Part shown: piece after piece, positions 1 to 64,000 of the stretch
Layout of the letters: each line of letters begins with the position of its first letter
Numbering within the stretch: position 1 is the stretch's first letter
DNA from: a virus
Reading direction: 5' to 3' (one strand)
Virus record (IMG/VR): IMGVR_UViG_3300023174_000078
Coordinates: 32,001 to 96,000 of that record
Length of the DNA stretch: 64,000 nt
Position numbers and translations under genes: made by a program
The notes under the pieces: generated by a model
Told to the model about the DNA's origin: nothing
Databases searched by the model: none
The model's input: the letters and a program-made list of their open reading frames with translations, nothing else

Positions 1-117
1 CCAGGACTTTAGATTGCATTCAACATCGCAAGGAAAATTTTTCACTGATTATCCGGGAGGAAGTGCTTCAGTTGAAATTATAGATGCATTCATTAATATT
101 CAAGTTAATAATTAAAT

Positions 118-528
118 ATGAATCAGGAGTTACCCCCGCCTGCCCAAAGAGCGTTTAAGCTACTCAGTAGTTTACCGCCGCTTACAGACGCAATTACATC
201 TGTCACACACAGTCCCTGCGTTGCGTGTGGTAGACCAAAGCATCTTACGGATTTCAAAATTTACAATTCCGGTGTCGTCGATAATGTGATGGAGCCGATT
301 TGTAAACTCTGCATAGGGGCCTATACGGAGTGTGCTAAATTCGTGTGCTGTAAGTGTAAAATGGTTATGGGTTGGGTGGACCCGCATAAAGATAGCGATG
401 GTTTTATATTTGAAAAAAAACAGTCTTACCACATTCAGGCTTGCCCTAATTGTACTCCTGGGTTATTGAAAGCCGACTTGATAGAAAAAATTATTTACCT
501 ACAACGCAAACAAAAAGGACTTTTATGA
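118..528 (+). CDS. Hypothetical Cys-rich (Zn-binding) protein
   Basis: 136-aa ORF with four CxxC pairs; ATGA overlap with next gene. Confidence 0.6.
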   Translation: MNQELPPPAQRAFKLLSSLPPLTDAITSVTHSPCVACGRPKHLTDFKIYNSGVVDNVMEPICKLCIGAYTECAKFVCCKCKMVMGWVDPHKDSDGFIFEKKQSYHIQACPNCTPGLLKADLIEKIIYLQRKQKGLL

Positions 529-1115
529 GTAATACCACAGTATCCAGCATCCCAGCTCCCGGGGCTTTGACTAAACCAAAGCGTGAGAATATTAAGAAAA
601 CAGAAGCTTTCAGTATGAAGCCACCGGTGGTGGAAGCTGATCCTGATGGCGGCGATAACCACAAGTATCTATGTAAATTTGTGTCAAATAATTACCGCGA
701 GGTAAAACAAGTTTGTACATTCGATGTCTGGAAAAGATGCGAAGGCAGACAGACTCCAGGCAAAGTACGAGACGGCCTAGATTCCCGGCTTCATAACGAC
801 TTTGTGATTATCCAAGATAAGGAGGGGAAAGTAATTGATGTTGATGTCATTCCTAAAACTTATTATACTAGCCGTGCCGTTCTGCCTGATTATCTACAAG
901 ACAAGCACGATATAATTATAAAAGTCAATACCAAGACAGGAGGTGTTGAGGTTACGCAGTGTCCTGCTGGTGTGACTAAATCTAACATTTTGAAGCTTAT
1001 TAATTCTTTGGATGCGGTAACAGCCGTGTCCACAGGTGACACACTGCCAGGAGGATTTGAAGTTTTGAATGTATCTGGTAATCAGATTTCTGTTGTTTCT
1101 ACGGCTCGCAGTTAG
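525..1115 (+). CDS. Hypothetical protein
   Basis: In frame with track ORF 450..1115; ATG at 525 overlaps the upstream stop (ATGA). Confidence 0.6.
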   Translation: MSNTTVSSIPAPGALTKPKRENIKKTEAFSMKPPVVEADPDGGDNHKYLCKFVSNNYREVKQVCTFDVWKRCEGRQTPGKVRDGLDSRLHNDFVIIQDKEGKVIDVDVIPKTYYTSRAVLPDYLQDKHDIIIKVNTKTGGVEVTQCPAGVTKSNILKLINSLDAVTAVSTGDTLPGGFEVLNVSGNQISVVSTARS

Positions 1116-1118
1116 TTT

Positions 1119-1155
1119 GTAATACAACGTTCTGTTGTGTTATAAATAATTGTGG
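1119..1155 (+). promoter_or_regulatory. Recurrent bipartite promoter-like motif, copy 1
   Basis: GTAA-N14-GTGTTATAAATAATTGTGG; intergenic; related copies at 16242, 16811, 20720, 38391, 63790. Confidence 0.55.
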
Positions 1156-1355
1156 ACCGCTCACATATTATCACCACCGCCACAGGTGCAGTTACTCTCG
1201 CAGTAGCTGCACCTGTTTTAATTTCTATGGTCGGAATAATTTCTATATTATGGCCAGTGATTCCTATTTTGGCTGTTGGTTCCATGTGGGCTGCAGCTAG
1301 CAAACCAGCAAATAGCAACAACAATGCCAACAACACAAAAAGCGAACGCGCCTAA
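1152..1355 (+). CDS. Small membrane protein
   Basis: 67 aa with long hydrophobic stretch; directly after the promoter motif. Confidence 0.5.
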   Translation: MDRSHIITTATGAVTLAVAAPVLISMVGIISILWPVIPILAVGSMWAAASKPANSNNNANNTKSERA

Positions 1356-2235
1356 CACAGCGCAACAACCTATTGTAGAGACTGTGCTCGCGCACAGCCC
1401 TCTGATGATAGGAGGTAAGGTGCAGCAGGAATGCTGGGCCAATTTCGGCGTATCCTTCCATACGCAGCGCGGTCAGGCGCATCTCCAGGCAGGGCAATTT
1501 CTGCCTATATGGGAGCTCCGCTCAGGGCGCTGGCAATACCGTACACCTGCACAGATTAGCATTGTATCGGCGTTTGTCATGAACAGTCGGTACATGATTC
1601 GTGGGGGGGATGCCAAATTATCCTCTCATCCGGAGGTTAATGAGTGGGAAGGCGCTAGCCCTGTGAAGGGGCAGTCGTCGGAACTTCGTCAGCCGGGCGG
1701 TGTTCGCCGCCTTAATCCCAGCAACCTACCGGTCATAGCCACAAATGCCAGTAATTATGAATCTCGCGCTACAACGGCCAGAGCGTTTCATGATCACTTC
1801 GGCAAGTCTGCGCTGTACGAAGGGTGTCCGCTAGTATTAGCATGCCGGGCGGATGTTACTCCTGAAGTAGACATTGGGCGTAATATTCCCATGTTGGACC
1901 TTATCCGGCAGGACACTATCTCTGGGTATGTGCTCCCGCTACCAATAGTGGCGTCCAACGAAGAGGAAGTCGTACTGAAGGATTATCCGCAGAATTGGAT
2001 AAAGGCCGCCATCGAATTCTTGGATTTGTACAGCATTACTGAAGTCGGTATTTGGTACAAAACGCAAGGGGACGATATTGTTGATACGGTCAGCAGCGCT
2101 AGACCTAAGGAGGTTTATCGTAACGCTATTAACAAAAAAGATCTGGGGTTCAGTACACTGGATCCAGATTTGTACGAACGGATGCTGCCGTTCGCTACAG
2201 GTAAGCTGGATCTAGACATGCTACCGCAGGCCTAG
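1324..2235 (+). CDS. Hypothetical protein
   Basis: Long ORF (track 1276..2235; likely ATG at 1324) followed by a terminator. Confidence 0.65.
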   Translation: MPTTQKANAPNTAQQPIVETVLAHSPLMIGGKVQQECWANFGVSFHTQRGQAHLQAGQFLPIWELRSGRWQYRTPAQISIVSAFVMNSRYMIRGGDAKLSSHPEVNEWEGASPVKGQSSELRQPGGVRRLNPSNLPVIATNASNYESRATTARAFHDHFGKSALYEGCPLVLACRADVTPEVDIGRNIPMLDLIRQDTISGYVLPLPIVASNEEEVVLKDYPQNWIKAAIEFLDLYSITEVGIWYKTQGDDIVDTVSSARPKEVYRNAINKKDLGFSTLDPDLYERMLPFATGKLDLDMLPQA

Positions 2236-2243
2236 GTCAGCAA

Positions 2244-2276
2244 AGAGCTCGCGGATAACTACCGCGCCTCTTTTTT
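2244..2276 (+). terminator. Rho-independent terminator
   Basis: AGAG..CGCGG/CCGCG..CTCT stem followed by a T run. Confidence 0.55.
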
Positions 2277-2328
2277 ATCTATCAGGTTTTGCTTTTTTTT
2301 AGATATCAAGTAAATTATCTTATACCAT

Positions 2329-3516
2329 ATGCAGAAAAATATTGAGCCAGAAGAAGAATTACCCAAAGGCGTCATACTGCGCGACTTTGATGACTTCAAT
2401 ACATTACGCAATCAAATTTTTGATGGTGTAAAAAGTTCTATGATCAAATCATTTCCTGTTAACTATGGAAGTGTAAGAATGGAATTACATGACGTGGATT
2501 ACGATGATCGAGATGACGTGCCTGTGTCCCAGCAGAAACAAATGCTGCTGGAAAATAAGTACATAACTAAAAAGTTAAGAGGTACGGTAAAACTATTCGA
2601 TAACACTAATGATCAGCTGCTTGAAGAGAAACGGTTGTCATTAATGAAGGTACCTTACCTGACCAACCGGGGGACCTTTATCCATGGAGGTAATGAGTAC
2701 GCATCGATCATGCAATCCCGGCTCCTCCCCGGAGTGTACACACGTAGACAAGCTAACGGAGAACTTGAAACACAGTTTAACGTTAAACCTGGTACTGGTG
2801 TAGGATTTCGTGTTGGCTTTGAGCCCGAAACAACGCAGTACAGAGTAAAGATTTCACAAGCCAACTTGCACCTGTATAGTCTATTAAAAGATTTAGGTAC
2901 TAATGATAAAGAATTAGAGAAAGCTTGGGGTCCAGAAATTTTCCGCGCTAACCAAATGAAATATGATGCGCGCGTATTTGATAAAGCATATGACCGCCTT
3001 GTTCCAGCACGTCAAAAGAAATTGGATAAATCAAGAGAAGATAAAATGACGTCTGTTCGTAACGCCTTAGAAGCTGCACAGATTCATGCACGTGTGGCGC
3101 AGAAAAACCTACCTAATATGTTTGATCCGAAGGTAGCCTCTCAGTGGGAAGCTCAATGGCAGGGTAAACAAGCAGCTGAAAAAGTTATTGATGAAATGCC
3201 TTTTAATCCTGACTTAGAGCCAGAGGAGGTTTATGAGAATTATTTTGATCCTGATGCTGAAGTTAAATCAGCAGCAGACATGCATGCATTAATGCAGGCG
3301 CGTAGACACAGTGCGCAGGCTAAAGAAGAGTATAAAAAGAAGACAGCTATTATGGCAGCAGCTTTAGCCAGATATCCTGATGAATTTATTGTAGATCAGG
3401 ATGGACGTATGTCAGGTATTGTTCATTTACCTACAGGTTTCCGTATCCACGTTCCCAGGGAAGTCATACCTGCCAAAGTAAAACGTGTATTTCAGGAGGT
3501 AGAAGACGATGAATAA
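2329..3516 (+). CDS. DNA-directed RNA polymerase beta-like subunit, N-terminal piece, with unrelated C-terminal extension
   Basis: VPYLTNRGTFIHGGNEY..QSRLLPGVY matches the RpoB motif P.MT..GTFIING.ERV..SQL.RSPGVY. Confidence 0.85.
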   Translation: MQKNIEPEEELPKGVILRDFDDFNTLRNQIFDGVKSSMIKSFPVNYGSVRMELHDVDYDDRDDVPVSQQKQMLLENKYITKKLRGTVKLFDNTNDQLLEEKRLSLMKVPYLTNRGTFIHGGNEYASIMQSRLLPGVYTRRQANGELETQFNVKPGTGVGFRVGFEPETTQYRVKISQANLHLYSLLKDLGTNDKELEKAWGPEIFRANQMKYDARVFDKAYDRLVPARQKKLDKSREDKMTSVRNALEAAQIHARVAQKNLPNMFDPKVASQWEAQWQGKQAAEKVIDEMPFNPDLEPEEVYENYFDPDAEVKSAADMHALMQARRHSAQAKEEYKKKTAIMAAALARYPDEFIVDQDGRMSGIVHLPTGFRIHVPREVIPAKVKRVFQEVEDDE

Positions 3517-4126
3517 TATTGATAAATTAAATTTATCTTTAGGGCTGGTTAAACAGGCCTTTTTAAAAAGATTAACTAAAATGTTTAAACCTTCACTTAG
3601 TGATTTAATGAAGGCTAGAAGAGGCATGCATATGACAAGTAATCCTTTCGATGCTTATTTTGAATTTAGTCATCGTTATGCAAAACAGCATGGTATCGAC
3701 ACATCTGATATTCCTGATGATGTTATGGCAAAGTTTAAAGATGCAGTTTTTAACAACCATGGCGTTTATTTACCTCAATACAAACTAGGATATATAAGTA
3801 GAAAAAATAAGGCTAATCTTGAAGCATTTGTTAGAACAAAGCGGCATGAACTAATTCATGGTATACAACATTCTTTACCTTTTATGCGGTCTACTTTGGC
3901 TGGTAAAGTAAACAAAATTCCTTTTATAGGTAAAAGATTTGGTGCTTTGGCTGATGAATTAGAAGCGCATGCTTATCAAGATCCTAAATATAAGTTGGGA
4001 GGAATCAGACGTTTTAATCACGCATTACCTTCATATATAGCCTCACATAAAGATACTCCGGAAGAATTAGGTTTTAAATTATACGATAAAGCTAGAACGA
4101 TGTGGCCATTAAATAAATATGAATAA
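3509..4126 (+). CDS. Hypothetical protein with HExxH motif
   Basis: RHELIHG with downstream DELEAH; overlaps both neighbours. Confidence 0.55.
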   Translation: MNNIDKLNLSLGLVKQAFLKRLTKMFKPSLSDLMKARRGMHMTSNPFDAYFEFSHRYAKQHGIDTSDIPDDVMAKFKDAVFNNHGVYLPQYKLGYISRKNKANLEAFVRTKRHELIHGIQHSLPFMRSTLAGKVNKIPFIGKRFGALADELEAHAYQDPKYKLGGIRRFNHALPSYIASHKDTPEELGFKLYDKARTMWPLNKYE

Positions 4127-4529
4127 TTCAGAATTCATTCCAGATTATAAACCTGAAGATATTCAGGATGCCTACAATGCCATTTACGGTCACTACGGTC
4201 CCCGGTTAGCATCTATGGATAAATGGCCTTCTGAATGGATTAAAAGTGATGTCGATCCTATGGGCTGGTTGCAATGGTACGAGCAGTATAAAGCAGGACG
4301 TAGATCAGAAGATGATGACAGACAGATTAAAAGGTGGAAGTCTTTTAAAGCTAGACATGGTTCTCAGTTCAAAAAGAATCCAACACCTCGCCGTGCTTTT
4401 GCGTTACGTAACTGGGCTATTGATCCTCTGAAAATAATTGAGGATGAAGAAGCGCGTGGACAATTAGCTGAAGCTATGGAAAATTATAAACAGAAAGCTT
4501 GGGATAAATATAATAAAGAAAAAGCATGA
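4119..4529 (+). CDS. Conserved viral hypothetical protein (DPxGWxQWY..GRR..DD.RQI.RW type)
   Basis: DPMGWLQWYEQYKAGRRSEDDDRQIKRW motif; overlaps both neighbours. Confidence 0.65.
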   Translation: MNNSEFIPDYKPEDIQDAYNAIYGHYGPRLASMDKWPSEWIKSDVDPMGWLQWYEQYKAGRRSEDDDRQIKRWKSFKARHGSQFKKNPTPRRAFALRNWAIDPLKIIEDEEARGQLAEAMENYKQKAWDKYNKEKA

Positions 4530-6229
4530 ATAAATCCCAAATAGACGAGATACTTTCGAAAGTACAGAAGCAAGCGTCTGCAGTTGCTAAGGTTCGCTCC
4601 ATTCTGCCTAATCGTAAAGTTGATGCAAACGATAACGGCATACCAGACGATGAAGAGGAATATGTTCCTGTAGGAGTTAAGGGATTACTATCTGCATCTC
4701 AGAAACTGCTGGCTGTGAACCGGGGTTTAGATAAACCTGACGAGCGAGATAGTTTATTATTTAAAAGAATATTAACTACAGATCGTTTATTATCTGAACG
4801 TGTGCGTTTAGATAGTGACAGAGTACGTGGTTCTATGATGCCTCTTATTGCGCGACATAAGAATCTTAAAGCTGTAGGACCATTTGCTTTTGACTCTTAC
4901 ATGGAGAAATTTCTGATTGGTAATCCGCTGTCCTCGCCACTAGAAGAGATTAATCCGTTACATCTTTTGGAGCAATCCCGTAGAGCCACACAGATGGGAC
5001 CTGGCGGTATTGGGACTGACAACGCTATAACGGAAGATATGCAAGCTATTCGCGTTGATCAGTTTGGATTTATTTCAACTTTAGAAGGACCGGAGTGCGC
5101 GGACTCAGAGACAAAAGTTTTTACTAAAAGAGGCTGGTTACTCTGGCCTGAAGTTAAGGACGACGACCTATTTGCCTGTGTTGTTGATGATCGTATGCAG
5201 TTCCTTCCTGCTTCCCGAATCGTAAGGGAACATTATGAAGGCGAATTGATCAGTATAGTTCATAGGTATTTTTCAGCTTTACTCACACCAGGGCATAGAC
5301 TGTTGTACACGACATCTGGAAATTGTAAAAGCTTCGAATCTTACAAGATTAAAACAGCTGAGCAATTGTATGGTAAGAGAATTATAATACCTTCGTGGTC
5401 CCCTGCCTATTGTGGAAATGCAGATGTTACGCATATCGATACTCCTTACGGTCCTATTCCTGTAGATGACATGGGAGAATTTTTGGGATGGTTTCTCAGT
5501 GAGGGGAGCTGCGGAACTTATAATACGGCAAAAGGTAAAAGTTATGTTGTGGCTATAAGCCAGTGTCCTTTAGCTAATCCTGTAAATTATGAAAGAATTA
5601 AAAGTCTTTTAGAGAGAATGGGTATAAAGTATTCAGCAGGCGAACATTCTTTAAATATATATTCGAAATCATTTTTACAATTTATTGAAGGTTGGGTTCC
5701 AAATTGTAGTGGATGTAAGGTTAAGCGCTTTCCGCAGGATGTATTTGACTGGCCGTTGTCTGCTCGTAGTCGTATTTGGGAATCTTACAGATTGGGGGAC
5801 GGAAGATCTAACAAAGATGCTTCCGTCGCCACCTCGTCTAAGTATATGAGTGTTGATATGGAAAATTTTATTGTTACTCTTGGCAATATGAGCACGCGCA
5901 AGCTGCAGCGGGATGGTATGTATGTGGTTAGGCGCTTGCAATGTCCCGAGGCGCATATATTACCGAGGCATTGGAGTCGTGTTAATTACTCCGGTACTGT
6001 ATACTGCGCCACTGTACCAGGCGGTAGACTCTTGTTCTCAAGAAATGGGCAGACGCCATTCTGGTCTGGCAATAGCGAGAAAATAGGAATAGATGTTCGC
6101 CTGGCCTGGGGTTCTAAAATAGGTTCAGATGGAAGACCTTATCAAAAGTTCCTTAATCGTAAAACAGGTAAATACCAGTGGATGAGCCCGGAGGATCTCG
6201 ACGGCTTGACTGTTAAATTACCTGATTAA
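4526..6229 (+). CDS. RNA polymerase beta-like subunit, central (domain 3/fork) piece, intein-containing
   Basis: NPLHLLEQSRRATQMGPGGI..DQFGFISTLEGPE/SEKIGI aligns with RpoB [38 protein letters not shown]. Confidence 0.85.
   Translation: MNKSQIDEILSKVQKQASAVAKVRSILPNRKVDANDNGIPDDEEEYVPVGVKGLLSASQKLLAVNRGLDKPDERDSLLFKRILTTDRLLSERVRLDSDRVRGSMMPLIARHKNLKAVGPFAFDSYMEKFLIGNPLSSPLEEINPLHLLEQSRRATQMGPGGIGTDNAITEDMQAIRVDQFGFISTLEGPECADSETKVFTKRGWLLWPEVKDDDLFACVVDDRMQFLPASRIVREHYEGELISIVHRYFSALLTPGHRLLYTTSGNCKSFESYKIKTAEQLYGKRIIIPSWSPAYCGNADVTHIDTPYGPIPVDDMGEFLGWFLSEGSCGTYNTAKGKSYVVAISQCPLANPVNYERIKSLLERMGIKYSAGEHSLNIYSKSFLQFIEGWVPNCSGCKVKRFPQDVFDWPLSARSRIWESYRLGDGRSNKDASVATSSKYMSVDMENFIVTLGNMSTRKLQRDGMYVVRRLQCPEAHILPRHWSRVNYSGTVYCATVPGGRLLFSRNGQTPFWSGNSEKIGIDVRLAWGSKIGSDGRPYQKFLNRKTGKYQWMSPEDLDGLTVKLPD
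5096..6073 (+). mobile_element. Intein (326 aa) with LAGLIDADG homing endonuclease in the RNAP beta piece
   Basis: Starts CADSETKVFT, ends VYCATVPGG..FWSGN with +1 Ser; FLGWFLSEGS and YRLGDG motifs; removal restores the GPE-SEKIG motif. Confidence 0.9.
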
Positions 6230-6310
6230 TATTGTGTAACGAAATTGGTTCTTAAATAGAATGTCCTTGACTTAAAAACCAAATTACGTTTTATTAACGA
6301 CACACATTAT

Positions 6311-6787
6311 ATGAATTCGCACACCAAATTGACAGCTTCAGTATTCCTTATTAAAAGAGCATTTGCCAACTACCTTGGTATGGGCGGAGCTGCTGATACA
6401 GGCGGTTATGCGGAACCTGCGCCCACCGCTACAGCTGCGCGGCTTCCTACGACTATTAATCCGAACTACGCTAACGCACGCGGCAGAGGTATAGGCAGTA
6501 TTCAACCCATGGAAAGAGCGCAACCTAGCGCGGCTATCAAAGGTTTAGCTACGCACAATCTGGGAGCTAATTCCAGTAATGTAAATCCCACGAAGCCGCC
6601 AACCGCATCCCCAGCAGCTAACACAGACCTGAACGCTACGTTTAAAAAGTATATGGGCTCGGCCTTTGATCCTAATAGTAAGCTGGATCAGTCTAAAATG
6701 AAATACCTGCAAGGGTTGGCTGATAAGGGTGTAACCATGAATGCCGCTAATATCTATGACAAAGGACAAGGCTACGGTAAGTTTTAA
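6311..6787 (+). CDS. Hypothetical (probable virion/internal) protein
   Basis: 158 aa, Ala/Pro/Gly-rich; N-terminus KLTASVFLIKRA resembles KLAASFYLLKRA of 12058..12342. Confidence 0.55.
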   Translation: MNSHTKLTASVFLIKRAFANYLGMGGAADTGGYAEPAPTATAARLPTTINPNYANARGRGIGSIQPMERAQPSAAIKGLATHNLGANSSNVNPTKPPTASPAANTDLNATFKKYMGSAFDPNSKLDQSKMKYLQGLADKGVTMNAANIYDKGQGYGKF

Positions 6788-6831
6788 ATTACCACTTGCT
6801 TAAATAACAGACACACATATACTCATTTATT

Positions 6832-7020
6832 ATGTCAAAAGAAATCACTCCAGACCTCATCCGCCAAGCCAAATACGAAGGTTTTATTCGTCACACATCC
6901 GCTACGTATGACAAAGATACTACTGGGCAAAAATTTGCTGACTATGTAGAAAAAGACAAAGCAAGAGAACAAAAATTTGTAGAGCTTCGTGGTAATATCC
7001 TCGAAGGATTGCAGGCATAA
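6832..7020 (+). CDS. Hypothetical protein
   Basis: 62-aa ORF preceded by a TTGCTT..TATACT sigma70-like promoter. Confidence 0.55.
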   Translation: MSKEITPDLIRQAKYEGFIRHTSATYDKDTTGQKFADYVEKDKAREQKFVELRGNILEGLQA

Positions 7021-7037
7021 TTTTGATGCATATTTTC

Positions 7038-7075
7038 ACCTCCGTGGTATAATACTGTTACCACGGAGGTTTTTT
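7038..7075 (+). promoter_or_regulatory. Perfect 12-bp inverted repeat overlapping TATAAT and GGAGG
   Basis: ACCTCCGTGGTA / TACCACGGAGGT, then T5, then ATG at 7076. Confidence 0.6.
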
Positions 7076-7468
7076 ATGCCTAAATCTAAGTCTACGACTC
7101 CTAATAGCGCAAAAAGTAACAAGAAGGTTAAGCTCGTAGAAACAAAACTAGGGCATAGGCGGTCTCTTGGTTTATGGGAGCAGGTTGATAATCGAACATC
7201 AATGATCACGATTGATGCGCGCTTAAAAGGCTTTCAGAGATTGTTGATTGTATTGCACGAAGCGCTGCACGAAACGTGTCGCGATTGGACTGAGGAAAAA
7301 GTTGTGGATGTAAGCGAATTTTTAGCTCGCATTCTTTGGGAATGCGACTATAGACATGTCGATCATTCCGGGGAGGCTGAACCTTCGTATGAGACGCCTA
7401 TTAAAAAAGATAAAAAAAAGACTGGGGCTAAAACCAAGGAGATATGGGATACAAAAAACCAAAGCTAG
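7076..7468 (+). CDS. Small HExxH metallopeptidase-like protein
   Basis: IVLHEALHE; ATG at 7076 after GGAGG. Confidence 0.55.
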   Translation: MPKSKSTTPNSAKSNKKVKLVETKLGHRRSLGLWEQVDNRTSMITIDARLKGFQRLLIVLHEALHETCRDWTEEKVVDVSEFLARILWECDYRHVDHSGEAEPSYETPIKKDKKKTGAKTKEIWDTKNQS

Positions 7469-8145
7469 GACCATTCGCTACCCCGGCGCAGACACAGCGC
7501 TGGCTTAAGTGTGTAAACAGCTGGGCTAAGGCGAATAATAAAAATCAAACTGACATTTCGAATACGCTTGGATTCTCTAGCAGATCCGCGTGGTATCGGT
7601 TGTTGCAGGGCATTAATAAGCGCGCCCGTCTAACTTTAGTGAGATCCTCAACGCAGCAGTTGTGTCTGGATGCGAATTTCATTAATGGCATCTATGATTT
7701 CAAGGCTAAGTTTTCTGAAGCGAGAAACATATTCACAGATTTTAAAGAGCTATACGCGAACTGTATTAGCAACGGCAATCAGTATCAGGCATCGCAGATT
7801 GTACGTAAGGCGGCTATGTTTCTTTTTGAGACATTGGTTCCTAAAGATATGATTCTATCTTTAGAATTCATTAACAGAAAGAATGAGTACGAGACAGCTA
7901 AGATTTGTTGCAGCTCAGACGAAAGTATTTTCTATGACATAGTAATATTTGGAGGCCATATGTGTGTTATGTTCACTTTATCTAAGCAATTGGGAAATAT
8001 GAGTGTGCCTATAATGGAAGGTGATCTAGATATTCATGCGGTTAGCGCTATTAAACATCAAGTATCTGTAGGCAAGAAAAAGTACTATAAGTCACAGAAG
8101 AGTATTGATAAGTTTGCAGATAATGCTAAAAAATTCACTATATAA
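7444..8145 (+). CDS. Putative HTH DNA-binding protein
   Basis: NQTDISNTLGFSSRSAWYRLLQG resembles an XRE-type HTH. Confidence 0.45.
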   Translation: MGYKKPKLGPFATPAQTQRWLKCVNSWAKANNKNQTDISNTLGFSSRSAWYRLLQGINKRARLTLVRSSTQQLCLDANFINGIYDFKAKFSEARNIFTDFKELYANCISNGNQYQASQIVRKAAMFLFETLVPKDMILSLEFINRKNEYETAKICCSSDESIFYDIVIFGGHMCVMFTLSKQLGNMSVPIMEGDLDIHAVSAIKHQVSVGKKKYYKSQKSIDKFADNAKKFTI

Positions 8146-8147
8146 TT

Positions 8148-8729
8148 ATGTCATTAGGTATTGATACTGCGGTTGAAAGAACGCCACCGAATGTTGCGGC
8201 TATGAAGATGTTCAAAGATAAGTTGTTGCAGGGGCACAAAGTCACTGCAGCACAATTTGGCGTTGAGCTACCTGACATGACAGTCCAGGATAATGTTGTA
8301 TATGTTACTGACACTGATGACGATGAATCAGTTTTAACAGATAATTTAACCGAGAATGATAATTATCAAGATCCAGATGCGCTGACTCATATGAATAATA
8401 CAGCATTGGGGCAAGAACGTATAATGGCAAAGAAAGATCCCGTACAGATGTTAGCAGAGTACTTAGAGCAAACGCCAGCGAAGGAAGAGGTTAAGATTGT
8501 GGGTCCTTTTGGTAAGCTTGGCTTTAGGGCTTTGAATGTCAGTATAACTGAATTCGGCGTTGCCTTCATAATTAAAAAAGAAGCAATACAGTTTGAGCCA
8601 AATATAAATACAGAATTGACTATACAATACCGAGGCCAAGACTATTCTGTAATTTATGCAGGCGGGTTCTTTACTTTTCCAAAAATCCCTTTTACATTTG
8701 TATCTTTCCTACGCATTCAACCTGACTAA
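8148..8729 (+). CDS. Hypothetical protein
   Basis: 193-aa ORF tightly packed in the operon. Confidence 0.6.
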   Translation: MSLGIDTAVERTPPNVAAMKMFKDKLLQGHKVTAAQFGVELPDMTVQDNVVYVTDTDDDESVLTDNLTENDNYQDPDALTHMNNTALGQERIMAKKDPVQMLAEYLEQTPAKEEVKIVGPFGKLGFRALNVSITEFGVAFIIKKEAIQFEPNINTELTIQYRGQDYSVIYAGGFFTFPKIPFTFVSFLRIQPD

Positions 8730-8731
8730 TT

Positions 8732-8902
8732 ATGATTAAAGAAGGAGTTGTTATAAAAAACAAAACATTGTGTCCTAGCACAGGAAAACCTTGTGACTGT
8801 AATAATCCCAACGTTGAATGTGAAAGAGACAAGTATAAAAAGGCGTCGTTGCAGCAGCTCAGCAGCGAACTCGATGACAAAAAAGATTTTATTAAATTTT
8901 AA
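8732..8902 (+). CDS. Small Cys-containing protein (56 aa, below the ORF-track cutoff)
   Basis: MIKEGVVIKNKTLCPSTGKPCDC..; fills the gap between two genes with 2-nt spacings. Confidence 0.55.
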   Translation: MIKEGVVIKNKTLCPSTGKPCDCNNPNVECERDKYKKASLQQLSSELDDKKDFIKF

Positions 8903-8904
8903 TT

Positions 8905-11673
8905 ATGGTCAATTATCCCGGCGACAATGACGCATTTGCAGTTTGGACAGGTAAGAATCGCGTATTCGCAGATCCGTTCTTACTTCCTAGTAGTACAGCA
9001 ATACCTACTGAACTTCAGTCGGCTTTAGACTTTTGTTTATTTTTATATTATCTAAACCCCCTTTATCGCCGCGCTTCCACGCGCGTAATCAGTCACTTTG
9101 TTACAGATATTGATTTTGTTGGTAAGGATGGTGACCAGGATGAGCGGGATGAATTCAAAAATTTCCTGATTAATGAGTTGGATATCTTTGGCGCTTTACT
9201 TGAGGTGGGGCAGGAGTGGAGCTGCTTTCAAGGCGACACTAAAGTTGTTACGCAAGAAGGTTCTGTACCTATTAAATCTTTGACAGGTCGGAGAGTCAAT
9301 GTGTTGTCTAGAGATGGTATTTATAGACCGGCAGATTTTAAGTCTTACGGTGTTCAGTCCCTAATGGAGATTGAGTTCAGTGATGGGCGTATGGTGTACG
9401 CTACACCTGAACATAAATGGTATGTTAAAAATTGTTCTGGTAAGGAAGTTACTGTTACTACGGCCCAACTTAAAAATAGACATCGCATAAAAAGGACATT
9501 AGCGCCCCGTCCTGAAAAGAACGAAGAGTACCACGAAGGTGTGCGTCATGGTTTTATTTTTGGCGATGGTGCAAGAGCTGGTGCCGGATCTGCAGCGCTA
9601 TTTTGTGGTAAAAAGGATGAAGCTTTGTTGTCTTATTTCACAGGCTATGGTAATAAATACAGAGTACGCAAGGATCGCACACAGGTTGGGCGTATGTCCG
9701 GGTTCCCTGCTACGTATAAAGACTTACCTGCTGTAGATGAAAGCGCGAGCTACTGGTACGGCTTTGTGAGTGGTTTCTTGGCGGCTGACGGGACTGTAGA
9801 CACTTACGGCTGTGCTATGCTCACGCAGATCAAGAGAAACACGTTAGAGGCCATTGAGGCGCAGCTACCTAGGATTGGCATGTGCGCTGGTCCTATTCGC
9901 GCGCAGAGACGCGACACGCAACCGGGACTGCATCTAGGCAACGCTAAAGTTTATGACAGCACCATCCACTTTATGACGCTTCTCAAGCGGTTCATGCACG
10001 AAGATGATTTTATCATTCCCGCGCATAAAGAAAAGTTCATTAAAAACCGAAGTACTTCAGATAAATACGGCGAATATGTCGCTATTAAGTCTGTTAAAAT
10101 GACAGACAGGATAGAAGAAGTGTTCTGCTGTGTTGAGATGGAGACGCATTCAATGGTTGTCGACAATGGAATTTTAACTTCCCAATGCTACGGTAACGCA
10201 TTTCTAAGACTGCACCTACCTTTCGACCGTGTACTCATCGATCATAGAGACGGTAAATATAAAGAATACGCACTTCCGATGTTTGGTTCAGACGTGAAGT
10301 ATGATTATAAGGCCATGAAATATGATGTGCCTGATCCTACTACTTTTGATAGGCCAAAAGAGAAAAGATCCAGAGTAAAGCTGGATTTCATCGACCGCCC
10401 TTCCCGGGATAAATCACGGATTAAATTACGTAAATTGGATCCTAGACAGATTGTGCTGCAGCATTCATTTATGAGCGGTAAGCAGCAGATGATTTATCGT
10501 TTCGAGCCTGAGTGGGTTACTATGATTAAAAATAGTATCATGTATCAGGTGAACGAGACACCGATGAGCATGCTTAAAGCTATTGCGCTTGAGCAGGATT
10601 TCTTGTTTAATGAGGGACAAGTCTTCCACTTTAAGTCCCCTACTATTTCAGGTGTTTCTAATTACGGTTGGGGATTACCTGAAACCATAGCAAACTTTAG
10701 ACATATCCATCAACTGCAAGTGTTGCGTAAAATTGATGAGGCGGTAGGTCTGGATTATATGCTTCCTTTCCGTATGTTTCATCCCGTCCCTTCCGCGCAG
10801 GCAAGTGATCCTATGAATTATATGTTAATGAACCGGTGGGGTTCAGAGATTAGAGAAGTCATCAAGCGGCGCAGACTTGATCCTTTTGCAATGCATGCCT
10901 TACCATTTCCTGTAAGCTATCAGGAGTTTGGTGCTCAAGGTAAAAATCTGGCACCTAAAGAATTAGTAGAGTATCATAATAATGTGCTCTTAGATTCAAT
11001 GGGCTACCCGGCAGAGTTGTTTAAGGGTTCGTTACAAGTCCAACAAATTCCTACCGCTGTTCGTTTGTTTGAAAATTCATTTCATTTTGTACATCAAGGC
11101 TTTGATAGAATTGTGAAATGGGCGTCTGGTAGAATTTGTGATTATATTGGGCAACAACGCCTGGAAACCTCTCTGCAACTCCCGCGCCTTGCTGATGACC
11201 TCGAACGCCAGCGTGTATACATGCAATTGGCTGCAGGTGCAGAAATTCCACGGTCCATTGCTTATGGTCCTTTCGGCATCAAAGATCCTGTTGAGGCTGC
11301 TAAACAGCGCGCTCAAGAAGATATTGAAATCGAGAAAGAGCAAATAAAGCTGCAGGCTGATTTTCAAAGACAGCAACAGCTGGGCTCCATGGATACTATA
11401 TTGGCGCAGCAAGCGCAGCAAACAGCCGGTGGTAGCTCGCCTGCTGGTATGGAAGGTGCAGGGGATGGTGGCGATATGAACCCGCTTGACATCCAGAATA
11501 AAGCTGCTGAAATGGCACAGCAATGGTTGCAGATGCCTGTCGGTGAACGTCAGAAGCAAATGGCAGCTGTTCGCACTTCAAATCCAAACCTGCATGCAAT
11601 GGCTAAGCAAAAGATGGAAGAAATGAGATCTCAAGCGGAAAGCCAAGGTAGGCAGGCCTTATCACAACCTTAA
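8905..11673 (+). CDS. Probable portal protein, intein-containing
   Basis: About 600-aa extein with YGNAF motif, GWGLP segment and Gln/Ala-rich helical C-terminus; located in the virion block. Confidence 0.6.
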   Translation: MVNYPGDNDAFAVWTGKNRVFADPFLLPSSTAIPTELQSALDFCLFLYYLNPLYRRASTRVISHFVTDIDFVGKDGDQDERDEFKNFLINELDIFGALLEVGQEWSCFQGDTKVVTQEGSVPIKSLTGRRVNVLSRDGIYRPADFKSYGVQSLMEIEFSDGRMVYATPEHKWYVKNCSGKEVTVTTAQLKNRHRIKRTLAPRPEKNEEYHEGVRHGFIFGDGARAGAGSAALFCGKKDEALLSYFTGYGNKYRVRKDRTQVGRMSGFPATYKDLPAVDESASYWYGFVSGFLAADGTVDTYGCAMLTQIKRNTLEAIEAQLPRIGMCAGPIRAQRRDTQPGLHLGNAKVYDSTIHFMTLLKRFMHEDDFIIPAHKEKFIKNRSTSDKYGEYVAIKSVKMTDRIEEVFCCVEMETHSMVVDNGILTSQCYGNAFLRLHLPFDRVLIDHRDGKYKEYALPMFGSDVKYDYKAMKYDVPDPTTFDRPKEKRSRVKLDFIDRPSRDKSRIKLRKLDPRQIVLQHSFMSGKQQMIYRFEPEWVTMIKNSIMYQVNETPMSMLKAIALEQDFLFNEGQVFHFKSPTISGVSNYGWGLPETIANFRHIHQLQVLRKIDEAVGLDYMLPFRMFHPVPSAQASDPMNYMLMNRWGSEIREVIKRRRLDPFAMHALPFPVSYQEFGAQGKNLAPKELVEYHNNVLLDSMGYPAELFKGSLQVQQIPTAVRLFENSFHFVHQGFDRIVKWASGRICDYIGQQRLETSLQLPRLADDLERQRVYMQLAAGAEIPRSIAYGPFGIKDPVEAAKQRAQEDIEIEKEQIKLQADFQRQQQLGSMDTILAQQAQQTAGGSSPAGMEGAGDGGDMNPLDIQNKAAEMAQQWLQMPVGERQKQMAAVRTSNPNLHAMAKQKMEEMRSQAESQGRQALSQP
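9223..10185 (+). mobile_element. Intein (321 aa) with LAGLIDADG endonuclease and atypical C-terminal Gln
   Basis: Starts CFQGDTKVVT; block B ATPEHKW; GFIFGDG and GFLAADG; ends VFCCVEMETHSMVVDNGILTSQ with +1 Cys. Confidence 0.9.
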
Positions 11674-11685
11674 TAAATAAATCAA

Positions 11686-12027
11686 ATGGAAAAAACTGAA
11701 ATCGACTGGGTAGACATGATGAACGTTGTTGCTGCAGATATTTATCAGAATGCAGTTAACAAAGGATTCTGGGACAAAGAGCGTAATGACGGTGAAGCTA
11801 TCGCGCTTATCCATTCAGAACTATCTGAGGCTCTAGAAGCTTTGAGGCACGGGAATCCTCCTGATGACAAAGTAAATGAATATACAGGAGTGGAAGCTGA
11901 ATTAGCAGATGCGATCATTCGTATCTGTGATCTGGCTTCTGGTAGAGGCTGGCGTGTGTTTGAAGCTATGGCCGCTAAGATGGACTACAACACAACGCGC
12001 GAAAGGCTACACGGAAAAGAATTCTAG
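11686..12027 (+). CDS. MazG-like nucleotide pyrophosphohydrolase
   Basis: IALIHSELSEALEA..EAELADAIIRICD. Confidence 0.8.
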   Translation: MEKTEIDWVDMMNVVAADIYQNAVNKGFWDKERNDGEAIALIHSELSEALEALRHGNPPDDKVNEYTGVEAELADAIIRICDLASGRGWRVFEAMAAKMDYNTTRERLHGKEF

Positions 12028-12057
12028 TATATTTGTATTTGTCTTAACATCCATGGT

Positions 12058-12342
12058 ATGCTAAAATATACCATGGATGTTTTGACTAAACTAGCCGCAA
12101 GCTTTTATCTGCTTAAAAGAGCGGATCAAACTTGTATAGAAAAAGGACAATCTACGCAGGTCAAAAATTGGGACGCCATAAAGGGTATTCCCGGATCATC
12201 CGGTAATCAAAACTATACTGATCCTTGGCGTCCTAACCCTGAAGATATGCCAGTCGATATAGGCATTAATAATAAACAAATGGTTACTGGCACTGGCGGC
12301 GGTGCTTTAATCTATGGGCGTTACCGTAATGGAGACAGATAA
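12058..12342 (+). CDS. Hypothetical protein
   Basis: About 90-aa ORF (start may be the second Met) after a TTGTAT..TATGCT promoter-like sequence. Confidence 0.5.
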   Translation: MLKYTMDVLTKLAASFYLLKRADQTCIEKGQSTQVKNWDAIKGIPGSSGNQNYTDPWRPNPEDMPVDIGINNKQMVTGTGGGALIYGRYRNGDR

Positions 12343-12344
12343 CA

Positions 12345-13334
12345 ATGACAAACGACCCGTCTCTAAGCGCGCTGTACACAGCTATTGATCCTGCTGTAAA
12401 AGGTAAGATCAAGAATAAAATATATGATTTTGCGACACCTGATTCGCAAACCATAACGACACCAAACCCTTTTTCGCCTAATAAAGCAGATAATATTGAG
12501 ATGTCGCCCCTGCAGTGGATGTCGACTTACGATGATGAATTCAAAAAACAGAATCCGCAATACGCGGCATTAAACGCTTATTATAACCCTTTTCAAAGTA
12601 ACAGATCGTTTGGTTACGTCATGGGTGATAACTTGAATAAACTGTATAAAGGCTATGGGCCTGTTATAGGTAATATTTTAAATAAAGGACCAGTGGCTGG
12701 TGGATTACTTGCAACCGCTCCAGGTTTGTTACTCGGCGCAGCTGGTACTGGTTTATTAAATTTATTGACTGGTAAATCAGTATCTAGTGATTTACTACGG
12801 AATGCATTGATTGGTGGTTTAGCTGCTGGGTCTTTGGGTGCCTACAGTGGATACTTGCGCAAATACAAACCGCAATGGGCTGAGCCGGAAGCAGCGCCTG
12901 AGCAGTGGACACAAGAAGAGCTTCAAAATATTCACGCGATGAATAGAGTCAAGGCTCTAACTGGTATGAATAAACAAAGCGGACATGTAAAATTCGCCGC
13001 TATGAGTTCCTCGGAGGCGCAGGCGCGAGTGGTCCAACTTATCCAATCTGCCCCGGGGTTATCATTTAATGAGAAAAGCCAACTCATCGCTGGTGTTTCT
13101 CAGTTATCTGGAAATGAAGTTTCGCAGTTGTCTAGTTCTTTAGTTGGATTTGGTGGTGCTGCGGTGGGTGCCATAGTGGCTAGGTTTTTAATGAATAAAG
13201 GTTTGATAGGTACAGTTTTAGGCGCTATTTTTGGGGGAGCAATTGCTAAGTCTGTATTTGGGCCTTCAGTGACCAGGAACGATTTAGGACAGCCTTCTTT
13301 ACAAGGTAGAAATTTATTAGGACAATATCTTTAA
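12345..13334 (+). CDS. Probable virion/ejected protein with Gly-zipper hydrophobic segments
   Basis: GLLLGAAGTG, GGLAAGSLG and GAIFGGAIA segments. Confidence 0.55.
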   Translation: MTNDPSLSALYTAIDPAVKGKIKNKIYDFATPDSQTITTPNPFSPNKADNIEMSPLQWMSTYDDEFKKQNPQYAALNAYYNPFQSNRSFGYVMGDNLNKLYKGYGPVIGNILNKGPVAGGLLATAPGLLLGAAGTGLLNLLTGKSVSSDLLRNALIGGLAAGSLGAYSGYLRKYKPQWAEPEAAPEQWTQEELQNIHAMNRVKALTGMNKQSGHVKFAAMSSSEAQARVVQLIQSAPGLSFNEKSQLIAGVSQLSGNEVSQLSSSLVGFGGAAVGAIVARFLMNKGLIGTVLGAIFGGAIAKSVFGPSVTRNDLGQPSLQGRNLLGQYL

Positions 13335-13335
13335 T

Positions 13336-13983
13336 ATGAATGATTCATCATTTTTTAATTTAGGCGTTAAATTAGCGGCCTCTGCACGTGGACGTGATCC
13401 CCAAAATCTTGTAACTATTTCCGGTTTAGTTTCTACCATTGATAATCCCAAAGAAGCAAACTATGGATTTGTGCAGAAGATTATGTGCAAGGTTGCTGCA
13501 CATGCATTCGAAGAAGCTGGTCGTAAAAACGAAATAGAGTATCATATTTTTGAAAAGTTAGCACACACGGCCATGTGGTACCCCGAGTTAGACAAGTACT
13601 CGAATGCGGCGTTATCTGCGCTTGGTAAGATCGCCCTCGAGCACGAACAACAAATTAAAGAAGCGTCCAATGAAGAGATAACAAAACAAGCTCAGAATTT
13701 ACTTCCCGGATTACTAGCGATGGCTGGAAAATCTACCCCAGAGGTTATTAAAGCTGTAGCCGGGGCAGGCGCTCTTGGCGGGGGTGTCACAGGTGGGTTG
13801 TACTGGTTGCTTAATAGACATGCGCAAGAAGACGAAGACGAAGCAGAAGTAATCAAGGCTAAAATTGATTATTACAATAAAATTTCAGATGAGATCAAAA
13901 GACAATTAAGAACTCAAAAATTAGCACCTGCGCAGCTAGCTGCACAAGTTCAAGACATAGTAGATCGCGAAAACTTATTTTAA
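13336..13983 (+). CDS. Probable virion protein
   Basis: GAGALGGGVTGG segment; several K-x-A motifs. Confidence 0.55.
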   Translation: MNDSSFFNLGVKLAASARGRDPQNLVTISGLVSTIDNPKEANYGFVQKIMCKVAAHAFEEAGRKNEIEYHIFEKLAHTAMWYPELDKYSNAALSALGKIALEHEQQIKEASNEEITKQAQNLLPGLLAMAGKSTPEVIKAVAGAGALGGGVTGGLYWLLNRHAQEDEDEAEVIKAKIDYYNKISDEIKRQLRTQKLAPAQLAAQVQDIVDRENLF

Positions 13984-13989
13984 TACTGC

Positions 13990-14427
13990 ATGAGACCCAA
14001 CTACGATTTTACAGCTATGATGGACCCCGGCGCTGGGGTTAATGTAGATCCAAACCAAGTATCCCCGTCGTTTGCTATTCCCGCCTCCTCCGAACAACCA
14101 CGCGTTGAGGAGGATAGTACTGACTCGGATTTTGAAGAGCACAAAGACCCTAAAGGAAAAACAATTTGGACAACCACGCCTACATTTGAAGATCAGTATA
14201 AACGTTTTCCTCAGACTACTAGACTGGTTGGACCTCTCGTGGCGGTTTATGACGCGGCTAACCCGGAGCAGCTTAAAGAATTAAACATCTTGTTTTCTAA
14301 GCAACAACCAGAGGACGCGCCTTCGATTATTCTTGCGAGTCGTAAAGAAAATTTCCACGAAGGAAAATGGTTGATGCTTTTGGAATATTTTAGAGTAGAA
14401 TACAAGCAACTCATTACGACTTCTTAA
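13990..14427 (+). CDS. Hypothetical protein
   Basis: 145-aa ORF in the operon. Confidence 0.6.
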   Translation: MRPNYDFTAMMDPGAGVNVDPNQVSPSFAIPASSEQPRVEEDSTDSDFEEHKDPKGKTIWTTTPTFEDQYKRFPQTTRLVGPLVAVYDAANPEQLKELNILFSKQQPEDAPSIILASRKENFHEGKWLMLLEYFRVEYKQLITTS

Positions 14428-14428
14428 A

Positions 14429-15781
14429 ATGGAAAAGATAGCTTTAACTCCCCGCAGTCAAGAATTAATCAAAAACTACCTCATAGGAGGTGCAGCTCTA
14501 GGCGGTTCCGGTGCGCTGCTAACCTCATTGGTTAATTATATTAAAACCCTAAAACAGCAAGTCCCGTCTGACGAAGAAAAAGAAGATGATGACACGCTTT
14601 ATTTGAATGTAGGTAAGTCGGCCAATGAAAGTTCTGGTGCTACTGATTTCGCTGCTGGAGGTTTAGCTGTAACTGGTGGTCTGCTATCCACACTTGGTAC
14701 TTACGCGTTAGTCAGAAAGCTTTATCAAAACGTTAAAAGGAAACAATTACAAGAGCAACTAGATCAGGCGCAACAAGCATTTTTATCAAATGCAGAGCAA
14801 GAAGCGCAAGTTAAAAATGCCACCGCTTTAGAAAGCGGAAAGCCTATGGGCTTAGCGGAATTAAGCTGGTCTTCACCAATAGCTTTTGCGCTACTCAGCG
14901 CTATAGCTGCTGGAGCCTTGACGAATAAAGCTTTGGATAAAACCTTTCCTAGTATTAAGAAACCTAAAGATACTGCACCAAAGCGTATCGTTATTCGTAA
15001 GCCCCTGCCTAAAGAGAATAGCGAGGAAGACGAGAGTGCAGCCTATGACAAGGCGGCATCTGCGGAACAAGTAGACGATGCCTTAGAGTTCTTGGTCCAC
15101 CTGTGCATGGGTAGCAAATCAGCGGCACAATCAGAACTGGTTGATATTATCCATGCCGCAGCCCAAGGCAGAGGGCCTGAATTAACTACACATATCCTGG
15201 AGTATGGTTTTGATTCGGCTATGGATACGATTAAGGGTGCTGCCGATTACAGTATTACTCCTGCGCAGAAACAATGCGCCATTAGCTATTGCGTTAAAAG
15301 CGCCGCGTTAAACCCTATTGTTTCTCTGTTGGCTGCGGCAGAGTATAACGACATGGCTCCTAAGTTTACTAAAATAGCCAGCCTACAGCATGCAGATTGT
15401 GTGTCGACGCTAATTAAAATAGCTGGAACTATAGGTGCAATTAATAGAGTTGAAACTATTGGAGATTTAGATAGTAGTTTTGAAATTAGCAAAGAAGCTA
15501 ATGATATGTCACTTGAAGATATTCTAGCGCTGATAAACAGAATGAAAGACCAAGGCGCGCACACATCTGAAGAAGATGATATTGAGCAAAATGAAGATTT
15601 AAATTCTGAAGACAGTATCGATTCTGGGGAAGAGAAACAAGTCAATGATAGAAAGCCTTTTGCGACTAATAAAGCTACGCCTGATGTCATTGATGAATTA
15701 TCTGAAGAAGATGACTTGATTGATCAAGCAATGTCTGCTCCTGTTACACCTGCTAAAGCAATAGCAGCTGAAAACAAATGA
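14429..15781 (+). CDS. Probable virion/ejected protein
   Basis: 450 aa; three Gly/Ala-rich hydrophobic segments, acidic tail, many K-x-A motifs. Confidence 0.55.
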   Translation: MEKIALTPRSQELIKNYLIGGAALGGSGALLTSLVNYIKTLKQQVPSDEEKEDDDTLYLNVGKSANESSGATDFAAGGLAVTGGLLSTLGTYALVRKLYQNVKRKQLQEQLDQAQQAFLSNAEQEAQVKNATALESGKPMGLAELSWSSPIAFALLSAIAAGALTNKALDKTFPSIKKPKDTAPKRIVIRKPLPKENSEEDESAAYDKAASAEQVDDALEFLVHLCMGSKSAAQSELVDIIHAAAQGRGPELTTHILEYGFDSAMDTIKGAADYSITPAQKQCAISYCVKSAALNPIVSLLAAAEYNDMAPKFTKIASLQHADCVSTLIKIAGTIGAINRVETIGDLDSSFEISKEANDMSLEDILALINRMKDQGAHTSEEDDIEQNEDLNSEDSIDSGEEKQVNDRKPFATNKATPDVIDELSEEDDLIDQAMSAPVTPAKAIAAENK

Positions 15782-16248
15782 CTGTACCCCGCAATAAAAC
15801 ATCTGCGTCCAAGTTACTTGCGCTCGTAGCTAAGAGTAAAAAAGCAGGACGCTATAAAGTTTCTTCGAAAGAAACAAGAACATACGCAGGTATTGTTTTT
15901 GACTCTAAATGGGAATCAGAAACATATAAGTTATTGTCTACTCTTTTACCGGCGGATACACATATACATAGACAGGTAAATTTTTTACTTCAAGAGAAGT
16001 TCAAGGCTCCCAATGGAAAGGCTATCCGAGAGATTCATTACTCTGCCGATTTTGTAATTACCCGGGAAAAAGAATTACAGGATAATGTAATCCCTACTGA
16101 CGCATTAGTAATAGATTCAAAGGGACATCTTACTGATATTTTTAAAATCAAGAATAAGATGTTCATGTTCAGATACAATGCGCTTATTCATCAGGTGAAA
16201 TCCGCGAAGGATGTCGCGGCTGTGGTTGACGTGTATAAGGCGCAATAA
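15778..16248 (+). CDS. DUF1064-like PD-(D/E)XK nuclease
   Basis: GIVFDSKWE..RQVNFLLQ..YSADFV..IDSKG..FKIK.KMF. Confidence 0.8.
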   Translation: MTVPRNKTSASKLLALVAKSKKAGRYKVSSKETRTYAGIVFDSKWESETYKLLSTLLPADTHIHRQVNFLLQEKFKAPNGKAIREIHYSADFVITREKELQDNVIPTDALVIDSKGHLTDIFKIKNKMFMFRYNALIHQVKSAKDVAAVVDVYKAQ

Positions 16249-16278
16249 AAGCCGCCCATGTGCTATATACATTTGTAG
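16242..16278 (+). promoter_or_regulatory. Recurrent promoter-like motif, copy 2
   Basis: GCAA-N14-GTGCTATATACATTTGTAG. Confidence 0.6.
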
Positions 16279-16348
16279 CGGGTAGTGATATCTGCTAGCC
16301 GAAAGGCCGCATGACTTATGTTGTCATGCGTGGGCGTGAGCCCTTTTT
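16276..16348 (+). ncRNA. Candidate small structured RNA or leader (four abutting hairpins)
   Basis: Three GNRA-capped stems plus an 8-bp stem, ending in a T run, directly after the promoter motif. Confidence 0.5.
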
Positions 16349-16379
16349 ACCTATAACATCTAAAACATAAAACATTAAG

Positions 16380-16808
16380 ATGGGACGAAAACACACACCT
16401 GAGACTAAAGAGAAAATTAGACTATCAAAGCTGGGTAGAAAACACACACCTGAGACTAAAGAGAAAATAAGGCTATTAAAACTTCAACAAACACCTGAGG
16501 TTAGATATAAAAATAGCCAAGCTCATCTAATTAAAGGACCACAACACCCTGCTGGCGTTGTTTGTGATTTCAGATCTCCTACTAATGTTGTTTGGCATGT
16601 TTCTAACATAGGTCATTTTGTCCGCACGCATAAACATCTTTTTGATGAAAGCGATGCTACATGGATAAATAGTGGCCGTAGCCTGCGTTGTAGGGCGGCA
16701 GACGGGCTTCGGTCCTTGTGTTCCCGCGCCAGCCCCCTGAGCTCCTGGAAAGGCTGGACACTAGTCAGTGATGTGGAGCGCTTCAAGAATAGCGCAGGTA
16801 TAGTATGA
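16380..16808 (+). CDS. NUMOD3-motif protein (homing-endonuclease-related DNA-binding protein)
   Basis: Two tandem GRKHTPETKEKIR repeats; no catalytic GIY-YIG/HNH motif visible. Confidence 0.7.
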   Translation: MGRKHTPETKEKIRLSKLGRKHTPETKEKIRLLKLQQTPEVRYKNSQAHLIKGPQHPAGVVCDFRSPTNVVWHVSNIGHFVRTHKHLFDESDATWINSGRSLRCRAADGLRSLCSRASPLSSWKGWTLVSDVERFKNSAGIV

Positions 16809-16810
16809 TG

Positions 16811-16847
16811 GCAACGCGCCATGAGGTTGTGTTATATAAATTTGTAC
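16811..16847 (+). promoter_or_regulatory. Recurrent promoter-like motif, copy 3
   Basis: GCAA-N14-GTGTTATATAAATTTGTAC. Confidence 0.6.
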
Positions 16848-16874
16848 GGTAGCTAATAACTGTCGCACAATTGT

Positions 16875-17123
16875 ATGTTCAACATTCAACTTAAAAACAA
16901 TATGCAAAACAACGAACGATTAGTTGGAATTCTCGCTGCCCGGAACTACTTGCTCAGCCTCCACCCCCGCAAAATGCAGGTGGTTGCGCTGGCAGAACTT
17001 GGTGATGAGGTTGCTCCTCCCACCAGTCTGTACGGCATGCCTGCATTGGAGCCAAAACCATCACCCACCAGGGTGGCGCTGAAGAACGCGCTCGACCGAC
17101 CTCTGCCGGTCCTATCCCTGTAA
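16875..17123 (+). CDS. Hypothetical protein
   Basis: 82-aa ORF downstream of the promoter motif. Confidence 0.45.
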   Translation: MFNIQLKNNMQNNERLVGILAARNYLLSLHPRKMQVVALAELGDEVAPPTSLYGMPALEPKPSPTRVALKNALDRPLPVLSL

Positions 17124-17216
17124 AGGGATTACAATGACACAGGTGGCACATGTGTTGTTGGTTTGTGATAGCAACGCTCGCGCCGTAGCCACCACGGCGC
17201 GAGCCTATCTTCACTT

Positions 17217-17606
17217 TTAACTGTCAAAGCACTCCTTGTATGCTTGTTCTTGTGTGAATTTGTTCTCATATATAAGCTTCCACATACGAGTCATTTTTTT
17301 TAGCGCAAGCTCTGGATTGTGAATTTCGCTATGACAGTTGTGGCATACAAGTACGCATCTCCGCATTTCTTCCTCCGCCCCCGGGACAGACATCCGGAGT
17401 AAATTACTCCCATTCAGGTTGGCTCCTTTTTCGTGCAGATGATGAAATGCTAATGCTGATAAATTCTTTTTGTAACCACAGACTGCGCATTGGCCACCCG
17501 CTTTGATGATCATGCTATACTTGCGCGTAAGGCGCATAACCCTGTTCCTTTTAGCTGACGAAGGTTTAGGCATCGCATACTGTACGACAAGCGCAGCTAG
17601 CAGCAA
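17217..17606 (-). CDS. HNH endonuclease-like protein
   Basis: GGQCAVCGY..LAFHH..CVLVCHNCHSEIH; adjacent to tRNA genes. Confidence 0.75.
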   Translation of the reverse strand: MLLAALVVQYAMPKPSSAKRNRVMRLTRKYSMIIKAGGQCAVCGYKKNLSALAFHHLHEKGANLNGSNLLRMSVPGAEEEMRRCVLVCHNCHSEIHNPELALKKMTRMWKLIYENKFTQEQAYKECFDS

Positions 17607-17681
17607 GCAGACTTCACACGCGAAATTTATTGAATAAGTCCTTGCGCTTTGTGGCGTGCCGCCTATTGAATAACAAATTAA

Positions 17682-17757
17682 GCACTCGTAGCTCAGTGGA
17701 TAGAGCAGCGGATTTCTAATCCGCTGGTCGTTGGTTCGATCCCAACCGAGTGTGCCA
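17682..17757 (+). tRNA. tRNA-Arg(TCT)
   Basis: Cloverleaf; GCGGA-TTTCTAA-TCCGC arm; GTTCGA; encoded CCA. Confidence 0.95.
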
Positions 17758-17779
17758 GTTCTTTGATATTACCAATTTC

Positions 17780-17855
17780 GCGCCTGTAGCTCAATGGTTA
17801 GAGCGGAGGACTCATAATCCTTAGGTTCACGGTTCAAGTCCGTGCGGGCGCACCA
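17780..17855 (+). tRNA. tRNA with CAT anticodon (Ile2/elongator Met type)
   Basis: GAGGA-CTCATAA-TCCTT arm; paired first base pair, so not initiator type; CCA. Confidence 0.9.
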
Positions 17856-17883
17856 CTTTTTGCAGTACAACAAACTTTCATAA

Positions 17884-18108
17884 ATGAGCTTACAAGACGA
17901 TTACTTTGATTTGGATGCCCAATTGAAGGGCGAACAGAAGAGAAAACTGCGCAGGATATGGAAAACCCTTTGCGAGGCTGAATATACAGCCGAAGAAGCG
18001 TCCGAGTGCGTGCGTCTGATAAACGCTGCGCGCAGGTTACTTGCCGACAAGCCACCGCTATTCATGTCGCGTAAAATACGGGATAAGGCCAAAGGAGCTA
18101 AACCGTGA
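17884..18108 (+). CDS. Hypothetical protein
   Basis: 74-aa ORF between RNA genes. Confidence 0.5.
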   Translation: MSLQDDYFDLDAQLKGEQKRKLRRIWKTLCEAEYTAEEASECVRLINAARRLLADKPPLFMSRKIRDKAKGAKP

Positions 18109-18179
18109 GCATTCACTGCTAGCTCGGCTATAACTAAACAACCCGTAATTCCTCGGTAAGGAAGTAATTATAATAATTT

Positions 18180-18350
18180 GAGCGTGTGGCGGAATTAGAC
18201 GCGGCCTCTGGAAGCCGAATCCTTTGATGCATCGGGGACCGGATGAAAAGTATAGCGTAAGGGGACTGACATCAGATTTTAAATCTGTAAGGCCCGATAA
18301 GCGATGAAAACACAAGCTAGCAATTGCAGGTTCCAATCCTGCCACGCTCA
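18180..18350 (+). ncRNA. 171-nt tRNA-like RNA with large internal insertion
   Basis: Acceptor GAGCGTG/CACGCTC-A; Leu-type D region TGGCGGAATTAGACGC; T arm GCAGG-TTCCAAT-CCTGC; about 120 nt between D and T arms. Confidence 0.7.
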
Positions 18351-18375
18351 CCTCTTTATTAAGCAATAACCAAAC

Positions 18376-20054
18376 ATGAAAATAAAGATAAAAAGATCAC
18401 ACCCGCATTATGCGGCAAAGGTGGTACGCCACCGTGGACCAGGTAACGGATTCAAAATTAAATACCGCGACGGTTCCCTTTCCCCGGAAACATACGCAAT
18501 GCGCGCTGGTGCGCAAAACATGATAAATGGAACCTTCGGAAGTGTAGGTGGAATCTCTTAACAAAATAAAACTATGGCATCACAAAAATCACTAGTACTT
18601 GCCGTCGTCGCTGTACGCGACAAACTTGAACTGCTACGCAAGCGGATATTAGAATACGAAGACTATCTGCGAAAAGCTGACGCCAGCGAAGAAAGCAAAG
18701 AGTTCTGGACACACCAATTGAGTTACGTCAAAAATCTCATCCAAGAATACCGCGCAGCGGAAACTGACCTTCTAAATAGCTGATATGACAAATAACGCAA
18801 AGCTAGCGATTGCGAGCACAATTGCGAATGTGCCTATATTGATAGCACTCGCTTTATCCCTTTCCCAGGAACCTACCCAGGAAGAAACTTTCGACCGCGT
18901 TTCAAAGTATGCGCTTGCATATGAAGAAGCCGTCGATAAAGAAGAGTACATGACTCGAATTTACGAAGATATCAAAAGTATTGATGAGAGCAGTCTACCA
19001 CCTGCGCTCAGGACTTTTGTGATTAACGTAAAGGTAAGTCAGTTCTGTAAATAATAAACGGCCCAGTGATGGAAAGGTAGACATAGCAGACTTAAAATCT
19101 GCTGCTTTAACAAGCGTGCCGGTTCGAATCCGGCCTGGGCTACCACCGAGGAATAACCGCACATGCGTGTTATTTCTTTAATTATCAAATAGTCATGACC
19201 CAAGAAACCGATTCTAATACTAAGATACCTGAAATTGAGACAATCTTCAATCAATTGAATGCCATAGATTTCACTCTAGCGCAGCTGGCAATTGATCTCA
19301 AAGATCCTGACAAACGCCAAGAGATTGGCATCAGGCTTGTCGAAAATATTAACGAGGCATTCTCAAAGGGCCTCGAATTTGCTGATGTGAAAGTGAAAAG
19401 CAAAGCCGGTATGGCAACTGTTTCATTCAAATTCTCGGCATCCGCTTTAGCTAAAAAGAATACATAGTGTATGCGTTACTTCTGTTTACCTCGTGAGATC
19501 GTAGAAGCTATTCAAAATTTCGCGCCTGTTAAAGAAGTGTATCGCCCAGTTACATTCGTATTGAAAGACGGATCTATACGTGCCGACGTAACTGTAATAA
19601 ATTGTGAATTCTGCGCAATGGACGAGTCAAGGCACAAATATTTTGAACCTAGTGAAATTGTTTTAGCTGTTGAAAATTGAAAATTTATTTTTTCCACTTG
19701 CTTACTTTATAAATCTCGCCATCATTAAAAATCAATCCTGGATGAATTCAGTTACGATTCCAGCACGATCTAAACCCAAAAAACACACAACTAGATATGA
19801 AAAGAAAGACATTGCCTGAAATTATCAAGGGACTTGAGCCGCTTGAAGCCAACATTAAAAGAGTGCGCACAAAGGCCCGCAAAAGCCTCTGGGATGAATT
19901 CTTCGGATCGCTTGTTAGCGGCGACTCCTTTGAGATCGAGGCGCTGGAAGTTAACACAGTCAAAGCGCATGCAGAAAAGCATGGTTTTGAATTGCGGCAC
20001 AAGAAAACTGAAGGCGATAAAGTTATCGCTCAAGTGCTTACAGCTGACGCTTAA
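18376..20054 (+). other. Run of small hypothetical ORFs (18376, 18574, 18785, 19195, 19471, 19797)
   Basis: Co-oriented 61-90 aa ORFs with AT-rich upstream regions. Confidence 0.5.
19060..19145 (+). tRNA. tRNA-Leu(TAA)
   Basis: GCAGA-CTTAAAA-TCTGC arm; long variable arm; CCA. Confidence 0.95.
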
Positions 20055-20073
20055 ACATTAGTCAGTACGTCCG

Positions 20074-20104
20074 GGGCTACCACTTAATTGTGGTAGCCCT
20101 TTTT
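20074..20104 (+). terminator. Rho-independent terminator
   Basis: GGGCTACCAC/GTGGTAGCCC plus T5. Confidence 0.8.
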
Positions 20105-20130
20105 ATTTATGTATCAAATCTCAAACAAAC

Positions 20131-20703
20131 ATGACAACAGACGAAATTAAAACTGAAATTGATAAAGCATTAGCCGGAGACAGAACGGTGATGCTTAAAG
20201 GCTACAAGAGTTCGGATGGTTCCGTAAAAGACTATGTAGTGCTCTTACTGCCTGATGATGGCTACAAAAATTTGGTAAAGCTCAGTCAGGAAAAGCTGAA
20301 TAGAGAACCTGAGTTTTTTATGAATGAACTTAGACCTGCTGACGCTGATATAGGTGAGTGGGCTACAGCAGTCACAGAGCAAATAGCTAGTTTTACCAAG
20401 AGTATGAGTGATGAAAAGCCTGCACGCGACATGCAGTTCAAGAACCCAACAGTTAAACAAGGTGGTATGCATTTCTACCAGAATGAGCTGGAAGCTGGAA
20501 ACACGAATACTGTTATTATTAAACATGTGCAGGTGCTCTCTACGACCAATCACACACCTGACAAGGAAGTGAAAGAACCTAAAGGGAACATTCCAAGGTA
20601 CAAGAATCTGATCCGGTCTAAATTACCAATCAGTCAGTACGTAGGGCAATTCAACCTATCCCCGGATAAGGTGGAGATCGTGAAATCCCTTTTCATGCCT
20701 TGA
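20131..20703 (+). CDS. Hypothetical protein
   Basis: 190-aa ORF. Confidence 0.65.
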   Translation: MTTDEIKTEIDKALAGDRTVMLKGYKSSDGSVKDYVVLLLPDDGYKNLVKLSQEKLNREPEFFMNELRPADADIGEWATAVTEQIASFTKSMSDEKPARDMQFKNPTVKQGGMHFYQNELEAGNTNTVIIKHVQVLSTTNHTPDKEVKEPKGNIPRYKNLIRSKLPISQYVGQFNLSPDKVEIVKSLFMP

Positions 20704-20719
20704 TATAGTAGCCCTGCGC

Positions 20720-20738
20720 GTGTTATATAAATTTGTAG
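20720..20738 (+). promoter_or_regulatory. Recurrent promoter-like motif, copy 4 (downstream box only)
   Basis: GTGTTATATAAATTTGTAG. Confidence 0.55.
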
Positions 20739-20756
20739 CGCAGCGCGCTATTTATC

Positions 20757-23700
20757 ATGAAACTACAACATTATCATGCGAAAAGTTTACTGTCCTTAAC
20801 ACATGAAGGGCAGGCAACTGGAAATCGAATCTGTCAAATCCTGACAGATGTTGACGCTTTCAAAAGCGTTAAGAATATTAATTTGGCAAATCCAGCGGGG
20901 ATTGGCTATAGGGCAAACCACGAATCACTCTTGCTCCACAGCGCAATAGCTGCTGTGGATTACGCGGAGGAATCCGCGACGGAACTAATCCAAGTGACAT
21001 CCCGGCGAAAGATGCCCGTGACAGACGCGTATATAAATCTAGCACTTAAGGCCCAAGAGCTGGGTTCTCGTTTGTACCGTAACATGTGGGAGATCGCATT
21101 GTCGGACAGAGACAGAAAGGCAATGCGTCAGCTGGTAAACCGGATTGCGCAGATATCGGTCTGGGAAGACCTTCCAGCGCCAGTATGCGGCCTTTCATAT
21201 GATGAAGTAGTCAATGAGATGACTGGCGTGATTGCTTATAATCACGCATACGGTATAAGTTTTGTTGAGTACAAGAACGGTTTGGCTGCGACTGGGTGGA
21301 CTGTTTTGCGGCCCGCATTGGAAGAAATAGTTACCCTAGCCCGTTCTGAAATGGAATTGGCGTCGGCACTTTTAATGCCAACAACATGAGCCAAACAACG
21401 CAAGTTGCTAAACAAAAAACGGAGAAAGCATTACGTAAGGCCGTAGCGGGCAGTGTGTTATGCGCGGCTCTTGCGCATCCCGACAGGATGCATCCGGCTA
21501 TTGTAGGTAGCATTGTTAAACGCGTAGCAGGTCAACTGCTCGCGCAATTCGATATCAAACCCAAACGCAAACACAGCGCGCTTGTCCGGTGATTCCGGGC
21601 AAGCGCTTTTCTTTAGCACATATGCTTCCTTCAAATCCATTCAATATGCTTTTGGACAAGTTCCAAAACAGTCAAGAGCAGGCCAATATTTTTATTGGTG
21701 TTTATTTAAATAAAACAGGGCACATACGCATTATGCGTGATAGTGCCGGTAAATTGATCTGGTACAAATCGGTAGCCATTCTGCACGCGGAGTTTCTCCG
21801 TTGTATGACGACCAATCCCCAAGAGTTTCAAGCCTGTGATTTCTACGCAATTAGTGGACCGCGTTATACTGGTGATAAGCTGCTGCTAAATTTGTATGAA
21901 ACTGCAAAAATAAAAGTAACTTCAACTATGCTGCTTATTTTTAATGCAGTTGAGTTGGACTTTCACAGAAAGGCAAGTGTGGGTATGTACATGCCTCTTC
22001 AGTTTAATTTAGATAACCTTTATGCTAAGGTTCAAAAAGATCCTAGCGTTTTATTCGAGGTCGCAGCCCGTGCCAAACATTTGATCTTTAACGAAAGCAA
22101 GCCGTGCGTTTCGTGCGGTATCCTCTGCCATGTCCCGGATATTACAGGGCATCCAGGTGTTTCCTCTTTAGCGCACAAAGAATTAATGCTTATCGAAGAG
22201 GAAAACAAGAATTTCTGTTTTGATTGCGGTAAAACTCTCATCGCGAACACAGCGAAATATAAGATGTTAAGCTGCAGTGACTTTAATAAAGTGAATACTG
22301 TTACAGCCTTGGTTGCTGATATTGAAAAGTTAAGTGCGTTTGATACGCCTTTTGATTTTGATAAAGCGCAAAATATCCTGCGCGAAATCATGCAGCATAC
22401 AAGCAAAAGCAGCATGCTTATTTTAGACGGCGACACCGTTATAAGACAGGAAAAACCAAAAAGTGATGTATTGATGAATATCAAGAATGCAGCTGTTACC
22501 AAGCCGTCTGAAATTCCACCCTATATGAATTAGCATGAGCACCATTACAACTGAACTCTTTAATTTTGGCGAAGAACTCGCGCCAAGTATCCAGCCTAAT
22601 AATACGACGTCGTTCCTACTGTCTGATGATGAATGTGCGTTTGTGCATGCGCTCAACCTGCAAAGTTCTTCGCTTAAAACAATGTTAATCAGCATTGTGT
22701 CTGCTGCAGAGGAGCAAATGGAACAACAGACTAAAGTTCTAGGTGCACTCAGAGATCAATTCATAACTGCACTAGCTAAAAAGCATAACATTGTTATTCA
22801 GGAAGATGGAGATTTTGACATCGACCTCCCGAATAAACTTATGCTGTACAAGCCCAAGAAAGAAAAAGAGTAAGCGCTTTTAAAGTATATTGAGAAATGC
22901 TTGTGCCTAGTTAATTAAAGATCGCGGGAGGCGATCTGAATTCTCAAACCTCCCAACCTTTTTATGATCGAGAAAACTAGCAGTAGAATTCAGTGCAAAG
23001 CTTGCGACTGGACTGGATTAATGAAAGACCTGCTTTCTGCAGGCAATCCTTTTAATGTTGAAGAAACCATATTCGGTTGCCCGGAGTGTAATCAATGTAC
23101 AGCGGGATTTGATAATTTATGCTGTCTGCATGACTGCAAAGAATTAGCGGTTTGTGGTTTCCCCACAACCACTAATGGATATTTATTTACTTGTCACGAG
23201 CATTACAGAGGATATAAGGACACTTAGACTATAAAAACACGACTATGATCACAACACAAGAAACAAAGATTGATTGGAGCAAGCCAGTTCAAACCAAAGA
23301 AACACCGCCGCGTAAGGTGCGTATCTTAACGACTGAAGCGCTTGGTTACTATCCCGTTGTCGGTAATATTGAAGGTGATGATACGTATCGCACTTTTACG
23401 ATTGACGGCAGTTACCGTGGCGGAATAATAGATGAATTTGACCTCGAAAACACCCCAACATGGAAACTCCCAGAACCACCACCAAACCAGCAATGGCATC
23501 GAGTGGACGGTTGGATCGAAGAGATGCTTCCGGCTGGGTGTAGGCCGTTGCTTAGAGGCGAGGCTATGGTGGATGGTGATGAGTACGGGGACGCCTACAA
23601 GCTACCCGATGGATCGCCACCACATCGTTGGTCTACCTTCCCAGGCCTACGATCAACTACCACGCATATGCGCACCAAACGCCCTCTTCCGCAGCCCGTT

Positions 23701-26700
23701 GATCCCTGGGCTGCTGAAAAAGCTGCTTTTGCGGCTGGGGAGACGATTCAGCATAAGCCAATATTACATCCAGATGTAGCTTGGAAGAATACTTCTGTCC
23801 CCATTTGGGCCGATGATAGCATTTACCGAATCAAACCAAAGCCCATCCGCGTTCCCCTTGGGCCGGAGGATGTTCCACCTGGAACGGTGATTCGGCTTCA
23901 AGAAGGAAACTGGAAAATTATTATTGGAGTTACATCCGAAGGCGTTCACACGCTTGAACATGGACTAATCGAATATGGTTTGCTTAATAATAACACCTGG
24001 CAAATCAAACGCCCCACCGACACAGAGTGGCAACCCTGCTACAAGGAGGTCGAACAGCCATGACAATAGCAGAACTATGTAAACAGTTGGGAGACATTGC
24101 GGCAGAAAATCCGAGAGGTATGGATGCCGAAGTTGTTATTTGGTTACGTTCGCGTAAAGCAATAGAACATTTAGCTATTCTAAATATATCGCACGCCGAA
24201 GTGGGGTACAGGCAGAGTTTGGGTGGTTCGATTGCCTGCATATGTGCATCTCTAGATGTCCCGCAAGAACCGCCAACGACCCCCAAACAATAATATATGA
24301 GTGGCACACCAAGAACAGATGCGGCAGTTCAGGCTTACTATGATACAGGGCAATCCTTCTCCGTGGTAGAGCCGGAACTAGCTCGGCAACTTGAGCGCGA
24401 GCTCAACGAAGCCAACGCCGACAGGCTGCGGTTGCGGGCCGTCCTTCAATCAATAGACCTATCGCCTTGTGACGGAGGATCGTGTCAGGTTGCGACAGAT
24501 GCTGATGATTATATTCAGGCAGCGCTCGCAACCACATCCGCACCCGCGCCAGTAGTCGCAAAAGCTGATGCGGATGCGTTGGCTGAGGAGCTTTACGAAT
24601 CAATGGCCCTGAATATCAATGTATTTTCAGATGCCGATACGGAGACGTGTAGCTATTACTCTGAGCACAAAAAGGTTATAAAAGACGCAAAAGCAGCACT
24701 TGAAACCTACCACGCCAAATACCCAAAGTCGTGACAACTGAAGAACATCTAGCTAAAATTAAGTCCAAATGCCGGGAGATACTGGAGCTATCAAAAGCCC
24801 GTACTCCCGGTGAGTGGAAGATCAATAAGAGTGTCAAGGGTACATTCGTTAGGCGCGCTGATCCATACAAAGTGGGTGAGCCAAATGACGTATGTAGAAT
24901 TTGGAATTGCTCAAGAAGTGAAGGTAACGCAGCATACATAGCTGCATCTGCAGAAGTATTAGAAGCTAGTTGTCGGTCCACTATTGCGGCCATTGAGGGG
25001 CTGCAGTACATGACTCCTGGTATGAGTCAGACAGAGACTATCAAACAAATTATGGCCGCATGGCCCGAGGAATTACTATGAAACCAGAACAACAACGAAT
25101 AGCAATCGCGGAAGCGTGTGGGTGGAAGCAATGTCAGTGGAACGGAGCCTACAATACATACAAGGGCGTTCCACCTGTCCGCCCCTCAGTGTTTCAGGAT
25201 ATTCCCGATTACCTCAACGACCTCAACGCCATGCACGAAGCGGAAAAGGTAATAGCCGGAAGTTTCCAGTGGAACAAGTATACGGAAGTCCTTGCGAATA
25301 TTTGCCATTGGAATAAGAAAAGTCACGATACGAGGACGATGGCGAACATTGTTTGTTCGGCCACCGCATCCCAACGCGCCGAAGCATTCCTTAAAACATT
25401 AGGGCTTTGGAAATAATAATTAACATACACAGTATCCCCCATGAACGAAACACTAGAACCCTACGTTAAGAAGATGTTAGACGGCGGACTCAAAACCGCT
25501 GAAGATGTTGCTAAATTTATTGAAGTACAGACGCCCGAGTTGGGTAAAGAGATCATTGTATGGGGTGCCGCTTCCGAAATGGTGGCACCTATCATCAGCT
25601 TAATAGCTATTGGGTTAACGGTGGTTGTGCATTTTAAATACAAGCGTGCTGACTGGTATTGTGACTGGACGGATGAAATGCCGTTTGCCGTTGCTAATGG
25701 TATATTGTTTCTGATATCGAACATGATATTCTGGGTAAATATCATGGACGTTGTATACCCGCTTGTGGCACCTCGCCTGTTTATCCTTGAAAAGGTTAGT
25801 TCATTAATTAAATAAGCACATGGCAAATCAAAATACACCGCCTCCGGCAATGGAATCCATTGATCAATTTGTTAATTGGGCTGTAGAGACAGCGCAAGTA
25901 AAAGGTCCCAAGATTGTGGACTGGCTTTATGCCGAGGTACCAGAAGTTGTTGCGCAATTTCTAGCATGGAGCTTTGCGGAAAGTTTCATATCTTTCATTA
26001 CAAGTGCATTCTTTATTTTCATTTATCCTATTTTGTATTTTTACATAGTTAAAAAAATCTATGTGCGATGTGAAGTAGGTAAGATGCGGGATCAGTCAAA
26101 CTTCTGGGGCGGCTGTGGCTTCCTCGGTATCAGTACCTTTGGTATTTCACAAATAGTAAGCTGGAATTCTATTAATTTGACTTGGTTACAGGTTTGGCTT
26201 GCGCCGAAGGTGTTTCTATTGGAAACGTTTGCGAACGTAGTCAAATAACATGAGCATATTTCAGAAACTGATATACAATATATTTCTTAAGGTATTAAAT
26301 CCGTACTTCACCAGACATCCCGGGGCGCTCATACCGATTATGTTCTCGCTGCAGGATCAACTTAAGAAAGCTGGATTTACTGATGAGGAACTGAGCAGAA
26401 TAAGGAAAGCATATGACCGCCGAAAAACATACAGGTAAAGTGACGAAATTTTTTGTTTCTCTCACTGCATTTTTAATTATAACTGCAACAGCGTGTGCTT
26501 TTGTTTTTAGTTTGTATTCCGCTGCATACTTGACTGCTCGGCTCAAAGTAAACATCGACACGGGAAGTAAGGAGGAACGCTTAGTAAGGGCTATTGAACA
26601 ACTACCTGATTGCGCGTTAAAAAGTAATTGTTACGTTGTACTAGCCGCTGAATACGGCAAGGACAGTGATGAGTTGAATGACCTGTTAAACGCATATGCG

Positions 26701-27471
26701 GAGATGAAATTACAAGATTTGAAAGCGTCACAATGATGCGGTATGCGTGCTTTAAAGATTGAGTTACGGAATTATTGTGTTGAGATTGCTATACATGATT
26801 TGCCAGTGCCTAAAAAAGCGCAGTATCAAGGTGATATTCATGATGCTATGCACAAACAGATCAAAGGTTGGATGGATCCAAATAGGTCCACGCCATGGTA
26901 TGTGTGTGGTAATGTGGGTTACATACATGGAATATTGTTTGATAGTGATTTAGAGGTTGTTGTACGTAATGAGCGTGACGAAGTAATAGACAGCTTTAAG
27001 GGAGCTGATTGTTTTGAGCAGACATTCACAAAATACATATACTCCGCACAGCCATTTAAGTTACACCGTGGGTACACCACAGGTGGAAGAGTTACAGGAA
27101 TGGAAGTGAGGAAAGAAGGAGTAGCTAATTGCCTCATTAAATTACCCGCATACGCTCCCCCGTATTCCCGGGATAGCTTGCATTTATTATTAACGAAGGT
27201 AAGCAACATAGAGTCAGTTGATGAAAATTCATCTTACTATAAACGTGCCCATGCTTTTGTTGTTGATACGGGTGTGCTATCCTACAAAGGATCCGAATTT
27301 AATAATTACTTGATACCTTACGAAACAGACTTACAGGCGACAGAGCAAAAGCAACAACACCTATTTGCGGGCGCGTGGTTGCATGTAAAACCAAAGACAT
27401 ACACCGAAGCCAACCCAAAAGACTGTGATAGTTTGCGTAAATTGTATATTTCTAAAAAAGAATTTGTGTGA
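20757..27471 (+). other. Cluster of about 15 co-oriented hypothetical phage ORFs
   Basis: Tightly packed or overlapping + strand ORFs (20757, 21386, 21589, 22535, 22964, 23245, 24060, 24297, 24731, 25078, 25441, 25820, 26250, 26413, 26743); no recognised catalytic motifs. Confidence 0.55.
25441..26248 (+). CDS. Two tandem paralogous small membrane proteins (25441..25815 and 25820..26248)
   Basis: Shared pattern (Q/E)xPE..(W) + two TM segments + L.AP(R/K).F.LE. Confidence 0.65.
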
Positions 27472-27495
27472 ATAGCAGCTTCAGCATGCGCCTAA

Positions 27496-27531
27496 ATGTC
27501 CGGGGGCCGATTAATTTCTGCTCCCGGACAT
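27496..27531 (+). terminator. Hairpin / probable terminator
   Basis: ATGTCCGGGGGC/GCTCCCGGACAT, intergenic. Confidence 0.5.
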
Positions 27532-27641
27532 ATAATTTGTTTGCGTGTGTATAATTTGTGTTTACTATGCTTTATTAATGGATAGCTAAAAAAGAGGCAT
27601 AAACACTATTAGCGTATAAATATTTAACAGTAATTATTTTA

Positions 27642-28589
27642 ATGTCCGATTCATCTTTTGTTCAATCTTTACAGCAACTAGTCCGCAAGAATGAAGGAAG
27701 ACCTCATTCGCAGGCTGAAGTACTGCGGGAGCTGGATCAGCGTTACTTGGATACATTTAATTTGAGTGTAGAACCATTGGGGAAGAAAAACCTGATTTAC
27801 TTTACTCTTAATTATAATTTAGAGTATATTGATTTATTTATTTATTGTTTGCGTTCTATTGTTAATAAAGACAGACCTGATTTATTTGATTTATTGATTA
27901 TATGTCCTCCTTTGTTTGAAACAACGATTAATGAATTAATTGAGGCGCGTAACATAGACCTGAAAGGATTTAAATTAATGTTTCATCATGTGGATGAAGC
28001 GGTTGATGGTATCGAGGCTTCTATGAATAAACTGAAGATATACCAATTCAAAGATATAAACGCATACGGAAAGATATTATTCCTTGATGTTGATATTATG
28101 GCTGTAGAACCAGTCAGTAATTTATTCAAACTTGATGTAGACCCGAATAAATTACACGCAGCTATTCATTCTACGACCTTGCATTTACATAATACTAAGT
28201 ACCACAGGCTAGTGGATTATGACGCTGGTAAGATGAATGAATTTAGGGATGCTGGTATATATGCCTTTAATGCTGGGCAGTTTTTATTTAACAATAGTGC
28301 GAGGATGCTGCAGCATATGCGTAATGTGGATTGGTTATCCTCCACATGGCCCGGTGAATATTTCTTCGAACAATCTTATTTAAACCACTATTTTAATTGG
28401 TACGGCATTTCTGATATAGACTTGCTAGATAACTGCGTTAAATTCGAGGCTGTCCATTTAAACAATAAAGTAGGATTTAATTGGCAAATTAAATTGAATT
28501 ACTCTATTATACACTTTGCTGGGCATGCATGTGATGCGGGCAAGAAAATAGAATACATTCGTAACTTTCATCTTGAATTAATTAATTAA
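27642..28589 (+). CDS. Glycosyltransferase, GT8-like
   Basis: KILFLDVDI, FNAGQF, EQSYLN, IIHFAG. Confidence 0.8.
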   Translation: MSDSSFVQSLQQLVRKNEGRPHSQAEVLRELDQRYLDTFNLSVEPLGKKNLIYFTLNYNLEYIDLFIYCLRSIVNKDRPDLFDLLIICPPLFETTINELIEARNIDLKGFKLMFHHVDEAVDGIEASMNKLKIYQFKDINAYGKILFLDVDIMAVEPVSNLFKLDVDPNKLHAAIHSTTLHLHNTKYHRLVDYDAGKMNEFRDAGIYAFNAGQFLFNNSARMLQHMRNVDWLSSTWPGEYFFEQSYLNHYFNWYGISDIDLLDNCVKFEAVHLNNKVGFNWQIKLNYSIIHFAGHACDAGKKIEYIRNFHLELIN

Positions 28590-28595
28590 TTAATT

Positions 28596-29222
28596 ATGTC
28601 AAACTACATACTATCCCATTGTAACTTTATCCACATTCCTAAATGTGGAGGTTCAGCATTAAATAATACTTTCCATAGGCTAGGTTTAGTTACCGATCCA
28701 GATAAACAGATGTTAAAGGAGCCGCATTACGGACATCTATTCCCATGTCAGATGCCTGAGAGCGAGAATCCGTACTTTGCATTTGTTAGGCATCCTGCTT
28801 CGTGGTGGTTGTCTTATTACCACTTCAACATGAACACAGAACATTCGCGGTTTTCAGCTGCGGAACTCTCCACGACTTCATTTGATGAATGGGTGCGTGA
28901 CTACGGTCCTTTTTGGTTGGGATTTTATTCTAAAATAGTGCAGCGCTATTTGGGCCGCGATCCCAATTTTCCGGCGAGTTCTAAAATAGAGTTAATCGGA
29001 CGCACTGAGTATTTATTCAGTGATTTACGCCGCATCTTTAATGTTATAGGACAACCATACAATTCAAATGTACTGCGTGATTTAATTTCTGGTAAACTTA
29101 AACTAAATGATAAACAGGCAAACAGGCAGGACTATGATCATACAGACATGTCCCAAGCATCCCGGGAAATAATCTTTGAGTGTGAACAACCCGTTTACAG
29201 GATGTTCAGCTATAAAATGTAA
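28596..29222 (+). CDS. Sulfotransferase (family 2-like)
   Basis: PAPS-binding motifs FIHIPKCGGS and FVRHP..WWLSYY. Confidence 0.8.
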   Translation: MSNYILSHCNFIHIPKCGGSALNNTFHRLGLVTDPDKQMLKEPHYGHLFPCQMPESENPYFAFVRHPASWWLSYYHFNMNTEHSRFSAAELSTTSFDEWVRDYGPFWLGFYSKIVQRYLGRDPNFPASSKIELIGRTEYLFSDLRRIFNVIGQPYNSNVLRDLISGKLKLNDKQANRQDYDHTDMSQASREIIFECEQPVYRMFSYKM

Positions 29223-29224
29223 TT

Positions 29225-29953
29225 ATGGAAGCATATGATCCGTTATTAATGGGGAATTGGCATCATGATATTGTCATTAATGCTGCTGTTAGAACGCGCG
29301 ATTTATCGCCAGCATACAATGACAGATCTACAACCAGTAAAGAAGGCTTGGCTAAAGAAATAAAGGACATATACGGAGAAGCATTAAAAGATAAGAATGT
29401 ATTGGATATTGCCTGTAATGCGGGCGGTCATTTGTATGCGTTAAACAGATTTGGTATTAATTCCGGGTTTGGCTTTGATGCGCGGTCCTTATGGATACAG
29501 CAAGCGCATTGGTTAAAAAGGAATATAGATATTCCGTGTGATAACCTGACATTCGTGGAAGGTAGCTTTGATGTACTGCAAGACTTTGAAGACAGACATT
29601 TTCATTTGTCTTTGTTTAACGGGATATTCTATCACTTAGCCGATCCTATAACGCAGCTAGCTAAAGTAGCGGAAAAGACATCTGAGTTGCTTGTTATTAA
29701 TACTGCTTATGCGCCTCAGCACTCTGCAGGTCCTCCTGCGTTAATATTCAAAATGGAGGATGCGTCTATTGAAACAGGTTTAAGTGGTCTGGATGGATTA
29801 TCTTGGCTTCCTAGTGGTGAATATGTTCTTTACCGTATTCTTAAACATATGGGCTTTCCATATGCGCAGCTCATGTTCAAAAGTCCTAAGACCAATCGCC
29901 TAGCTGTTATTGCGGCACGCGAGGAAGGTTTACTAACTATTGCTGATGTATGA
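29225..29953 (+). CDS. Class I SAM-dependent methyltransferase
   Basis: VLDIACNAGG, GIFYHLADP. Confidence 0.8.
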   Translation: MEAYDPLLMGNWHHDIVINAAVRTRDLSPAYNDRSTTSKEGLAKEIKDIYGEALKDKNVLDIACNAGGHLYALNRFGINSGFGFDARSLWIQQAHWLKRNIDIPCDNLTFVEGSFDVLQDFEDRHFHLSLFNGIFYHLADPITQLAKVAEKTSELLVINTAYAPQHSAGPPALIFKMEDASIETGLSGLDGLSWLPSGEYVLYRILKHMGFPYAQLMFKSPKTNRLAVIAAREEGLLTIADV

Positions 29954-30456
29954 CCCCGCCAGTGCTATGGTTGTATGGTTTATCTGGGAGCGGTAAAACG
30001 ACTGTTTCTCGCTATGCGCAGTATATCATTAACTCGTGGCACGCACCCGTGATTGTATTAGATGCAGATGTATTGAGAAAAGATTACTGGCCTGAGATAG
30101 GATTAACCAAGAGTGCCCGGCTAGAGAATACACGGCGTATCGCTAAATTAGCGAAGACTTATAAAGATCTGAATATTGCTGTATTGGTAGCTGCGTGTGC
30201 GCCGTTCCAGGAACAAAGAGAGGATGTACTTCGTTTATTACCTGACACTAAGTTTGTTTACATGGACACACCATTAGACATATGCCGGGAGCGTAAACCT
30301 TACACATATAAAGATCCGGCGAGATCAGTTACTTCGGTAGAGCACACACCACCCCCTTGGGCAACTATAGACGGTAAACAAGATATCGACTCGATTCTTA
30401 CCGCGACTTCAGTCATCTTAGAGCGATGGCTTCCCTTTCAAATTTCAAGTACCTAG
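29950..30456 (+). CDS. cysC: Adenylyl-sulfate (APS) kinase-like protein
   Basis: LWLYGLSGSGKTT, LDADVLR, RLENTRRIAKLAK, VYMDTPLDIC. Confidence 0.8.
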   Translation: MTPPVLWLYGLSGSGKTTVSRYAQYIINSWHAPVIVLDADVLRKDYWPEIGLTKSARLENTRRIAKLAKTYKDLNIAVLVAACAPFQEQREDVLRLLPDTKFVYMDTPLDICRERKPYTYKDPARSVTSVEHTPPPWATIDGKQDIDSILTATSVILERWLPFQISST

Positions 30457-30478
30457 AGGTACGAACAAACAACAAATA

Positions 30479-32982
30479 ATGAACTCACTGGTTAACTCTG
30501 TACCAGCTTTTAATGGTTGCTTTACGCATCAGATAAAAAGATTTGTATCCTACGGCGTGTTTACGCCTGTAATTCTAGCTTCATCCGCTGCTGTAACTGG
30601 CGATGTTTTAGGAGAGCTGTATAGCAAACTGTTTCAGCTCAGCCCTTTTTTCTCTGAATCACAATTGCAACTGAGACATGTTATTAAAACCAAACTGTAT
30701 GACGACACTGAATACGGGTGAACGTCGCGAATTTGCTGCGTATCACCTACTGTACAAGCGGTCTGTATTTAATACACAAGACGACGTGATTGACCTGTTT
30801 GATATTTTATCAAACTTCACGGATTGCGTGCATGGTGATGTATGGGATGTGATTTTAGTTAATCTACGAACGCCAATATATCAAGCGGCAGGTAGCCATA
30901 TAGCAAATTATGCGTCCGCAATCCTGAATGAGACAATATGAGAAGAAAAAAAGATTACTTAGGTGATTATGTCGCTGATAGTGTAAACGATATATGTTGG
31001 AGTTGTGTGATACACATTATCACGGATATCATTTTTATGGCGACATCTCGTCCTGTTTACAAGGAAATTTATGGATTTATAGATACACATGTTTCTGATT
31101 CTGTAGGCAATATAGTTCATATAAAAATAAATAATGAATGCGATTTATAAATCTGTTAACGCTACGTATAGCCGAAAAACATGAAAACACTTTCTGATAC
31201 TGTCTGGTCTCAAACTTGGTATTGTATTCACATTTCTATATGGACCTCGATAGGCCGCGCGACTAATGCTGATACGGCGGTTTCTACGCACGAATTTGTT
31301 TCGGACGCAATTTTTGAACCTGTAGCTAAAGCTACTGGCACGCGTTACGTCGATTCAACAATATATGAAATTGTTAAATCCTAAAAAACAAATGAGTACA
31401 CACTAAATGATGAATGATAAAACTCTTTATAACTCTATAACGACGCTAGTGTCTGTTTTTGCGCTCGATGGTTTAGAAGATCATGTTTTTAGCGTTACTC
31501 GCGGCTCCTGCGCAGCTAGGTCTGTGTGGATAACTGTTATGCATCAAGTCTTTGACATTACGCACAGGGCTACAGCCGATCCTAATTATGGTATTACCTC
31601 ACGTCTTGCCAAAGTATTAAATAAAAAAATAAATGAGTAATATTTACTACTCTATTTGGACATCTATTTGCGATAATGTCTGTGGTGGCGTGGAGCGCAA
31701 TGGGCTTGACACTTTATGGGATACAGCGCGCTATTCCGTAGAGGATACTGTTTGGTTTGCTATCAGCGCCAATATCTTCGGGATTATGCCCGACGCTGTA
31801 GAAAAAACTATTTGTAACCATCTTTATGCTAAAACTTGAAAAATCCGTTTCACACTTCGCGCGTATTATGGTTCAGCCCAATATAATTGACCCCGTTAAA
31901 CATAATGCGTGGCAGGCTATTAGTGAGCAAGATTGGGAAGACGTATGGCTAATTCCTGCCGAATCGATATATACCGCCGCACGTAATAACGTGAGTGAGC
32001 TGGTCAGGAGTTTTTTGTTACACACACACACAAACCTTATTAAAATGAGTACCGATAATGAATTAAGACGGGCTGTTAACGAGATTAGCGACGCGCTAGT
32101 TTGGAAAAATTTAAGGAGCGCAATATGGTCTCATATGGAAGCTGATAGATGGTGGAGTACCCGTTTTGCGCTGAGTGACAGCATGACGGCTAAAAATGTA
32201 TGTACCGCTAACTTCTTCGTTAATTCTTACATGAATCAACAAAAATATGGATAATGTTTTATACAGAACTATTTTTCACAATGTGTGGCGTCCTGTACAC
32301 CGCTGTGTGTTGTACCGTATACAAGATAGCACAGCAAACGCTTTAATAGGCGATGTGTTTGAATCTGGATGGGTTGCTATCAGAGATGCTGCTTACATAC
32401 CTGTGGAGGATATGCTTCATCCGTACGTTTCTTTAAAATTTAATTCAATATGCGTGTAGACAATTCACCACACCCGGCAGTCATTCGCTGTATTGACGAT
32501 AAACATAACGCTTCAAATTAGACACCGCCATCGCGGTCGTTTCCCTGCGGTGAAATCCAAATTCTGCACAACATGACAATTCACGATTCTAGCGATACCC
32601 AGGTATACTACGCGATCAATAAGTACATCTGGTTCGATATCCGGGCTGCTATAAAGGATTTTATTTGTTACGACGCGTATCGCTACGTTGAGAACGAAAT
32701 TTATGATAAAGCAGACAGTGTTACATACTATTCTGTATGCGAATATGTGGAGCTGAGCCTCAAAATTTATAAATGAATAACCCGACACTTTTTGTTTCAG
32801 TCTATAACCCTCCCGGATTAATTCCCCTAGTTGGGCAGTTGCACTTAAGGTGTGCGATGAACTATAGAGACGAAGTATGGACGGCTATGTCGAATAACGC
32901 CGCCCATATTAGCAAGCGTTTAGGCCATGCGTCTTATCATACTGATCGCAAGATAGCTGAGGATTTACACCAGTACACATAG
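30479..32982 (+). other. Tandem array of about 10 diverged 67-87 aa micro-genes (one 142-aa double unit), related to the SVxx-repeat family
   Basis: ORFs at 30479, 30699, 30938, 31181, 31407, 31633, 31826, 32247, 32573, 32773; V/I every 4th residue, frequent VW/IW; C-termini ILNETI, KINNECDL, KKINE. Confidence 0.65.
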
Positions 32983-33012
32983 CTTATGAATTTATGATAC
33001 AATACTGAAACT

Positions 33013-33363
33013 ATGAGCACAAATAAAGAAATCAAAGTCACACCAAGAGTCTGGAAAGCTATGCGCTACGCTGGAGATGGCTATGACACATACGGTAAAC
33101 AAAGAGATGGTAAAAATTATTGCGATCTCGAGACCGCAGTGACTCTAGAGACTGAATTACAGGCAGCTACAAAGGAATTAAAACTTCTGCAAAAGCAGAA
33201 CGATAAACTACTAAAAGCGCTGCGGGCCTTTACGCGATTCGGCAGCAGTCCCGGAGCAGGTGGCGGCGGAACTTTAGATTTATACACGCAAGGACAACGT
33301 GTAACCGAAAAGAATGTTCGTGACATAGCAAGGAAAGCACTAAAAGCATATGGCCCTAAATGA
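33013..33363 (+). CDS. Hypothetical protein
   Basis: 116-aa ORF. Confidence 0.55.
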   Translation: MSTNKEIKVTPRVWKAMRYAGDGYDTYGKQRDGKNYCDLETAVTLETELQAATKELKLLQKQNDKLLKALRAFTRFGSSPGAGGGGTLDLYTQGQRVTEKNVRDIARKALKAYGPK

Positions 33364-33607
33364 AGAATTCATAAAGGTAGAAACAGCATATCACACACCT
33401 CCTGGAGGTCAGCAGGTTGGTCCAGTTTCCGCAGGGGTTAAAGTGACACATGAGTTCGGTGGTATATCTGTGACATGCGATTTAGGTAGGTCACAGAAAC
33501 AGAATAAAGATATGGCTTTAGGAGCTATTGAATACTTATTAGTAGAAGCAGGATACACAGACGCCGTGTTATTTAAAAAAGATGAACATAATTCAAAAAG
33601 CAGCTGA
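33350..33607 (+). CDS. Stand-alone release-factor GGQ (peptidyl-tRNA hydrolase) domain protein
   Basis: PGGQQVG..GVKVTH..GISVTC..RSQKQNKDMAL parallels RF GGQHVN..AVRITH.PTGIVV.CQ..RSQ.KNK..A. Confidence 0.75.
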   Translation: MALNEEFIKVETAYHTPPGGQQVGPVSAGVKVTHEFGGISVTCDLGRSQKQNKDMALGAIEYLLVEAGYTDAVLFKKDEHNSKSS

Positions 33608-34052
33608 CTACGCGTTATTGGCGCATAATGGTCAGAAACGTAAAAATGGTAAGCCGTACTTCACACATGTTGAAGCTGTAGCGAACCTTGTGAACGATAA
33701 CTGGTCCAGATTGATTCCGCCCACAGCGCAAGATAACTGGAACGATTATAAAGACCATGTGGTGGCTGCGGCATATCTACATGATGTAATCGAAGATTGC
33801 GGTGTGACTAAAGATATGCTTATTGCATGCAGCTTCTCTGTGATGACTGTCGAAATTGTCGAAGCATTATCCAAGAAGCCCGGCGAGAATTACTTTGATT
33901 TCATTATGCGCATTCACGATAGTGGTGCGTTCCGTCCAGGTATAGTTGCAGTTAAACTTTGCGATCTAGAACACAATATGAGTGACTTGGATAACGGTTC
34001 ACTCAAGGATAAATACAGGCTAGCGCATTATATACTTAATTATTTTAACTGA
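33582..34052 (+). CDS. HD-domain hydrolase, RelA/SpoT-HD (small alarmone hydrolase)-like
   Basis: AHNGQKRKNGKPYFTH, AAYLHDVIED, VKLCDLEHNM. Confidence 0.8.
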   Translation: MNIIQKAADYALLAHNGQKRKNGKPYFTHVEAVANLVNDNWSRLIPPTAQDNWNDYKDHVVAAAYLHDVIEDCGVTKDMLIACSFSVMTVEIVEALSKKPGENYFDFIMRIHDSGAFRPGIVAVKLCDLEHNMSDLDNGSLKDKYRLAHYILNYFN

Positions 34053-34066
34053 GCAGATCAAAAACA

Positions 34067-37000
34067 ATGACAACCGCTACTACACCTATGCCAAAGACAA
34101 GACAAGAACTGAAAAAATCATCGCATAAATCATTGCGTGCGATGTATAAAACTGTGTTGAGAGAATTAGTTCTTAAAAAGAATTACAGTATCTTTGACGC
34201 TGCCTTTAAGTTTGACATGGATGAGATTACCGCTATCGGTATTTTGTTTGATAAAAAACCAACGCAGGCACAAATCGATTACGCGTTGGAGATTTATAAT
34301 AAAGGATTGTCTATGACTGTCGCTTGTGTGGCCGCGAGCGTTCCATTCAAGATATTTAAGAAAGCGCACGGCACAGCCCCCCGGAACGAATACAAACCCA
34401 AGCGGTGGTAATTATGACTCCAAATCGATTTAATGAGATTGTAGTAAATCGCGCCAAAGAGCGTGTGAAAGCTAAAGTAGCTAAATTTGAAGCTACTATT
34501 GCCAAAGCATTTAAGGATTTACATCCTTGCCTGGCGACAAGTAATTATTATAATAGATGGTCCTCAGGACCACAGACGAAGCATGCTGTAGCTGTTATGC
34601 GCCTTCTATGTGGCGTGAAAGAAGAAAAGAATAAACCCGTTGGGTATCCCGAGGCCTTATGGCGGGACGAAGAAAAAGCAGTTGAAGAAGAATTGCTTGC
34701 TACTATGGATGAAATGGCTAAGGCTTTATTAGCCCCGCAAGATGACGAACCCTCCCCCATTGCAAAATATGACCCCACTCCAGACGACTCCTTTATCCCC
34801 AGTGGCGTCTAACGAGAAATTTATCAGCTGTGATTGCCATAGCGAATTTATACGGTTGAATTACGACAAAGAAATCGAATGCTTTGATGTATCCATTTGG
34901 ACTTTACAGGCAAGTAGTAAACCACACTGGCGCACAAAGCTTCGTTGGTTATGGCGTATTCTGACCAATGACTCACCGTATGGTGATCAGGTTATTATTA
35001 ATGAAGATAAGGCCAAAGAACTGGCTGATTATATACTAGAAAAGTTAGCGAGCAAAAGCGGGGCTTAACGCCCTAGTAGTACTAGTGCCAAATTCACAGC
35101 GATGAAAACAACTGAAGAAATTCAAATTTTGGAATGCCGCACGTGTAAGCATAAGCCTATATTCGTACCTTTGCCTGCTGCGGAATTTCCTATTTCGTTT
35201 GTTTCGTTATGTGGGTGCAATTATGGTTCTCTGCATCATGGTATTCATTCTACGATGCGTGTTAATGCTGATATTATAAAGAATAATTCCGTAATACGTA
35301 AAGCCTCTTTAACAGCCGCAATCAAAAAGTGGAATCGGCGCGTTGCGACGTATATCAAATCCAAACAAACACGATATGACCCTGATTATGTGACCTGTCG
35401 TTACTGCAAACGAGACGGTTTGCTGCGCGGTCGTCGTCCTTACATTTCTAGATGGAAACCTTCTTCTAAATTTTTGTTATACGAAAAAGTTGAACAACCG
35501 CCTTCACCTGCTGGATCTTCCAACTGGCCAACGTTTCAGACACACAAATTCAAGATACACAGTTGTTTGTCACGAAAGAACATCGTATCAGAGAAAATTA
35601 TAACAGACTAAAGTTATGGCTAGAGATAAAACTGATGAAATTCTATGCGTTCTTTTCGATGAAGAATACATAAAGCGAGCTGCTGAATTCTTTGAATACA
35701 CTTTACGTGGTTTAGGCAAGGACGATGAGTTTAGAATCGATATACTGTACAGTTACTCGTATGTAACCGAATCAGTTTATTACGTGGTCTCAGTACCCGG
35801 GCTATGTTTACCTGAAAACATCGCGGTCATATTGGATAAGCGATTTGACACCAAGTTGGAGGCTGTGAGGAATCTCGCACTGTGTGCTTGTATGTTCGCA
35901 CAGCAACACGCTGAGAAGGAGCTAGCAACTCCTCCAGATGAGCAGGGCTGGATGTCAGAGTCAATGGCCTACTGGCATAGGCTAAGAGAGGAAGTTAGCA
36001 CGTACAAAAATCAATATTTATCCGATTTGACATGACAAAAAACACACGAATAGTTTTTGGCGACGATCTGGCGACTGATCAAAAAAACAGGTTGCGGTAT
36101 ATTAAAGATACTTTAGATAAAGGTAAAGTCGTCCGCTTTACCAATAATATTAATGGCATCACCAAAGATGTTAATATCTGGAATTCTGATATCGAGGGAG
36201 ATTTAACAGCTTTTAGGCATACAGGGCGTTCGCCTTATGTATGTTGGCGGGCAGAACAATACGATGTATCCGAACTAGATGAGTGAACAATCCAATAACC
36301 AAGCTCCGCAACCTACTCGGCCCGATGGCTGGGTAGGTTGGTCGAAACACGCACTCGAAAATGAACTTCGGGCGCGTATGGCTCACTTTTATGGGCAGAC
36401 GGATGGAACCATGAAATTTCCATCTTCTGCCGAAGGTGATCTATTAAAAATGGTGCATCGTCTTCTCGCGCAGAGTAATGATGCTCCTATTAAAGAAATA
36501 AAAGAAACAGATCCTTTTTATTATGTACTAAATCCCGATAAGGTAGTAACCAACCCAACTTGTGGTTGTCGTGAATGTAATCCTAATGCCTGGTGGATGG
36601 TTGTGTGCTCTATATGTGGTAACAAACGATGTCCGCATGGTACGAGTCACGAATTCAAATGTACAAATAGCAATGAGCCGGGGCAACCAGGTAGTGTCTT
36701 TTCCCAAAAATTCTATCCGAATATTAAAGGCTCGACTGACAACGAAACACCAACAAAATAGAAATTTACAATATGGGTCTTTACGATGATGTCTCTGTAC
36801 CGATTGAGTTATTAAAAGCACAGGAAGATGAGCGCATAAAGAAATATGCGGCGCTACTAACTGGTGTGAATGTAGATTTTCAAACCAAAAGCCTAGACTG
36901 CTGCATGCAGGAGTATGTGCTTAAAAAAATTGAAGATAAGTATGTGCTGCATAAAGAAAATGTTGAACGTGAGTGCGTAGAGTCTCCCGATTCTAAGTCT

Positions 37001-37357
37001 ATATTTAAGTTCCATTTCGTAGAGAAATCCAGAACCACTACCCCGGAGTTAATTACCGCCACGCTGTCAATGTGTGATTACTACAATAGCGATACCTTAG
37101 ATATTTTTATAGATTTGAAAATGGAATTGGTTGCTGGTGTGGTCACGAGCATCGTCTGTGCGCTGTATGAAGAACGCGATCCAGCACCACGACTTCAAAG
37201 GAATAAGGAGATGGTGCAGAAAATGAAAGAGAGCGCTATCTATTACAAAAGCTTTCGGGGTAGAGCTGCGATTGTTTTAAGACGCGCGTTGTTCGCTATT
37301 CACAAAAAGATAGATAAATGCAACGGTTGGTTACAAAGATTGGCTTTTAAATTATGA
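34067..37357 (+). other. Cluster of hypothetical phage ORFs
   Basis: ORFs at 34067, 34405, 34742, 35102, 35616, 36032, 36279, 36773; several with CxxC motifs. Confidence 0.55.
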
Positions 37358-37740
37358 ATATCATTTTTTTAGATGATGACTTAAATCGTTGGAAGAGTTT
37401 TCGTTCCAAGGTGCCGCAGGCTGTACATGTAGAGACAGCTGCGGCGTGCATTAAACTTATCAAAGACACACCTGTCATTGATTGGTTATTTCTAGATCAT
37501 GATTTAGGCGGTGAAGCTTATGTGAAATCTTATCGCGAAGATTGTGGTATGGAAGTTGTGCGTTATTTGTGTGCGGAAAATCGCAACCAAACTATACATA
37601 ATATTGTTGTACATTCGCATAACGCCCCAGCCGCGCAGGAGATGTTTAATAAGTTACAAGATGCTGGCTATAAAACGCAGCTATTGCCGTTTTATAGTTT
37701 AGTTGACGCAATATCTGTAAATCTTGATGCTACGACTTGA
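37354..37740 (+). CDS. Cyclic-phosphate-processing receiver (cREC)-like domain protein
   Basis: IFLDDD, FLDHDLGG, GMEVVRYL, VHSHN motifs. Confidence 0.7.
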   Translation: MNIIFLDDDLNRWKSFRSKVPQAVHVETAAACIKLIKDTPVIDWLFLDHDLGGEAYVKSYREDCGMEVVRYLCAENRNQTIHNIVVHSHNAPAAQEMFNKLQDAGYKTQLLPFYSLVDAISVNLDATT

Positions 37741-38402
37741 GCATGTTTGGGTCACCTTCATGTTACATCAAAAGTGCTAAACTTACTGCCTATCTATTAA
37801 ATAAATTTAATATTACTAAAAGTGAAAACAATCAAGATATAGTTCTTCTGTCTTTATTCGCTAGCGTAAAATCCTTCAAACTTAACATGTTCTCTCGTTC
37901 CTTTACGGCCAAAGAAGTCGCCACAATGATCCTGAATGAAAATGATCCAAAAACAATGGATTATTTTTTTATGAAATTACTAGATGTTCAATTAGAGAAC
38001 ACGCAGATTAATTATAGTGGTACTTTGACTGGTACTGTACGAAGTGCAAAGTCTAGAATTACTGAAGCTTTTGGTGTATTGAGTCGCATACGTAACTTTG
38101 CCCGTGGGCAAATCTATTTTGTTATGGATATTCATGAGCATCAGATTTTTCCAAAGTCTAGATCTTTCAGAATTTGCAGTCGCAGACTAATGCCAAGTAA
38201 GGTAATTAATCCTAATGCAGGGCAGAAGAAACAAATTACTTATGGTTCTGGTTATGTCTCGACTTACCTGGAGCCTAATGAGATTTTGATGTCGAAGCAT
38301 CTCGTGCTTTACTGTCGAAATGCTTGGGAGCGTAAAGGAGAAGTTAAACCTTCGCGGGCAAACCAGGCTAAGCCTGTGGTAAATGTTGACGCAACAGCAT
38401 AG
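37737..38402 (+). CDS. Hypothetical protein
   Basis: 221-aa ORF. Confidence 0.55.
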   Translation: MSMFGSPSCYIKSAKLTAYLLNKFNITKSENNQDIVLLSLFASVKSFKLNMFSRSFTAKEVATMILNENDPKTMDYFFMKLLDVQLENTQINYSGTLTGTVRSAKSRITEAFGVLSRIRNFARGQIYFVMDIHEHQIFPKSRSFRICSRRLMPSKVINPNAGQKKQITYGSGYVSTYLEPNEILMSKHLVLYCRNAWERKGEVKPSRANQAKPVVNVDATA

Positions 38403-38428
38403 GTACTTAGTGTTATATAATCATGTAT
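38391..38428 (+). promoter_or_regulatory. Recurrent promoter-like motif, copy 5
   Basis: GCAA-N15-GTGTTATATAATCATGTA. Confidence 0.55.
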
Positions 38429-38693
38429 GGGTAAGTATATCAATCATACTCAAAATGGGCCGCTTCAGCAGAAACACAAAGCGGCAGAATTGAATAAGGC
38501 AGGTGCAGAACTTCTGTTAGACACGCCTACAACGTGGGAAGAAGGACTGATCTGCGTGGTGAGTAATGGTATATTCGAAGCGGCGGCGTATGTCCAGGAT
38601 GCCCGGGATCTCGAAGATTTCTCTGAGTTCGTGTGGGACACCAGGCCGCGTGTATGGCTCAAATGGGATAGGGCTAAAGAGTTCGCTAAATGA
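38427..38693 (+). CDS. Hypothetical protein
   Basis: 88 aa; ATGA-coupled to the next gene. Confidence 0.6.
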   Translation: MGKYINHTQNGPLQQKHKAAELNKAGAELLLDTPTTWEEGLICVVSNGIFEAAAYVQDARDLEDFSEFVWDTRPRVWLKWDRAKEFAK

Positions 38694-39265
38694 ACATCTT
38701 CGCAATTTACAGATGCCCGGTCACGTCGGCCCGGCATCTTGTAGATTCCCATGTCGTGAAAATGGTATTGGAATCTGCGCAGATGCTAGCTAATTGCTTT
38801 ACGCCAGAACAACTTGCTGGTGCTGACTGTCCCAGAACGAAGGCAGGCACAGTACGCAAATATTCATATTACAATCATCCATGTAGTAAATGGGTGCGCG
38901 TGTCGCAAGAGAATATGCGCTGGTTATGTCGACATGCGCTGGCTATGGACGTTGAAAGAATTCAACGCTCAACAATCAGAATACAAGAACAACGACAATT
39001 AAGAGACCGTGGCTTACCGTATAGTGAAGCGATAGCGAACAGCACACCTGTTCCGCATCACAGCATTTCTTTTATTAATTGGGTAGTCGCTAATTTTCCG
39101 CGCAGTCTAATACCTGAAGGACCTTTGACAGAATTTGCACAGGCTATGCCAGATGAATTCAAATGTGCAGATTCTGTTCAAGCCTACCGCAACCTTTATA
39201 CGATAGGTAAAAAACATTTACATATATGGACGCGCAACAAACCTGACTGGATTAACCTATGCTAG
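38690..39265 (+). CDS. Pyrimidine dimer DNA glycosylase / endonuclease V family-like protein
   Basis: MNIF..HVVKMVLESAQML..NHPCSKWVR..N..WL..FAQAMPD..AYRNLY. Confidence 0.75.
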   Translation: MNIFAIYRCPVTSARHLVDSHVVKMVLESAQMLANCFTPEQLAGADCPRTKAGTVRKYSYYNHPCSKWVRVSQENMRWLCRHALAMDVERIQRSTIRIQEQRQLRDRGLPYSEAIANSTPVPHHSISFINWVVANFPRSLIPEGPLTEFAQAMPDEFKCADSVQAYRNLYTIGKKHLHIWTRNKPDWINLC

Positions 39266-39304
39266 ACCTTAATGATAGTTCACCCCTACTGCCCCGGCGT
39301 TTAA

Positions 39305-39517
39305 ATGAAACGATCACTTAATAATTCTGTCTGGCATTCTGTCCGTAATTCTGTCAATGAGTCTGTCCGTAATTCTGTCAGAAATTCTGCCCTGTATTCT
39401 GTCTGGGATTCTGTCTATAATTCTGTCTGGGATTCTGTCCGTAATTCTGTCAGTGGTTCTGTCTATAATTCTGTGTGGCATTCTGTCAGTAATAAAATAA
39501 ATGAAACGATCACTTAA
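39305..39517 (+). CDS. SVxx-repeat micro-protein 1
   Basis: MKRSLNN-(SVxx)n-KINETIT, 70 aa. Confidence 0.75.
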   Translation: MKRSLNNSVWHSVRNSVNESVRNSVRNSALYSVWDSVYNSVWDSVRNSVSGSVYNSVWHSVSNKINETIT

Positions 39518-39665
39518 TAATTCTGTCTGGCATTCTGTCCGTGATTCTGTCAGTGATTCTGTCTATAATTCTGTCTGGGATTCTGTCCGTAATTCTGTCA
39601 GTGGTTCTGTCTATAATTCTGTGTGGCATTCTGTCAGTAATAAAATAAATGAAACGATCACTTAA
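39501..39665 (+). CDS. SVxx-repeat micro-protein 2 (54 aa, not in ORF track)
   Basis: MKRSLNNSVWHSVRDSVSDSVYNSVWDSVRNSVSGSVYNSVWHSVSNKINETIT, translated by hand. Confidence 0.75.
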   Translation: MKRSLNNSVWHSVRDSVSDSVYNSVWDSVRNSVSGSVYNSVWHSVSNKINETIT

Positions 39666-39837
39666 TAATTCTGTCTGGCATTCTGTCCGTGATTCTGTCA
39701 GTGATTCTGTCTGGGATTCTGTCTATAATTCTGTCTGGAATTCTGTCAGTGGTTCTGTCAGGGATTCTGTCTATAATCCTGTCAATGAGTCTGTCAGAGA
39801 TTCTGTCAGTAATAAAATAAATGAAACAAGCACTTAA
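39649..39837 (+). CDS. SVxx-repeat micro-protein 3
   Basis: 62 aa, same architecture. Confidence 0.75.
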   Translation: MKRSLNNSVWHSVRDSVSDSVWDSVYNSVWNSVSGSVRDSVYNPVNESVRDSVSNKINETST

Positions 39838-40009
39838 TAATTCTGTCCATAGTTTTGTCAGTGATTCTGTCTTTAGTTCTGTCCGTAATTCTGTCAGAGA
39901 TTTTGTCAGTAATTCTGTCCGGTATTCTGTCAGTGATTCTGTCTGGGATTCTGTCTTTAATTCTGTCAATAATTCTGTCAGTAATAAAATAAATGAAACG
40001 ATCACTTAG
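39821..40009 (+). CDS. SVxx-repeat micro-protein 4
   Basis: 62 aa, same architecture. Confidence 0.75.
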   Translation: MKQALNNSVHSFVSDSVFSSVRNSVRDFVSNSVRYSVSDSVWDSVFNSVNNSVSNKINETIT

Positions 40010-40181
40010 TAGTTCTGTCCGTAGTTTTGTCAGTAATTCTGTCAGTAATTCTGTCAGTGGTTCTGTCTGGGATTCTGTCTGGCATTCTGTCCGGTATTCT
40101 GTCAGTGATTCTGTCTGGGATTCTGTCTTTAATTCTGTCAATGAGTCTGTCCGTAATAAAATAAATGAAACAATCACTTAA
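39993..40181 (+). CDS. SVxx-repeat micro-protein 5
   Basis: 62 aa, same architecture. Confidence 0.75.
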   Translation: MKRSLSSSVRSFVSNSVSNSVSGSVWDSVWHSVRYSVSDSVWDSVFNSVNESVRNKINETIT

Positions 40182-40365
40182 TAATTCTGTCAGTGGTTCT
40201 GTCTGGGATTCTGTCAGTAATTCTGTCAGTAATTCTGTCAATAATTCTGTCAGTGATTCTGTCAGTGGTTCTGTCTGGGATTCTGTCGGTGATTCTATCT
40301 GGGATTCTGTCTATGATTCTGTCCGTAATTCTGTCAGTAATAAAATAAATGAAACAATTACTTAA
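40165..40365 (+). CDS. SVxx-repeat micro-protein 6
   Basis: 66 aa, same architecture. Confidence 0.75.
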   Translation: MKQSLNNSVSGSVWDSVSNSVSNSVNNSVSDSVSGSVWDSVGDSIWDSVYDSVRNSVSNKINETIT

Positions 40366-40585
40366 TAATTCTGTCGATGATTCTGTCTGGGATTCTGTCA
40401 GTAATTCTGTCGACGATTCTGTCTGGGATTCTGTCTGGGATTCTGTCTTTAGTTCTGTCTGGAATTCTGTCTGGGATTCTGTCCGTAATTCTGTCAGTGG
40501 TTCTGTCTATAATTCTGTGTGGCATTCTGTCCGTGATTCTGTCAGTAATTCTGTCCGTAATAAAATAAATGAAACAATCACTTAA
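40349..40585 (+). CDS. SVxx-repeat micro-protein 7
   Basis: 78 aa, same architecture. Confidence 0.75.
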   Translation: MKQLLNNSVDDSVWDSVSNSVDDSVWDSVWDSVFSSVWNSVWDSVRNSVSGSVYNSVWHSVRDSVSNSVRNKINETIT

Positions 40586-40817
40586 TAATTCTGTCAGCAA
40601 TTCTGTCTGGAATTCTGTCCGTAATTCTGTCAGTGGTTCTGTCTATAATTCTATCAGTGATTCTGTCCGGTATCCTGTCAGTAATTCTATCAGTGATTCT
40701 GTCCGGTATCCTGTCAGTAATTCTGTCAATGATTCTGTCTGGTATTCTGTCTGGGATTCTGTCCGTAGTTTTGTCAGTAGTTTTGTCAGTAATAAAATAA
40801 ATGAAACAATCATTTAG
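40569..40817 (+). CDS. SVxx-repeat micro-protein 8
   Basis: 82 aa, same architecture. Confidence 0.75.
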   Translation: MKQSLNNSVSNSVWNSVRNSVSGSVYNSISDSVRYPVSNSISDSVRYPVSNSVNDSVWYSVWDSVRSFVSSFVSNKINETII

Positions 40818-41049
40818 TGATTCTGTCTGGGATTCTGTCAATAATTCCGTCCGTGATTCTGTCCGTAATTCTGTCCGTGGTTCTGCATATAATTATGTCG
40901 GTGATTCTGTCTGGCATTCTGTCTGGCATTCTGTCCGTGATTCTGTCCGTAGTTTTGTCTGGGATTCTGTCGGTGGTTTTGTCTGGGATCCTGTCAGTGA
41001 TTCTGTCAATGAGTCTGTCCGTAATAAAATAAATGAAACAATCACTTAA
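40801..41049 (+). CDS. SVxx-repeat micro-protein 9
   Basis: 82 aa, same architecture. Confidence 0.75.
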   Translation: MKQSFSDSVWDSVNNSVRDSVRNSVRGSAYNYVGDSVWHSVWHSVRDSVRSFVWDSVGGFVWDPVSDSVNESVRNKINETIT

Positions 41050-41293
41050 TAATTCTGTCAGTGGTTCTGTCTGGGATTCTGTCAGTAATTCTGTCAGTAA
41101 TTCTGTCAATAATTCTGTCAGTGATTCTGTCAGTGGTTCTGTCTGGGATTCTGTCTGTAATTCTGTCTGGGATTCTGTCTGGAATTTTGTCTATAATTCT
41201 GTCTGGAATTCTGTCAGTGGTTCTGTCAGGGATTCTGTCTGGCATTCTGTCTGGGCTTCTGTCAGTAATAAAATAAATGAAACAATCACTTAA
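41033..41293 (+). CDS. SVxx-repeat micro-protein 10
   Basis: 86 aa, same architecture. Confidence 0.75.
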   Translation: MKQSLNNSVSGSVWDSVSNSVSNSVNNSVSDSVSGSVWDSVCNSVWDSVWNFVYNSVWNSVSGSVRDSVWHSVWASVSNKINETIT

Positions 41294-41426
41294 TAATTCT
41301 GTCCATAGTTTTGTCAGAGATTCTGTCAGAGATTCTGTCTGGGATTCTGTCTGTCATTCTGTCTATAATTCTGTCCGTAATAAAATAAATGAAACTACAC
41401 GATTACAAATTAGAACCTCAAAATGA
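41277..41426 (+). CDS. SVxx-repeat micro-protein 11 (49 aa, not in ORF track)
   Basis: MKQSLNNSVHSFVRDSVRDSVWDSVCHSVYNSVRNKINETTRLQIRTSK; overlaps the start of 41389. Confidence 0.7.
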   Translation: MKQSLNNSVHSFVRDSVRDSVWDSVCHSVYNSVRNKINETTRLQIRTSK

Positions 41427-41817
41427 AACATTAGCTGTACTACGTAAACATGGTTTCAATTTGTCGCGCATGATTGCCTACAGCAAATCTACATACTTAT
41501 CAATGCATCCGGAGCATCAAGTAGTGTTCAATGCCAATATTTTTACTCCGCAAGGTAAAGCTTGGTGGGGTGACTTGGATCTAACGAAAGATTCAGAAAA
41601 TCTACAGCTTGCAGCTGCCGATATCGGTTCCACTTTATACGTGCTACGTGAATCGGATGGTCGCTTTGGCAATGAGCAGCGTACTGTGTCAGAATTAGAA
41701 AAATTAGCCGTCAAGAAATTTGAAGTTAAGTCAAAACAAAAAAAATCAATTCAAACATGTCTACAATCTTTAGCATCCAAGGTAACACAATTTTTCTCCG
41801 CGACCCGGAGGCGATGA
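41389..41817 (+). CDS. Hypothetical protein coupled to the array
   Basis: Starts inside a final copy of the array junction (AATAAAATAA-ATGAAAC). Confidence 0.7.
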   Translation: MKLHDYKLEPQNETLAVLRKHGFNLSRMIAYSKSTYLSMHPEHQVVFNANIFTPQGKAWWGDLDLTKDSENLQLAAADIGSTLYVLRESDGRFGNEQRTVSELEKLAVKKFEVKSKQKKSIQTCLQSLASKVTQFFSATRRR

Positions 41818-42857
41818 ATTTCCACGATAAGCTTCCACCGGAAGTTTACGCGATTAAAGAGCACCCTATCACTGAGGAGTTGTTTTTAGATAAGATTGAT
41901 TGTTTTAATATACCGCACAAGAGATACGGTAATAATGACAGGTACGCCCAACGTATCTTGAACAGCTTCAAGCTACGCAATCAAGCGACCGGTGTTCTCT
42001 TGTGTGGGGAGAAGGGGTCCGGTAAGTCGCTACTTGCCAAAACTCTAGCCAATATCGCGCAAGCAGAGGGGTTGCCAGTTATCGTGGTTAACACACCACG
42101 CACTGGTGACGCTTTCTTCCAGCTTATTCAGCGGATTGAGCAGCCCGCTATTATTCTCTTTGATGAGTTCGAGAAGGTGTACGACTCAGACAAACAGAAA
42201 GAAGTTCTGACGCTGCTTGACGGCATCTATCCGTCCAATAAATTGTATGTCTTCACGGTCAACGATAAGTGGAAGCTGGATGTGAACATGCGCAACCGCC
42301 CCGGACGTATTTTCTATTCCATTGACTACAAAGGCATCGAAGAAAAGTTTATTCGTGAGTACTGCGAAGACAATTTGAATGATAAGTCGCAGGTCGACCA
42401 TATCGTTCGTATCAACACACTGTTCAGTGCGTTTAATTTTGATATGCTGCAGGCTTTGGTTGAGGAAATGAATCGTTATAATGAAGATCCATTTGAGGCG
42501 ATTCAGTTGCTGAATATCAAACCCGAGTACGAAGATGCCACAACCTTCACTACGTTTATTTCCGTCGATGGTACGCCTGATTCGCATATCACATGTGACC
42601 GGGACTTTAATGGTAAGCCTTTGGGCGACCGTGTGAAAATCTATTACCATAAGTATAGGCGTCTGGATATTTCCAAGGAACACTGTGATAACGAAGCCGA
42701 CTGGCTGTCCGCTGAGTTTGTTCCAACGGATTTGGTTTCCGTCAGTAAGGACGGTAAAACTTTCTTGTTTAAGAATAGCAAAGGCGAATCTGTTACGCTG
42801 CAAGCTAAAAAGAGTGATACCGCATTCGATTACCGCACTTTCGCTTACGCGAGCTAG
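41757..42857 (+). CDS. AAA+ ATPase
   Basis: Walker A GEKGSGKS, Walker B ILFDEFEK, NRPGRI. Confidence 0.9.
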   Translation: MSTIFSIQGNTIFLRDPEAMNFHDKLPPEVYAIKEHPITEELFLDKIDCFNIPHKRYGNNDRYAQRILNSFKLRNQATGVLLCGEKGSGKSLLAKTLANIAQAEGLPVIVVNTPRTGDAFFQLIQRIEQPAIILFDEFEKVYDSDKQKEVLTLLDGIYPSNKLYVFTVNDKWKLDVNMRNRPGRIFYSIDYKGIEEKFIREYCEDNLNDKSQVDHIVRINTLFSAFNFDMLQALVEEMNRYNEDPFEAIQLLNIKPEYEDATTFTTFISVDGTPDSHITCDRDFNGKPLGDRVKIYYHKYRRLDISKEHCDNEADWLSAEFVPTDLVSVSKDGKTFLFKNSKGESVTLQAKKSDTAFDYRTFAYAS

Positions 42858-42904
42858 TGTGCATTAAAAACAAATCAAACAAATTAAACAAAAGTCATAC
42901 AATC

Positions 42905-43942
42905 ATGGACGCGAAACAGCAAAAAGAAAAGATCTCCGAACTCACTCCTGAGCAAAAGGCTAAGATGCCAGAATATGTTAAGAAGTGGATTGCTATCGGC
43001 AACGACACTTCCCGGTTGAATTATGATCGTACTGTCGACATCATTCATGCGGTTCAGAAGCACATCCTGAAGAAAGAACCTACTCCGGTTTTGATCTTTG
43101 ATAACCCCATGGAGGCCTGGGTAGCGTGTAACTATGCCGCACACGGTCACAAGGTTAATGAACTCAAGAACTGTGTGGAGGAGTTCTTCAGTGGAAAGAA
43201 ACCCAAGTGGAAACTTGGTCAGTATGTTTCACCCTATCTCAATGGGTCATTCGCAGCACCAACGTTCGCCTTCTACGACTTTTTCAAGTTCGAGTTGGGC
43301 GTTTCGTTTGACACTACCGGTACGCCAGTCGCAGCTGCGCAAGACAACAGCGCGCTTAGCGTGGATGAACTGTATGAGATCTGGAAGAGCACCACAGAGC
43401 TTGGACTGATCTATCCAATTCACGACGTCCAAGGTGCAGCACAGGATATGTGTATCGTGTCTCAAAAACCATCGCGGGTAAAAGTTAATGAAGCCGGTGT
43501 CGTACACTGCGATGGCGCTGTTGCCATTGAGTACGAGGGGCATGGCGATATCAAGATTTATGCGCTCAATGGTGTGACTGTTCCTGATTGGTTGGCTTTG
43601 ACGCCAGCCCAGAACATCCCCGTCGAGCGGATACACGAAATTAAAAATGCAGACATTAAAGCCGAGTTTGTTCGCAAGATCGGTGTTGAGCGTTTGCTTG
43701 ACATGGGAAGCAAAGTGGACTCTTATGAGGCTCATTCTGATGAGTGGTGGCACAAGTCGCAATACGAGCTTTGGGATATGCACAACCTGTTTCCTAATGT
43801 TGAGTACGCCCCACACCTCAAGATGCTGAATCAGACGACCAAAATCTGGCACGTTGAGGCTGTATCTCCTAGTTGCAGAACAATCGAAGATGCGTTGAAA
43901 GACCGGTATGGTCGCAATGTTGACATCATTGAAATCGCCTAA
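42905..43942 (+). CDS. DUF6745-like protein lacking an internal tetrapeptide-repeat tract
   Basis: LTPEQ..YVKKWIAIG, AFYDFF, IVSQKP..VHCDGAVAIEY..IYALNGVTVP..IKNADIKAEFVRKIGVER; family recognised from memory. Confidence 0.75.
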   Translation: MDAKQQKEKISELTPEQKAKMPEYVKKWIAIGNDTSRLNYDRTVDIIHAVQKHILKKEPTPVLIFDNPMEAWVACNYAAHGHKVNELKNCVEEFFSGKKPKWKLGQYVSPYLNGSFAAPTFAFYDFFKFELGVSFDTTGTPVAAAQDNSALSVDELYEIWKSTTELGLIYPIHDVQGAAQDMCIVSQKPSRVKVNEAGVVHCDGAVAIEYEGHGDIKIYALNGVTVPDWLALTPAQNIPVERIHEIKNADIKAEFVRKIGVERLLDMGSKVDSYEAHSDEWWHKSQYELWDMHNLFPNVEYAPHLKMLNQTTKIWHVEAVSPSCRTIEDALKDRYGRNVDIIEIA

Positions 43943-43952
43943 ATAAATTACG

Positions 43953-43981
43953 GGGCAATAAATAAACCTATTGCCCTATTT
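43953..43981 (+). terminator. Hairpin / weak terminator
   Basis: GGGCAATA/TATTGCCC followed by TATTT. Confidence 0.45.
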
Positions 43982-44022
43982 AAAAAAACAAAGCACCGTA
44001 ACACAAATCAGACGCTAACAAC

Positions 44023-44391
44023 ATGTCAAAATCCAAAGCAACCAAGTCCAAAGTCAATTCCAACGCCGCGCGCGCAATCCTTCACGGCGAGTGCGGTATC
44101 GTACAATCCCCCATCCCCGAGGATGCCACCGCCGTCAAGATCAAGGACAACTGCTTGATCCTGGCCGACTCCGAAACCACGGGTAACCACCACGTTCTCG
44201 ACGTCTTGCCGGGCGTTGAAGTCCTGGAGAAGGAAGGGAAGCGTTTTATGCGCAATTCCGTCCCCGCCCAGGTCCGCTGCTTACACACGGACCGGCACGA
44301 TGCCCTCGTCGTACCCCCCGGTGAATGGGAGTTCATCATCGCTCAGGAGTTCGACTACTTCGAAATGAGCAAGCGCAATGTCCGCGACTAA
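44023..44391 (+). CDS. Small His-motif protein of the type usually adjacent to DUF6745 genes
   Basis: HGE..LADSETTGNHH..H..HDALVVPPGEW..QEFD..RNVRD; strong C/G-ending codon bias. Confidence 0.7.
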   Translation: MSKSKATKSKVNSNAARAILHGECGIVQSPIPEDATAVKIKDNCLILADSETTGNHHVLDVLPGVEVLEKEGKRFMRNSVPAQVRCLHTDRHDALVVPPGEWEFIIAQEFDYFEMSKRNVRD

Positions 44392-44558
44392 GCTCCTGGA
44401 CTCGCTCTTGCTCGAGCTTGAGGATACTTGGGGATATACCCGGGAAGAACTCAGTGATATTCAAGATAAGCTGCTAGTGTTTGCTAGCACTGTTTCTATT
44501 AGTACGACTATGTCCGAAGAAGTGCAGAAATTAGCTGAAGACTTATAATTGATTATGC

Positions 44559-44590
44559 GCCCAGGTGTTGTGTAAATGCAGCACCTGGGC
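44559..44590 (+). terminator. Hairpin / probable terminator
   Basis: GCCCAGGTGTTG/CAGCACCTGGGC. Confidence 0.5.
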
Positions 44591-45260
44591 CTTATCAAAT
44601 AGTGCTTGCGTCTATTTTTTTATTTATTAGCAGCCTTCTGTTCCGTTATGAGTAGTAATGTAATCAAAAAAGAAACTAAATTTGCGTACAGACACAGGCC
44701 CACAGGTAATTGGGTAGTGTTTGATTTTTTTATTTTTAATGAACCATACCTCTTTTTGGTTGATGAATTTGTTCCGGCGGCTGCTTACAGCGCGAGGAAT
44801 GTCATCGAAGAAGACTTTGATCGTAGCATATTACGCGCGCTTACGTTACAATCCAAAAATAAAGAAGATTTTGACTTGTTAGAGATCGAAGTTCAATATA
44901 CTATTAATTGATATGACTGAAAAAGAATTCATTGTGTGGTTGCATGGCTATTTAGAAATTAGTGGTGCAAAGACCTTAGGCGAAAAAGAATTACAGGTGA
45001 TTCGAGATCATCTGGATAAATTCTTTGTTAAAGTTACACCTGACCGCAGTACCCCAACGGATATCCCAGATTCCCCCGGTATTAATTTACCGCATGTTAC
45101 GTGGCCGCAACCTTCGACTACACCGTTACCTTATATTTACACCGTTACCTTATATTCCAACTCTGCCTTTCCAACCTTGGCCTTGGGCTGATCCGACAAA
45201 AATTATTTGCACGACCGCAACTGACGGGACTCAAACCTATTGTTGATTTGTATCTAGCGT

Positions 45261-46151
45261 ATGGCCATTGTTTTTTACATCAGAGGGTTGTTTCATGAGA
45301 ACAACCTCACGACTCATTCTGGTGTAGATAACAAAATATATTATGATATCTTTAATAAGATATACAACTACGATATTCTGCAGTACAGAAGAGAAGTAAA
45401 TGAAATACAAAGAATAAATTTAGCGCAAATTGGATGCCGTGTTATCGTGAACGCACATCCGTATGCGCCTCAGCCATTGGCGCAGCGTCCGTCTTATGTC
45501 GTGATTCCGAGTTATGTGCATGACCAGCTCATGTCATTAGCTGACGATGATATACTCATTCCTTTAGATGATGACGATTGGATTTCGCCTGCTATCCTAG
45601 ATTATCCTTTTGACGTTGACGCGCTTAATATTTGGGGTGCTGGTTGTGTAATGAAAAAAGCGCCACATTACAGCCCTATATCTATTTGTGATCCTTTAAG
45701 TGTCGATGCTGATTTGCGGGATCCTGAAAACATAAAAATATGTCGCAGTCTTTTATCTAATTGTTACGGTGTACCGGCCAAATTCATTAAATCTCTAATT
45801 ACAAATACACATATTCGTGAACGTAATTACAGATTGAAAGAGATACTACAGCGGCATTCATTGGTGCGGTCAACTATCCGCACGCATAAAATTATCAGTA
45901 AAGAAAATATACAGCCTGTTCATTTGGCTGTATATGTGCGCCACCTTGGTAACATCACATCATTAAAACAGTGGGTAACATTGGGTACAGACATTGATCA
46001 GATAAAAGCTTTGGTTACTGCTCAACTCGGTAAGCATATACTTAATACAGTGACTGATAGCAGTCTGTGGTTTTCCGAATATCAGAATAAACTAATTGAT
46101 TTGAACACGTATGTAATAAACAATATGCGAAACAATATGCGCCTGTCATAA
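45261..46151 (+). CDS. Hypothetical protein, possibly glycosyltransferase-like
   Basis: ILIPLDDDDWISP (DxDD-like). Confidence 0.45.
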   Translation: MAIVFYIRGLFHENNLTTHSGVDNKIYYDIFNKIYNYDILQYRREVNEIQRINLAQIGCRVIVNAHPYAPQPLAQRPSYVVIPSYVHDQLMSLADDDILIPLDDDDWISPAILDYPFDVDALNIWGAGCVMKKAPHYSPISICDPLSVDADLRDPENIKICRSLLSNCYGVPAKFIKSLITNTHIRERNYRLKEILQRHSLVRSTIRTHKIISKENIQPVHLAVYVRHLGNITSLKQWVTLGTDIDQIKALVTAQLGKHILNTVTDSSLWFSEYQNKLIDLNTYVINNMRNNMRLS

Positions 46152-46156
46152 TAATT

Positions 46157-46231
46157 GCCTTCGTAGCTCAGTGGTAGAGCGGCTACTTTGTAAGTAGCGG
46201 GTCGGGGGTTCGAATCCCTCCGCAGGCTCCA
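46157..46231 (+). tRNA. tRNA-Thr(TGT)
   Basis: GCTAC-TTTGTAA-GTAGC arm; CCA. Confidence 0.9.
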
Positions 46232-46232
46232 T

Positions 46233-46307
46233 GCTCCGGTAGCTCAATGGTAGAGCAGTACCCTTTTAAGGTATTTGTTGCAGGTTCGAGCCCTTCCCGG
46301 AGTACCA
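46233..46307 (+). tRNA. tRNA-Lys(TTT)
   Basis: GTACC-CTTTTAA-GGTAT arm; CCA; one mismatch in the T stem. Confidence 0.85.
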
Positions 46308-46350
46308 TTTTTCATTGGCGTATCGCCAAGAACAAAGTAGAGTAACATAT

Positions 46351-46425
46351 TCCCGGGTAGCTCAGCGGTAGAGCGAACGGCTGTTAACCGTTAAGTCGTA
46401 GGTTCAAGCCCTACCCTGGGAGCCA
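46351..46425 (+). tRNA. tRNA-Asn(GTT)
   Basis: AACGG-CTGTTAA-CCGTT arm; CCA. Confidence 0.95.
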
Positions 46426-46443
46426 ATAATTTATTTTAATTTT

Positions 46444-46905
46444 ATGCCTGCAATCAAAACATACGATAGAAACCATGTATTAAAGACCATTGGCGCGCAC
46501 GGTATTAGGTTAAATGGTGTTTGCTTAATGGACGCCGAATATGTTTACCTGGATGCAAACAAAGTGGAGCAATTTTTTTGGGAGTTATCCATGCAGGTGA
46601 TTTCTACGTTGCAAAGCTGGCAGGAAAACTACCGAGATTGCGACAAGTATTCTCGTGTCGTGCAGGCATTAGGACAAATGTCCCACGCATTACAATGGGG
46701 CGATAAACAGAGTAAACCAGCCGGACTAGCGTTGGGTGTGTTTAACTATGTAGATAAAAAAATAGGCCCGCACTCCATTAATTGTGCCATTGTCAAAACG
46801 CCCGACAAAGATGAATTTAAATTAAAGTTTTTCGAACCACAATCCGCTAAAGAGATAGCGCTGACACCCGCAGAAATTCAAAGCACCTTTTTAATTTTGT
46901 TATGA
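46444..46905 (+). CDS. Papain-like cysteine protease domain (agglutinin C-terminal-like)
   Basis: DCDKY..HSIN..FEPQ triad pattern. Confidence 0.6.
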   Translation: MPAIKTYDRNHVLKTIGAHGIRLNGVCLMDAEYVYLDANKVEQFFWELSMQVISTLQSWQENYRDCDKYSRVVQALGQMSHALQWGDKQSKPAGLALGVFNYVDKKIGPHSINCAIVKTPDKDEFKLKFFEPQSAKEIALTPAEIQSTFLILL

Positions 46906-47028
46906 AAAAGTATATCATTTCCTTGTTGTGTTTATTTACCGTCGCATCCTGCGTGCAGAGAGAAGAGGTTAAGTTCAAGTTACCTAATGTTCCTTACGCT
47001 ATATCCGGAAAAGCAGCTATGAGTAAAC

Positions 47029-47475
47029 ATGAGTTTACGTTTCCGGTTGTACCTTATGCCAAATAAAAATAATAAAGAGCTGATACAAGATTTAAGTATG
47101 CAAGTGCAGCAGTTGCTTGCTGCGTTAAATGAGAGCCGCCGCTATGCGGATAAGTTAGTTGAACACATTCCTTACTTACCGGCGGACATAGAAAATTTGA
47201 GGGCTGCTAATTTACAGTTTTCCAACGAGCTAGCCGATCTAAAAAAAGAAAATGAAGAGCTTTGTCTTTTAATTAAGCCCGCACTGGAAGTAGCCAGGCA
47301 GTTTACATTATCAGACGAGTTTCCCGGGCCCTATAGGTTGGAGATCACGCCTACAATTTATCAGATATACAGTCAGTCCGGTGATATTGTAGCCTCCACG
47401 CGTTATTCTGATTTTGCTACGTTCATTTTGAACATGCTGAATGCGGTGGACAAACATATCGCTTTAGGCGATTAG
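47029..47475 (+). CDS. Hypothetical coiled-coil protein
   Basis: 148-aa ORF. Confidence 0.55.
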   Translation: MSLRFRLYLMPNKNNKELIQDLSMQVQQLLAALNESRRYADKLVEHIPYLPADIENLRAANLQFSNELADLKKENEELCLLIKPALEVARQFTLSDEFPGPYRLEITPTIYQIYSQSGDIVASTRYSDFATFILNMLNAVDKHIALGD

Positions 47476-47682
47476 TACACCACATCTCGGTAGGCCTCTC
47501 CAAGACGCCCACTTTATCGGGTCCTTTAAAAATAGGGTAAGCTACAAATAAACAAAAAGCTGAACCGCCTCGCATTTATATATTCCCTGCGGCCTGATCA
47601 ACCGAATACAGTATATGCTTGCGAGGTTTTTTATTTTTGCTCTTTACAAGGTCTGACTTTTCTCTATAGAAGGTAAGACCTT

Positions 47683-49437
47683 ATGAGCTATAAAATATCC
47701 CTCTTACATGCGACGCGTGGTCGCGCCCTGCAAGCTAAAGAATGTCGTGATGCGTGGATGAGCGCCGCAAAGCATCCTGAAGACATTGAGCATATCTTTG
47801 GTATAGACGATGATGACATCGACAGTCTAACCAACATTAATACGCAAAGAGTTATTGCGGAACGCGGTAAGGGCTGCGTCGCAGCTTGGAACGCTTGCGC
47901 GAAAGCCAGTAAGGGTGATATCCTAATTCAGTTGTCGGATGACTGGGAACCCACAAAGAATTGGGATGTGGATATTCTGCGCGAATTTGAGGATGCTAAG
48001 GGGGAGCGTGTGCTAGCCATATCGGACGGGCATCGTACTGATGACCTGCTGTGTATGGCAATACTGAATAGGGCGCGGTACGAAAAGCAGGGATACCTGT
48101 TTCACCCTGAATTCTTCAGTGTTTACAGCGATAATTATTTTACTTGGGCGGCTACCAAGGACGGTGTCATAAAAGATTCTAGACATATTGTTTTCGAGCA
48201 CAAACATCCTGTGTTCAACAAGGCAGAATGGGATCCTACATATTTAGCAAGTAACGCGCAGCAAAATTATGTGCAGGGGCATGGTAAATTCTTGGAACTT
48301 ACACGCCCGGCAGGATCTAAGATTTGCTTGGCGATGATTGTAAAGAATGAAATGCATAACATGCGTAAGTGTTTGGAGTCTGTTAAAGACGTCATTAATT
48401 ACTGGGTAATTTGCGATACAGGATCTACAGATGGTACACAGCAATTCATTAAAGATCTGATGACCGAATGGAATATTCCGGGGGAGCTTCATGAGAGACC
48501 CTGGGTAGACTTCGCAACGAACAGAACAGAATCTTTGCAGCTCGCCCGCGATAAGGGCGATTACACACTGGTAATGGACGCTGATGATTATCTGGAAGTA
48601 CAGGGGGACATAAGTGCACTGCGTAATTTAAAGTTTGATCAGTATCACCTCAAGATCACGCATGGTGCGCTTGCGTACAGCCGCGTGCAGCTAGTACGTA
48701 ACGAATATGAATGGAAGTATGTAGGTGTGCTGCATGAGTATCTAGACGGTCCTAAAGACATTAAGCTGTTTCCTGCTGTTGTTCTTAACAATGTTATTAT
48801 TCGTGCGTCGGCATCTGATACCAGGAACGGATTTTCAGGGTCTAAAAAGTATATTAGTGATGCTTTAATTTTAGAGAAAGCATTACTCGATGACTCCATT
48901 GACCCCGGTCTCCGCTCACGTTATTTCTTTTACTTAGCGCAAAGTTACAGAGACGCGGGCGCGCATGAGCGTGCTATTGTAGCGTATAAGCAGCGCGTAG
49001 ATCTGGGTGGTTGGGATGAAGAGGTATACTACTCTAATTACATGATTGCGCGTCTTAAGGTTTTAATGAATTATAAGGAGGAAGAAATCATCAACTCTTT
49101 CTTGAAGGCCTGGGAAAGCCGACCTGGTCGCGTAGACGCTTTATTTGACCTGATAATTTATTTAAGAGGACAAGAGCGATTCGCGCTTGCGTGGGCGCTT
49201 GTTTCCATAGGTGTTAAAATTCCGCCGACCAACGACAATTTATTCGTGCGATTTGAGATTCAACAATGGAGAATGTTAGATGAGTATTCTATTTTAGCCG
49301 CGCGTACAGGAAATAAGGAAGAGGCAATTCGTGCCGCTAAAACCTTGCTAGAAAGTCCGTTGTCTGCCAAGCTAATTCCAGAGAATGAAAGAGAAAGAAT
49401 AGATAAGAACTTAATAGAGTTTAACAAACTACCATGA
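47683..49437 (+). CDS. Two-domain glycosyltransferase (GT2-like) with TPR C-terminus
   Basis: QLSDDW domain; ICLAMIVKNE..DTGSTDGT..MDADD; FYLAQSYRDAG TPR-like repeats. Confidence 0.85.
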   Translation: MSYKISLLHATRGRALQAKECRDAWMSAAKHPEDIEHIFGIDDDDIDSLTNINTQRVIAERGKGCVAAWNACAKASKGDILIQLSDDWEPTKNWDVDILREFEDAKGERVLAISDGHRTDDLLCMAILNRARYEKQGYLFHPEFFSVYSDNYFTWAATKDGVIKDSRHIVFEHKHPVFNKAEWDPTYLASNAQQNYVQGHGKFLELTRPAGSKICLAMIVKNEMHNMRKCLESVKDVINYWVICDTGSTDGTQQFIKDLMTEWNIPGELHERPWVDFATNRTESLQLARDKGDYTLVMDADDYLEVQGDISALRNLKFDQYHLKITHGALAYSRVQLVRNEYEWKYVGVLHEYLDGPKDIKLFPAVVLNNVIIRASASDTRNGFSGSKKYISDALILEKALLDDSIDPGLRSRYFFYLAQSYRDAGAHERAIVAYKQRVDLGGWDEEVYYSNYMIARLKVLMNYKEEEIINSFLKAWESRPGRVDALFDLIIYLRGQERFALAWALVSIGVKIPPTNDNLFVRFEIQQWRMLDEYSILAARTGNKEEAIRAAKTLLESPLSAKLIPENERERIDKNLIEFNKLP

Positions 49438-50075
49438 CAAAACAGGACATTCACAAAATTCGCAAGTGCGTAGGTATCTACGATAAATTAATTAAGTATT
49501 TAGAAATCAAAGGTTTGTTGTACAAGCGCCCAGAAGCTGAAACGCTAAAAGGGTGGCGCAGCTGGAAGAGTAAAGTTAAGGCCCAGTATCCCATTCAATA
49601 CTTCATCCGCGAATCATTTGATTCTGTGAAGTATTATATTGCACACAGGTTTACAAATATAAAATACTATGTGAGAACTTTTTTGTTTCCAGAGAATCAG
49701 ATGATCCGAAAAACCATCCCTAAGCGGGGACATGATTTAGTATACTTAATTCCTCTGATGAATTTCGCGGCTATTACGCAGTTCAAAGAAGAAGCGGATA
49801 AGTCATGCGTAGATTGGGATGCGCATGAGGAGCATAGGGAATTTAAACAATGGTTAGACGCCTCTGCTTTATGGATTCAAGAAGGCAAAAACAGACTAGA
49901 AAAAGAATTATCTGCCGCGTATCCTGAAATGGATATAGATAAAATTTTCTCAGGCGAAGTAATCAATTACGAAGAGACTTACCGCGAAGTAAATCGCATA
50001 GAAGCTGTAATTGCGCAGACTGAAGAAGATATTCTTTTGCAGATGGTGAAGTACAGAAATTACTTCTGGACTTAA
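49434..50075 (+). CDS. Hypothetical protein
   Basis: 213-aa ORF. Confidence 0.6.
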   Translation: MTKQDIHKIRKCVGIYDKLIKYLEIKGLLYKRPEAETLKGWRSWKSKVKAQYPIQYFIRESFDSVKYYIAHRFTNIKYYVRTFLFPENQMIRKTIPKRGHDLVYLIPLMNFAAITQFKEEADKSCVDWDAHEEHREFKQWLDASALWIQEGKNRLEKELSAAYPEMDIDKIFSGEVINYEETYREVNRIEAVIAQTEEDILLQMVKYRNYFWT

Positions 50076-50315
50076 TTATTTGAAAGACAGCCGCACCTCC
50101 AATTCCCGGTAGCGACGATCAGAGTGCCATACTTCATCTTTCTCCGCTGTATACAGCCCTTCTTTAGTCAGAACTTTTGTTCCTGCTCGTATAGCTAAAA
50201 TAGGTGGCTGATGCACGCTCCCAAGCACGTTCCCTCTCTTGAAGTGCGAGCAGGAGACCATCGGCACGATCTGTAGCAACAGTAGTAGCCTGGTTACGTA
50301 ATTGTGTGATTTCAT
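50076..50315 (-). CDS. Probable o-spanin (Rz1-like lipoprotein)
   Basis: LLLLLQIVPMVS-C lipobox-like signal; overlaps the Rz-like gene. Confidence 0.65.
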   Translation of the reverse strand: MKSHNYVTRLLLLLQIVPMVSCSHFKRGNVLGSVHQPPILAIRAGTKVLTKEGLYTAEKDEVWHSDRRYRELEVRLSFK

Positions 50316-50472
50316 AGCGTGTCTTGTCTTTGTACTCTAAATGTTTCGCAGTAGCTTCTAGGAAATTGGTTTCTCTTTTTAATTCTAGGAACGCTACGAC
50401 GGCTTTGAGTGTGTACTTTAACAGATCAATTATAGATATGATCGCATTCATTTCTTTGGAGCTATTGCGCAA
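50164..50472 (-). CDS. Probable i-spanin (Rz-like)
   Basis: N-terminal hydrophobic segment then helical region; follows the endolysin. Confidence 0.55.
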   Translation of the reverse strand: MRNSSKEMNAIISIIDLLKYTLKAVVAFLELKRETNFLEATAKHLEYKDKTRYEITQLRNQATTVATDRADGLLLALQERERAWERASATYFSYTSRNKSSD

Positions 50473-51218
50473 AGTTCTTTGATCGGGGCTACGGTAGCTT
50501 TCTGCGTATTATCGTAATAAGCATTTTCCAGCCACTCTGTACCGAAATAGAATAAGTTGTCTTCATCTTTTTTTAGTAATTTCGTGATGTCCTCAGAACT
50601 ATAATGTTTAACATCCTGAAGATACTCAGCAACTTTGACGAATTGCATTTCAAGTACTGGGTTTTGAACTGGCTTAATATCTAGCGTCTTTGTATCAGCG
50701 GCGCGTATAAGATCTAGAACCCAAGGCTTTTGCACCTGCCTTCCAGGGCAAGTCTTTGATGTTTTTGGATCATCTCTATGAAATAGAACTGTATTGTAAT
50801 TCGGTTCCAGATTTAACCAGCGCAGGATTTTTGCAGTAGCTGCTGCAGTAGTTTTCCAGCATTCTAGCCCGCGTCCTTTGTTAGGCAATTCTGTATCGTA
50901 ATCTCCAAGCACTTCTATGCCTATAGTGCTGCGATTGAATGAAACAGCATGAACGCCTTTTAGATTAGGTGGCGTCATACCGAAAATTTCATTTTCATCA
51001 ATAAAGAAATGAGGACCTGCGCTCCACTCTTTATTTTTGTAAAAAGCTTCTATGTTGCGGATATGCTGGCCGAGTAACCCCTGGGGTCGCATAGATAATG
51101 AAGGGGCCGCAGTATGATGCAGGCATACGCCTTTACACCAGCTAGGCTTCTCGACACTGTTTAAGTAAGCATCAAAACTCTCTAACGACCACACTTTACC
51201 TACATTCGCGTAACTCAT
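50448..51218 (-). CDS. Endolysin, N-acetylmuramoyl-L-alanine amidase
   Basis: LHHTAAP, PHFFID, HAVSFN..IGIEVLG, FHRD..KTCPG. Confidence 0.9.
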   Translation of the reverse strand: MSYANVGKVWSLESFDAYLNSVEKPSWCKGVCLHHTAAPSLSMRPQGLLGQHIRNIEAFYKNKEWSAGPHFFIDENEIFGMTPPNLKGVHAVSFNRSTIGIEVLGDYDTELPNKGRGLECWKTTAAATAKILRWLNLEPNYNTVLFHRDDPKTSKTCPGRQVQKPWVLDLIRAADTKTLDIKPVQNPVLEMQFVKVAEYLQDVKHYSSEDITKLLKKDEDNLFYFGTEWLENAYYDNTQKATVAPIKELCAIAPKK

Positions 51219-51255
51219 ATAGCCGCTAATTTACATCTGCGTCGGTGTGTGTAAA

Positions 51256-51290
51256 CAAAAAAGCTGCGTCACCTTTCGATGACGCAGCTT
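51256..51290 (-). terminator. Terminator-like hairpin between holin and endolysin
   Basis: AAGCTGCGTCA/TGACGCAGCTT with a T run on the minus strand. Confidence 0.65.
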
Positions 51291-51306
51291 GTGGATATTT
51301 TGTATC

Positions 51307-51501
51307 TTATTTACCGGTCTGTTTAGCTTTGCCGATATTCAGCGCGAGAAAGTCGATGACGGCATAGAATTTGGCCCATACGGTCCCGGCTTTAGGGGTA
51401 GGCGTAACAGCTGCGATAGCAGAAGCCAGCGTGACAACAGCAGTAGCCACTTTGACCCAAGAATTATCGATATAAGGAGTGAGTAAGGTTATGAAGTCCA
51501 T
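51307..51501 (-). CDS. Probable holin
   Basis: 64 aa; hydrophobic helices around TPTP, basic tail; upstream of the endolysin. Confidence 0.65.
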   Translation of the reverse strand: MDFITLLTPYIDNSWVKVATAVVTLASAIAAVTPTPKAGTVWAKFYAVIDFLALNIGKAKQTGK

Positions 51502-51537
51502 AATATTTCAGGTTGACAAAAACATTGTATTCATTTA

Positions 51538-52197
51538 ATGCGTGAATGCAAGCAAATAAACATATACAATTGTATGAACGTCAAAAAAGTATTGATCAAC
51601 AAAAACGACGCCGGGTTCGGGCTATCTAAAGAAGCTCATGAGTTATTTCTAAAGAAGGCCAACATACCTTTTAACAAAAGAATTGAAAATTTTAAAACTA
51701 TACTAATTAAAAGCAGCGAACTAGACTATGTCGCAGCAGTTAACAACGCCAAAGGTAGTGCGGATTTAGAAGAAATTAGGAAAACACACATTCACCACAG
51801 CTGCGAAATTCCCCGGGATCATCCTGCTTTGTGGGAAGTGGCTGATCTTCTTGGTATGGAGCGCATGAATGATCGTTTTTCCAAGCTAGAATTTGCTGAG
51901 GTTCCCGAAGACAAGCAGTGGAGTATCAAACAAATTAACGGAGTTGAGTATATTTCTATAAATCCTAATACAATTGCTAAATTTAATGGGAAATGCGAGC
52001 ATTGGTACGCTTCTGATTTTCGCCCGCCTTGGATGGAGGACACAAAAGATATCGTTGTTGTCGCGGGTATTGACAAAAACGACACTGTAACTTGCATGAT
52101 TTGTGCTTGGGGTGCTATTTCAGCACACACCTCGGATTGGGCAACTTATAAGTGGTATCCTCTCACCAAACTTTGTTCTTTCTACACCACAAAATAA
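51538..52197 (+). CDS. Conserved phage hypothetical protein
   Basis: GFGLS..IPRDHPALWEVADLLG..GVEYI pattern. Confidence 0.6.
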   Translation: MRECKQINIYNCMNVKKVLINKNDAGFGLSKEAHELFLKKANIPFNKRIENFKTILIKSSELDYVAAVNNAKGSADLEEIRKTHIHHSCEIPRDHPALWEVADLLGMERMNDRFSKLEFAEVPEDKQWSIKQINGVEYISINPNTIAKFNGKCEHWYASDFRPPWMEDTKDIVVVAGIDKNDTVTCMICAWGAISAHTSDWATYKWYPLTKLCSFYTTK

Positions 52198-52455
52198 GCA
52201 ATAAATGCTTGCGCATGCCTACATGCTATCGGATAGCATGAAGTTACGCACAAATGAAATCAAAAAAGAATCTAGAAACATCTATAGGGTTCTTGGATAA
52301 CCTATTAAGTCAGATAAGTCCAGAACATCCGAGTTACGACAACTACATAAAAGCGGTAAATACAGCCGTAGCAGCTATAAAAGCGTTTCGTGCGCTGGAA
52401 TTAAAGAAACAAAACAAACACAGATTAACAAAAATCGAAAAAACCAAATCAACTG

Positions 52456-53031
52456 ATGCAGACTGAACACGATACGTTTATTATTTCAGATACGCATTTC
52501 TCGCACGAGAATATTTTGAAATTTGACCGCGATGACGGCCAAAAAGTACGTCCCGGGTTCTCGTGTTTCGAGGAAATGGACGAATATATTGTAAATAAAT
52601 GGAATTCCGTCGTTAAACCAAACGATAAAGTTTATCATTTAGGTGACGTTGTGATGAAAAAGCGCTACATAGACGTTGTTAAGCGACTTAACGGTAAAAA
52701 GCGGCTAATTATGGGTAACCATGACATATTTGGCTTCCAATTTTATGCCGATTACTTTGACGAAGTGTACGCAATGCGTATTTTACCGAAAGAAAGGGTT
52801 ATGATGACCCATATTCCGTTACATTTGAATTCCATCAAACGTGGATTCATCAATATACACGGGCATATTCACGAAAGAATCATCGGACAAGACACTCAGA
52901 TGGTTTTAGGGCATATTTCTGACCAACATCCATTTTATTTCAATGCTTGCGTTGAGCATCACGACTACACACCCGTAGCTATGGACATCATTTGCGATAA
53001 AATCAAAAATCTAGACCAAATTAGTACTTAA
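52456..53031 (+). CDS. Calcineurin-like metallophosphoesterase
   Basis: SDTHF, HLGDV, GNHD, HGHIH. Confidence 0.9.
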   Translation: MQTEHDTFIISDTHFSHENILKFDRDDGQKVRPGFSCFEEMDEYIVNKWNSVVKPNDKVYHLGDVVMKKRYIDVVKRLNGKKRLIMGNHDIFGFQFYADYFDEVYAMRILPKERVMMTHIPLHLNSIKRGFINIHGHIHERIIGQDTQMVLGHISDQHPFYFNACVEHHDYTPVAMDIICDKIKNLDQIST

Positions 53032-53146
53032 TATGTGGAAATATGTAGATAAACTGCTTTGTTACATAGGATGCCACAATTGGCGCAATGGCCCCGGCAC
53101 ACCTTGCGCTAGTTGTGGTAAAGAAGACGATTTTTGGAGCTAATTT

Positions 53147-54112
53147 ATGCCTGAACTCACTTGGTATTTTATAGGGCCTGATAAAACTGGGTTCAATTGC
53201 ACGGATTGCTGCGCTGGATTTTCTTTCTCTGGCGAATCTTGCTTACCTTACGCTTGTCCCACTTCTCCTTCAAAGTTCAGAAAATATCTGTGTCCAAATT
53301 CAGAGTTTCCTACTCCGCATCATATGTATAAGTGGAATGGTAATCCTGATTCAAGTGCGACTATTGCTGTAAATCCAATAGTGTGTCCTAATTCGTCTAC
53401 GACATGTTGGAGCTACACACCTTCCGGTGGTTTAAACGCGGCGGGACGTATTGGCTCTAATTGTTCGCAATCATATGTTACGTCTAGCAACATATGTATG
53501 ACTTCTATTACACCATGCACGCCAGGCCCCTGCGCAATGGTCTCGGGAAATATTTTCTATCCTAAGAGCTGCATCACCACCGCTTCGGGATGTATTTGTT
53601 CTTCAGGTTCTTCTTATAACACTTGCACGGCTACCTGTGATGATTCTGATCCAGAATGCGATCCATGTGAAAGATGTTACCATACATGTCCTTCCGGGGA
53701 GATAGTAGAATACGATTGTGGTTATAGTTATGAATGTTCGTGTGATTCTGCATCGGAACCCACATGTCCTGGCGGTTGCAGTCCTGACTGCGACGGAAAC
53801 GGAAACTGGTTTTGCCCTCCTGTTTCTTGTACGCCTGCCTGTTCTTCGGGTTATTCCTGCAACTGCGGCATATGTTCATGCGTCGAACAAGCGTGCTGTA
53901 GCGGCATCTCTGCGGGCTGGACTTGGAACTCGGGACTTAATACGTGTGAGCCTTGTTACCAGGGGTATTGGTCGAGGTCAGATTGCTGCTATAAACGTTA
54001 TAAACAAAAACACTGCTCAAATGAAAATGATACATGCTGCAATGACGGGCGTTGTTACTCGCAAAGTACCGTACTTTGTCAAATTCCAACTGGCAATCAA
54101 CCTCCTCCGTAA
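53147..54112 (+). CDS. Very Cys-rich protein (about 45 Cys in 321 aa)
   Basis: Cys/Ser/Thr/Pro/Gly-rich ORF; no signal peptide seen. Confidence 0.7.
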   Translation: MPELTWYFIGPDKTGFNCTDCCAGFSFSGESCLPYACPTSPSKFRKYLCPNSEFPTPHHMYKWNGNPDSSATIAVNPIVCPNSSTTCWSYTPSGGLNAAGRIGSNCSQSYVTSSNICMTSITPCTPGPCAMVSGNIFYPKSCITTASGCICSSGSSYNTCTATCDDSDPECDPCERCYHTCPSGEIVEYDCGYSYECSCDSASEPTCPGGCSPDCDGNGNWFCPPVSCTPACSSGYSCNCGICSCVEQACCSGISAGWTWNSGLNTCEPCYQGYWSRSDCCYKRYKQKHCSNENDTCCNDGRCYSQSTVLCQIPTGNQPPP

Positions 54113-54123
54113 TATATAGGCAT

Positions 54124-54336
54124 ATGAACAGACCCGTCCCATCTAATAACGCCGAATTGAGAAAGGCGGTTGATGTCGCTAATAATATCTTTGAGAATAT
54201 AGCGTCTATGCCTGAAACCTTTGAAATGTATCCTTTTTTACTAGCGAGCTACAATAGTCTGTGTAAAGGATGTACAGATCCTCGCGCCTTTAATTATGAC
54301 CCAAATGCGGAAGTAGACGATAATTCTTGTTTATGA
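54124..54336 (+). CDS. Small protein with a GCTDPxAxNY..DD.SC motif
   Basis: KGCTDPRAFNYDPNAEVDDNSCL. Confidence 0.6.
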   Translation: MNRPVPSNNAELRKAVDVANNIFENIASMPETFEMYPFLLASYNSLCKGCTDPRAFNYDPNAEVDDNSCL

Positions 54337-55943
54337 ACTTACCCTTCAAGAAAAGTTTATTCCTGGAACTGATACGCTATCCGCTGTTCGTTGATTTCGT
54401 CCGAAACACGGCAGCATTGGATATTCCTGATAATATTGAAGATAAGCATTTCCGAGGCCACAATCTGAAAAATTATAAGGCTTATTTACAAAGCAACATA
54501 ACTGTAGTTGAAGACTTACTGACGTTGTTTTTAGAGAGCTATCCTGTTTTTTGGGGGGTGGTTTTTACCATAAACGCAATGGCGGCGGAATATAGTATCT
54601 GGCAAGCGAGTGACGTGCGCAAAGCATCGCGCAGGCAGGATCATGCTATTGCAAAAATATATATTATTATTGATTGTGTTTTCCAGGCTAAGCTAGGCGA
54701 CTACGACGCTGCTCGGCTGCATCACAGAATCGATAAATTAGTTCTTGGTGCTTTGACTAGTTTCGATTTTAAGCAGCATTTGAAAGACAAGATAGGCACG
54801 TACAAAGACCAAACCCTAAGTAATTTATATAATTATGTGGTGAGTATTACTTATAGATTTGTGCCGACCGTTAAAGACTATATTATGCAAAAATTAGATT
54901 CCATTATGAGTGCTGACGATGTATTAAAGAATTATTTTGATCGTGTTGTTGTTATCAACTTAGATCGTCGGACAGACAGATGGGAGGCGATACAAGAAAA
55001 GTTCGCTAAGATTAATTGGCCATTCAAGGAGCCTGAGCGGTTCTCTGCTTACGACGGGGACAGGTTACCAGAGCCTATTGGTTGGACACACGGCAGAGGC
55101 ACATGGGGTTGTCTGCTGTCCCACAGAGAGGTACTGAGTCGCGCGATACAAGACGGACTCAATAGCGTGTTAATTTTAGAAGACGACATTTTCTTCGCGC
55201 CAGACTTTGAAACTCGAGTCATTAATTTCATCCAGGGGCTACCTGTAAATTGGGATCAGATAATGCTGGGCGGTCAATTTTTCGATAACTCTAAAGCATA
55301 CGACATTTCCCCGGAAGTAAGGAAGGTCTCTCTTTGCCACCGGTCGCACGCGTACGCCGTTAAGGGAGCATTCATGCATTACATGTATTCTAAACTGTGT
55401 GCATCTTATGGGCACGTAGACCACATCATGAACACGTTTCAGGAGCGATTTAATGTGTACACGCCAAGACACTTTCTGATAGGACAAGACGGATCTCCTA
55501 GCGACATATCCGGGGCGCAGGGTAGCCCGGATCTGCTGCGAAATCCGCCGGATAAAGATACGCCTGTGTTCGTGATAGCTCCAGATCTTGATTTGCATAA
55601 GCAAGTATTTGAATCAGATTTGCCGTTACACTTCGGTACCCTTGCACCGTCTGGAGCAAACGCACAGTTACAACATTTTGTGGACCATCCAGTTCCTAAT
55701 CTAAAATTCGCGATTTTTGAATTTTTGAATTCTAGTATCTGGTACGCTAGATCTGTGTACCCTTCTAAATACAGCACCATATTAAATCCGGAAGGATTGT
55801 TAATGGATGAGGTAATGCAGGCCAAAGGAAATCTTAATTTGATATACATTGAATCGATGGCGCAACTGCAAGAAGCGATTGCTAAATATCCCTTTGGTGA
55901 GGATTTACCATCCCAGTTTCCAGAAGACAAACGTGAAATTTAA
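54327..55943 (+). CDS. Glycosyltransferase GT25-like, with extra N- and C-terminal domains
   Basis: VVINLDRRTDRW, GCLLSH, ILEDD. Confidence 0.8.
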   Translation: MFMNLPFKKSLFLELIRYPLFVDFVRNTAALDIPDNIEDKHFRGHNLKNYKAYLQSNITVVEDLLTLFLESYPVFWGVVFTINAMAAEYSIWQASDVRKASRRQDHAIAKIYIIIDCVFQAKLGDYDAARLHHRIDKLVLGALTSFDFKQHLKDKIGTYKDQTLSNLYNYVVSITYRFVPTVKDYIMQKLDSIMSADDVLKNYFDRVVVINLDRRTDRWEAIQEKFAKINWPFKEPERFSAYDGDRLPEPIGWTHGRGTWGCLLSHREVLSRAIQDGLNSVLILEDDIFFAPDFETRVINFIQGLPVNWDQIMLGGQFFDNSKAYDISPEVRKVSLCHRSHAYAVKGAFMHYMYSKLCASYGHVDHIMNTFQERFNVYTPRHFLIGQDGSPSDISGAQGSPDLLRNPPDKDTPVFVIAPDLDLHKQVFESDLPLHFGTLAPSGANAQLQHFVDHPVPNLKFAIFEFLNSSIWYARSVYPSKYSTILNPEGLLMDEVMQAKGNLNLIYIESMAQLQEAIAKYPFGEDLPSQFPEDKREI

Positions 55944-56530
55944 ATGCTATGAATGGAGAAGCAGGCAAAGGTTCAGCTATTCGCCAGTCCTCGGACTGGA
56001 AAAAATATGAGTCAAACTATGACCAGATATTTAAAAAAGAGACTACGATAACTGACGGGCACACTACATGGAATAGATGTGATAGAAAACATTGTGATCT
56101 GCATGTGGTGAGGCCGGGTAAAGTGCAATGCTGGTGTGACGAGCTGAAGGACCATTACACAAATGAAAGCCTTAATTAAATTTTTATATCGCTGGGTAAT
56201 AAATAAACTTTATTTTTCTACCTGTAAAAAGAAAATGAATAGTGCTAGGCGGCGATACCAGCGAGCCAAAGAAAAACTTAATAGCGATATGTTTACATGA
56301 GTGCCGCCTTACCCCCTAGTTCAGCCATCATTTCCCGGATCACGCAGTATCTCATGACAGGTGGTAATTTTAATCCCGAATTAGCAGATCACATCGCTGT
56401 CAGAGATTTATTGATTGATTGTCGTGATGTTTTGATTGCAATACAAAAACGCGACGGTAAATACTCAAGTCCGTCATTACCACTTGTACCGAATGAGCGG
56501 CTATAATCCCGCAATCGTACCCGATAATTT

Positions 56531-57286
56531 ATGCGCATAATTCATACCCATAACGGGTTAAGACTTGGGGATAACTTAATACAACTGAATTTTCTCAGAC
56601 GAGCAAGTCAGATAAATAAGGATGTGCAGTTCATTCATTACTACAATCCGCATTTTTGTAATGGTGCGGAGCTTCTACCTTTTGTTGAGGGCTTTGAAAC
56701 GCAGATTACAATTTCGCCAGCTTCCCCGCCAGCGCACAGTATAGATTCTTGGCGCGGACCTATGTGGTATTCGCACGCGGATAGATTAGACTTTGCGAAG
56801 TTTCATTTATTCTGGTTCGCTCATTTGGCGGCAGTAATGCAGATTGTAAATCCAATTAATGACACAGAGCATTTACTTATCGACTACCCGTTACTGTACA
56901 ATAATGACGTACCGTCTTTTGACGCAGTAATCATTAATTCCCCTGCGCTGTCAGGACAGTATCATGCTTATAACGAGGACGACTACAGGCATCTTATTAT
57001 TGCGTTGCTCGCTCGCGGTTACTCTGTGCTGACTACAAAGCCTACAGATTTATGTCCTTCTGCGGTAGGGCATAACGTGGCCTGGATTGGCGCTGTAGCG
57101 GCAAATGCCAAATTGATTATAGGTACTAGCACCGGACCTAGCTGGCCTTGTTTGAATGTGAGAAATAGAGATGCTAAACACATTTTATGTCTAGATACTG
57201 AAAATGTTATCTTGACACCACGAGGTAGCGTGGCTAGGAATGTGCCGCAAGTTATCGATATTTTGGCTAAAGAAAATTTTTTATGA
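56531..57286 (+). CDS. GT9-like glycosyltransferase
   Basis: RLGDNLI N-terminus; IIGTSTGPSW. Confidence 0.5.
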   Translation: MRIIHTHNGLRLGDNLIQLNFLRRASQINKDVQFIHYYNPHFCNGAELLPFVEGFETQITISPASPPAHSIDSWRGPMWYSHADRLDFAKFHLFWFAHLAAVMQIVNPINDTEHLLIDYPLLYNNDVPSFDAVIINSPALSGQYHAYNEDDYRHLIIALLARGYSVLTTKPTDLCPSAVGHNVAWIGAVAANAKLIIGTSTGPSWPCLNVRNRDAKHILCLDTENVILTPRGSVARNVPQVIDILAKENFL

Positions 57287-58374
57287 AGCAGAACAAATAT
57301 AGTGATTTTAAGATATTTGCTTTTCCTGAGAAAGTGCAAAGTTTCAGAGATAACGTCTTAACTGCGCCCATTTATGTACGCATTAAGCCTATTAATCGTT
57401 GTAATCATGCTTGTCACTGGTGCGTGTATTCGGATGGTACACTACGACCTAAGGATCGCCCAGACAAGCATTTGAAAGCGGGTATGCACGAGACCATGCG
57501 CGAGCAGGACATCATGCCTACGGATGCCGCGCTCGGCCTCATCGATGACCTGGCTGATATTGGTACTAAAGCCGTGACATTCTCTGGCGGTGGAGAACCT
57601 CTACTTCATAAAGACATAGCTTCTATCATGCAGAGAACTTTGGATAAGAATGTAGCATTATCCATCATTACCAACGGGCAGTTACTTCAAGGGGCCCGCG
57701 CAGAGACTTTAGCGCACGCCAAATGGGTTCGTATTTCTATGGATTACACTAGCGAGAAGCAGATGGTGGAATCGCGTAATGTACCGGGGCGCTTCTTTAC
57801 TGGTGTGCTGGATAATATTAAGACCTTCGCTAAAATCAAAGATAGCAATTGTGATCTGGGCATTAATTTTATTATTACTAGAGACAATTATGAAGGTATT
57901 GTAGACTTTGCAAAACAGCTAAAGGATTGCGGCGTCGAGAACATTCGGTTCAGTCCTGTTTATGTTAGCGGTTTCAAAGAGTATCACACACCTATCGCTG
58001 CGCGCGTTGTTGAGCAGCTTTTAGAATGTCAGACTTTTTGTGATGCCAATTTTTCTATCAATACTACATACGATTTAGACAGCCCATCCAAGTCCCCGGT
58101 CAGACCGTTTAACCGTTGCTTATATGCGCAGACAACATGTGTCGTTGGTGCTGATCTGAATATCTACGCCTGCCACAATACCGCATATAGTAAGCACGGA
58201 CTGATCGCGGGTATGCAGAATAGAAAGTTTTCAGAGGCGTGGTTCTCTGATGAAGTTAAGGAGTGGCACGCCAAGTTTAGACCTTGCAACGTGTGTCACC
58301 ATGAGTGCGCTAATCATAACAAGGTTGCGCTATACGAACAATTAGCGACAGATAGTGTAGATTCATTTGTATAA
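57283..58374 (+). CDS. Radical SAM protein with SPASM-like tail
   Basis: CNHACHWC, FSGGGEPLL, C-terminal Cys cluster. Confidence 0.9.
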   Translation: MKQNKYSDFKIFAFPEKVQSFRDNVLTAPIYVRIKPINRCNHACHWCVYSDGTLRPKDRPDKHLKAGMHETMREQDIMPTDAALGLIDDLADIGTKAVTFSGGGEPLLHKDIASIMQRTLDKNVALSIITNGQLLQGARAETLAHAKWVRISMDYTSEKQMVESRNVPGRFFTGVLDNIKTFAKIKDSNCDLGINFIITRDNYEGIVDFAKQLKDCGVENIRFSPVYVSGFKEYHTPIAARVVEQLLECQTFCDANFSINTTYDLDSPSKSPVRPFNRCLYAQTTCVVGADLNIYACHNTAYSKHGLIAGMQNRKFSEAWFSDEVKEWHAKFRPCNVCHHECANHNKVALYEQLATDSVDSFV

Positions 58375-58380
58375 ATTTTT

Positions 58381-59187
58381 ATGAGTAAACAAACAAACAG
58401 CATGCCTAGAGTTGCATTTACAATTATATTTAATGGATTAAGACATTTAATCCATAATGACTACTATAAATTTATGGTCGAAAATTTCGACCTGTGGGTT
58501 ATAGCTGAAGGGGTCTCTAAAAATACAGGGTCTACAGCTTGGTGTAATGTGTTACCTGACACTATCCATGATAATTTTCTATCTAAAGACGGAACGACTC
58601 AGTTTTTAGATGAGTTAGCAAAACAACATTCTAATGTTAAAATAGTTAGAAGTCCTACACGATATTGGCCTAACAAGGATCATCAAGTAAATGCGGCAAT
58701 CGAGGAGATTAAGAAGCATTATAGTAACTGTCTATTATGGGAAGTTGATATAGATGAGCAGTGGAATAAAGAAAGTTTGGAAAAATCAGAATCTGAGCTA
58801 ATAGAAAGTAACGCTAAAACTGGTTGTTTTTTAGCCAACTATTACGTAGGTAAAGATTTAGTAGCCCGTGGTGTTTGGGGTGAAGGCAGTCATACACCAT
58901 ATATGCGTTTGTGGAATTGGAATGGCGAACTATTCAGTACGCACGAACCTCCAAATTTAGCCGGGGGAAACGGACATACAGTATTATTGACCCCTAGGTT
59001 CAATCATTATTCATACTTTTTTGAAGAAGATGTTCTTTTTAAAGAGTTATATTATGGTGGTTACACGGGATTACATAGCAGGTGGAGTGCCGTGCAAACA
59101 TCACCGACATTCCCTATTCATATTAGGAGTCTGCTTGGTAACAATACAGGATGGGCCAATACAGATACGTTTATTCACAAGATTTAA
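58381..59187 (+). CDS. Putative glycosyltransferase
   Basis: SKDGT and WEVDIDEQW (DxD) motifs. Confidence 0.6.
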   Translation: MSKQTNSMPRVAFTIIFNGLRHLIHNDYYKFMVENFDLWVIAEGVSKNTGSTAWCNVLPDTIHDNFLSKDGTTQFLDELAKQHSNVKIVRSPTRYWPNKDHQVNAAIEEIKKHYSNCLLWEVDIDEQWNKESLEKSESELIESNAKTGCFLANYYVGKDLVARGVWGEGSHTPYMRLWNWNGELFSTHEPPNLAGGNGHTVLLTPRFNHYSYFFEEDVLFKELYYGGYTGLHSRWSAVQTSPTFPIHIRSLLGNNTGWANTDTFIHKI

Positions 59188-59195
59188 TTAAGCAT

Positions 59196-59852
59196 ATGCA
59201 AAGTGAAATACATCTAGGAGAAGAATTCGGACAAATGATACACAGGTATGTTAGTCTGTATAAGTTGAGAAATAATCTTGAGATAGGTTCTTGGGATGGC
59301 GCGGGTTCCACGCGCTGCTTTGTTGATGCGCAGCAGGCCCTAGACGGGCCTAAAAGGTTGATATGTGTGGAAGCGCTAAAAGACAGGTATGATGTCCTGG
59401 TAGATAGGTATAAGGACGTAGATTGGGTGGATTGCAGGCATTGCACAAGTTTGTCCTATGATCAATTAATCTATAAAGATTTTGAAGATATATGGACATC
59501 GCCTTATAACAAAATATCAGGGTACAGTAAAGCTCTCGTTAAGAGCTGGTTTGATAATGGTGTGGAGTTGATAAAGAATTCCGTCTCACTACAATTGGAG
59601 ACACTGGGTCCGTTTGACTCAGTCCTACTGGATGGGTGTGAGTTCTCTGGCTACTCTGAGTTTGTCCTTTTGAAAGACAAGACTAACGTGTTCTTCCTAG
59701 ACGATGTACACTCCGCCTTCAAATGTTACCAAGTATACGAAGAGTTAAAAAACAATACGGATTGGGTGCTGACAGCGGAAAACGCGAGTACCAGAAATGG
59801 CTACGCTATATTCGTTAGACGTCATTTGCACCTTTGCAACGCAACGCTATAA
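59196..59852 (+). CDS. Putative SAM-dependent methyltransferase
   Basis: LEIGSWDGAGST, VLLDG..GY.EF, FLDD. Confidence 0.6.
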   Translation: MQSEIHLGEEFGQMIHRYVSLYKLRNNLEIGSWDGAGSTRCFVDAQQALDGPKRLICVEALKDRYDVLVDRYKDVDWVDCRHCTSLSYDQLIYKDFEDIWTSPYNKISGYSKALVKSWFDNGVELIKNSVSLQLETLGPFDSVLLDGCEFSGYSEFVLLKDKTNVFFLDDVHSAFKCYQVYEELKNNTDWVLTAENASTRNGYAIFVRRHLHLCNATL

Positions 59853-59866
59853 CCAGTAAATAATTC

Positions 59867-61072
59867 ATGAGCAAAACAGCACTAACAAAAGAGGATCTTA
59901 TATCGTTTGAAAAACGTATTTGTGATTTGTACTTAGATAACAAACTTCCATTCCTATTCCATTTGTCTGGTGGTAATGAAGACCAGTTGCTCGATATTTT
60001 TAGCAATATAGAAAAGGATGATTATGTGTTGTCTAATCACAGAAGTCATTATCATGCCTTACTGCACGGTATTCCACCGGCTGAGCTGGAACAGAAGATC
60101 CTTGATGGGCAGAGTATGTTTATATACGACCGCGCCCGTAATTTCTTTTGTTCGGCTATTATTGGCGGTACGCCAGGCATTGCCGTTGGGATTGCGTGGG
60201 CATTGAAACAAAAAGGATCCAAACAAAAGGTATGGTGTTTTGTTGGTGACGGTACAGAAGATTCTGGACATTTGTTTGAGGCCGTGCGTTACGCAGAAGG
60301 GCTGGAGCTTCCATGTACTTTTGTAATTGAGAATAATAACCGCTCGGTGGAAACGCCTAATGAAGAGCGTTGGGGTTCTACGGGCGACATCACTTGGGAA
60401 TCTCCCAGTGTGCTAAAGTATTACTACGACATCACATATCCCCACGCGCGTATGCCTGGTAAGATTGATCTCAGTAAAGCGGTCAAGAAAACTGACGAGG
60501 AGTATTTCCCACTTCTTCAAAATCCGGATTACGTGGATAGAACACAAGCGGATGAAATGAATTTATCTTATAAGGATGCTGTGGCTCTTGCCATGAAAGA
60601 AATATCCACGCATAACGCAGTCTTTATTGGTTACAATGTGCGCAGAGGGGATGCGATGGGCACGTTGAAAGATGTGCCTATGTCTCAGAAGCTGGAGACG
60701 CCCGTGGCAGAGAACTTGATGGCGGGCTTAGCGATTGGTATGTCTTTTGAAGGTTTTATACCTGTGCTTTACTATGAACGGCATGACTTCATGCTTGTAG
60801 CCATGGACGCGATTGTTAATCATATTGATAAGATTGAGAGAATTTCGCACGGGCAATATAAAGTACCTGTTATTATTCGCGCAGTTGTCGCGGATGGTGG
60901 GCCTTTCTACTCAGGGCCTACACATTCACAGGACTTTACTAGCGCCTTCAAATCCCTCGTCTCATTCCCGGTGCTGGATCCTGTTACAGGTAAAGATGTT
61001 TTGAATGCTTTCCGCAACGCACTAGCTAGTGGTAAACCTGCTATGATTGTAGAACGTAAAAGCAGATATTAA
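59867..61072 (+). CDS. Fused TPP-dependent E1 alpha + beta (pyrimidine-binding) protein
   Basis: HRSHYH and GDG..ENN TPP motif, then ETPVAEN..GLAIGM..GPTHSQ in one 401-aa ORF. Confidence 0.85.
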   Translation: MSKTALTKEDLISFEKRICDLYLDNKLPFLFHLSGGNEDQLLDIFSNIEKDDYVLSNHRSHYHALLHGIPPAELEQKILDGQSMFIYDRARNFFCSAIIGGTPGIAVGIAWALKQKGSKQKVWCFVGDGTEDSGHLFEAVRYAEGLELPCTFVIENNNRSVETPNEERWGSTGDITWESPSVLKYYYDITYPHARMPGKIDLSKAVKKTDEEYFPLLQNPDYVDRTQADEMNLSYKDAVALAMKEISTHNAVFIGYNVRRGDAMGTLKDVPMSQKLETPVAENLMAGLAIGMSFEGFIPVLYYERHDFMLVAMDAIVNHIDKIERISHGQYKVPVIIRAVVADGGPFYSGPTHSQDFTSAFKSLVSFPVLDPVTGKDVLNAFRNALASGKPAMIVERKSRY

Positions 61073-61100
61073 CGCAATGAAAATTTTGAGAGATAGTTTA
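61070..61100 (+). repeat. 31-bp direct repeat, left copy
   Basis: TAACGCAATGAAAATTTTGAGAGATAGTTTA; 30/31 identical to 62483..62513. Confidence 0.9.
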
Positions 61101-61138
61101 TCTGTATTATGCTTAAATAATTACGGAATATTCGAAAC

Positions 61139-61879
61139 ATGATAACAAGTGTATACAGCGGAGGTCTAGGCAATCAGTTATTTCAAGTAGTAGCTGGTTA
61201 TTTTTTAGCAAAAGACAACAACGATGAGTACGGTATAAACCCGGATCTAAGTAAAGGCCTGGGGCAAGGAAGCGCTATCACCGCTTATACAGATTCGATA
61301 TTTAAAAATGTAAAGAAAACAAAGCACGCAGGATTAAATCTTTACACAGAACCGCAGTTTAACTACACGGCTATAGAATATTCAGAAGATTTATTATTAG
61401 AAGGCTACTTTCAATCTGAAAAATACTTCTTAAATAAGCGAGACGCGATAAACGAATTATTAGATTTCCGATGCGACGAAGCGCCGACAAATGTTTGTGT
61501 CATTCATGTAAGGACGGGTGATTATTTGAATCGCACAGAGTTTGATGTAGTTACACCTCGATATTTTCAAAATGCAATAAATTACGTTTTATCTATTAAT
61601 CCGGCTGTAGTATTTAAAGTTGTGGCTGACAACGATAGTCACGCGTTGAGATATATACCTTCGGATATCAAATATGAATTTGTTTCATCGGATGATGAGC
61701 TGCGAGACTTAAGAACTATTTCACAATGTGATTACTCTATAATCTCCAATAGCTCGTTTGCTTGGTGGGGTAGCTATTTAGGTAAAGGTAAAATGACACT
61801 AGCTCCCAGTACATGGTTTAATGTGAACTATAGTGTTGCGGATGTATATCGGAACGATATGATACAAATAGAAATATGA
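61139..61879 (+). CDS. GT11 alpha-1,2-fucosyltransferase-like protein
   Basis: GGLGNQLFQ, GYFQSEKYF, HVRTGDY, SNSSFAWW. Confidence 0.9.
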   Translation: MITSVYSGGLGNQLFQVVAGYFLAKDNNDEYGINPDLSKGLGQGSAITAYTDSIFKNVKKTKHAGLNLYTEPQFNYTAIEYSEDLLLEGYFQSEKYFLNKRDAINELLDFRCDEAPTNVCVIHVRTGDYLNRTEFDVVTPRYFQNAINYVLSINPAVVFKVVADNDSHALRYIPSDIKYEFVSSDDELRDLRTISQCDYSIISNSSFAWWGSYLGKGKMTLAPSTWFNVNYSVADVYRNDMIQIEI

Positions 61880-62493
61880 TATTTGATTTCAAACATCTAA
61901 TAACTAAATACAATATGAATTTACGTAATGTTATTCATATTGGCGGACATCACGGACATGAAGTGAAATTGTATAAAGAAATTAATCCTAATTGCACAGT
62001 TGAAATTTTTGAACCGCATCCTAATACGTTTTCGATAATGAAGAATAACGTGGCGTCATTCGCACAAATAAACTGTCATAATGTGGCATTAGGACCCCGG
62101 GAAACGGTTATGGAGCTTTACGTAGAAACGGATAATCAAGGACAGAGTAATTCCCTCTTAAAACCCAAATATCATGTTGAGCAGTATCCGTATATAAGAT
62201 TTCAAAATGTAATTGAAGTGCCGGTTAAAACATTAGATAGCTTCCAATTAGATGAAAGCTACAATTTTATATCAATTGATGTTCAAGGTTTTGAATTAGA
62301 GGTACTGAAAGGAGCAGTTTCTACGCTTAAAAATATAGAATATTTAATAGCCGAAGTTAACAATAAGGAGTTGTATGAAGGCTGTTGTTTGGTTGAAGAA
62401 TTGGATCAATTTTTAGAACAATTTAATTTACATCGTGTAGAAACAAATTGGGAGGGCGGAACCTGGGGAGACGGTTTTTATATAACGCAATGA
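61876..62493 (+). CDS. FkbM-family methyltransferase
   Basis: IHIGGHHG, FEPHP, IDVQGFELEVLKGA, WGDGFY. Confidence 0.9.
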   Translation: MIFDFKHLITKYNMNLRNVIHIGGHHGHEVKLYKEINPNCTVEIFEPHPNTFSIMKNNVASFAQINCHNVALGPRETVMELYVETDNQGQSNSLLKPKYHVEQYPYIRFQNVIEVPVKTLDSFQLDESYNFISIDVQGFELEVLKGAVSTLKNIEYLIAEVNNKELYEGCCLVEELDQFLEQFNLHRVETNWEGGTWGDGFYITQ

Positions 62494-62513
62494 AAATTTC
62501 GAGAGATAGTTTA
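62483..62513 (+). repeat. 31-bp direct repeat, right copy (overlaps the 5' end of the pseudo-tRNA)
   Basis: TAACGCAATGAAAATTTCGAGAGATAGTTTA. Confidence 0.9.
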
Positions 62514-62574
62514 AGTGGTCAGAACACGAGCAGACGTGCTGCAGGTCCAGGTTCGAGTCCTGGTCTCTCGACCA
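62500..62574 (+). pseudogene. tRNA-like gene without a canonical anticodon loop
   Basis: Acceptor CGAGAGA/TCTCTCG-ACCA; D arm; perfect T arm CCAGG-TTCGAGT-CCTGG; anticodon arm is AGCA-GACG-TGCT. Confidence 0.75.
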
Positions 62575-62760
62575 AATCTAAAACAAAGCTTTGGCAAAAA
62601 TTGCGAAAGCTCGACGCGTTATGCGCAAAGCATAAAGTTTTATACTTTAGCGACATCCCTTTTTGTATGTCGCTTAGGTCTTTAAGCAATACAGAAAAAC
62701 ACGAGCGCGCATTCGCTAAGTATGACAAACAAAGAAAAGATGTTCGACAGCAATTAAAGG

Positions 62761-63783
62761 CTATCGCAGCGCCATGCTCATGAGCATTTGTCGTTGTAAG
62801 TCTCTGTCTTGATTTTTTTGAATTAATGGATCGGCTTCGTAATCTCGAAGTGTAGCACCGCGAGGTAATCTACGCATAATTTCTTCGATATTAGAATTCT
62901 CTTGTGAACGCTTTAAATAAGCTATGAGTGCGGCTATACCGCCCACGCCTAAACCTCCAATTAGTGAGCCTGCTGTTTCATTACCTTTTAGCTTGCCTAT
63001 GGCTTTGCCCGCTAGAGCACCGCCAGCACCACCCAGCGCTCCTGCGGCTAACGCAGGCATCAAAGGGCTATACATGTTAGCTGCAGGCGAATCCGAATAG
63101 TTAGGGAAGAAAGTAGGTAGTAAAGCTCTCTTTCTTTTTTCGACAGCTTTAGCCTCATCCTCTCCCAGTTCCCGGCGAGGATTTTGACCCATAAACTGCT
63201 GAATATTCATGAGCTGTTTAGCCATCTCTGCTTCGTCGGCTTTTTTAACTGCGTCGGCTTTACCGGCGCTAATAGGACGGCAACTACCTTTAGACTTTGG
63301 CTTTTTACCGGGAACTGGTTCATAGCCTTTCCAGCAGCGTCCAGCCGCTTCCTTTTCGGATTCTTTAGTAACTTTCTTCCACTGCTTCGCGTCTGGAAAA
63401 TCAGCATCTCCGGGTTTAGCTGGAGTTTCTCCGCGTTCGCGTTTCGCATGAATATTCGCCCACAAACCCTTTCTTTTTGCGGCAGCTTCTTTTATTTCGC
63501 TCATGTCGAACGAGCACTTCCACTTACGAAGTGACTTGTTAATACGTGAATCAGGATCTCTGGCAGTTTCTGCGCTAGTCAGTTTAGCCTTCATACCTTT
63601 CATACGCGCGCAGAATGAATCTCTTCTGCTGCCACCTTCAGGTTGTGGACGTTTGAGATTTCCGCCTGTTTCTCTGTTGTAAGCCTTACGTCCAGCTTCG
63701 CTAAGTCCTCCTTCTGGATTTTTGTGTTTAGCTTTAAATTGAAAGTCTTCTTTTGCTCTCTTGTTGCTGGAAACTAGATTCAT
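62761..63783 (-). CDS. Modular virion-type protein with DUF6321-like domain
   Basis: KNPEGGL..RRDSFCARM..SRINKSLRKWKC, then GLWANIHAKR, CWKGYEPVPGK and Gly-zipper modules. Confidence 0.7.
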   Translation of the reverse strand: MNLVSSNKRAKEDFQFKAKHKNPEGGLSEAGRKAYNRETGGNLKRPQPEGGSRRDSFCARMKGMKAKLTSAETARDPDSRINKSLRKWKCSFDMSEIKEAAAKRKGLWANIHAKRERGETPAKPGDADFPDAKQWKKVTKESEKEAAGRCWKGYEPVPGKKPKSKGSCRPISAGKADAVKKADEAEMAKQLMNIQQFMGQNPRRELGEDEAKAVEKRKRALLPTFFPNYSDSPAANMYSPLMPALAAGALGGAGGALAGKAIGKLKGNETAGSLIGGLGVGGIAALIAYLKRSQENSNIEEIMRRLPRGATLRDYEADPLIQKNQDRDLQRQMLMSMALR

Positions 63784-63789
63784 AATTTA

Positions 63790-63826
63790 GCAAGCGGGTA
63801 TGTTTGTGTGTTATATAATAATGAGG
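63790..63826 (+). promoter_or_regulatory. Recurrent promoter-like motif, copy 6
   Basis: GCAA-N14-GTGTTATATAATAATGAG. Confidence 0.5.
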
Positions 63827-64000
63827 AGTTAAGCTTATTTCTTGCTAGTAAGAAGCTTAAACACTGTAGCCTTACTTTTATCTGTTGCTTCTTTAGTTTC
63901 TGAAGCAGCCTCGGCAGAAGAGGACTTACTAATACGTTGCTTGAGTTTGTATTGGCGTGTTTCTGAATCGTTGCACATAGCCTGCAGCAGGTCTTGTGTT

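Follow-up and report, generated by a model that had tools for sequence, protein, structure and literature searches.

The stretch of DNA analyzed here, herein the window, is 64,000 nucleotides long (positions 32,001 to 96,000 of IMG/VR record IMGVR_UViG_3300023174_000078) and comes from an uncultured lake phage with a genome of 121 kb. ORF listing of positions 30479 through 32982 gives 10 small ORFs and two stubs on the + strand. An earlier note on this DNA had described about 10 ORFs here, of 67 to 87 aa with one longer, and a 16-aa stub, and all of these are present. Stops and starts overlap or abut on one strand along the chain, a pattern interrupted by a 113-nt spacer and by a 22-nt gap with a 4-codon stub inside. 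Where stops and starts overlap, they do so by 4 to 44 nt, and gaps part two adjacent ORF pairs. Terminator-like sites number 7 (3.1 ± 1.8 expected), and promoter-like sites are not in excess (10 vs. 10.5 expected). The features of the chain are as follows, with bit scores against an HMM of regular units and P values of a period-4 test where these apply:

30479..30721, + strand: first small ORF, 80 aa, candidate member only; gene-like codon usage (0.207 bits/codon)
30678..30941, + strand: diverged unit, 87 aa, C terminus ILNETI; HMM 10.4 bits, period-4 P = 0.02
30938..31150, + strand: diverged unit, 70 aa, C terminus KINNECDL; HMM 23.7 bits, period-4 P < 0.0005
31134..31184, + strand: 16-aa stub with a unit-like start; one-mismatch junction 11-mer at 31124
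31181..31384, + strand: diverged unit, 67 aa, N terminus MKTLSDTVW; HMM 13.0 bits, period-4 P = 0.002
31392..31406, + strand: 4-codon stub behind a junction-like motif; one-mismatch 11-mer at 31385
31407..31640, + strand: diverged unit, 77 aa, C terminus NKKINE; HMM 10.4 bits, period-4 P = 0.0055
31633..31839, + strand: diverged unit, 68 aa; HMM 21.0 bits, period-4 P < 0.0005
31826..32254, + strand: two in-frame fused units, 142 aa; HMM 14.0 bits
32020..32032, + strand: dinucleotide run (AC)6A, where 4 extra letters join two units
32247..32459, + strand: diverged unit, 70 aa; HMM 17.8 bits, period-4 P = 0.005
32460..32572, no strand: spacer, 113 nt, strain-variable (differences in runs X3 and X4, extension in P0005)
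32573..32776, + strand: diverged unit, 67 aa; HMM 10.9 bits, period-4 P < 0.0005 (V/I/L)
32773..32982, + strand: last small ORF, 69 aa, candidate member only; gene-like codon usage

All 10 ORFs (herein named by their first position) look like genuine genes, based on gene-like codon usage, frame-keeping indels, and open frames in relatives. In-frame codon scores are 0.14 to 0.36 bits/codon throughout; 87 long genes, taken as 357 pieces, set the reference at 0.313 ± 0.116, and the same ORFs read off-frame score −0.44 to −1.68. The chain keeps 797 codons open in a region whose six frames hold 35 to 68 stops each. Indels within ORFs come to a net 0 or 3 letters in a diverged strain (∼9% of letters different), and relatives keep the ORFs open at 66 to 100% identity. 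Such relatives are P0007 (100%) and P0010 (77%) for ORF 30678, P0001 and P0008 for ORF 30938, P0003 and P0004 for ORF 31181, P0002 and P0011 for ORF 31407, and P0005 (97%) for ORF 32573. ORF 30479, which a junction-like sequence precedes (D2 repeat), carries a net +3 indel in one relative. Strain changes affect 9 of 110 positions of the period-4 core vs. 79 of 619 other positions, a difference that is not significant (P = 0.2). No RNA run is among the sequencing runs listed for the sequence.

The number of units differs between strains. ORF 31826 is two fused units, as the earlier note had suspected: relatives P0006 and P0009 (72 aa) stop after its first half, and 4 letters at 32020 are absent from X3, X4, and X6, the three sequencing runs with differences from the window. 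Minus these letters, the frame ends in ...LLHTQTLLK and a stop, as in P0009, with an ATGA overlap with the next start. Run X4 has 59 letters at the 16-aa stub (31107 through 31165) swapped for 673 letters, and its contig holds ∼690 extra letters between pieces ending at 31388 and starting at 31383. The spacer (32460 through 32572) varies too; X3 skips 32500 through 32569, X4 has 173 letters in place of 32500 through 32697, and P0005 shows an upstream extension of unit 32573. The 16-aa stub had been taken to maintain the overlap chain; given the 673 letters found there in a relative, it is better read as a scar of unit loss or gain, and the stub at 31392 through 31406 is a second scar. We regard the coding status and strain-level turnover of this locus as shown, along with the family membership and synteny described below. 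Searches of viral and metagenome contigs for DNA of relatives, with the APS kinase and with two unit alignments as queries, found none.

The reference for the family is a regular array that lies further along the window, herein the young array:

39305..41426, + strand: regular ("young") xSVx array of 11 units with 69% pairwise identity

At the DNA level the diverged array has lost its repetition, in line with the earlier description of 30479 through 32982 as free of an obvious DNA repeat. Tandem Repeats Finder returns 0 arrays there, and a search for other repeats yields short junction-like pairs only. Lag-12 DNA identity is 0.313, near that of two control gene blocks (0.273 to 0.275) and far from the 0.690 of the young array. 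The proteins follow suit, with i/i+4 identities of 0.04 to 0.17 in diverged units vs. 0.36 to 0.52 in regular units and a pairwise unit identity of ∼18% vs. 69%. In common with regular xSVx arrays (the young array and two in the related phage G001, described below), the diverged array has chained small + strand ORFs of 50 to 90 aa, V/I at each fourth residue, the junction 11-mer, and KINE-type ends; it differs from them in having no 12-bp DNA repeat and in its variable overlaps, which are a constant 17 nt in regular arrays vs. 4 to 44 nt here.

The junction 11-mer AAAATAAATGA occurs in 12 exact copies in the window, 11 of them in the young array and one at 31626 through 31636 (the 31407/31633 junction), which bears out a resemblance already noted near 31620. 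One-mismatch copies at 31124 and 31385 each lie at a stub start. For the C termini, which had been matched to the KINETIT ends of the young array, the picture is mixed: ILNETI, KINNE, and KKINE are all visible at ORF ends, but an ungapped PSSM of the young C-cap places only 1 of the 10 ORFs in the background top 3%. With N-cap PSSMs the counts are 0 of 10 (young array) and 5 of 10 (G001); these cap tests are weak, and truncated caps cannot be scored. The start of ORF 32773 (..TLFVSVYN..) beats 658 of 658 background ORFs for the G001 N-cap, a hint only, being one of 40 tests.

Eight of the ORFs, spanning 30678 through 32776, belong to the family of the regular xSVx array, and since one of them is two fused units the diverged array amounts to nine units. 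The Fourier power of V/I/L at a period of 4.0 beats that of shuffles in all eight (P ≤ 0.02), and a signal at a period of 3.6 is absent from the 10 ORFs. Against the HMM of the 11 young units, a period-4 profile of low complexity, the eight score 10.4 to 23.7 bits, above every scored composition-matched shuffle (200 made per ORF, 186 to 200 of them given an HMM score). The same eight are the best non-array matches among 706 six-frame ORFs of at least 40 aa in the 121-kb genome; they are followed by young-array off-frames (≤9.5 bits) and then noise (≤5.9 bits). The two outermost ORFs, which the earlier note had included, are candidate members only: ORF 30479 (2.4 bits; period-4 P = 0.14) and ORF 32773 (0.6 bits; P = 0.93) score inside the shuffle range and have no significant period-4 signal.

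Further comparisons give the same result. Aligned to the young alignment with hhalign, the diverged units match with a probability of 96.3% (E = 1.6e-9) over 73 columns that cover both caps. When the HMM is built from the diverged units alone, its matches in other phages are again regular units and DUF6745 proteins that bear a tract, e.g., a 476-aa protein at 60.9 bits; used singly in phmmer searches, 6 of the 10 ORFs have matches of the same kinds. Alone, ORF 31633 has phmmer matches to 65 ORFs across 23 loci, one being a DUF6745 protein with a tract (E = 3.9e-12), and it matches a G001 site-A unit by blastp (E = 3.2e-6); ORF 32247 matches 16 ORFs in 7 loci, and ORF 31181 matches units of 6 other loci. 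Searches of PHROGs with these ORFs gave no match below E = 0.03, and a Pfam scan gave chance-level rows only. None of the seven ORFs scanned matches DUF6745, because that model covers the C-domain and not the tract (e.g., P0073 residues 136 through 269). In cultured phages there is no blastn match for the region and no tblastn match for unit 30938. The protein-atlas neighbors of that unit are clusters of small viral hypothetical proteins without a family, and serve as leads only.

G001 is the closest related phage, with a core protein (see below) that is 79% identical, and is collinear across positions 27642 through 44548 of the window. It has regular arrays at both sites, behind the APS kinase gene and behind the phrog_624 gene, and both carry the same caps. 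In our phage the diverged array is at the APS kinase site and the young array at the phrog_624 site; the diverged array thus shares its syntenic site with the first, regular array of G001. The HMM scores, genome background, period-4 test, hhalign, and synteny all support the original proposal that this is another, diverged array from the micro-gene family of the young array. The further proposal, that array birth recurs, is a possibility only: with arrays present at both sites in the sister phage, the two-site layout is older than the split of the two phages, and the contrast between the arrays may reflect repeated homogenization or re-expansion at one site and not new birth.

The grammar of the units, x-x-[V/I/L]-x with W/R/G often following the hydrophobic residue, is also that of the tetrapeptide tract in DUF6745 proteins (PF20530, phrog_31813), where the tract lies between an N-domain and a C-domain. 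Both domains are homologous to a protein encoded 9.9 kb downstream of the diverged array, herein the core:

42857..43942, + strand: tract-less DUF6745-like protein, 361 aa, predicted docking core; Pfam DUF6745 19.3 bits, below the cut-off of 27

No tetrapeptide tract is present in the core, and unlike in the tract proteins the tract-like sequence of this phage lies in separate genes and, in the diverged array, is degenerate. A relative of the core (P0012; 49% identity, E = 4.5e-88) passes DUF6745 at 37.3 bits; a PF20530 profile search of the phage's own genome gave no match at E ≤ 10, and tblastn of the core protein against cultured phages gave none. A PDB fold search with the P0073 model returned 0 matches at E ≤ 0.001. 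Our literature search found no paper under DUF6745, nor any on tandem small-gene arrays of such units.

At E ≤ 1e-3 we found 2216 relatives of the core protein; among the best 150 of these, 40 contain an internal regular tetrapeptide tract, and 26 are matched by the young-unit HMM at E ≤ 1e-3. We examined 77 loci, 20 with a tract-bearing DUF6745 gene and 57 tract-less. Free units, whether regular or degenerate, occur at 0 of the 20 tract-bearing loci, vs. 24 of the 57 tract-less loci with at least three (Fisher P = 1.7e-4), a complementarity that is confounded with phylogeny (array-bearing tract-less loci are closer relatives, tract-bearing loci more distant) and counted over loci of which several are near-twins. 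The remaining 33 of the 57 have fewer than three free units within the DNA examined. Degenerate units are nothing unusual in this family; across 25 loci, 56 of 179 free units fall below 0.2 in i/i+4 identity, and the 12-bp DNA repeat is not universal. An AAA+ ATPase beside the core was considered as part of a conserved system and rejected, its homologue being found in only 2 of the 77 loci.

A predicted complex of unit 30938 through 31150 with the core scores 0.78 (median of three runs) vs. 0.02 for the best control. In calibration, 58 of 80 solved complexes attained the mark, as did 2 of 110 mismatched pairs; the counts are only rough for this case of one unit, one model, and a shallow partner alignment (3 rows). 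The runs share at least 87% of contacts, and the partner pLDDT is at least 78. In the model, 15 of 15 positions of the V/I register contact the core, compared with 4 of 15 in the polar register. The core contacts include residues 84 through 95 and 120 through 129 and overlap the segments EAWVAC (86 through 91) and YVSPYLNGS (123 through 131), which flank the tract insertion point; in full, the modeled interface takes in core residues 84 through 95, 120 through 153, and 169 through 241. The model supports binding of this unit to the tract-less DUF6745-like core. The tract in cis is modeled as a helix at low confidence (pLDDT 43 to 54), and AlphaFold2 of the 142-aa ORF 31826 alone gave a poor, uninformative fold (pLDDT 39.9).

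The best explanation, and one that we consider reasonably probable, is a diverged, translationally chained array of selected units that clip onto the DUF6745-like core. The family would consist of free-standing copies of the tetrapeptide tract found between the two domains of many DUF6745 proteins. The diverged array would have gone long without homogenization while selection held its units open and kept V/I/L at each fourth residue. Each unit would be a helical protein of ∼70 aa whose period-4 hydrophobic stripe sits on the phage's own tract-less core, filling the place that the cis tract takes in relatives, with the variable polar positions facing solvent. On this view the two arrays would supply one core with surfaces in two ways, the diverged array as a stable collection of different ones and the regular array as a quickly changing collection prone to slippage. 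The suggestion in the earlier note that the members stayed open as their products matter agrees with the gene-like codons, the frame-keeping indels, and the predicted docking. We are more tentative about a broader version, possible but rather doubtful, in which phages of this group have divided a hypervariable protein into one constant DUF6745 core and dozens of interchangeable helical mini-subunits, encoded in the genome as a library. Regular arrays would quickly yield new variants by 12-bp slippage, diverged arrays would form a long-kept repertoire of individually selected units, and together they would amount to a germline-like repertoire of surfaces on one scaffold for recognizing or evading variable host factors.

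The strongest alternative holds that the units are real, selected small proteins that act alone or on host targets, through self-assembly or as decoys, and are not subunits of the core. Such solo action is favored by the distance of 10 to 12 kb between the diverged array and the core gene, by the lack of an array at 33 of 57 tract-less loci within the DNA examined, and by core binding being modeled only; we nevertheless think it unlikely, given a docking score of 0.78 against controls of at most 0.02, the period-4 register at the modeled interface, and the absence of free units from all 20 loci with an internal tract in the DUF6745 gene.

That the array is a decaying, disused remnant of a regular array, its open frames merely left over, is very unlikely. 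By a rough estimate, 797 open codons amid 35 to 68 stops per frame would hardly survive at 18% identity, every ORF is gene-like in codon usage, in-ORF indels keep the frame in a strain that is ∼9% different, the period-4 hydrophobic register survives, and degenerate units are common in arrays of other phages. These points outweigh the appearance of ongoing damage (two stubs and one fusion), the low identity between units (only ∼18%), and the absence of significantly higher conservation at core positions.

Convergence or composition could make unrelated small amphipathic proteins look alike, and the shared signal is indeed a low-complexity period-4 pattern, the cap PSSM results are weak (1, 0, and 5 of 10), and no Pfam or PHROG family joins the diverged ORFs and the young units. 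We regard this reading as extremely improbable, as no other ORF in the genome exceeds 5.9 bits, young-array frames aside, the exact junction 11-mer is common to both arrays, a regular array occupies the syntenic site in G001, and the hhalign match spans both caps. Hardly more credible is a role of the arrays as DNA, as silent cassettes for recombination into some expressed gene: strain variation in unit number and the same caps in both G001 arrays would fit such exchange, but the diverged units have no DNA similarity for recombination, the core gene has no tract to take them in, and each unit comes with a start, a stop, and gene-like codons of its own.

For the favored reading, a chained array of units clipping onto the core, the nearest studied analogue is gp54 of mycobacteriophage Tweety (with Che8 gp57 and PMC gp51), a likeness of build and not of family. 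This phage protein, too, is organized around a tetrapeptide repeat that varies in number; unlike here, the repeat (AA-x-x) lies inside one polypeptide with flanking N- and C-terminal domains, whereas the diverged units are separate ORFs of 67 to 142 aa. Tweety gp54 has no Pfam DUF6745 match, and in our search of the literature on phage tetrapeptide repeats only the Tweety papers were relevant. Gp54 is described as a tunable counter-defense protein whose activity changes with the repeat (PMC9262239). As to the biological role of the units, which we infer, analogy suggests that they may serve to match or escape host factors that vary, for instance defense systems.

Regular arrays alone could be dismissed as slippage-prone DNA. 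In the diverged array the units persist as separate open genes after the DNA repetition is gone, and their retained four-residue rhythm, modeled at the core interface, is the best available sign that the mini-proteins are used. The result is a testable hypothesis for a large uncharacterized phage family, one core with many clip-on surfaces. If it holds, this would be a new viral way to encode diversity and possibly a modular engineering scaffold.

Eight of the ten small ORFs of the old array (window 30479-32982) are confirmed as members of the same family as the young array, the regular xSVx array of 11 units at 39305-41426. The main interpretation of the earlier note, a second, diverged array of one micro-gene family, is supported, and its observation is borne out for these eight (30678-32776). 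The ORF listing contains the chain it described: 10 + strand ORFs of 67 to 142 aa whose stops and starts overlap or abut, with a 16-aa stub (31134-31184). The absence of an obvious DNA repeat holds as well; Tandem Repeats Finder returns none in the array, a repeat-pair search yields nothing beyond short junction-like pairs, and lag-12 DNA identity, 0.690 in the young array and 0.273 to 0.275 in two control blocks, is 0.313 here.

The V/I rhythm was assessed as the Fourier power of V/I/L at period 4.0, each ORF being compared with 2000 shuffles. Power lies above the shuffles (p ≤ 0.02) in 8 of 10 ORFs (30678 through 32573); the signal is not significant in the first (p 0.14) or last (p 0.93), and the old ORFs show no V/I/L signal at period 3.6. 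With an HMM built from the 11 young units, the same eight score 10.4 to 23.7 bits and beat every scored shuffle (200 composition-matched shuffles made per ORF, 186 to 200 of them scored); the first (2.4 bits) and last (0.6 bits) fall inside their own shuffle ranges. The proposed period-4 grammar and profile similarity hold for eight ORFs and are not evident in the first and last. Ranked with every six-frame ORF of the genome that reaches 40 aa (706 in all), the eight are the top matches outside the young array, followed by young-array off-frames (≤9.5 bits) and noise (≤5.9 bits). Profile-profile alignment of old against young units spans 73 columns from the N-cap to the KINE end (probability 96.3%, E = 1.6e-9). 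In phmmer searches, six of the ten ORFs each alone match free units of other phages or their DUF6745 proteins (Pfam PF20530) bearing an internal tetrapeptide repeat, herein the tract.

The junction near 31620, said to resemble the young one, carries an exact copy of its 11-mer: of 12 copies in the window, 11 lie in the young array and one at this old junction (31626). One-mismatch copies at 31124 and 31385 each lie at the start of a stub (the second being a 4-codon ORF, 31392-31406), and 23 copies with at most one mismatch are found versus 4.7 in shuffles. The claimed C-terminal cap match between old and young units is visible by eye and weakly backed by an ungapped PSSM.

The window spans bases 32001-96000 of a viral contig of 121,276 bp that comes from lake water (estimated completeness 67%), and almost every gene is on the + strand. 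The old array is flanked by an APS-kinase gene on one side and a block of small accessory genes on the other.

Features around the old array
29950-30456: APS-kinase gene (Pfam, 89.6 bits)
30479-32982, + strand: old array
33350-33607: small protein with RF-1-domain-like PHROG matches (phrog_20323, E = 1.5e-4), just downstream of the old array
33582-34052: HD-type phosphohydrolase gene (phrog_990, E = 6.6e-32), its start overlapped by the RF-1-domain-like ORF

Seven terminator-like sites occur in 29900-33700 (3.1 ± 1.8 in shuffles), one of them on the - strand inside a variable spacer (32524-32537). A 922-aa ORF at 8905-11673 weakly matches an intein splicing domain (21.6 bits, under the Pfam cut-off of 35.8).

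All ten old ORFs and the 16-aa stub have in-frame codon scores of 0.14 to 0.36 bits per codon. The corresponding values are 0.313 ± 0.116 for 357 pieces cut from the 87 long genes of this phage and −0.44 to −1.68 for the old ORFs read off-frame. Since 797 codons stay open despite 35 to 68 stops in each of the six frames of the region, we infer, qualitatively, that the open frames reflect selection. The region or close relatives are present in four sequencing runs from lake or freshwater metagenomes (X2, X3, X4, and X6), and single-unit close relatives (66 to 100% identity) occur on other metagenome contigs; four scans of viral and metagenome contigs turned up no DNA of relatives. The X4 strain is ∼9% diverged, and among the variants listed its indels inside old ORFs sum to 0 or 3 letters; the remaining listed indels hit a junction, a spacer, or the fusion point.

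X4 indels inside old ORFs
30627-30632: +3
31007/31011: +1 and −1
31444-31445: +3

Between-strain changes affect 9 of 110 period-4 core positions and 79 of 619 others, with no significant difference (p 0.2). Of the nine core changes, six stay within L, I, V, M.

The X4 contig has 673 letters in place of the window's 59 around the 16-aa stub, ∼690 extra letters between pieces ending at 31388 and starting at 31383, where the window has the 4-codon stub, and 173 letters replacing 32500-32697. The stubs therefore mark unit loss in the window phage or unit gain in its relative, and unit number varies among strains. The 142-aa ORF (31826-32254) is, as claimed, a fusion of two units: at 32020, inside an (AC)6 run, X3, X4, and X6 are all 4 letters shorter than the window, and the relatives P0006 and P0009 stop after the first 72 aa, in the reading given by the shorter run. 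The (AC)6A run (32020-32032) sits precisely where one unit ends, and the 4 letters fewer in three diverged strains split the units again; slippage there could switch the pair between the fused and split states.

Free-standing chained units of 50 to 130 aa occur in many of 77 viral loci encoding relatives of the core, a tract-less DUF6745-like protein of 361 aa (42857-43942), and 45 of the 77 have ORFs matching the young or old HMM. Caps and repeat flavor (xSVx, xEVx, xQVx, xNVx) are specific to each array. In a census of 179 units from 25 loci, four near-twin loci being left out, i/i+4 identity is below 0.2 in 56 units (degenerate like the old ones), intermediate in 43, and regular in 80. With degenerate units this common, the old array is an ordinary degenerate member of a widespread, unnamed family. 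In L009 (14741-17758) and L008 (12041-13347) many units carry a long MEFC..FC-type extension at the N-terminus, an off-frame reading of the previous unit produced by the first-start rule; the true starts are probably internal MNKIN-type starts. A 184-aa ORF of x-I-F-x tetrapeptides in L063 (9465-10019; AIFRTIFRAIFG...), matched by old unit 32247 at E = 1.1e-8, overlaps the core-matching ORF 9248-10600 and so may be an off-frame reading of the internal tract of that DUF6745 gene, not a separate gene.

Window 27642-44548 is collinear with the closest related phage, G001, whose core protein is 79% identical. In G001, seven regular units directly follow the APS-kinase gene plus one extra gene, and another 11 regular units come after a phrog_624 gene; these sites match the old- and young-array positions, so the two-site layout is older than the split of the two phages. 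Both G001 arrays have identical caps and are homogenized. In the window phage one site has diverged, with a mean pairwise unit identity of 18% (old) versus 69% (young). The window lacks a counterpart of the extra G001 gene, which encodes 210 aa (L081, G001:C1:16500-36000, reverse strand, ORF 2380-3012 of the reoriented locus).

A reading of the young units as freed copies of the DUF6745 tract was tested on the core and its relatives. The core has 2216 relatives at E ≤ 1e-3. It scores 19.3 against Pfam DUF6745, under the cut-off of 27, a threshold cleared by its relative P0012 (37.3 bits; 49% identity, E = 4.5e-88) and by P0073 (53 bits). Neither the core nor its nearest relatives have a tract, and 40 of the best 150 of the 2216 have a regular one of 20 to 268 residues, between the N-domain and a motif of F-V-W-P-Y type; the young-unit HMM matches 26 of these 150 at E ≤ 1e-3. 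None of 20 tract-bearing loci has any free unit, versus at least three in 24 of 57 tract-less loci (Fisher 1.7e-4; the loci are not phylogenetically independent). An AAA+ ATPase was rejected as conserved partner of the core, with homologs in only 2 of 77 loci. Its gene (41757-42857) lies directly upstream of the core gene; it has one strong match, in the closest phage (L003, 664 bits), and one weak match, in L048 (30 bits), ∼6 kb from the core gene there.

Complexes were modeled from an 18-row core alignment and the old unit 30938-31150 with three rows, in three runs and three controls. The median score is 0.78, against 0.02 for the best control; 58 of 80 solved complexes attain this mark, as do 2 of 110 mismatched pairs, counts that are only rough with our own alignments. 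The runs share at least 87% of contacts (partner pLDDT at least 78). By register, modeled contacts involve 15 of 15 V/I residues, 14 of 15 preceding, 10 of 15 following, and 4 of 15 polar residues; on the core they include 84-95 and 120-129, adjoining motifs 86-91 and 123-131 around the tract insertion point. In a model of the cis form, P0073 (pLDDT 82.6), the tract forms long helices at low confidence (pLDDT 43 to 54). No PDB entry matches the DUF6745 fold at E ≤ 0.001.

Our literature search found no paper mentioning DUF6745 and nothing on such mini-gene arrays. Tweety gp54 has 40 to 48 AA-x-x tetrapeptides between N- and C-domains, and escape mutants whose repeat number has risen or fallen overcome the Phrann gp29/gp30 defense (PMC9262239, PMC2884959); because gp54 has no DUF6745 match, the likeness is one of build only. 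Unit binding to the core is predicted by the complex model, and the biological role of the units is putative. What is new at this locus is that units appear to outlive their own DNA repeat as separate selected genes, keeping the register predicted for docking.

Follow-up and report, generated by a model that had tools for sequence, protein, structure and literature searches.

The array described here lies at positions 39305-41426 of the window, i.e., the whole 64,000-nt stretch of DNA that was analysed from an uncultured lake phage, and consists, according to the sequence and the ORF list, of 11 overlapping plus-strand ORFs of 49-86 aa. These mini-genes share one layout, in which an MK(R/Q)SLNN head is followed by 7-18 S-V-x-x tetrads and an NKINETIT tail:

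39305..39517, + strand: mini-gene 1, 70 aa, 14 S-V-x-x tetrads
39501..39665, + strand: mini-gene 2, 54 aa, 10 tetrads
39649..39837, + strand: mini-gene 3, 62 aa, 12 tetrads
39821..40009, + strand: mini-gene 4, 62 aa, 12 tetrads
39993..40181, + strand: mini-gene 5, 62 aa, 12 tetrads
40165..40365, + strand: mini-gene 6, 66 aa, 13 tetrads; first 123 nt identical to unit 10
40349..40585, + strand: mini-gene 7, 78 aa, 16 tetrads
40569..40817, + strand: mini-gene 8, 82 aa, 17 tetrads
40801..41049, + strand: mini-gene 9, 82 aa, 17 tetrads
41033..41293, + strand: mini-gene 10, 86 aa, 18 tetrads; used for the single-chain model and for docking to the DUF6745-like core
41277..41426, + strand: mini-gene 11, 49 aa, 7 tetrads; deviant tail NKINETTRLQIRTSK

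Each mini-gene shares 17 nt with the next, the reading frame shifting by +1, and a TAA lies directly 5' of every ATG. The junction, AATAAAATAAATGAAAC, is present in 11 exact copies (0.05 expected; 11 reached in 0 of 100 shuffles), the last of which is the start of the next gene (41389), so that this 142-aa gene is chained to the array as well. Unit spacings are 196, 148, 172, 172, 172, 184, 220, 232, 232, 244 and 112 bp, every one of them 12n+4, and Tandem Repeats Finder reports a period of 12 bp with 159 copies. TCTGTC opens 125 of the 148 in-frame 12-mers, the variability lying at positions 7-11 with peaks at 7 and 10, and the resulting vocabulary comprises 40 distinct tetrapeptides and 47 distinct 12-mers. 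No internal stop occurs in any of the 11 units, all of which differ from one another, and exact blocks are common to non-adjacent units (123 nt in 6/10, 69 nt in 1/2 and 7, 53 nt in 3/10). The first-pass annotation had described this anatomy, from the overlaps, frame steps, TAA-ATG pairs and 12n+4 spacings to the open, non-identical units with recurring blocks, and sequence and ORF list bear it out. A programmed +1 frameshift fusing the units was considered and rejected, since a TAA precedes each ATG in the incoming frame and ACT-TAA has no cognate slip.

The surroundings of the array contain the following genes:

30938..32459, + strand: older cluster of five ORFs of 67-142 aa that match the profile of the 11 mini-proteins
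38690..39265, + strand: Pyr_excise/phrog_624-like protein, 191 aa, directly upstream of the array
41389..41817, + strand: 142-aa gene of no known family, chained to the array by the junction
41757..42857, + strand: AAA+ ATPase (PF00004, phrog_2376)
42905..43942, + strand: repeat-less DUF6745-like protein, 345 aa from ATG (alternative GTG at 42857), the predicted docking core
44023..44391, + strand: conserved partner gene of DUF6745 genes, 122 aa; the L131 homologue matches phrog_27831

Homologues of the 191-aa protein occur near mini-genes in L140, L142 and L147. The AAA+ ATPase was not found beside the arrays of other loci, and its homologue in phage Pumpernickel has neighbours (tRNAs, RtcB) without tetrad genes. 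The ORFs of the older cluster, which match the mini-protein profile with E values of 6e-7 to 1.3e-3 (among 251 ORFs) and have no 12-bp repeat at the DNA level, are candidate diverged paralogues of the mini-genes. The start context of the mini-genes is AT-rich and devoid of Shine-Dalgarno sequences, which is the norm among the long genes of this phage, and the host is probably one without sigma-70-type or Shine-Dalgarno signals. Pfam and PHROGs gave only sub-threshold chance matches for the mini-proteins. Neither megablast of positions 38600-42900 nor tblastn of a mini-protein matched any phage record, the low-complexity filter being probably to blame in the latter case. For the 17-nt junction, viral contigs gave nothing beyond chance matches, one per locus, in AT-rich DNA (80 loci among the matches listed), and no match to the locus pattern emerged when viral contigs were searched with the DUF6745-like protein.

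The number and order of the units rest on one assembly, because no independent contig spans the array among the sequencing-run contigs examined. In both X1 and X2, the flanking contigs end at 39331 and restart at 41288, with only 90-251-nt pieces inside, and short contig pieces are likewise all that represents the array interior across X1-X4. These breaks, together with exact inter-unit repeats of up to 123 nt, lend an appreciable, albeit minority, probability to the view that the array is real in kind but that its unit number and order are artefacts of short-read assembly. Arguing against this view, the array pieces are at least 99% identical in runs of two studies, although X1 may be the source sample itself; the 11 junctions obey the 12n+4 rule and the frame, unlike random mis-joins, although in-register repeat joins would do so too; and comparable arrays are found on many independent contigs. 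No RNA run was present among the listed sequencing runs that contain this phage.

Tetrad mini-gene arrays are widespread among uncultured phages. The S-V-x-x tract was found in 34 metagenomic proteins and in 24 IMG/VR loci, a set whose independent count is below 24 owing to near-duplicates (L131/L132, L134/L135/L144, L137/L138, L142/L147 and L146/L149). A search for similar arrays, proposed by the first-pass annotation, revealed free-standing S-V-x-x mini-genes in 14 of the 24 loci, the tract residing within larger proteins in the other 10, three of which are DUF6745 (PF20530) proteins. The free-standing arrays (L128, L134/L135, L148, L143, L137/L138, L150, L145, L136, L140) resemble the window in being tandem, tightly chained S-V-x-x genes of 36-112 aa, often beside a repeat-less DUF6745-like gene and its partner, and one of them, L128, holds at least 26 units within 7 kb. 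However, heads, tails and junctions are lineage-specific across the 14 loci, where units overlap by 4, 8 or 11 nt or are separated by 2-10 nt instead of overlapping by 17 nt as in the window, and the Ser-Val codons and the gene order relative to the core differ as well. L143 also has four flanking genes in common with the window at 52-73% identity. A repeat-less DUF6745-like gene adjoins the mini-genes in 6 of the 14 loci and the ~120-aa partner gene does so in 8 of the 14, in both cases in addition to the window, and, besides the window, 11 loci have the partner next to a DUF6745 gene or an array. Neither is found in the available DNA near the mini-genes in 6 of the 14 loci, many of which are cut by contig ends. 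A literature search found no paper naming DUF6745. The link to the DUF6745 tract, the nearby core and partner genes and the spread of such arrays had been overlooked in the first-pass annotation.

The assignment of the window protein at 42905-43942 to DUF6745 goes through its relatives. Its own match to PF20530 (residues 196-284; 19.3 bits, E 7.4e-4) lies below the 27-bit gathering cut-off, and scanning all six frames of the record for the family gave no match, as was also the case in control genomes. By blastp, the 345-aa protein shows full-length homology to L136:4489-5466 (2e-94) and L137:3213-4223 (1e-94), which pass the PF20530 cut-off with 31.3 and 34 bits, respectively. It is also related to proteins of L139 (E 5e-17) and L131 (3e-9), both strong DUF6745 matches, and shares phrog_31813 with L131. 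Among its 2221 cluster representatives at E <= 0.001, a period-4 tract occupies residues ~75-90 in at least 10 of the best 150 relatives, others reading QVxx or NLxx. In the L131 protein, DUF6745 (E 1.6e-55) comes after the tract, and L139 has the same order (5.3e-19).

The mini-proteins match the tracts of L131, L139 and P0003/P0028-type proteins by tblastn and phmmer, and their 148 tetrads follow the same period-4 pattern of a small residue, V/L/I and two variable residues. Internal tracts of the family (PF20530, phrog_31813; L131:5776-6855, L139:5698-7017, P0098, P0152) share with the window the period 4 (S-V-x-x, Q-V-x-x or N-L-x-x), a variable copy number (to about 50 tetrads in P0152), a model consisting of one helix, and an adjoining ~120-aa partner gene. 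They differ in that the internal tract precedes the DUF6745 domain within one polypeptide, whereas in the window 11 separate genes of 49-86 aa encode it, each with its own ATG, head, tail and stop, and the DUF6745-like gene, located 1.5 kb downstream of the array, has no tract but a ~22-residue linker at the tract site. Judged by their sequences, the mini-proteins are a detached form of the internal DUF6745 tract.

Structure prediction, which the first-pass annotation had suggested, yields for mini-protein 10 modelled alone one helix spanning residues 2-85 (pLDDT 71.7, pTM 0.33); the mini-protein is thus predicted, with moderate model confidence, to be one long α-helix. Similarly, AlphaFold2 models the tract of P0098 (residues 74-131) as a single helix with pLDDT 59-69 in a model of 88.6 overall. 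This model had no Foldseek match in the PDB at E <= 0.001, and a wide VIA-align search retrieved only long-helix matches to residues 72-133 (Z <= 6.9). Docking of the mini-protein on the repeat-less DUF6745-like core gave ipSAE values of 0.84, 0.65 and 0.83 (median 0.83), compared with 0.02 for the best control, at a partner pLDDT of at least 77. Among reference cases, 58 of 80 solved complexes attain that mark, as do 2 of 110 mismatched pairs, counts that hold only roughly here because the alignments were made for this analysis. The core interface residues, 67-80 and 102-138, flank the site of the tract in the relatives, and in the best run the core is touched by tetrad positions 1-2 in 34/36 cases and by positions 3-4 in 20/36 (Fisher p = 2e-4). 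Contact agreement among the three runs was "at least 0%", a disagreement which means that the register or pose is not reproducible. Docking of the mini-protein on the repeat-less core is, like the helix, a model prediction.

In a different reading, the mini-proteins are real but act without the core, as helical decoys, host-factor inhibitors or self-associating fibres, and the DUF6745 link merely reflects the shared ancestry of a mobile repeat module. In line with such mobility, a second, unrelated scaffold (MCEFFSC... N-terminus, ...VPSFDG..WRLH C-terminus) bears the tract in 7 of the 24 loci and accounts for 10 of the 20 tract proteins examined out of the 34 metagenomic ones, indicating that the tract moves between contexts. 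The 6 of 14 array loci without a core in the available DNA and the run-to-run variation of the docking pose point the same way. Nevertheless, in the window and in 8 of the 14 loci the mini-genes have the partner and/or core gene next to them, and the predicted docking, far above its best control, falls at the site where relatives have the tract, making action without the core unlikely in our estimation.

Regarding the origin of the variation, the length steps of whole 12-bp units and the blocks common to several units fit slippage or unequal recombination, as the first-pass annotation had proposed. The shared blocks of 53-123 nt between non-adjacent units and the single codon pair, both indicative of frequent recombination or conversion, would also be expected if the units were silent or semi-silent cassettes that feed an expressed gene by recombination, in the manner of pilin antigenic variation. 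However, each of the units possesses a conserved ATG, head, tail and stop of its own and is linked in a chain with the adjacent ones, complete starts and stops are likewise retained by the arrays of other lineages, and the DUF6745-like gene offers no 12-bp repeat at the position of the tract into which a cassette could be inserted, all of which renders this scenario quite improbable.

As to whether the units encode proteins at all, a second plus-strand frame (ILSx) and two minus-strand frames are also open across the units, so the open S-V frame says little by itself. More informative are the Ser-Val codons, which are nearly uniform inside each lineage and differ between lineages: TCT GTC in the window, TCA GTA in L128, TCT GTA in L134, TCT GTT in L143, AGT GTT in L131, TCG GTG in L139, and AGC GTT or AGC GTG in L130, L133 and L151. 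Ser-Val is thus kept despite differing codons, which indicates selection at the protein level. No stop was seen at tetrad codon 3, compared with 4.85 expected under independent base positions (P about 0.006), in a test, anticipated by the first-pass annotation, that presumes independence of positions and units, a premise broken by the duplicated blocks. The accumulation of stops and frameshifts by homologous arrays, which that annotation had associated with a pure satellite, is not observed, the frame being open in all 14 mini-gene loci. A non-coding element (satellite, iterons or small-RNA array) whose open frames are by-products of a stop-free 12-mer could explain why 125 of the 148 12-mers have TCTGTC unchanged down to the wobble bases and why two frames are open on each strand, but is scarcely credible given the Ser-Val conservation across TCN and AGY serine codons, the in-frame tract within Pfam-recognised proteins, the starts and stops conserved in the S-V frame only, the diverged paralogues without any DNA repeat, the lack of an Rfam family in 38500-42000 and the lack of any excess of promoter-like sites (11 compared with a shuffle mean of 13.3; terminator-like sites number 7, compared with 4.5 in shuffles). 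Collectively, the sequence evidence argues that the array units are, as the first-pass annotation held, genuine small protein genes and not a DNA satellite, and that they are probably translated.

The account we favour is that the 11 chained mini-genes would be coupled in translation, each yielding one S-V-x-x α-helix, and would represent the detached and multiplied form of a hypervariable tract that most tract-bearing relatives hold between their N-terminal and DUF6745 domains. The mini-proteins would bind the DUF6745-like core in trans via the invariant Ser-Val stripe, so that the two variable positions of every tetrad remain exposed, and one core with its ~120-aa partner could thereby gain many alternative surfaces or lengths. 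Slippage by 12 bp and unequal recombination or gene conversion between units would create new variants and also hold one codon pair (TCT GTC) array-wide. The analogy to Tweety gp54 would make the binding of a variable target of the host or of a rival phage, e.g., a defence system, the most likely role. Taken as a whole, from real chained genes and detached tract to docking in trans and a variable-target role, this account seems to us probable, with some reserve. Its strongest form, a split combinatorial recognition system in which the DUF6745-plus-partner core is armed in trans with interchangeable single-helix adaptors diversified by 12-bp slippage and inter-unit recombination, is rather doubtful. 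If true, it would allow one phage to cover many variants of host defences or targets at once, without RT or Cas, and docking of the mini-proteins, if true, would be a new viral means to keep a standing repertoire of binding surfaces as well as a handle on DUF6745 function. Of the earlier reading, the genuine genes, the fit to slippage or recombination and the failure to find an RT in the incomplete record are upheld, whereas neither a role as a diversifying "library" nor the suggested roles as decoys, specificity subunits or anti-defence binders follow from these data.

Diversity-generating retroelements (DGRs) resemble the array in targeting variability to defined codons of a phage protein. 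However, the window has no template/variable repeat pair and varies by 12-mer copy number and block shuffling. A search for a reverse transcriptase, which the first-pass annotation had deemed unnecessary, gave 0 matches to PF00078 in the 121-kb record, which is ~67% complete (controls matched in 3 of 14 genomes). The 12-bp period, the lack of spacers and the failure to find an RT led to the rejection of a CRISPR-like or DGR-like system.

Hypervariable tetrapeptide tracts have one studied case, Tweety gp54, in which repeat number tunes counter-defence. The unit of gp54 (with Che8 gp57 and PMC gp51) is 12 bp long, has six invariant leading bases and varies mostly in the first two codon positions of residues 3 and 4, and the copy numbers of 48, 26 and 15 among the relatives led the authors to infer selection for variation (PMC2884959). 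In a second report, escape mutants against the Phrann gp29/gp30 defence alter the gp54 repeat number (PMC9262239). The earlier claim that the architecture is undescribed must thus be narrowed, since these sources already document the 12-bp tetrapeptide tract, but it stands for free-standing tetrapeptide mini-gene arrays, of which a literature search found no published description. Pfam finds no DUF6745 in gp54, and hhalign of the DUF6745 alignment A1 against gp54 gave a probability of 0.05. Tweety gp54 is the closest published analogue, not a homologue: the window 12-mers share with the gp54 repeat the six near-invariant bases and the variation in residues 3-4, whereas the repeat of gp54 reads A-A-x-x, is rich in GC and forms part of a single protein of 374 aa. 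Tracts similar to that of gp54 are very widespread: they form part of the large uncharacterised DUF6745 family, and several phage lineages have split them off and multiplied them, giving arrays with up to dozens of mini-genes.

The stretch between 39305 and 41426 carries eleven + strand ORFs of 70, 54, 62, 62, 62, 66, 78, 82, 82, 86 and 49 aa, each running from an MK(R/Q)SLNN-like head through 7-18 S-V-x-x tetrads to an NKINETIT end, which deviates in the final, 49-aa ORF (NKINETTRLQIRTSK). Adjacent ORFs have 17 nt in common with a frame step of +1, and the unit spacings are 12n+4 throughout, so that the sequence and the ORF list bear out the first-pass annotation, which had described the array in these terms. 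The junction AATAAAATAAATGAAAC occurs in 11 exact copies (0.05 expected; 11 reached in 0 of 100 shuffles), with no copy found elsewhere in the 121-kb virus record, and its 11th copy forms the start of the next gene. The array and the genes discussed with it are as follows.

30479-32982: about ten ORFs of 67-142 aa, mostly abutting or overlapping
33350-34052: GGQ-domain and HD_4 proteins
37354-37740: 128-aa cREC_REC protein lying 1 kb upstream of the array (PF20274, cyclic-phosphate processing receiver; E = 1.2e-17)
39305-41426, + strand: array of eleven mini-genes
From 41389: 142-aa protein
41757-42857: AAA+ ATPase
42905-43942: 345-aa DUF6745-like protein without tract (the core)
44023-44391: protein of about 120 aa (the partner)

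Tandem Repeats Finder reports a period of 12 bp in 159 copies. TCTGTC opens 125 of the 148 in-frame 12-mers, 144 of 148 have T at position 12, and variability is highest at positions 7 and 10, where codons 3 and 4 begin, giving 47 different 12-mers and 40 different tetrapeptides. Exact blocks are common to units 6 and 10 (123 nt), 1 and 2 (94 nt), 1/2 and 7 (69 nt) and 3 and 10 (53 nt). The array probably encodes eleven single-helix proteins, translated and chained via termination-reinitiation at the 17-nt overlap, which would be detached copies of a tract found in DUF6745 proteins and are predicted by modelling to bind the core in trans. Their length and exposed residues may be diversified by 12-bp slippage and inter-unit recombination, as suggested by the 12n lengths, the common blocks and the uniform codons.

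Two sequencing runs from lake or freshwater metagenomes of two studies, X1 (possibly the source sample) and X2, contain 0.72 and 0.70 of the sampled words. Their contigs reproduce both array flanks, ending at 39331 and restarting at 41288, the array-internal pieces listed measure 90-251 nt, and all pieces are at least 99% alike. No contig in X1 or X2 spans the array; therefore, unit number and order rest on the record's assembly. A mis-assembled unit count is a possibility to be taken seriously, though not the likelier one, and would be compatible with the main reading. A relative that is 90-99% alike occurs in two further runs, X3 and X4; its array pieces differ and two of the joints are odd, and these low-depth contigs hint at strain-level array differences.

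The link to DUF6745 comes from loci in which the tract is built into a larger protein. In L131 and L139, two IMG/VR loci with related tracts, it lies inside proteins with a C-terminal DUF6745 (PF20530; E = 1.6e-55 and 5.3e-19). The core shares their C-terminal part and an N-terminal LTPEQ..KW..IG motif, without the tract. It scores 19.3 bits against PF20530, under the 27-bit cut-off, and over its full length is 41-52% identical to repeat-less proteins of L136, L137, L142, L147 and L148, the two of which that were scanned (L136 and L137) reach 31.3 and 34 bits, above the cut-off. Among 1.84 billion cluster representatives, 2221 are related to the core at E <= 0.001, 114 of them at E <= 1e-30. 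Within the best 150, a period-4 tract sits at residues ~75-90 in at least 10, a lower bound because QVxx or NLxx tracts in other relatives fell outside the search pattern. In an alignment of DUF6745 relatives, the tract of one of them, P0098 (residues 74-131), faces a linker of ~22 residues in the core (residues 81-103).

P0098 was modelled by AlphaFold2 with 100 aligned relatives (mean pLDDT 88.6, pTM 0.77), its tract forming a single helix (residues 74-131, pLDDT 59-69) between two well-modelled globular parts. Foldseek found no similar solved structure at E <= 0.001, and a wide VIA-align search returned long-helix matches only (Z <= 6.9). The 86-aa mini-protein of unit 10, modelled alone, is likewise a single helix (residues 2-85, pLDDT 71.7, pTM 0.33). 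In complex with the core it gave ipSAE values of 0.84, 0.65 and 0.83 (median 0.83; best control 0.02). Of 80 solved complexes 58 attain this mark, compared with 2 of 110 mismatched pairs, and the pLDDT of the partner chain was at least 77. Because the ipSAE is high yet contacts disagree between the three runs (agreement "at least 0%"), and since our own alignments were used, the models support binding but do not show it, and the docked helix has no fixed register. The best run places the contacting core residues (67-80, 102-138 and others) on either side of the tract site, and within the tetrads S and V (positions 1-2) touch the core in 34 of 36 cases, compared with 20 of 36 at positions 3-4 (p = 2e-4). 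This predicted pattern fits a conserved docking stripe with an exposed variable face.

Synteny bears on whether the mini-proteins need the core. An IMG/VR search gave 24 loci, with 26 of its 58 pattern matches confirmed (near-duplicates among the loci: L131/L132, L134/L135/L144, L137/L138, L142/L147 and L146/L149). Free-standing mini-genes occur in 14 of the 24, numbering at least 26 in 7 kb in L128, 20 in L134/L135, 8 in L148 and L143, 5-6 in L137, L138, L150 and L145, 3 in L136, L140 and L144, and 2, dispersed, in L142 and L147. The tract lies within DUF6745 proteins in three loci and within the VPSFDG family in seven. This second scaffold (L129, L130, L133, L141, L146, L149 and L151; metagenomic proteins P0001, P0002, P0005-P0009, P0012, P0024 and P0029) has an MCEFFSC... 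N-terminus and a conserved C-terminal domain, ...W.Y...YPFQ..LW..GLVPSFDG..WRLH.G, and the members scanned match no Pfam family at E <= 0.1.

An all-against-all blastp of the ORFs of the 24 loci and the window yielded three conserved neighbours. Homologues of the partner (~110-126 aa) occur in 11 loci and the window, usually directly upstream of the array (L134, L135, L136, L137, L138, L142, L147 and L148) or beside a tract-bearing DUF6745 gene (L131, L132 and L139). A repeat-less DUF6745-like gene accompanies six mini-gene loci (L136, L137, L138, L142, L147 and L148) and the window's array, and a Pyr_excise/phrog_624-like gene upstream of that array recurs in L140, L142 and L147. Neither the AAA+ ATPase gene nor the 142-aa gene is a conserved neighbour of arrays in the 24 loci. 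Neither core nor partner was found in the available DNA of 6 of the 14 mini-gene loci, several of which are cut by contig ends. That the mini-proteins act stand-alone is a less likely alternative, set against the recurrent company of the DUF6745-like gene and the docking models. A 70% identical homologue of the cREC_REC protein is found in L143.

Several lines of evidence show that the protein sequence is under selection. An open frame alone is little proof of coding in this array: a second + frame (ILSx) is open across it too, as are two minus frames. A phmmer-type search found the same tract in 34 metagenomic proteins among 259 candidates. Among the 20 inspected by eye, it precedes a conserved ...VPSFDG..WRLH domain in 10, follows an LTxxQ...KW..IGLST domain in 2 and forms short stand-alone proteins in 6. 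Across lineages Ser-Val is encoded by TCT GTC, TCA GTA, TCT GTA, TCT GTT, TCA GTT, AGT GTT, TCG GTG, TCC GTG, AGC GTT or AGC GTG, and inside any one lineage the pair is nearly uniform; selection thus acts on the amino acids, and DNA inside each array is homogenised, a pattern of concerted evolution. At tetrad codon 3, 4.85 stops are expected if base positions are independent vs 0 seen (P about 0.006), a rough test because blocks are duplicated. Head, tail and junction are lineage-specific: neighbouring mini-genes overlap by 4, 8 or 11 nt or stand 2-10 nt apart, and the S-V frame is open in all lineages with mini-genes. Units serving as recombination cassettes, a reading that the shared exact blocks would suit, are improbable, since every unit keeps its own conserved start, head, tail and stop. 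Least credible is a non-coding element, as no RNA family was found in the array region and promoter-like sites there show no excess over shuffles.

Among 251 ORFs, five more, all within the cluster of about ten (at 30938-32459), match a profile built from the 11 mini-proteins, with E values from 6e-7 to 1.3e-3 whether the bias filter is on or off. They have a hydrophobic residue at every fourth position, one keeps a ...KINN tail, and no DNA-level repeat was found in them. They look like candidate older, diverged paralogues of the array, which also speaks for coding.

The phage is large and rich in auxiliary genes. One strand carries nearly all of its genes. It has six tRNA genes at 17682-19145 and 46157-46425 (Arg-tct, Met, Leu-taa, Thr-tgt, Lys-ttt and Asn-gtt), and PHROGs matches identify glycosyltransferase-like and radical-SAM-like genes downstream (47683-49437, 54327-55943 and 57283-58374); 6 of 10 large proteins scanned have no PHROG match. 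AT-rich starts without a Shine-Dalgarno motif, as in the array, are the rule among its long genes, a further line in favour of coding; they also point to a host with no dependence on this motif. Six junctions (39791-41030) contain a weak sigma-70-like match (CTGTCA or TTGTCA, 16 nt, TAAAAT; 9-10 of 12 positions), at a regional count not above shuffles.

A full-text literature search found no published paper on DUF6745 or on the SVWDSV sequence, and nothing on free-standing arrays was found in the literature on phage tetrapeptide repeats. The closest parallel is Tweety gp54, in which a 12-bp unit with its first six bases invariant encodes 48 A-A-x-x tetrapeptides; codon positions 1 and 2 of residues 3 and 4 vary, and Che8 and PMC have 26 and 15 copies, a pattern the authors of its description read as selection for variation (Pham et al., 2007, PMC2884959). 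The window's 12-mer statistics closely parallel this pattern. However, gp54 has no DUF6745 match, and a profile comparison finds no likeness to the family (probability 0.05), which makes it, on sequence grounds, a working analogue of the tract and not a relative. According to a 2022 review (PMC9262239), mutations that allow escape from the Phrann gp29/gp30 (p)ppGpp-synthetase defence lie in gene 54 and alter its repeat number. By analogy only, the array could act in counter-defence or other target binding. Because of the activity reported for this analogue, an alarmone-hydrolase-like gene within 33350-34052 deserves mention. It encodes a 156-aa RelA/SpoT-type HD_4 protein (PF13328, 32.4 bits, cut-off 27.2), and its start is overlapped by the gene of an 85-aa protein that is a lone RF-1 GGQ domain (PF00472, 42.4 bits, cut-off 35). 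The array appears to be a split, arrayed form, undescribed in print, of a known kind, the hypervariable tetrapeptide-tract phage proteins.

Follow-up and report, generated by a model that had tools for sequence, protein, structure and literature searches.

A tandem array of tetrapeptide-repeat micro-genes near a repeat-less DUF6745-like gene in an uncultured lake phage

The window analysed here is a 64,000-nucleotide stretch (positions 32,001 to 96,000) of IMG/VR record IMGVR_UViG_3300023174_000078, from an uncultured lake phage, and all coordinates given below are those of the window. At 39305-41426 it carries, all on the + strand, an array of 11 micro-ORFs of 49-86 aa, recognized from the ORF list, the sequence itself, unit statistics and a cassette HMM; their exact number and order rest on a single assembly, because short-read contigs (two runs) end at 39331 and resume at 41288. 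Each micro-ORF, or cassette, consists of an N-cap, a (Ser-Val-x-x)n body and a C-cap. They are cassette 1 (39305-39517, 70 aa, 14 Ser-Val-x-x units), 2 (39501-39665, 54 aa, 10 units), 3 (39649-39837, 62 aa, 12 units), 4 (39821-40009, 62 aa, 12 units), 5 (39993-40181, 62 aa, 12 units; the copy modelled in a complex below), 6 (40165-40365, 66 aa, 13 units), 7 (40349-40585, 78 aa, 16 units), 8 (40569-40817, 82 aa, 17 units), 9 (40801-41049, 82 aa, 17 units), 10 (41033-41293, 86 aa, 18 units; the query for our database searches) and 11 (41277-41426, 49 aa, 7 units, with an altered C-cap), the last of which ends 38 nt beyond the ATG of ORF 41389 (below). All 10 internal junctions are a 17-nt ATG...TAA overlap with a frame shift of +1, and Tandem Repeats Finder detects a period of 12 nt at 39322-41269 (159 copies, score 770) together with a 172-nt super-period (score 1066). 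This architecture confirms that the array, which the sequence-only reading had described as 11 separate co-oriented genes, is real. Within it, residues 3 and 4 of the unit vary at their first two codon positions, while the Ser codon, the Val codon and the third codon positions are nearly fixed. Several frames are open in the array units, on both strands. The stretch was also sought in RNA runs and was absent from all of them.

The repeat body is an exact multiple of four residues in 11/11 cassettes, the 148 in-frame units contain no stop codon, and 4.9 third-codon stops were expected from the observed base frequencies where 0 were seen (P ~0.007). When the cassette HMM was run against the 451 ORFs of the genome it recovered the 11 array ORFs at E-values of 1e-38 to 1e-23 and a second, older cluster of ~10 diverged mini-genes belonging to the cassette family at 30479-32982 (+ strand), which was delimited by the HMM, the period-4 pattern and the ORF list, and it gave no further match among these ORFs. 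Within the older cluster the HMM matches 30938-31150 (1e-6), 31633-31839 (8e-6) and 32247-32459 (8e-5) and, more weakly, 31826-32254 (1e-3) and 31181-31384 (2e-3); about 5-10 older diverged copies of the cassette are present. They hold V/I/L at a period of four residues, and the repeat at the DNA level is gone. Many loci of related phages have arrays that differ in DNA and follow the same plan of N-cap, a hydrophobic residue at every fourth position and C-cap, with the next ATG at or within the preceding stop. The first repeat residue varies by phage (S, Q, N, E/K or A), as does the codon for the hydrophobic residue, which is GTC in the window, GTT in locus L001, GTG in L003, GTA in L017 and TTA in L033; the L008 array uses six synonymous or near-synonymous codons at this position.

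If the 12-nt unit served as a DNA- or RNA-level repeat (for binding, recombination or as a spacer array), the ORFs would be by-products of a unit that happens to be free of stops, and the frames open on both strands and the near-invariance of the Ser and Val codons and third positions in the window array would fit such a repeat. However, x-V-x-x is the sole frame kept between phages whose DNA differs; 11/11 array units keep the register of caps, start codons and stops; the diverged paralogues have lost the DNA repeat but not the peptide pattern; and the same peptide occurs in-frame within thousands of proteins (below). We regard this alternative as close to refuted, and the coding pattern argues that the cassettes are real genes.

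Downstream of the array, on the same strand and in this order, lie ORF 41389, an AAA ATPase gene, a DUF6745-like gene (here called the core) and a small gene at 44023-44391. The core (42905-43942, + strand, 345 aa) was given its start at 42905 by comparison with homologues, the longer ORF beginning at 42857. Its assignment to the DUF6745 family follows from homologues that pass the Pfam model and from a shared fold, and not from its own Pfam score, which at 19.3 bits against PF20530 (E 7.4e-4, residues 196-284) is below the gathering cut-off of 27; searching the record that holds the window for the PF20530 family likewise gave no match, nor did the control genomes give any. The core matches phrog_31813 (E 2e-5), has 264 homologues (of the 120 listed, at 43-100% identity, 82 have a precomputed PF20530 assignment), and aligns end to end with its homologue L048, whose PF20530 score is 85 bits. 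When its AF2 model (pLDDT 89.3) was compared with the predicted structures of viral proteins, a comparison of predictions on both sides, the top hit was a DUF6745 protein from Microcystis phage LMM01 (E 4.9e-15, probability 1.00, TM 0.50/0.46), and another DUF6745 protein ranked fourth. The DUF6745 label of the sequence-only reading is thus upheld by homology and fold, although the protein's own HMM score falls short. Some His, Asn, Asp and Glu residues are kept invariant in the core. It found no fold match in the PDB (Foldseek best E 0.36; VIA-align best Z 4.0) and no match among defence and anti-defence families.

The neighbouring gene at 44023-44391 (+ strand, 122 aa) encodes a small His-motif protein, identified as a partner by the adjacency of its homologues to the core across loci: a homologue adjoins the core in 40/49 loci, in keeping with the association stated in the earlier reading, and one is present in 39/44 neighbourhoods of the core. 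Its invariant residues are A48, E51, T53, G54, H57, H92, G100, E103, E109, D111, V120 and D122, and it matched nothing in Pfam, the PDB or PADLOC. Together the DUF6745 core and this partner make up the conserved module, an accessory module of phages and prophages that is very large as a family and unstudied; DUF6745 is mentioned in no full text of the library searched.

The other two genes are probably lineage-specific neighbours that lie outside the system. ORF 41389 (41389-41817, + strand, 142 aa) takes its ATG from the twelfth cassette junction and matches no family database. The ATPase (41757-42857, + strand, 366 aa) scores 39.2 bits against PF00004, above the cut-off of 21.2, and matches phrog_2376 at 3e-89, with weaker matches to clamp-loader and DnaC-like families; its translation shows a GxxGxGKS-type P-loop (Walker A) and a hydrophobic-DE motif (Walker B). 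It overlaps ORF 41389 by 61 nt, and the co-oriented run of this overlapping ATPase gene, the core gene and the partner gene behind the array is as the earlier reading had it. The array, ORF 41389 and the ATPase might be imagined as a single machine, with the ATPase loading cassettes onto the core or swapping them there, since the genes are co-oriented and tightly packed and their order is retained in the nearest relative, L001. Yet by tblastn (E 1e-4) each of the two genes has a homologue in L001 only, 1/49 related loci, which is why we class them as neighbours and not parts; beyond core and partner, no third gene family occurs in more than 6/44 neighbourhoods; and in L001 the homologue of ORF 41389 has a different N-terminus and ~1.7 kb of other, unrelated genes separate the array from the ATPase block. 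The secondary matches of the ATPase to clamp and helicase loaders moreover fit the replication and repair genes around it. A single machine of this kind is therefore quite improbable, and the proposal that the ATPase is a part of the system finds no support; the array does run into ORF 41389 in this phage, but as a lineage-specific arrangement.

Outside the window, an internal four-residue repeat occurs in thousands of related phage DUF6745 proteins, where a tract of (S/Q/A)-V-x-x units follows the N-terminal LTxEQ..W..IG region and precedes the (A/S)FYDFF helix. Aligned to the window core, this tract falls between residues ~80 and 111, an interval that in the core itself is non-repetitive, as had been claimed. 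At least six consecutive units are present in 132/144 representatives nearest the profile of such fused forms and in 0/120 nearest relatives of the window core, so the internal tract that the sequence-only reading described does exist. The cassette 10 query matches 739 longer proteins; PF20530 is assigned to 78 of the 120 listed, and the 42 of these 120 that lack it include two with PF24703. Sequence comparison thus indicates that the same repeat module exists in cis inside DUF6745 proteins, for example in gp38 of Mycobacterium abscessus prophage prophiGD102-1, which has the core fold and sequence family of the window protein (PF20530, phrog_31813), the same adjacent His-motif partner (gp37), and a cassette-like tract of one polar residue, one hydrophobic residue and two variable residues rich in W/R/G/Y and D/N/A/S; the difference is that the window core is without the tract, which is encoded as separate micro-genes. 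The tract of one fused relative was predicted as a helix at pLDDT 29-37, and its fold is tentative because of these values. The tetrapeptide tract changes fast; one Marinacidobacterales genome holds eight prophage-like copies whose flanks are nearly identical and whose tracts vary in both length and sequence.

A library of multi-copy RiPP precursors would likewise show numerous copies in tandem, each with constant caps around a variable middle, and the cassettes could be precursor peptides modified by the partner, whose invariant His, Glu and Asp could bind metal, and/or by the core with its invariant His, Asn, Asp and Glu. The tract, however, is mostly internal to a ~400-aa protein and forms no leader-core peptide, neither core, partner nor neighbours matched a known RiPP enzyme family, and no common modifiable residue is evident because the first repeat residue differs from phage to phage (S, Q, N, E, K or A). 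We give this possibility very little weight.

The cis and trans forms of the tract exclude each other across the related loci. At least two cassettes were found in the fetched DNA of 16/27 repeat-less loci and of 0/9 fused loci (Fisher P 0.002), a contrast confounded with relatedness, since the fused and the split loci mostly fall in separate clades; the co-occurrence of repeat-less genes with stand-alone arrays, which the earlier reading had put forward as a check, is thus seen. No cassette was present in the fetched flanks of 9/27 repeat-less loci. In L003 and L012 the cassettes sit between core and partner. In a tree of the C-terminal domain the cis/trans state changes at least four times, and the fused locus L029 nests inside the repeat-less clade.

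How might a cassette act on a core that lacks the tract? Models of cassette 5 with the core gave ipSAE values of 0.63, 0.82 and 0.80 (median 0.80), and the best of three docking controls gave 0.01; in the tool's calibration the ipSAE mark covers 58/80 solved complexes and 2/110 mismatched pairs, a guide that is rough here since our own alignments were used. The runs have at least 79% of contacts in common, and the pLDDT of the docking partner is at least 74. In the predicted complex 12/12 cassette Val positions and 5/12 fourth positions lie at the interface, and the core contacts the cassette through residues 68-79 and 104-127, on both flanks of the insertion point, and through helix 18-33. 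From these models we infer that the cassette docks in trans on the phage's own repeat-less core, which agrees with the earlier suggestion of a variable module acting in trans as subunits. In the model 48/62 cassette residues contact the core, so the surface left free is smaller than pure display would favour.

The reading of the array as a split-off tract module is thus partly supported, and we consider its following form moderately likely. The tract unit of most family members is a polar residue, Val/Leu/Ile and two variable residues; the core of this phage's clade has lost the tract, and tandem micro-genes, 11 of them young and about 5-10 older, encode it instead. Each micro-protein would fold into a helix, its invariant Val/Ser face would dock on the core at either side of the point where the tract is inserted in fused relatives, and the two variable positions would stay largely free, so that one core may carry many alternative surfaces for use in conflict. 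We guess that these surfaces most probably serve to recognize variable proteins of the host or of rival phages, in counter-defence or exclusion; this role is suggested only by analogy with Tweety gp54 (below), the core itself having matched no PDB fold and no family of defence or anti-defence. Alternatively, as the earlier reading also proposed, the mini-proteins might work independently of their own core, as decoys or competitors at the tract groove or the targets of prophage or rival DUF6745 proteins. A lytic phage would encounter such proteins, since tract-bearing DUF6745 genes lie in bacterial prophage-like elements (the eight Marinacidobacterales copies and prophiGD102-1 gp38), and the 42 long matches without PF20530, among the 120 listed, imply that the tract can work on other scaffolds. 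This seems unlikely to us, as arrays are closely linked to their own repeat-less core (between core and partner in L003 and L012), stand beside a fused core in 0/9 loci, and are represented by a cassette that the model places on the phage's own core. Returning to docking in trans, we suggest with some hesitation, as a possible generalization, a two-part binder in which a scaffold (DUF6745 plus partner) takes a library of short helical inserts and lineages switch between fused and split states. If so, the variable residue pair of each helical turn would set target specificity, the fused state would give one specificity and the split state many, switched repeatedly between lineages, and the array would give the phage an inherited set of surfaces for recognizing variable proteins of host defence or of rival phages.

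The sole studied analogue appears to be gp54 of mycobacteriophage Tweety (with Che8 gp57 and PMC gp51), which by sequence comparison is non-homologous. These proteins have a central tetrapeptide run with residues 1-2 fixed and 3-4 variable, encoded by a 12-bp unit with fixed third-codon positions, whose copy number varies among related phages (PMC2884959); the pattern of codon-position variation is that of the window array. Tweety escapes the Phrann gp29/gp30 defence via changes in repeat number (PMC9262239). The Tweety repeat differs in being Ala-Ala-x-x and in lying within the protein rather than being split from it; the flanking domains are unrelated (hhalign probability 0.1%, E 0.52 against DUF6745), gp54 matches no Pfam family, PF20530 included, and by Pfam there is no partner homologue beside it. 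Diversity-generating retroelements and other phage hypervariable loci resemble the array in that variation within a binding-type segment is concentrated at a few codon positions. Changes in the window, however, are not confined to one template base, and its diversity consists of paralogous genes and the gain and loss of units rather than mutagenic retrohoming; reverse transcriptase PF00078 gave 0 matches in the 121,276-bp record, whose completeness (CheckV ~67%) leaves room for a distant one, and was found in 3/14 control genomes. Among cultured phages, Microcystis phage Ma-LMM01, source of the best structural match, has a repeat-less core and a partner directly upstream (ORF174 and ORF175), with no tetrapeptide cassettes within the 50 kb examined. 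Its ORF137-157 are ~21 overlapping mini-genes of another sequence family than the window cassettes.

The 121,276-bp virus record of which the window forms bases 32001–96000 has a CheckV completeness of ~67%, and the DNA runs that contain most of the stretch are labeled as lake or fresh water; no RNA run containing it was listed. Eleven ORFs of 49–86 aa (cassettes 1–11) lie on the + strand between a phrog_624/pyrimidine-dimer-glycosylase-like gene (38690–39265) and ORF 41389–41817, and each consists of a seven-residue N-terminal cap (M-K-R/Q-S-L-N-N), a body of 7–18 tetrapeptides and a C-terminal cap (K-I-N-E-T-I-T). At all ten internal junctions the next ATG stands 17 nt ahead of the preceding stop codon, which places each cassette in the +1 frame relative to the one before it, and ORF 41389–41817 begins with an ATG that belongs to a twelfth junction copy. 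When the bodies were divided into 148 tetrapeptide units for statistics, position 1 was Ser in 134 (codon TCT in 133) and position 2 was Val in 143 (codon GTC in 140). The residues at position 3 include S, W, R, Y and N, those at position 4 include N, D, G, H, S and Y, and the variation lies almost wholly at bases 1 and 2 of codons 3 and 4. The 148 units contain no stop codon, compared with 4.9 predicted at codon 3 from the base frequencies (P ~0.007). The variable residue pairs are also restricted, with 28 distinct pairs compared to 39.8 expected from shuffles and a mutual information between the two residues of 0.77 compared to 0.27 in shuffles (0 of 2000 reached 0.77); copying of 12-nt modules may simply explain this restricted set.

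Contigs from four DNA runs were placed on the window, and the short-read contigs of two independent lake runs stop exactly at the array edges (39331 and 41288), between which these runs gave only ~100-nt unitigs at 1–3.5 times the depth of the flanks. Promoter-like sites showed no signal (12, compared to 15.0 ± 3.6 in shuffles), and the motif CTGTCA-N16-TAAAAT repeated at the junctions is no more frequent than chance. Synthesis of one protein by frameshifting through the chain was considered and dropped, since in the +1 frame every ATG is immediately preceded by a TAA and there is no evident slippery site; a pentapeptide-repeat or other known repeat family was likewise dropped, since Pfam gave no match. 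Genes for tRNA-Thr(TGT), tRNA-Lys(TTT) and tRNA-Asn(GTT) lie at 46157–46425, 4.7 kb downstream of the array; 56 of the 148 units have Asn at repeat position 4, more than have any other residue there, and the C-terminal cap is rich in Asn, Lys and Thr, a match that could be coincidence in an AT-rich phage.

Are these mini-genes real? A single-sequence scan of viral contigs gave no match, so an alignment was required as the query, and an alignment of 32 homologues of the repeat-less DUF6745-like core protein (42905–43942) found 49 related viral loci; direct searches of an annotated phage collection, one using the DNA of the window and one using the core protein, also gave no match. Many of the 49 loci contain chains of 2 to 14 or more small ORFs that are built alike, with DNA and caps that vary between phages. 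The repeated unit is S-V-x-x in L001 (the nearest relative of the window), L003, L012–L014, L018 and L022, Q-V-x-x in L023–L025 and L027, N/D-V-x-x in L005 and L008, E/K-V-x-x in L017 and Q-L-x-x in L033 and L034. Depending on the phage, the hydrophobic residue is encoded by GTC, GTT, GTG, GTA or TTA, and within some arrays by a mixture of codons, as in L008 (GTC 67, ATC 28, GTT 27, GTA 24, ATT 16 and GTG 10). Only the x-hydrophobic-x-x reading is conserved across phages, and the other open frames differ from phage to phage. On these comparative grounds we conclude that the cassettes are real genes. Even between the window and L001, whose flanking proteins are 51–79% identical, the cassette caps are entirely different.

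A profile HMM of the eleven cassettes matched, outside the array, five more of the 451 ORFs of the 121-kb genome, all in 30938–32459 (E 1e-6 to 2e-3), and nothing else. They are members of another cluster, of about ten mini-ORFs (67–142 aa) that mostly overlap, at 30479–32982, which retains the period-4 V/I pattern and cap-like ends and in which the DNA repeat is absent. A search for short relatives of a cassette kept only 27 proteins out of 259 candidates, and the window’s own cassettes were not among them; gene callers seem to miss such ORFs, and the count therefore says little about the spread of free-standing copies.

The sequence-only reading had assigned the core to DUF6745. Its own score against PF20530 does not carry that assignment (19.3 bits, below the Pfam cut-off of 27), and we place it in the family instead because PF20530 is precomputed in 82 of 120 core homologues among the matches listed, because it aligns over its whole length with tract-bearing proteins such as that of L048 (PF20530, 85 bits), and because its AF2 model (pLDDT 89.3) has as its best viral predicted-structure match the DUF6745 protein of Microcystis phage LMM01 (E 4.9e-15). 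Among solved structures the fold gave only background (Foldseek best E 0.36; VIA-align wide best Z 4.0, rmsd 3.6 over 65 residues), sequence profiles of the core and of its partner protein (44023–44391) gave only chance-level rows against the PDB, and PADLOC returned nothing for either. DUF6745 is a very large family: a profile of forms with the tract inside the gene (fused forms) matched 15,511 cluster representatives at E ≤1e-3, 10,396 at 1e-10 and 4,613 at ≤1e-30, the weaker counts being possibly inflated by the repeat tract itself. A full-text literature search for “DUF6745” found no paper in the library covered.

The sequence-only reading had taken internal tracts to be common in the family, and this proved correct: at least six consecutive units are present in 132 of the 144 best newly returned matches to the fused profile and in none of the 120 relatives closest to the window core. 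The family as a rule has the tract, and the window thus represents a clade that lacks it. The insertion point lies between the helix ending near residue 80 of the window core and the G-S-F..A-F-Y-D-F-F helix that starts near residue 111, and the tract comprises 25, 27, 11, 29, 6, 20, 32 and 34 units in L029, L037, L039, L040, L042, L047, L048 and L049, respectively. In an AF2 model of a fused relative the tract is called helical at a pLDDT of only 29–37. One Marinacidobacterales genome (L051–L057 and L059) has eight dispersed prophage-like copies of partner plus fused core beside HNH and DNA methyltransferase genes; their flanks are near-identical and their tracts differ in length and in variable residues. 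The L059 copy appears disrupted, with the core split into two ORFs.

Cassette 10 as a query returned 739 longer proteins at E ≤1e-3, and the 120 of these among the matches listed carry PF20530 (78), PF24703 (2), PF04448 (1) or no family (39); some of the last are visibly diverged DUF6745 proteins and others represent a second scaffold of ~270–300 aa. Members of this second scaffold (P0184, P0189, P0208, P0210, P0233 and P0149; ~230–300 aa) have an S-V-x-x tract followed by a conserved C-terminal domain, and one member of the family is from a Thermoplasmata archaeon.

Do repeat-less cores co-occur with stand-alone arrays, as the sequence-only reading implied? For this count 36 of the 49 viral loci were used, after near-duplicates (L007, L010, L019, L020, L021 and L028; others such as L015/L016 may remain in the set) and truncated matches (L026, L030, L031, L041, L043, L045 and L046) were left out, and cassette-like ORFs were counted on the strand of the core within the DNA fetched. 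The raw script tally was 10 fused loci (one with cassettes) and 26 repeat-less loci (15 with two or more and two with one); L024 was moved by hand to the repeat-less class, as the ORF called there extended upstream and took in part of the partner gene. Of the resulting 27 repeat-less loci, 16 have at least two cassettes, two have one and nine have none, whereas all nine fused loci have none (16/27 vs. 0/9 with at least two; Fisher’s exact P 0.002), and the association thus holds. The same cassette filter applied to the 121-kb genome found nothing outside its two clusters. In L003 and L012 the cassettes lie between core and partner.

A quick maximum-likelihood tree of the C-terminal 215 residues was built from 69 rows (the window, every sixth of P0002–P0120, 19 loci and every fifth fused-profile match) and rooted at the midpoint, which does not give the direction of change. 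The fused/repeat-less label requires at least four changes on it, compared to ~23 with shuffled labels (0 of 500 shuffles were as low). A single well-supported group of 33 rows contains most of the repeat-less rows together with four fused ones, including L029 and its Q-V tract. Each state is therefore clustered on the tree, yet the two have interconverted more than once.

If the tract is encoded separately, does it bind the core? Complexes of the core (32-row alignment) and cassette 5 (11-row alignment) were predicted in three runs with three controls, and gave ipSAE values of 0.63, 0.82 and 0.80 compared to 0.00, 0.01 and 0.00; the runs have at least 79% of contacts in common and the cassette chain has a pLDDT of at least 74. 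The tool had been calibrated on 80 solved complexes, of which 58 reached the ipSAE mark, and on 110 mismatched pairs, of which 2 did; these counts hold only roughly for this model because our own alignments were used. As there is no solved complex of this kind, the prediction is unlikely to have passed by reproducing a known structure. The lowest-error contacts join cassette residues 33, 37, 41 and 45 (all Val, numbered on the cassette’s own translation) to core residues 21–32 and 116–127, and the interface list also has core residues 68–79 and 104–113; these segments are the two flanks of the point at which fused relatives carry the tract, plus the N-terminal helix. By repeat position, Val is in the predicted interface in 12 of 12 cases, the first residue in 10, the third in 9 and the fourth in 5. 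The docking proposed earlier is thus supported, rather than shown, by the model.

The partner belongs with the core. A homologue of this 122-aa protein adjoins the core in 40 of the 49 loci (tblastn), usually directly downstream and sometimes directly upstream. When all ORFs within 5 kb of the core were clustered across 44 neighborhoods, the core family was found in 44 loci (with cassettes merged in via the tract) and the partner in 39; apart from two clusters (24 and 14 loci) no other gene family occurred in more than six. Those two are apparent opposite-strand shadow ORFs over core and partner, a call that rests on the coordinates of the window members and one example each. The partner has twelve invariant residues, among them two His, three Glu and two Asp. 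It gave no family or structure match, Pfam found nothing consistent in 19 partner homologues, and an ESM Atlas search returned only unnamed viral clusters. The fused cores of L038, L039, L042 and L048 end in a ~35-residue segment that resembles the partner N-terminus of other genomes, and their adjoining partner gene is shorter; this looks like a partial fusion of the genes, or a partial transfer of a domain from one to the other, and is a hint of contact between core and partner.

The AAA ATPase (41757–42857) had been included in the candidate system, and here the comparison speaks against it: among the 49 loci, homologues of the ATPase and of ORF 41389 were found by tblastn in L001 only. The direct run of the array into ORF 41389 does not recur even there, as the L001 homologue has a different N-terminus and lies ~1.7 kb beyond the array with unrelated genes between, and the use of the junction as a start codon is thus a local accident. 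The 61-nt overlap of ORF 41389 and the ATPase gene (41757–41817) arises from a ~30-aa C-terminal extension that the L001 homologue lacks.

Where examined, the module is surrounded by early, replication and repair genes: in the window it lies beside the glycosylase-like gene and the ATPase, which has clamp-loader-like secondary matches; in Ma-LMM01 its neighbors encode DNA polymerase, exonuclease, UDG and a holB-like ATPase; it follows a RepA-like initiator in prophiGD102-1 and a ParB-like ORF (a label read from its translation) in L048. A full-text literature search for tetrapeptide repeats, hypervariable and bacteriophage found no paper, and in a wider search only the Tweety literature was relevant. 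Tweety gp54, the only studied protein of similar build, is described in the relevant passages of PMC2884959 as having a tetrapeptide tract of two fixed and two variable residues with a fixed codon-position pattern, and it resembles the window cassettes in both respects; passages of PMC9262239 report that changed gp54 repeat number lets Tweety escape the Phrann gp29/gp30 defense. gp54 is not homologous to DUF6745, so the comparison is one of analogy and not of membership. The most likely mechanism would be a scaffold core that takes exchangeable cassette inserts, and our best guess by analogy is that it may serve in conflict, as counter-defense or exclusion.

The split arrays show that the DUF6745 hypervariable tract is a separable unit which phages have multiplied into gene libraries. 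Provided that the docking is correct, viruses would have here a new means of diversifying a recognition surface, with many small exchangeable subunits on one scaffold, unlike the one-gene mutagenesis of diversity-generating retroelements and unlike cassette recombination. Such a pair would also offer a minimal scaffold-plus-helix binder design that is already made. Cultured carriers of the family are open to experiment, namely gp37/gp38 of the M. abscessus prophage prophiGD102-1 and ORF174/175 of Microcystis phage Ma-LMM01. No tetrapeptide cassettes were found in the 50 kb examined of the 162-kb Ma-LMM01 genome. On the strand of its repeat-less DUF6745 pair and ~13 kb away, ORF137–157 (L063:24643–29288) form a run of ~21 small paralogous genes that overlap one another and have constant ends around a variable middle; they differ from the cassettes in not being a tetrapeptide repeat (period-4 score ≤0.5), and may be another kind of mini-gene library. 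Finally, two ORFs overlap at 33350–34052 in the window, one of 85 aa that has a GGQ motif and one of 156 aa that has an HD-like motif, and the description of the Phrann defense countered by gp54 as (p)ppGpp-synthetase-like may bear on these two ORFs.
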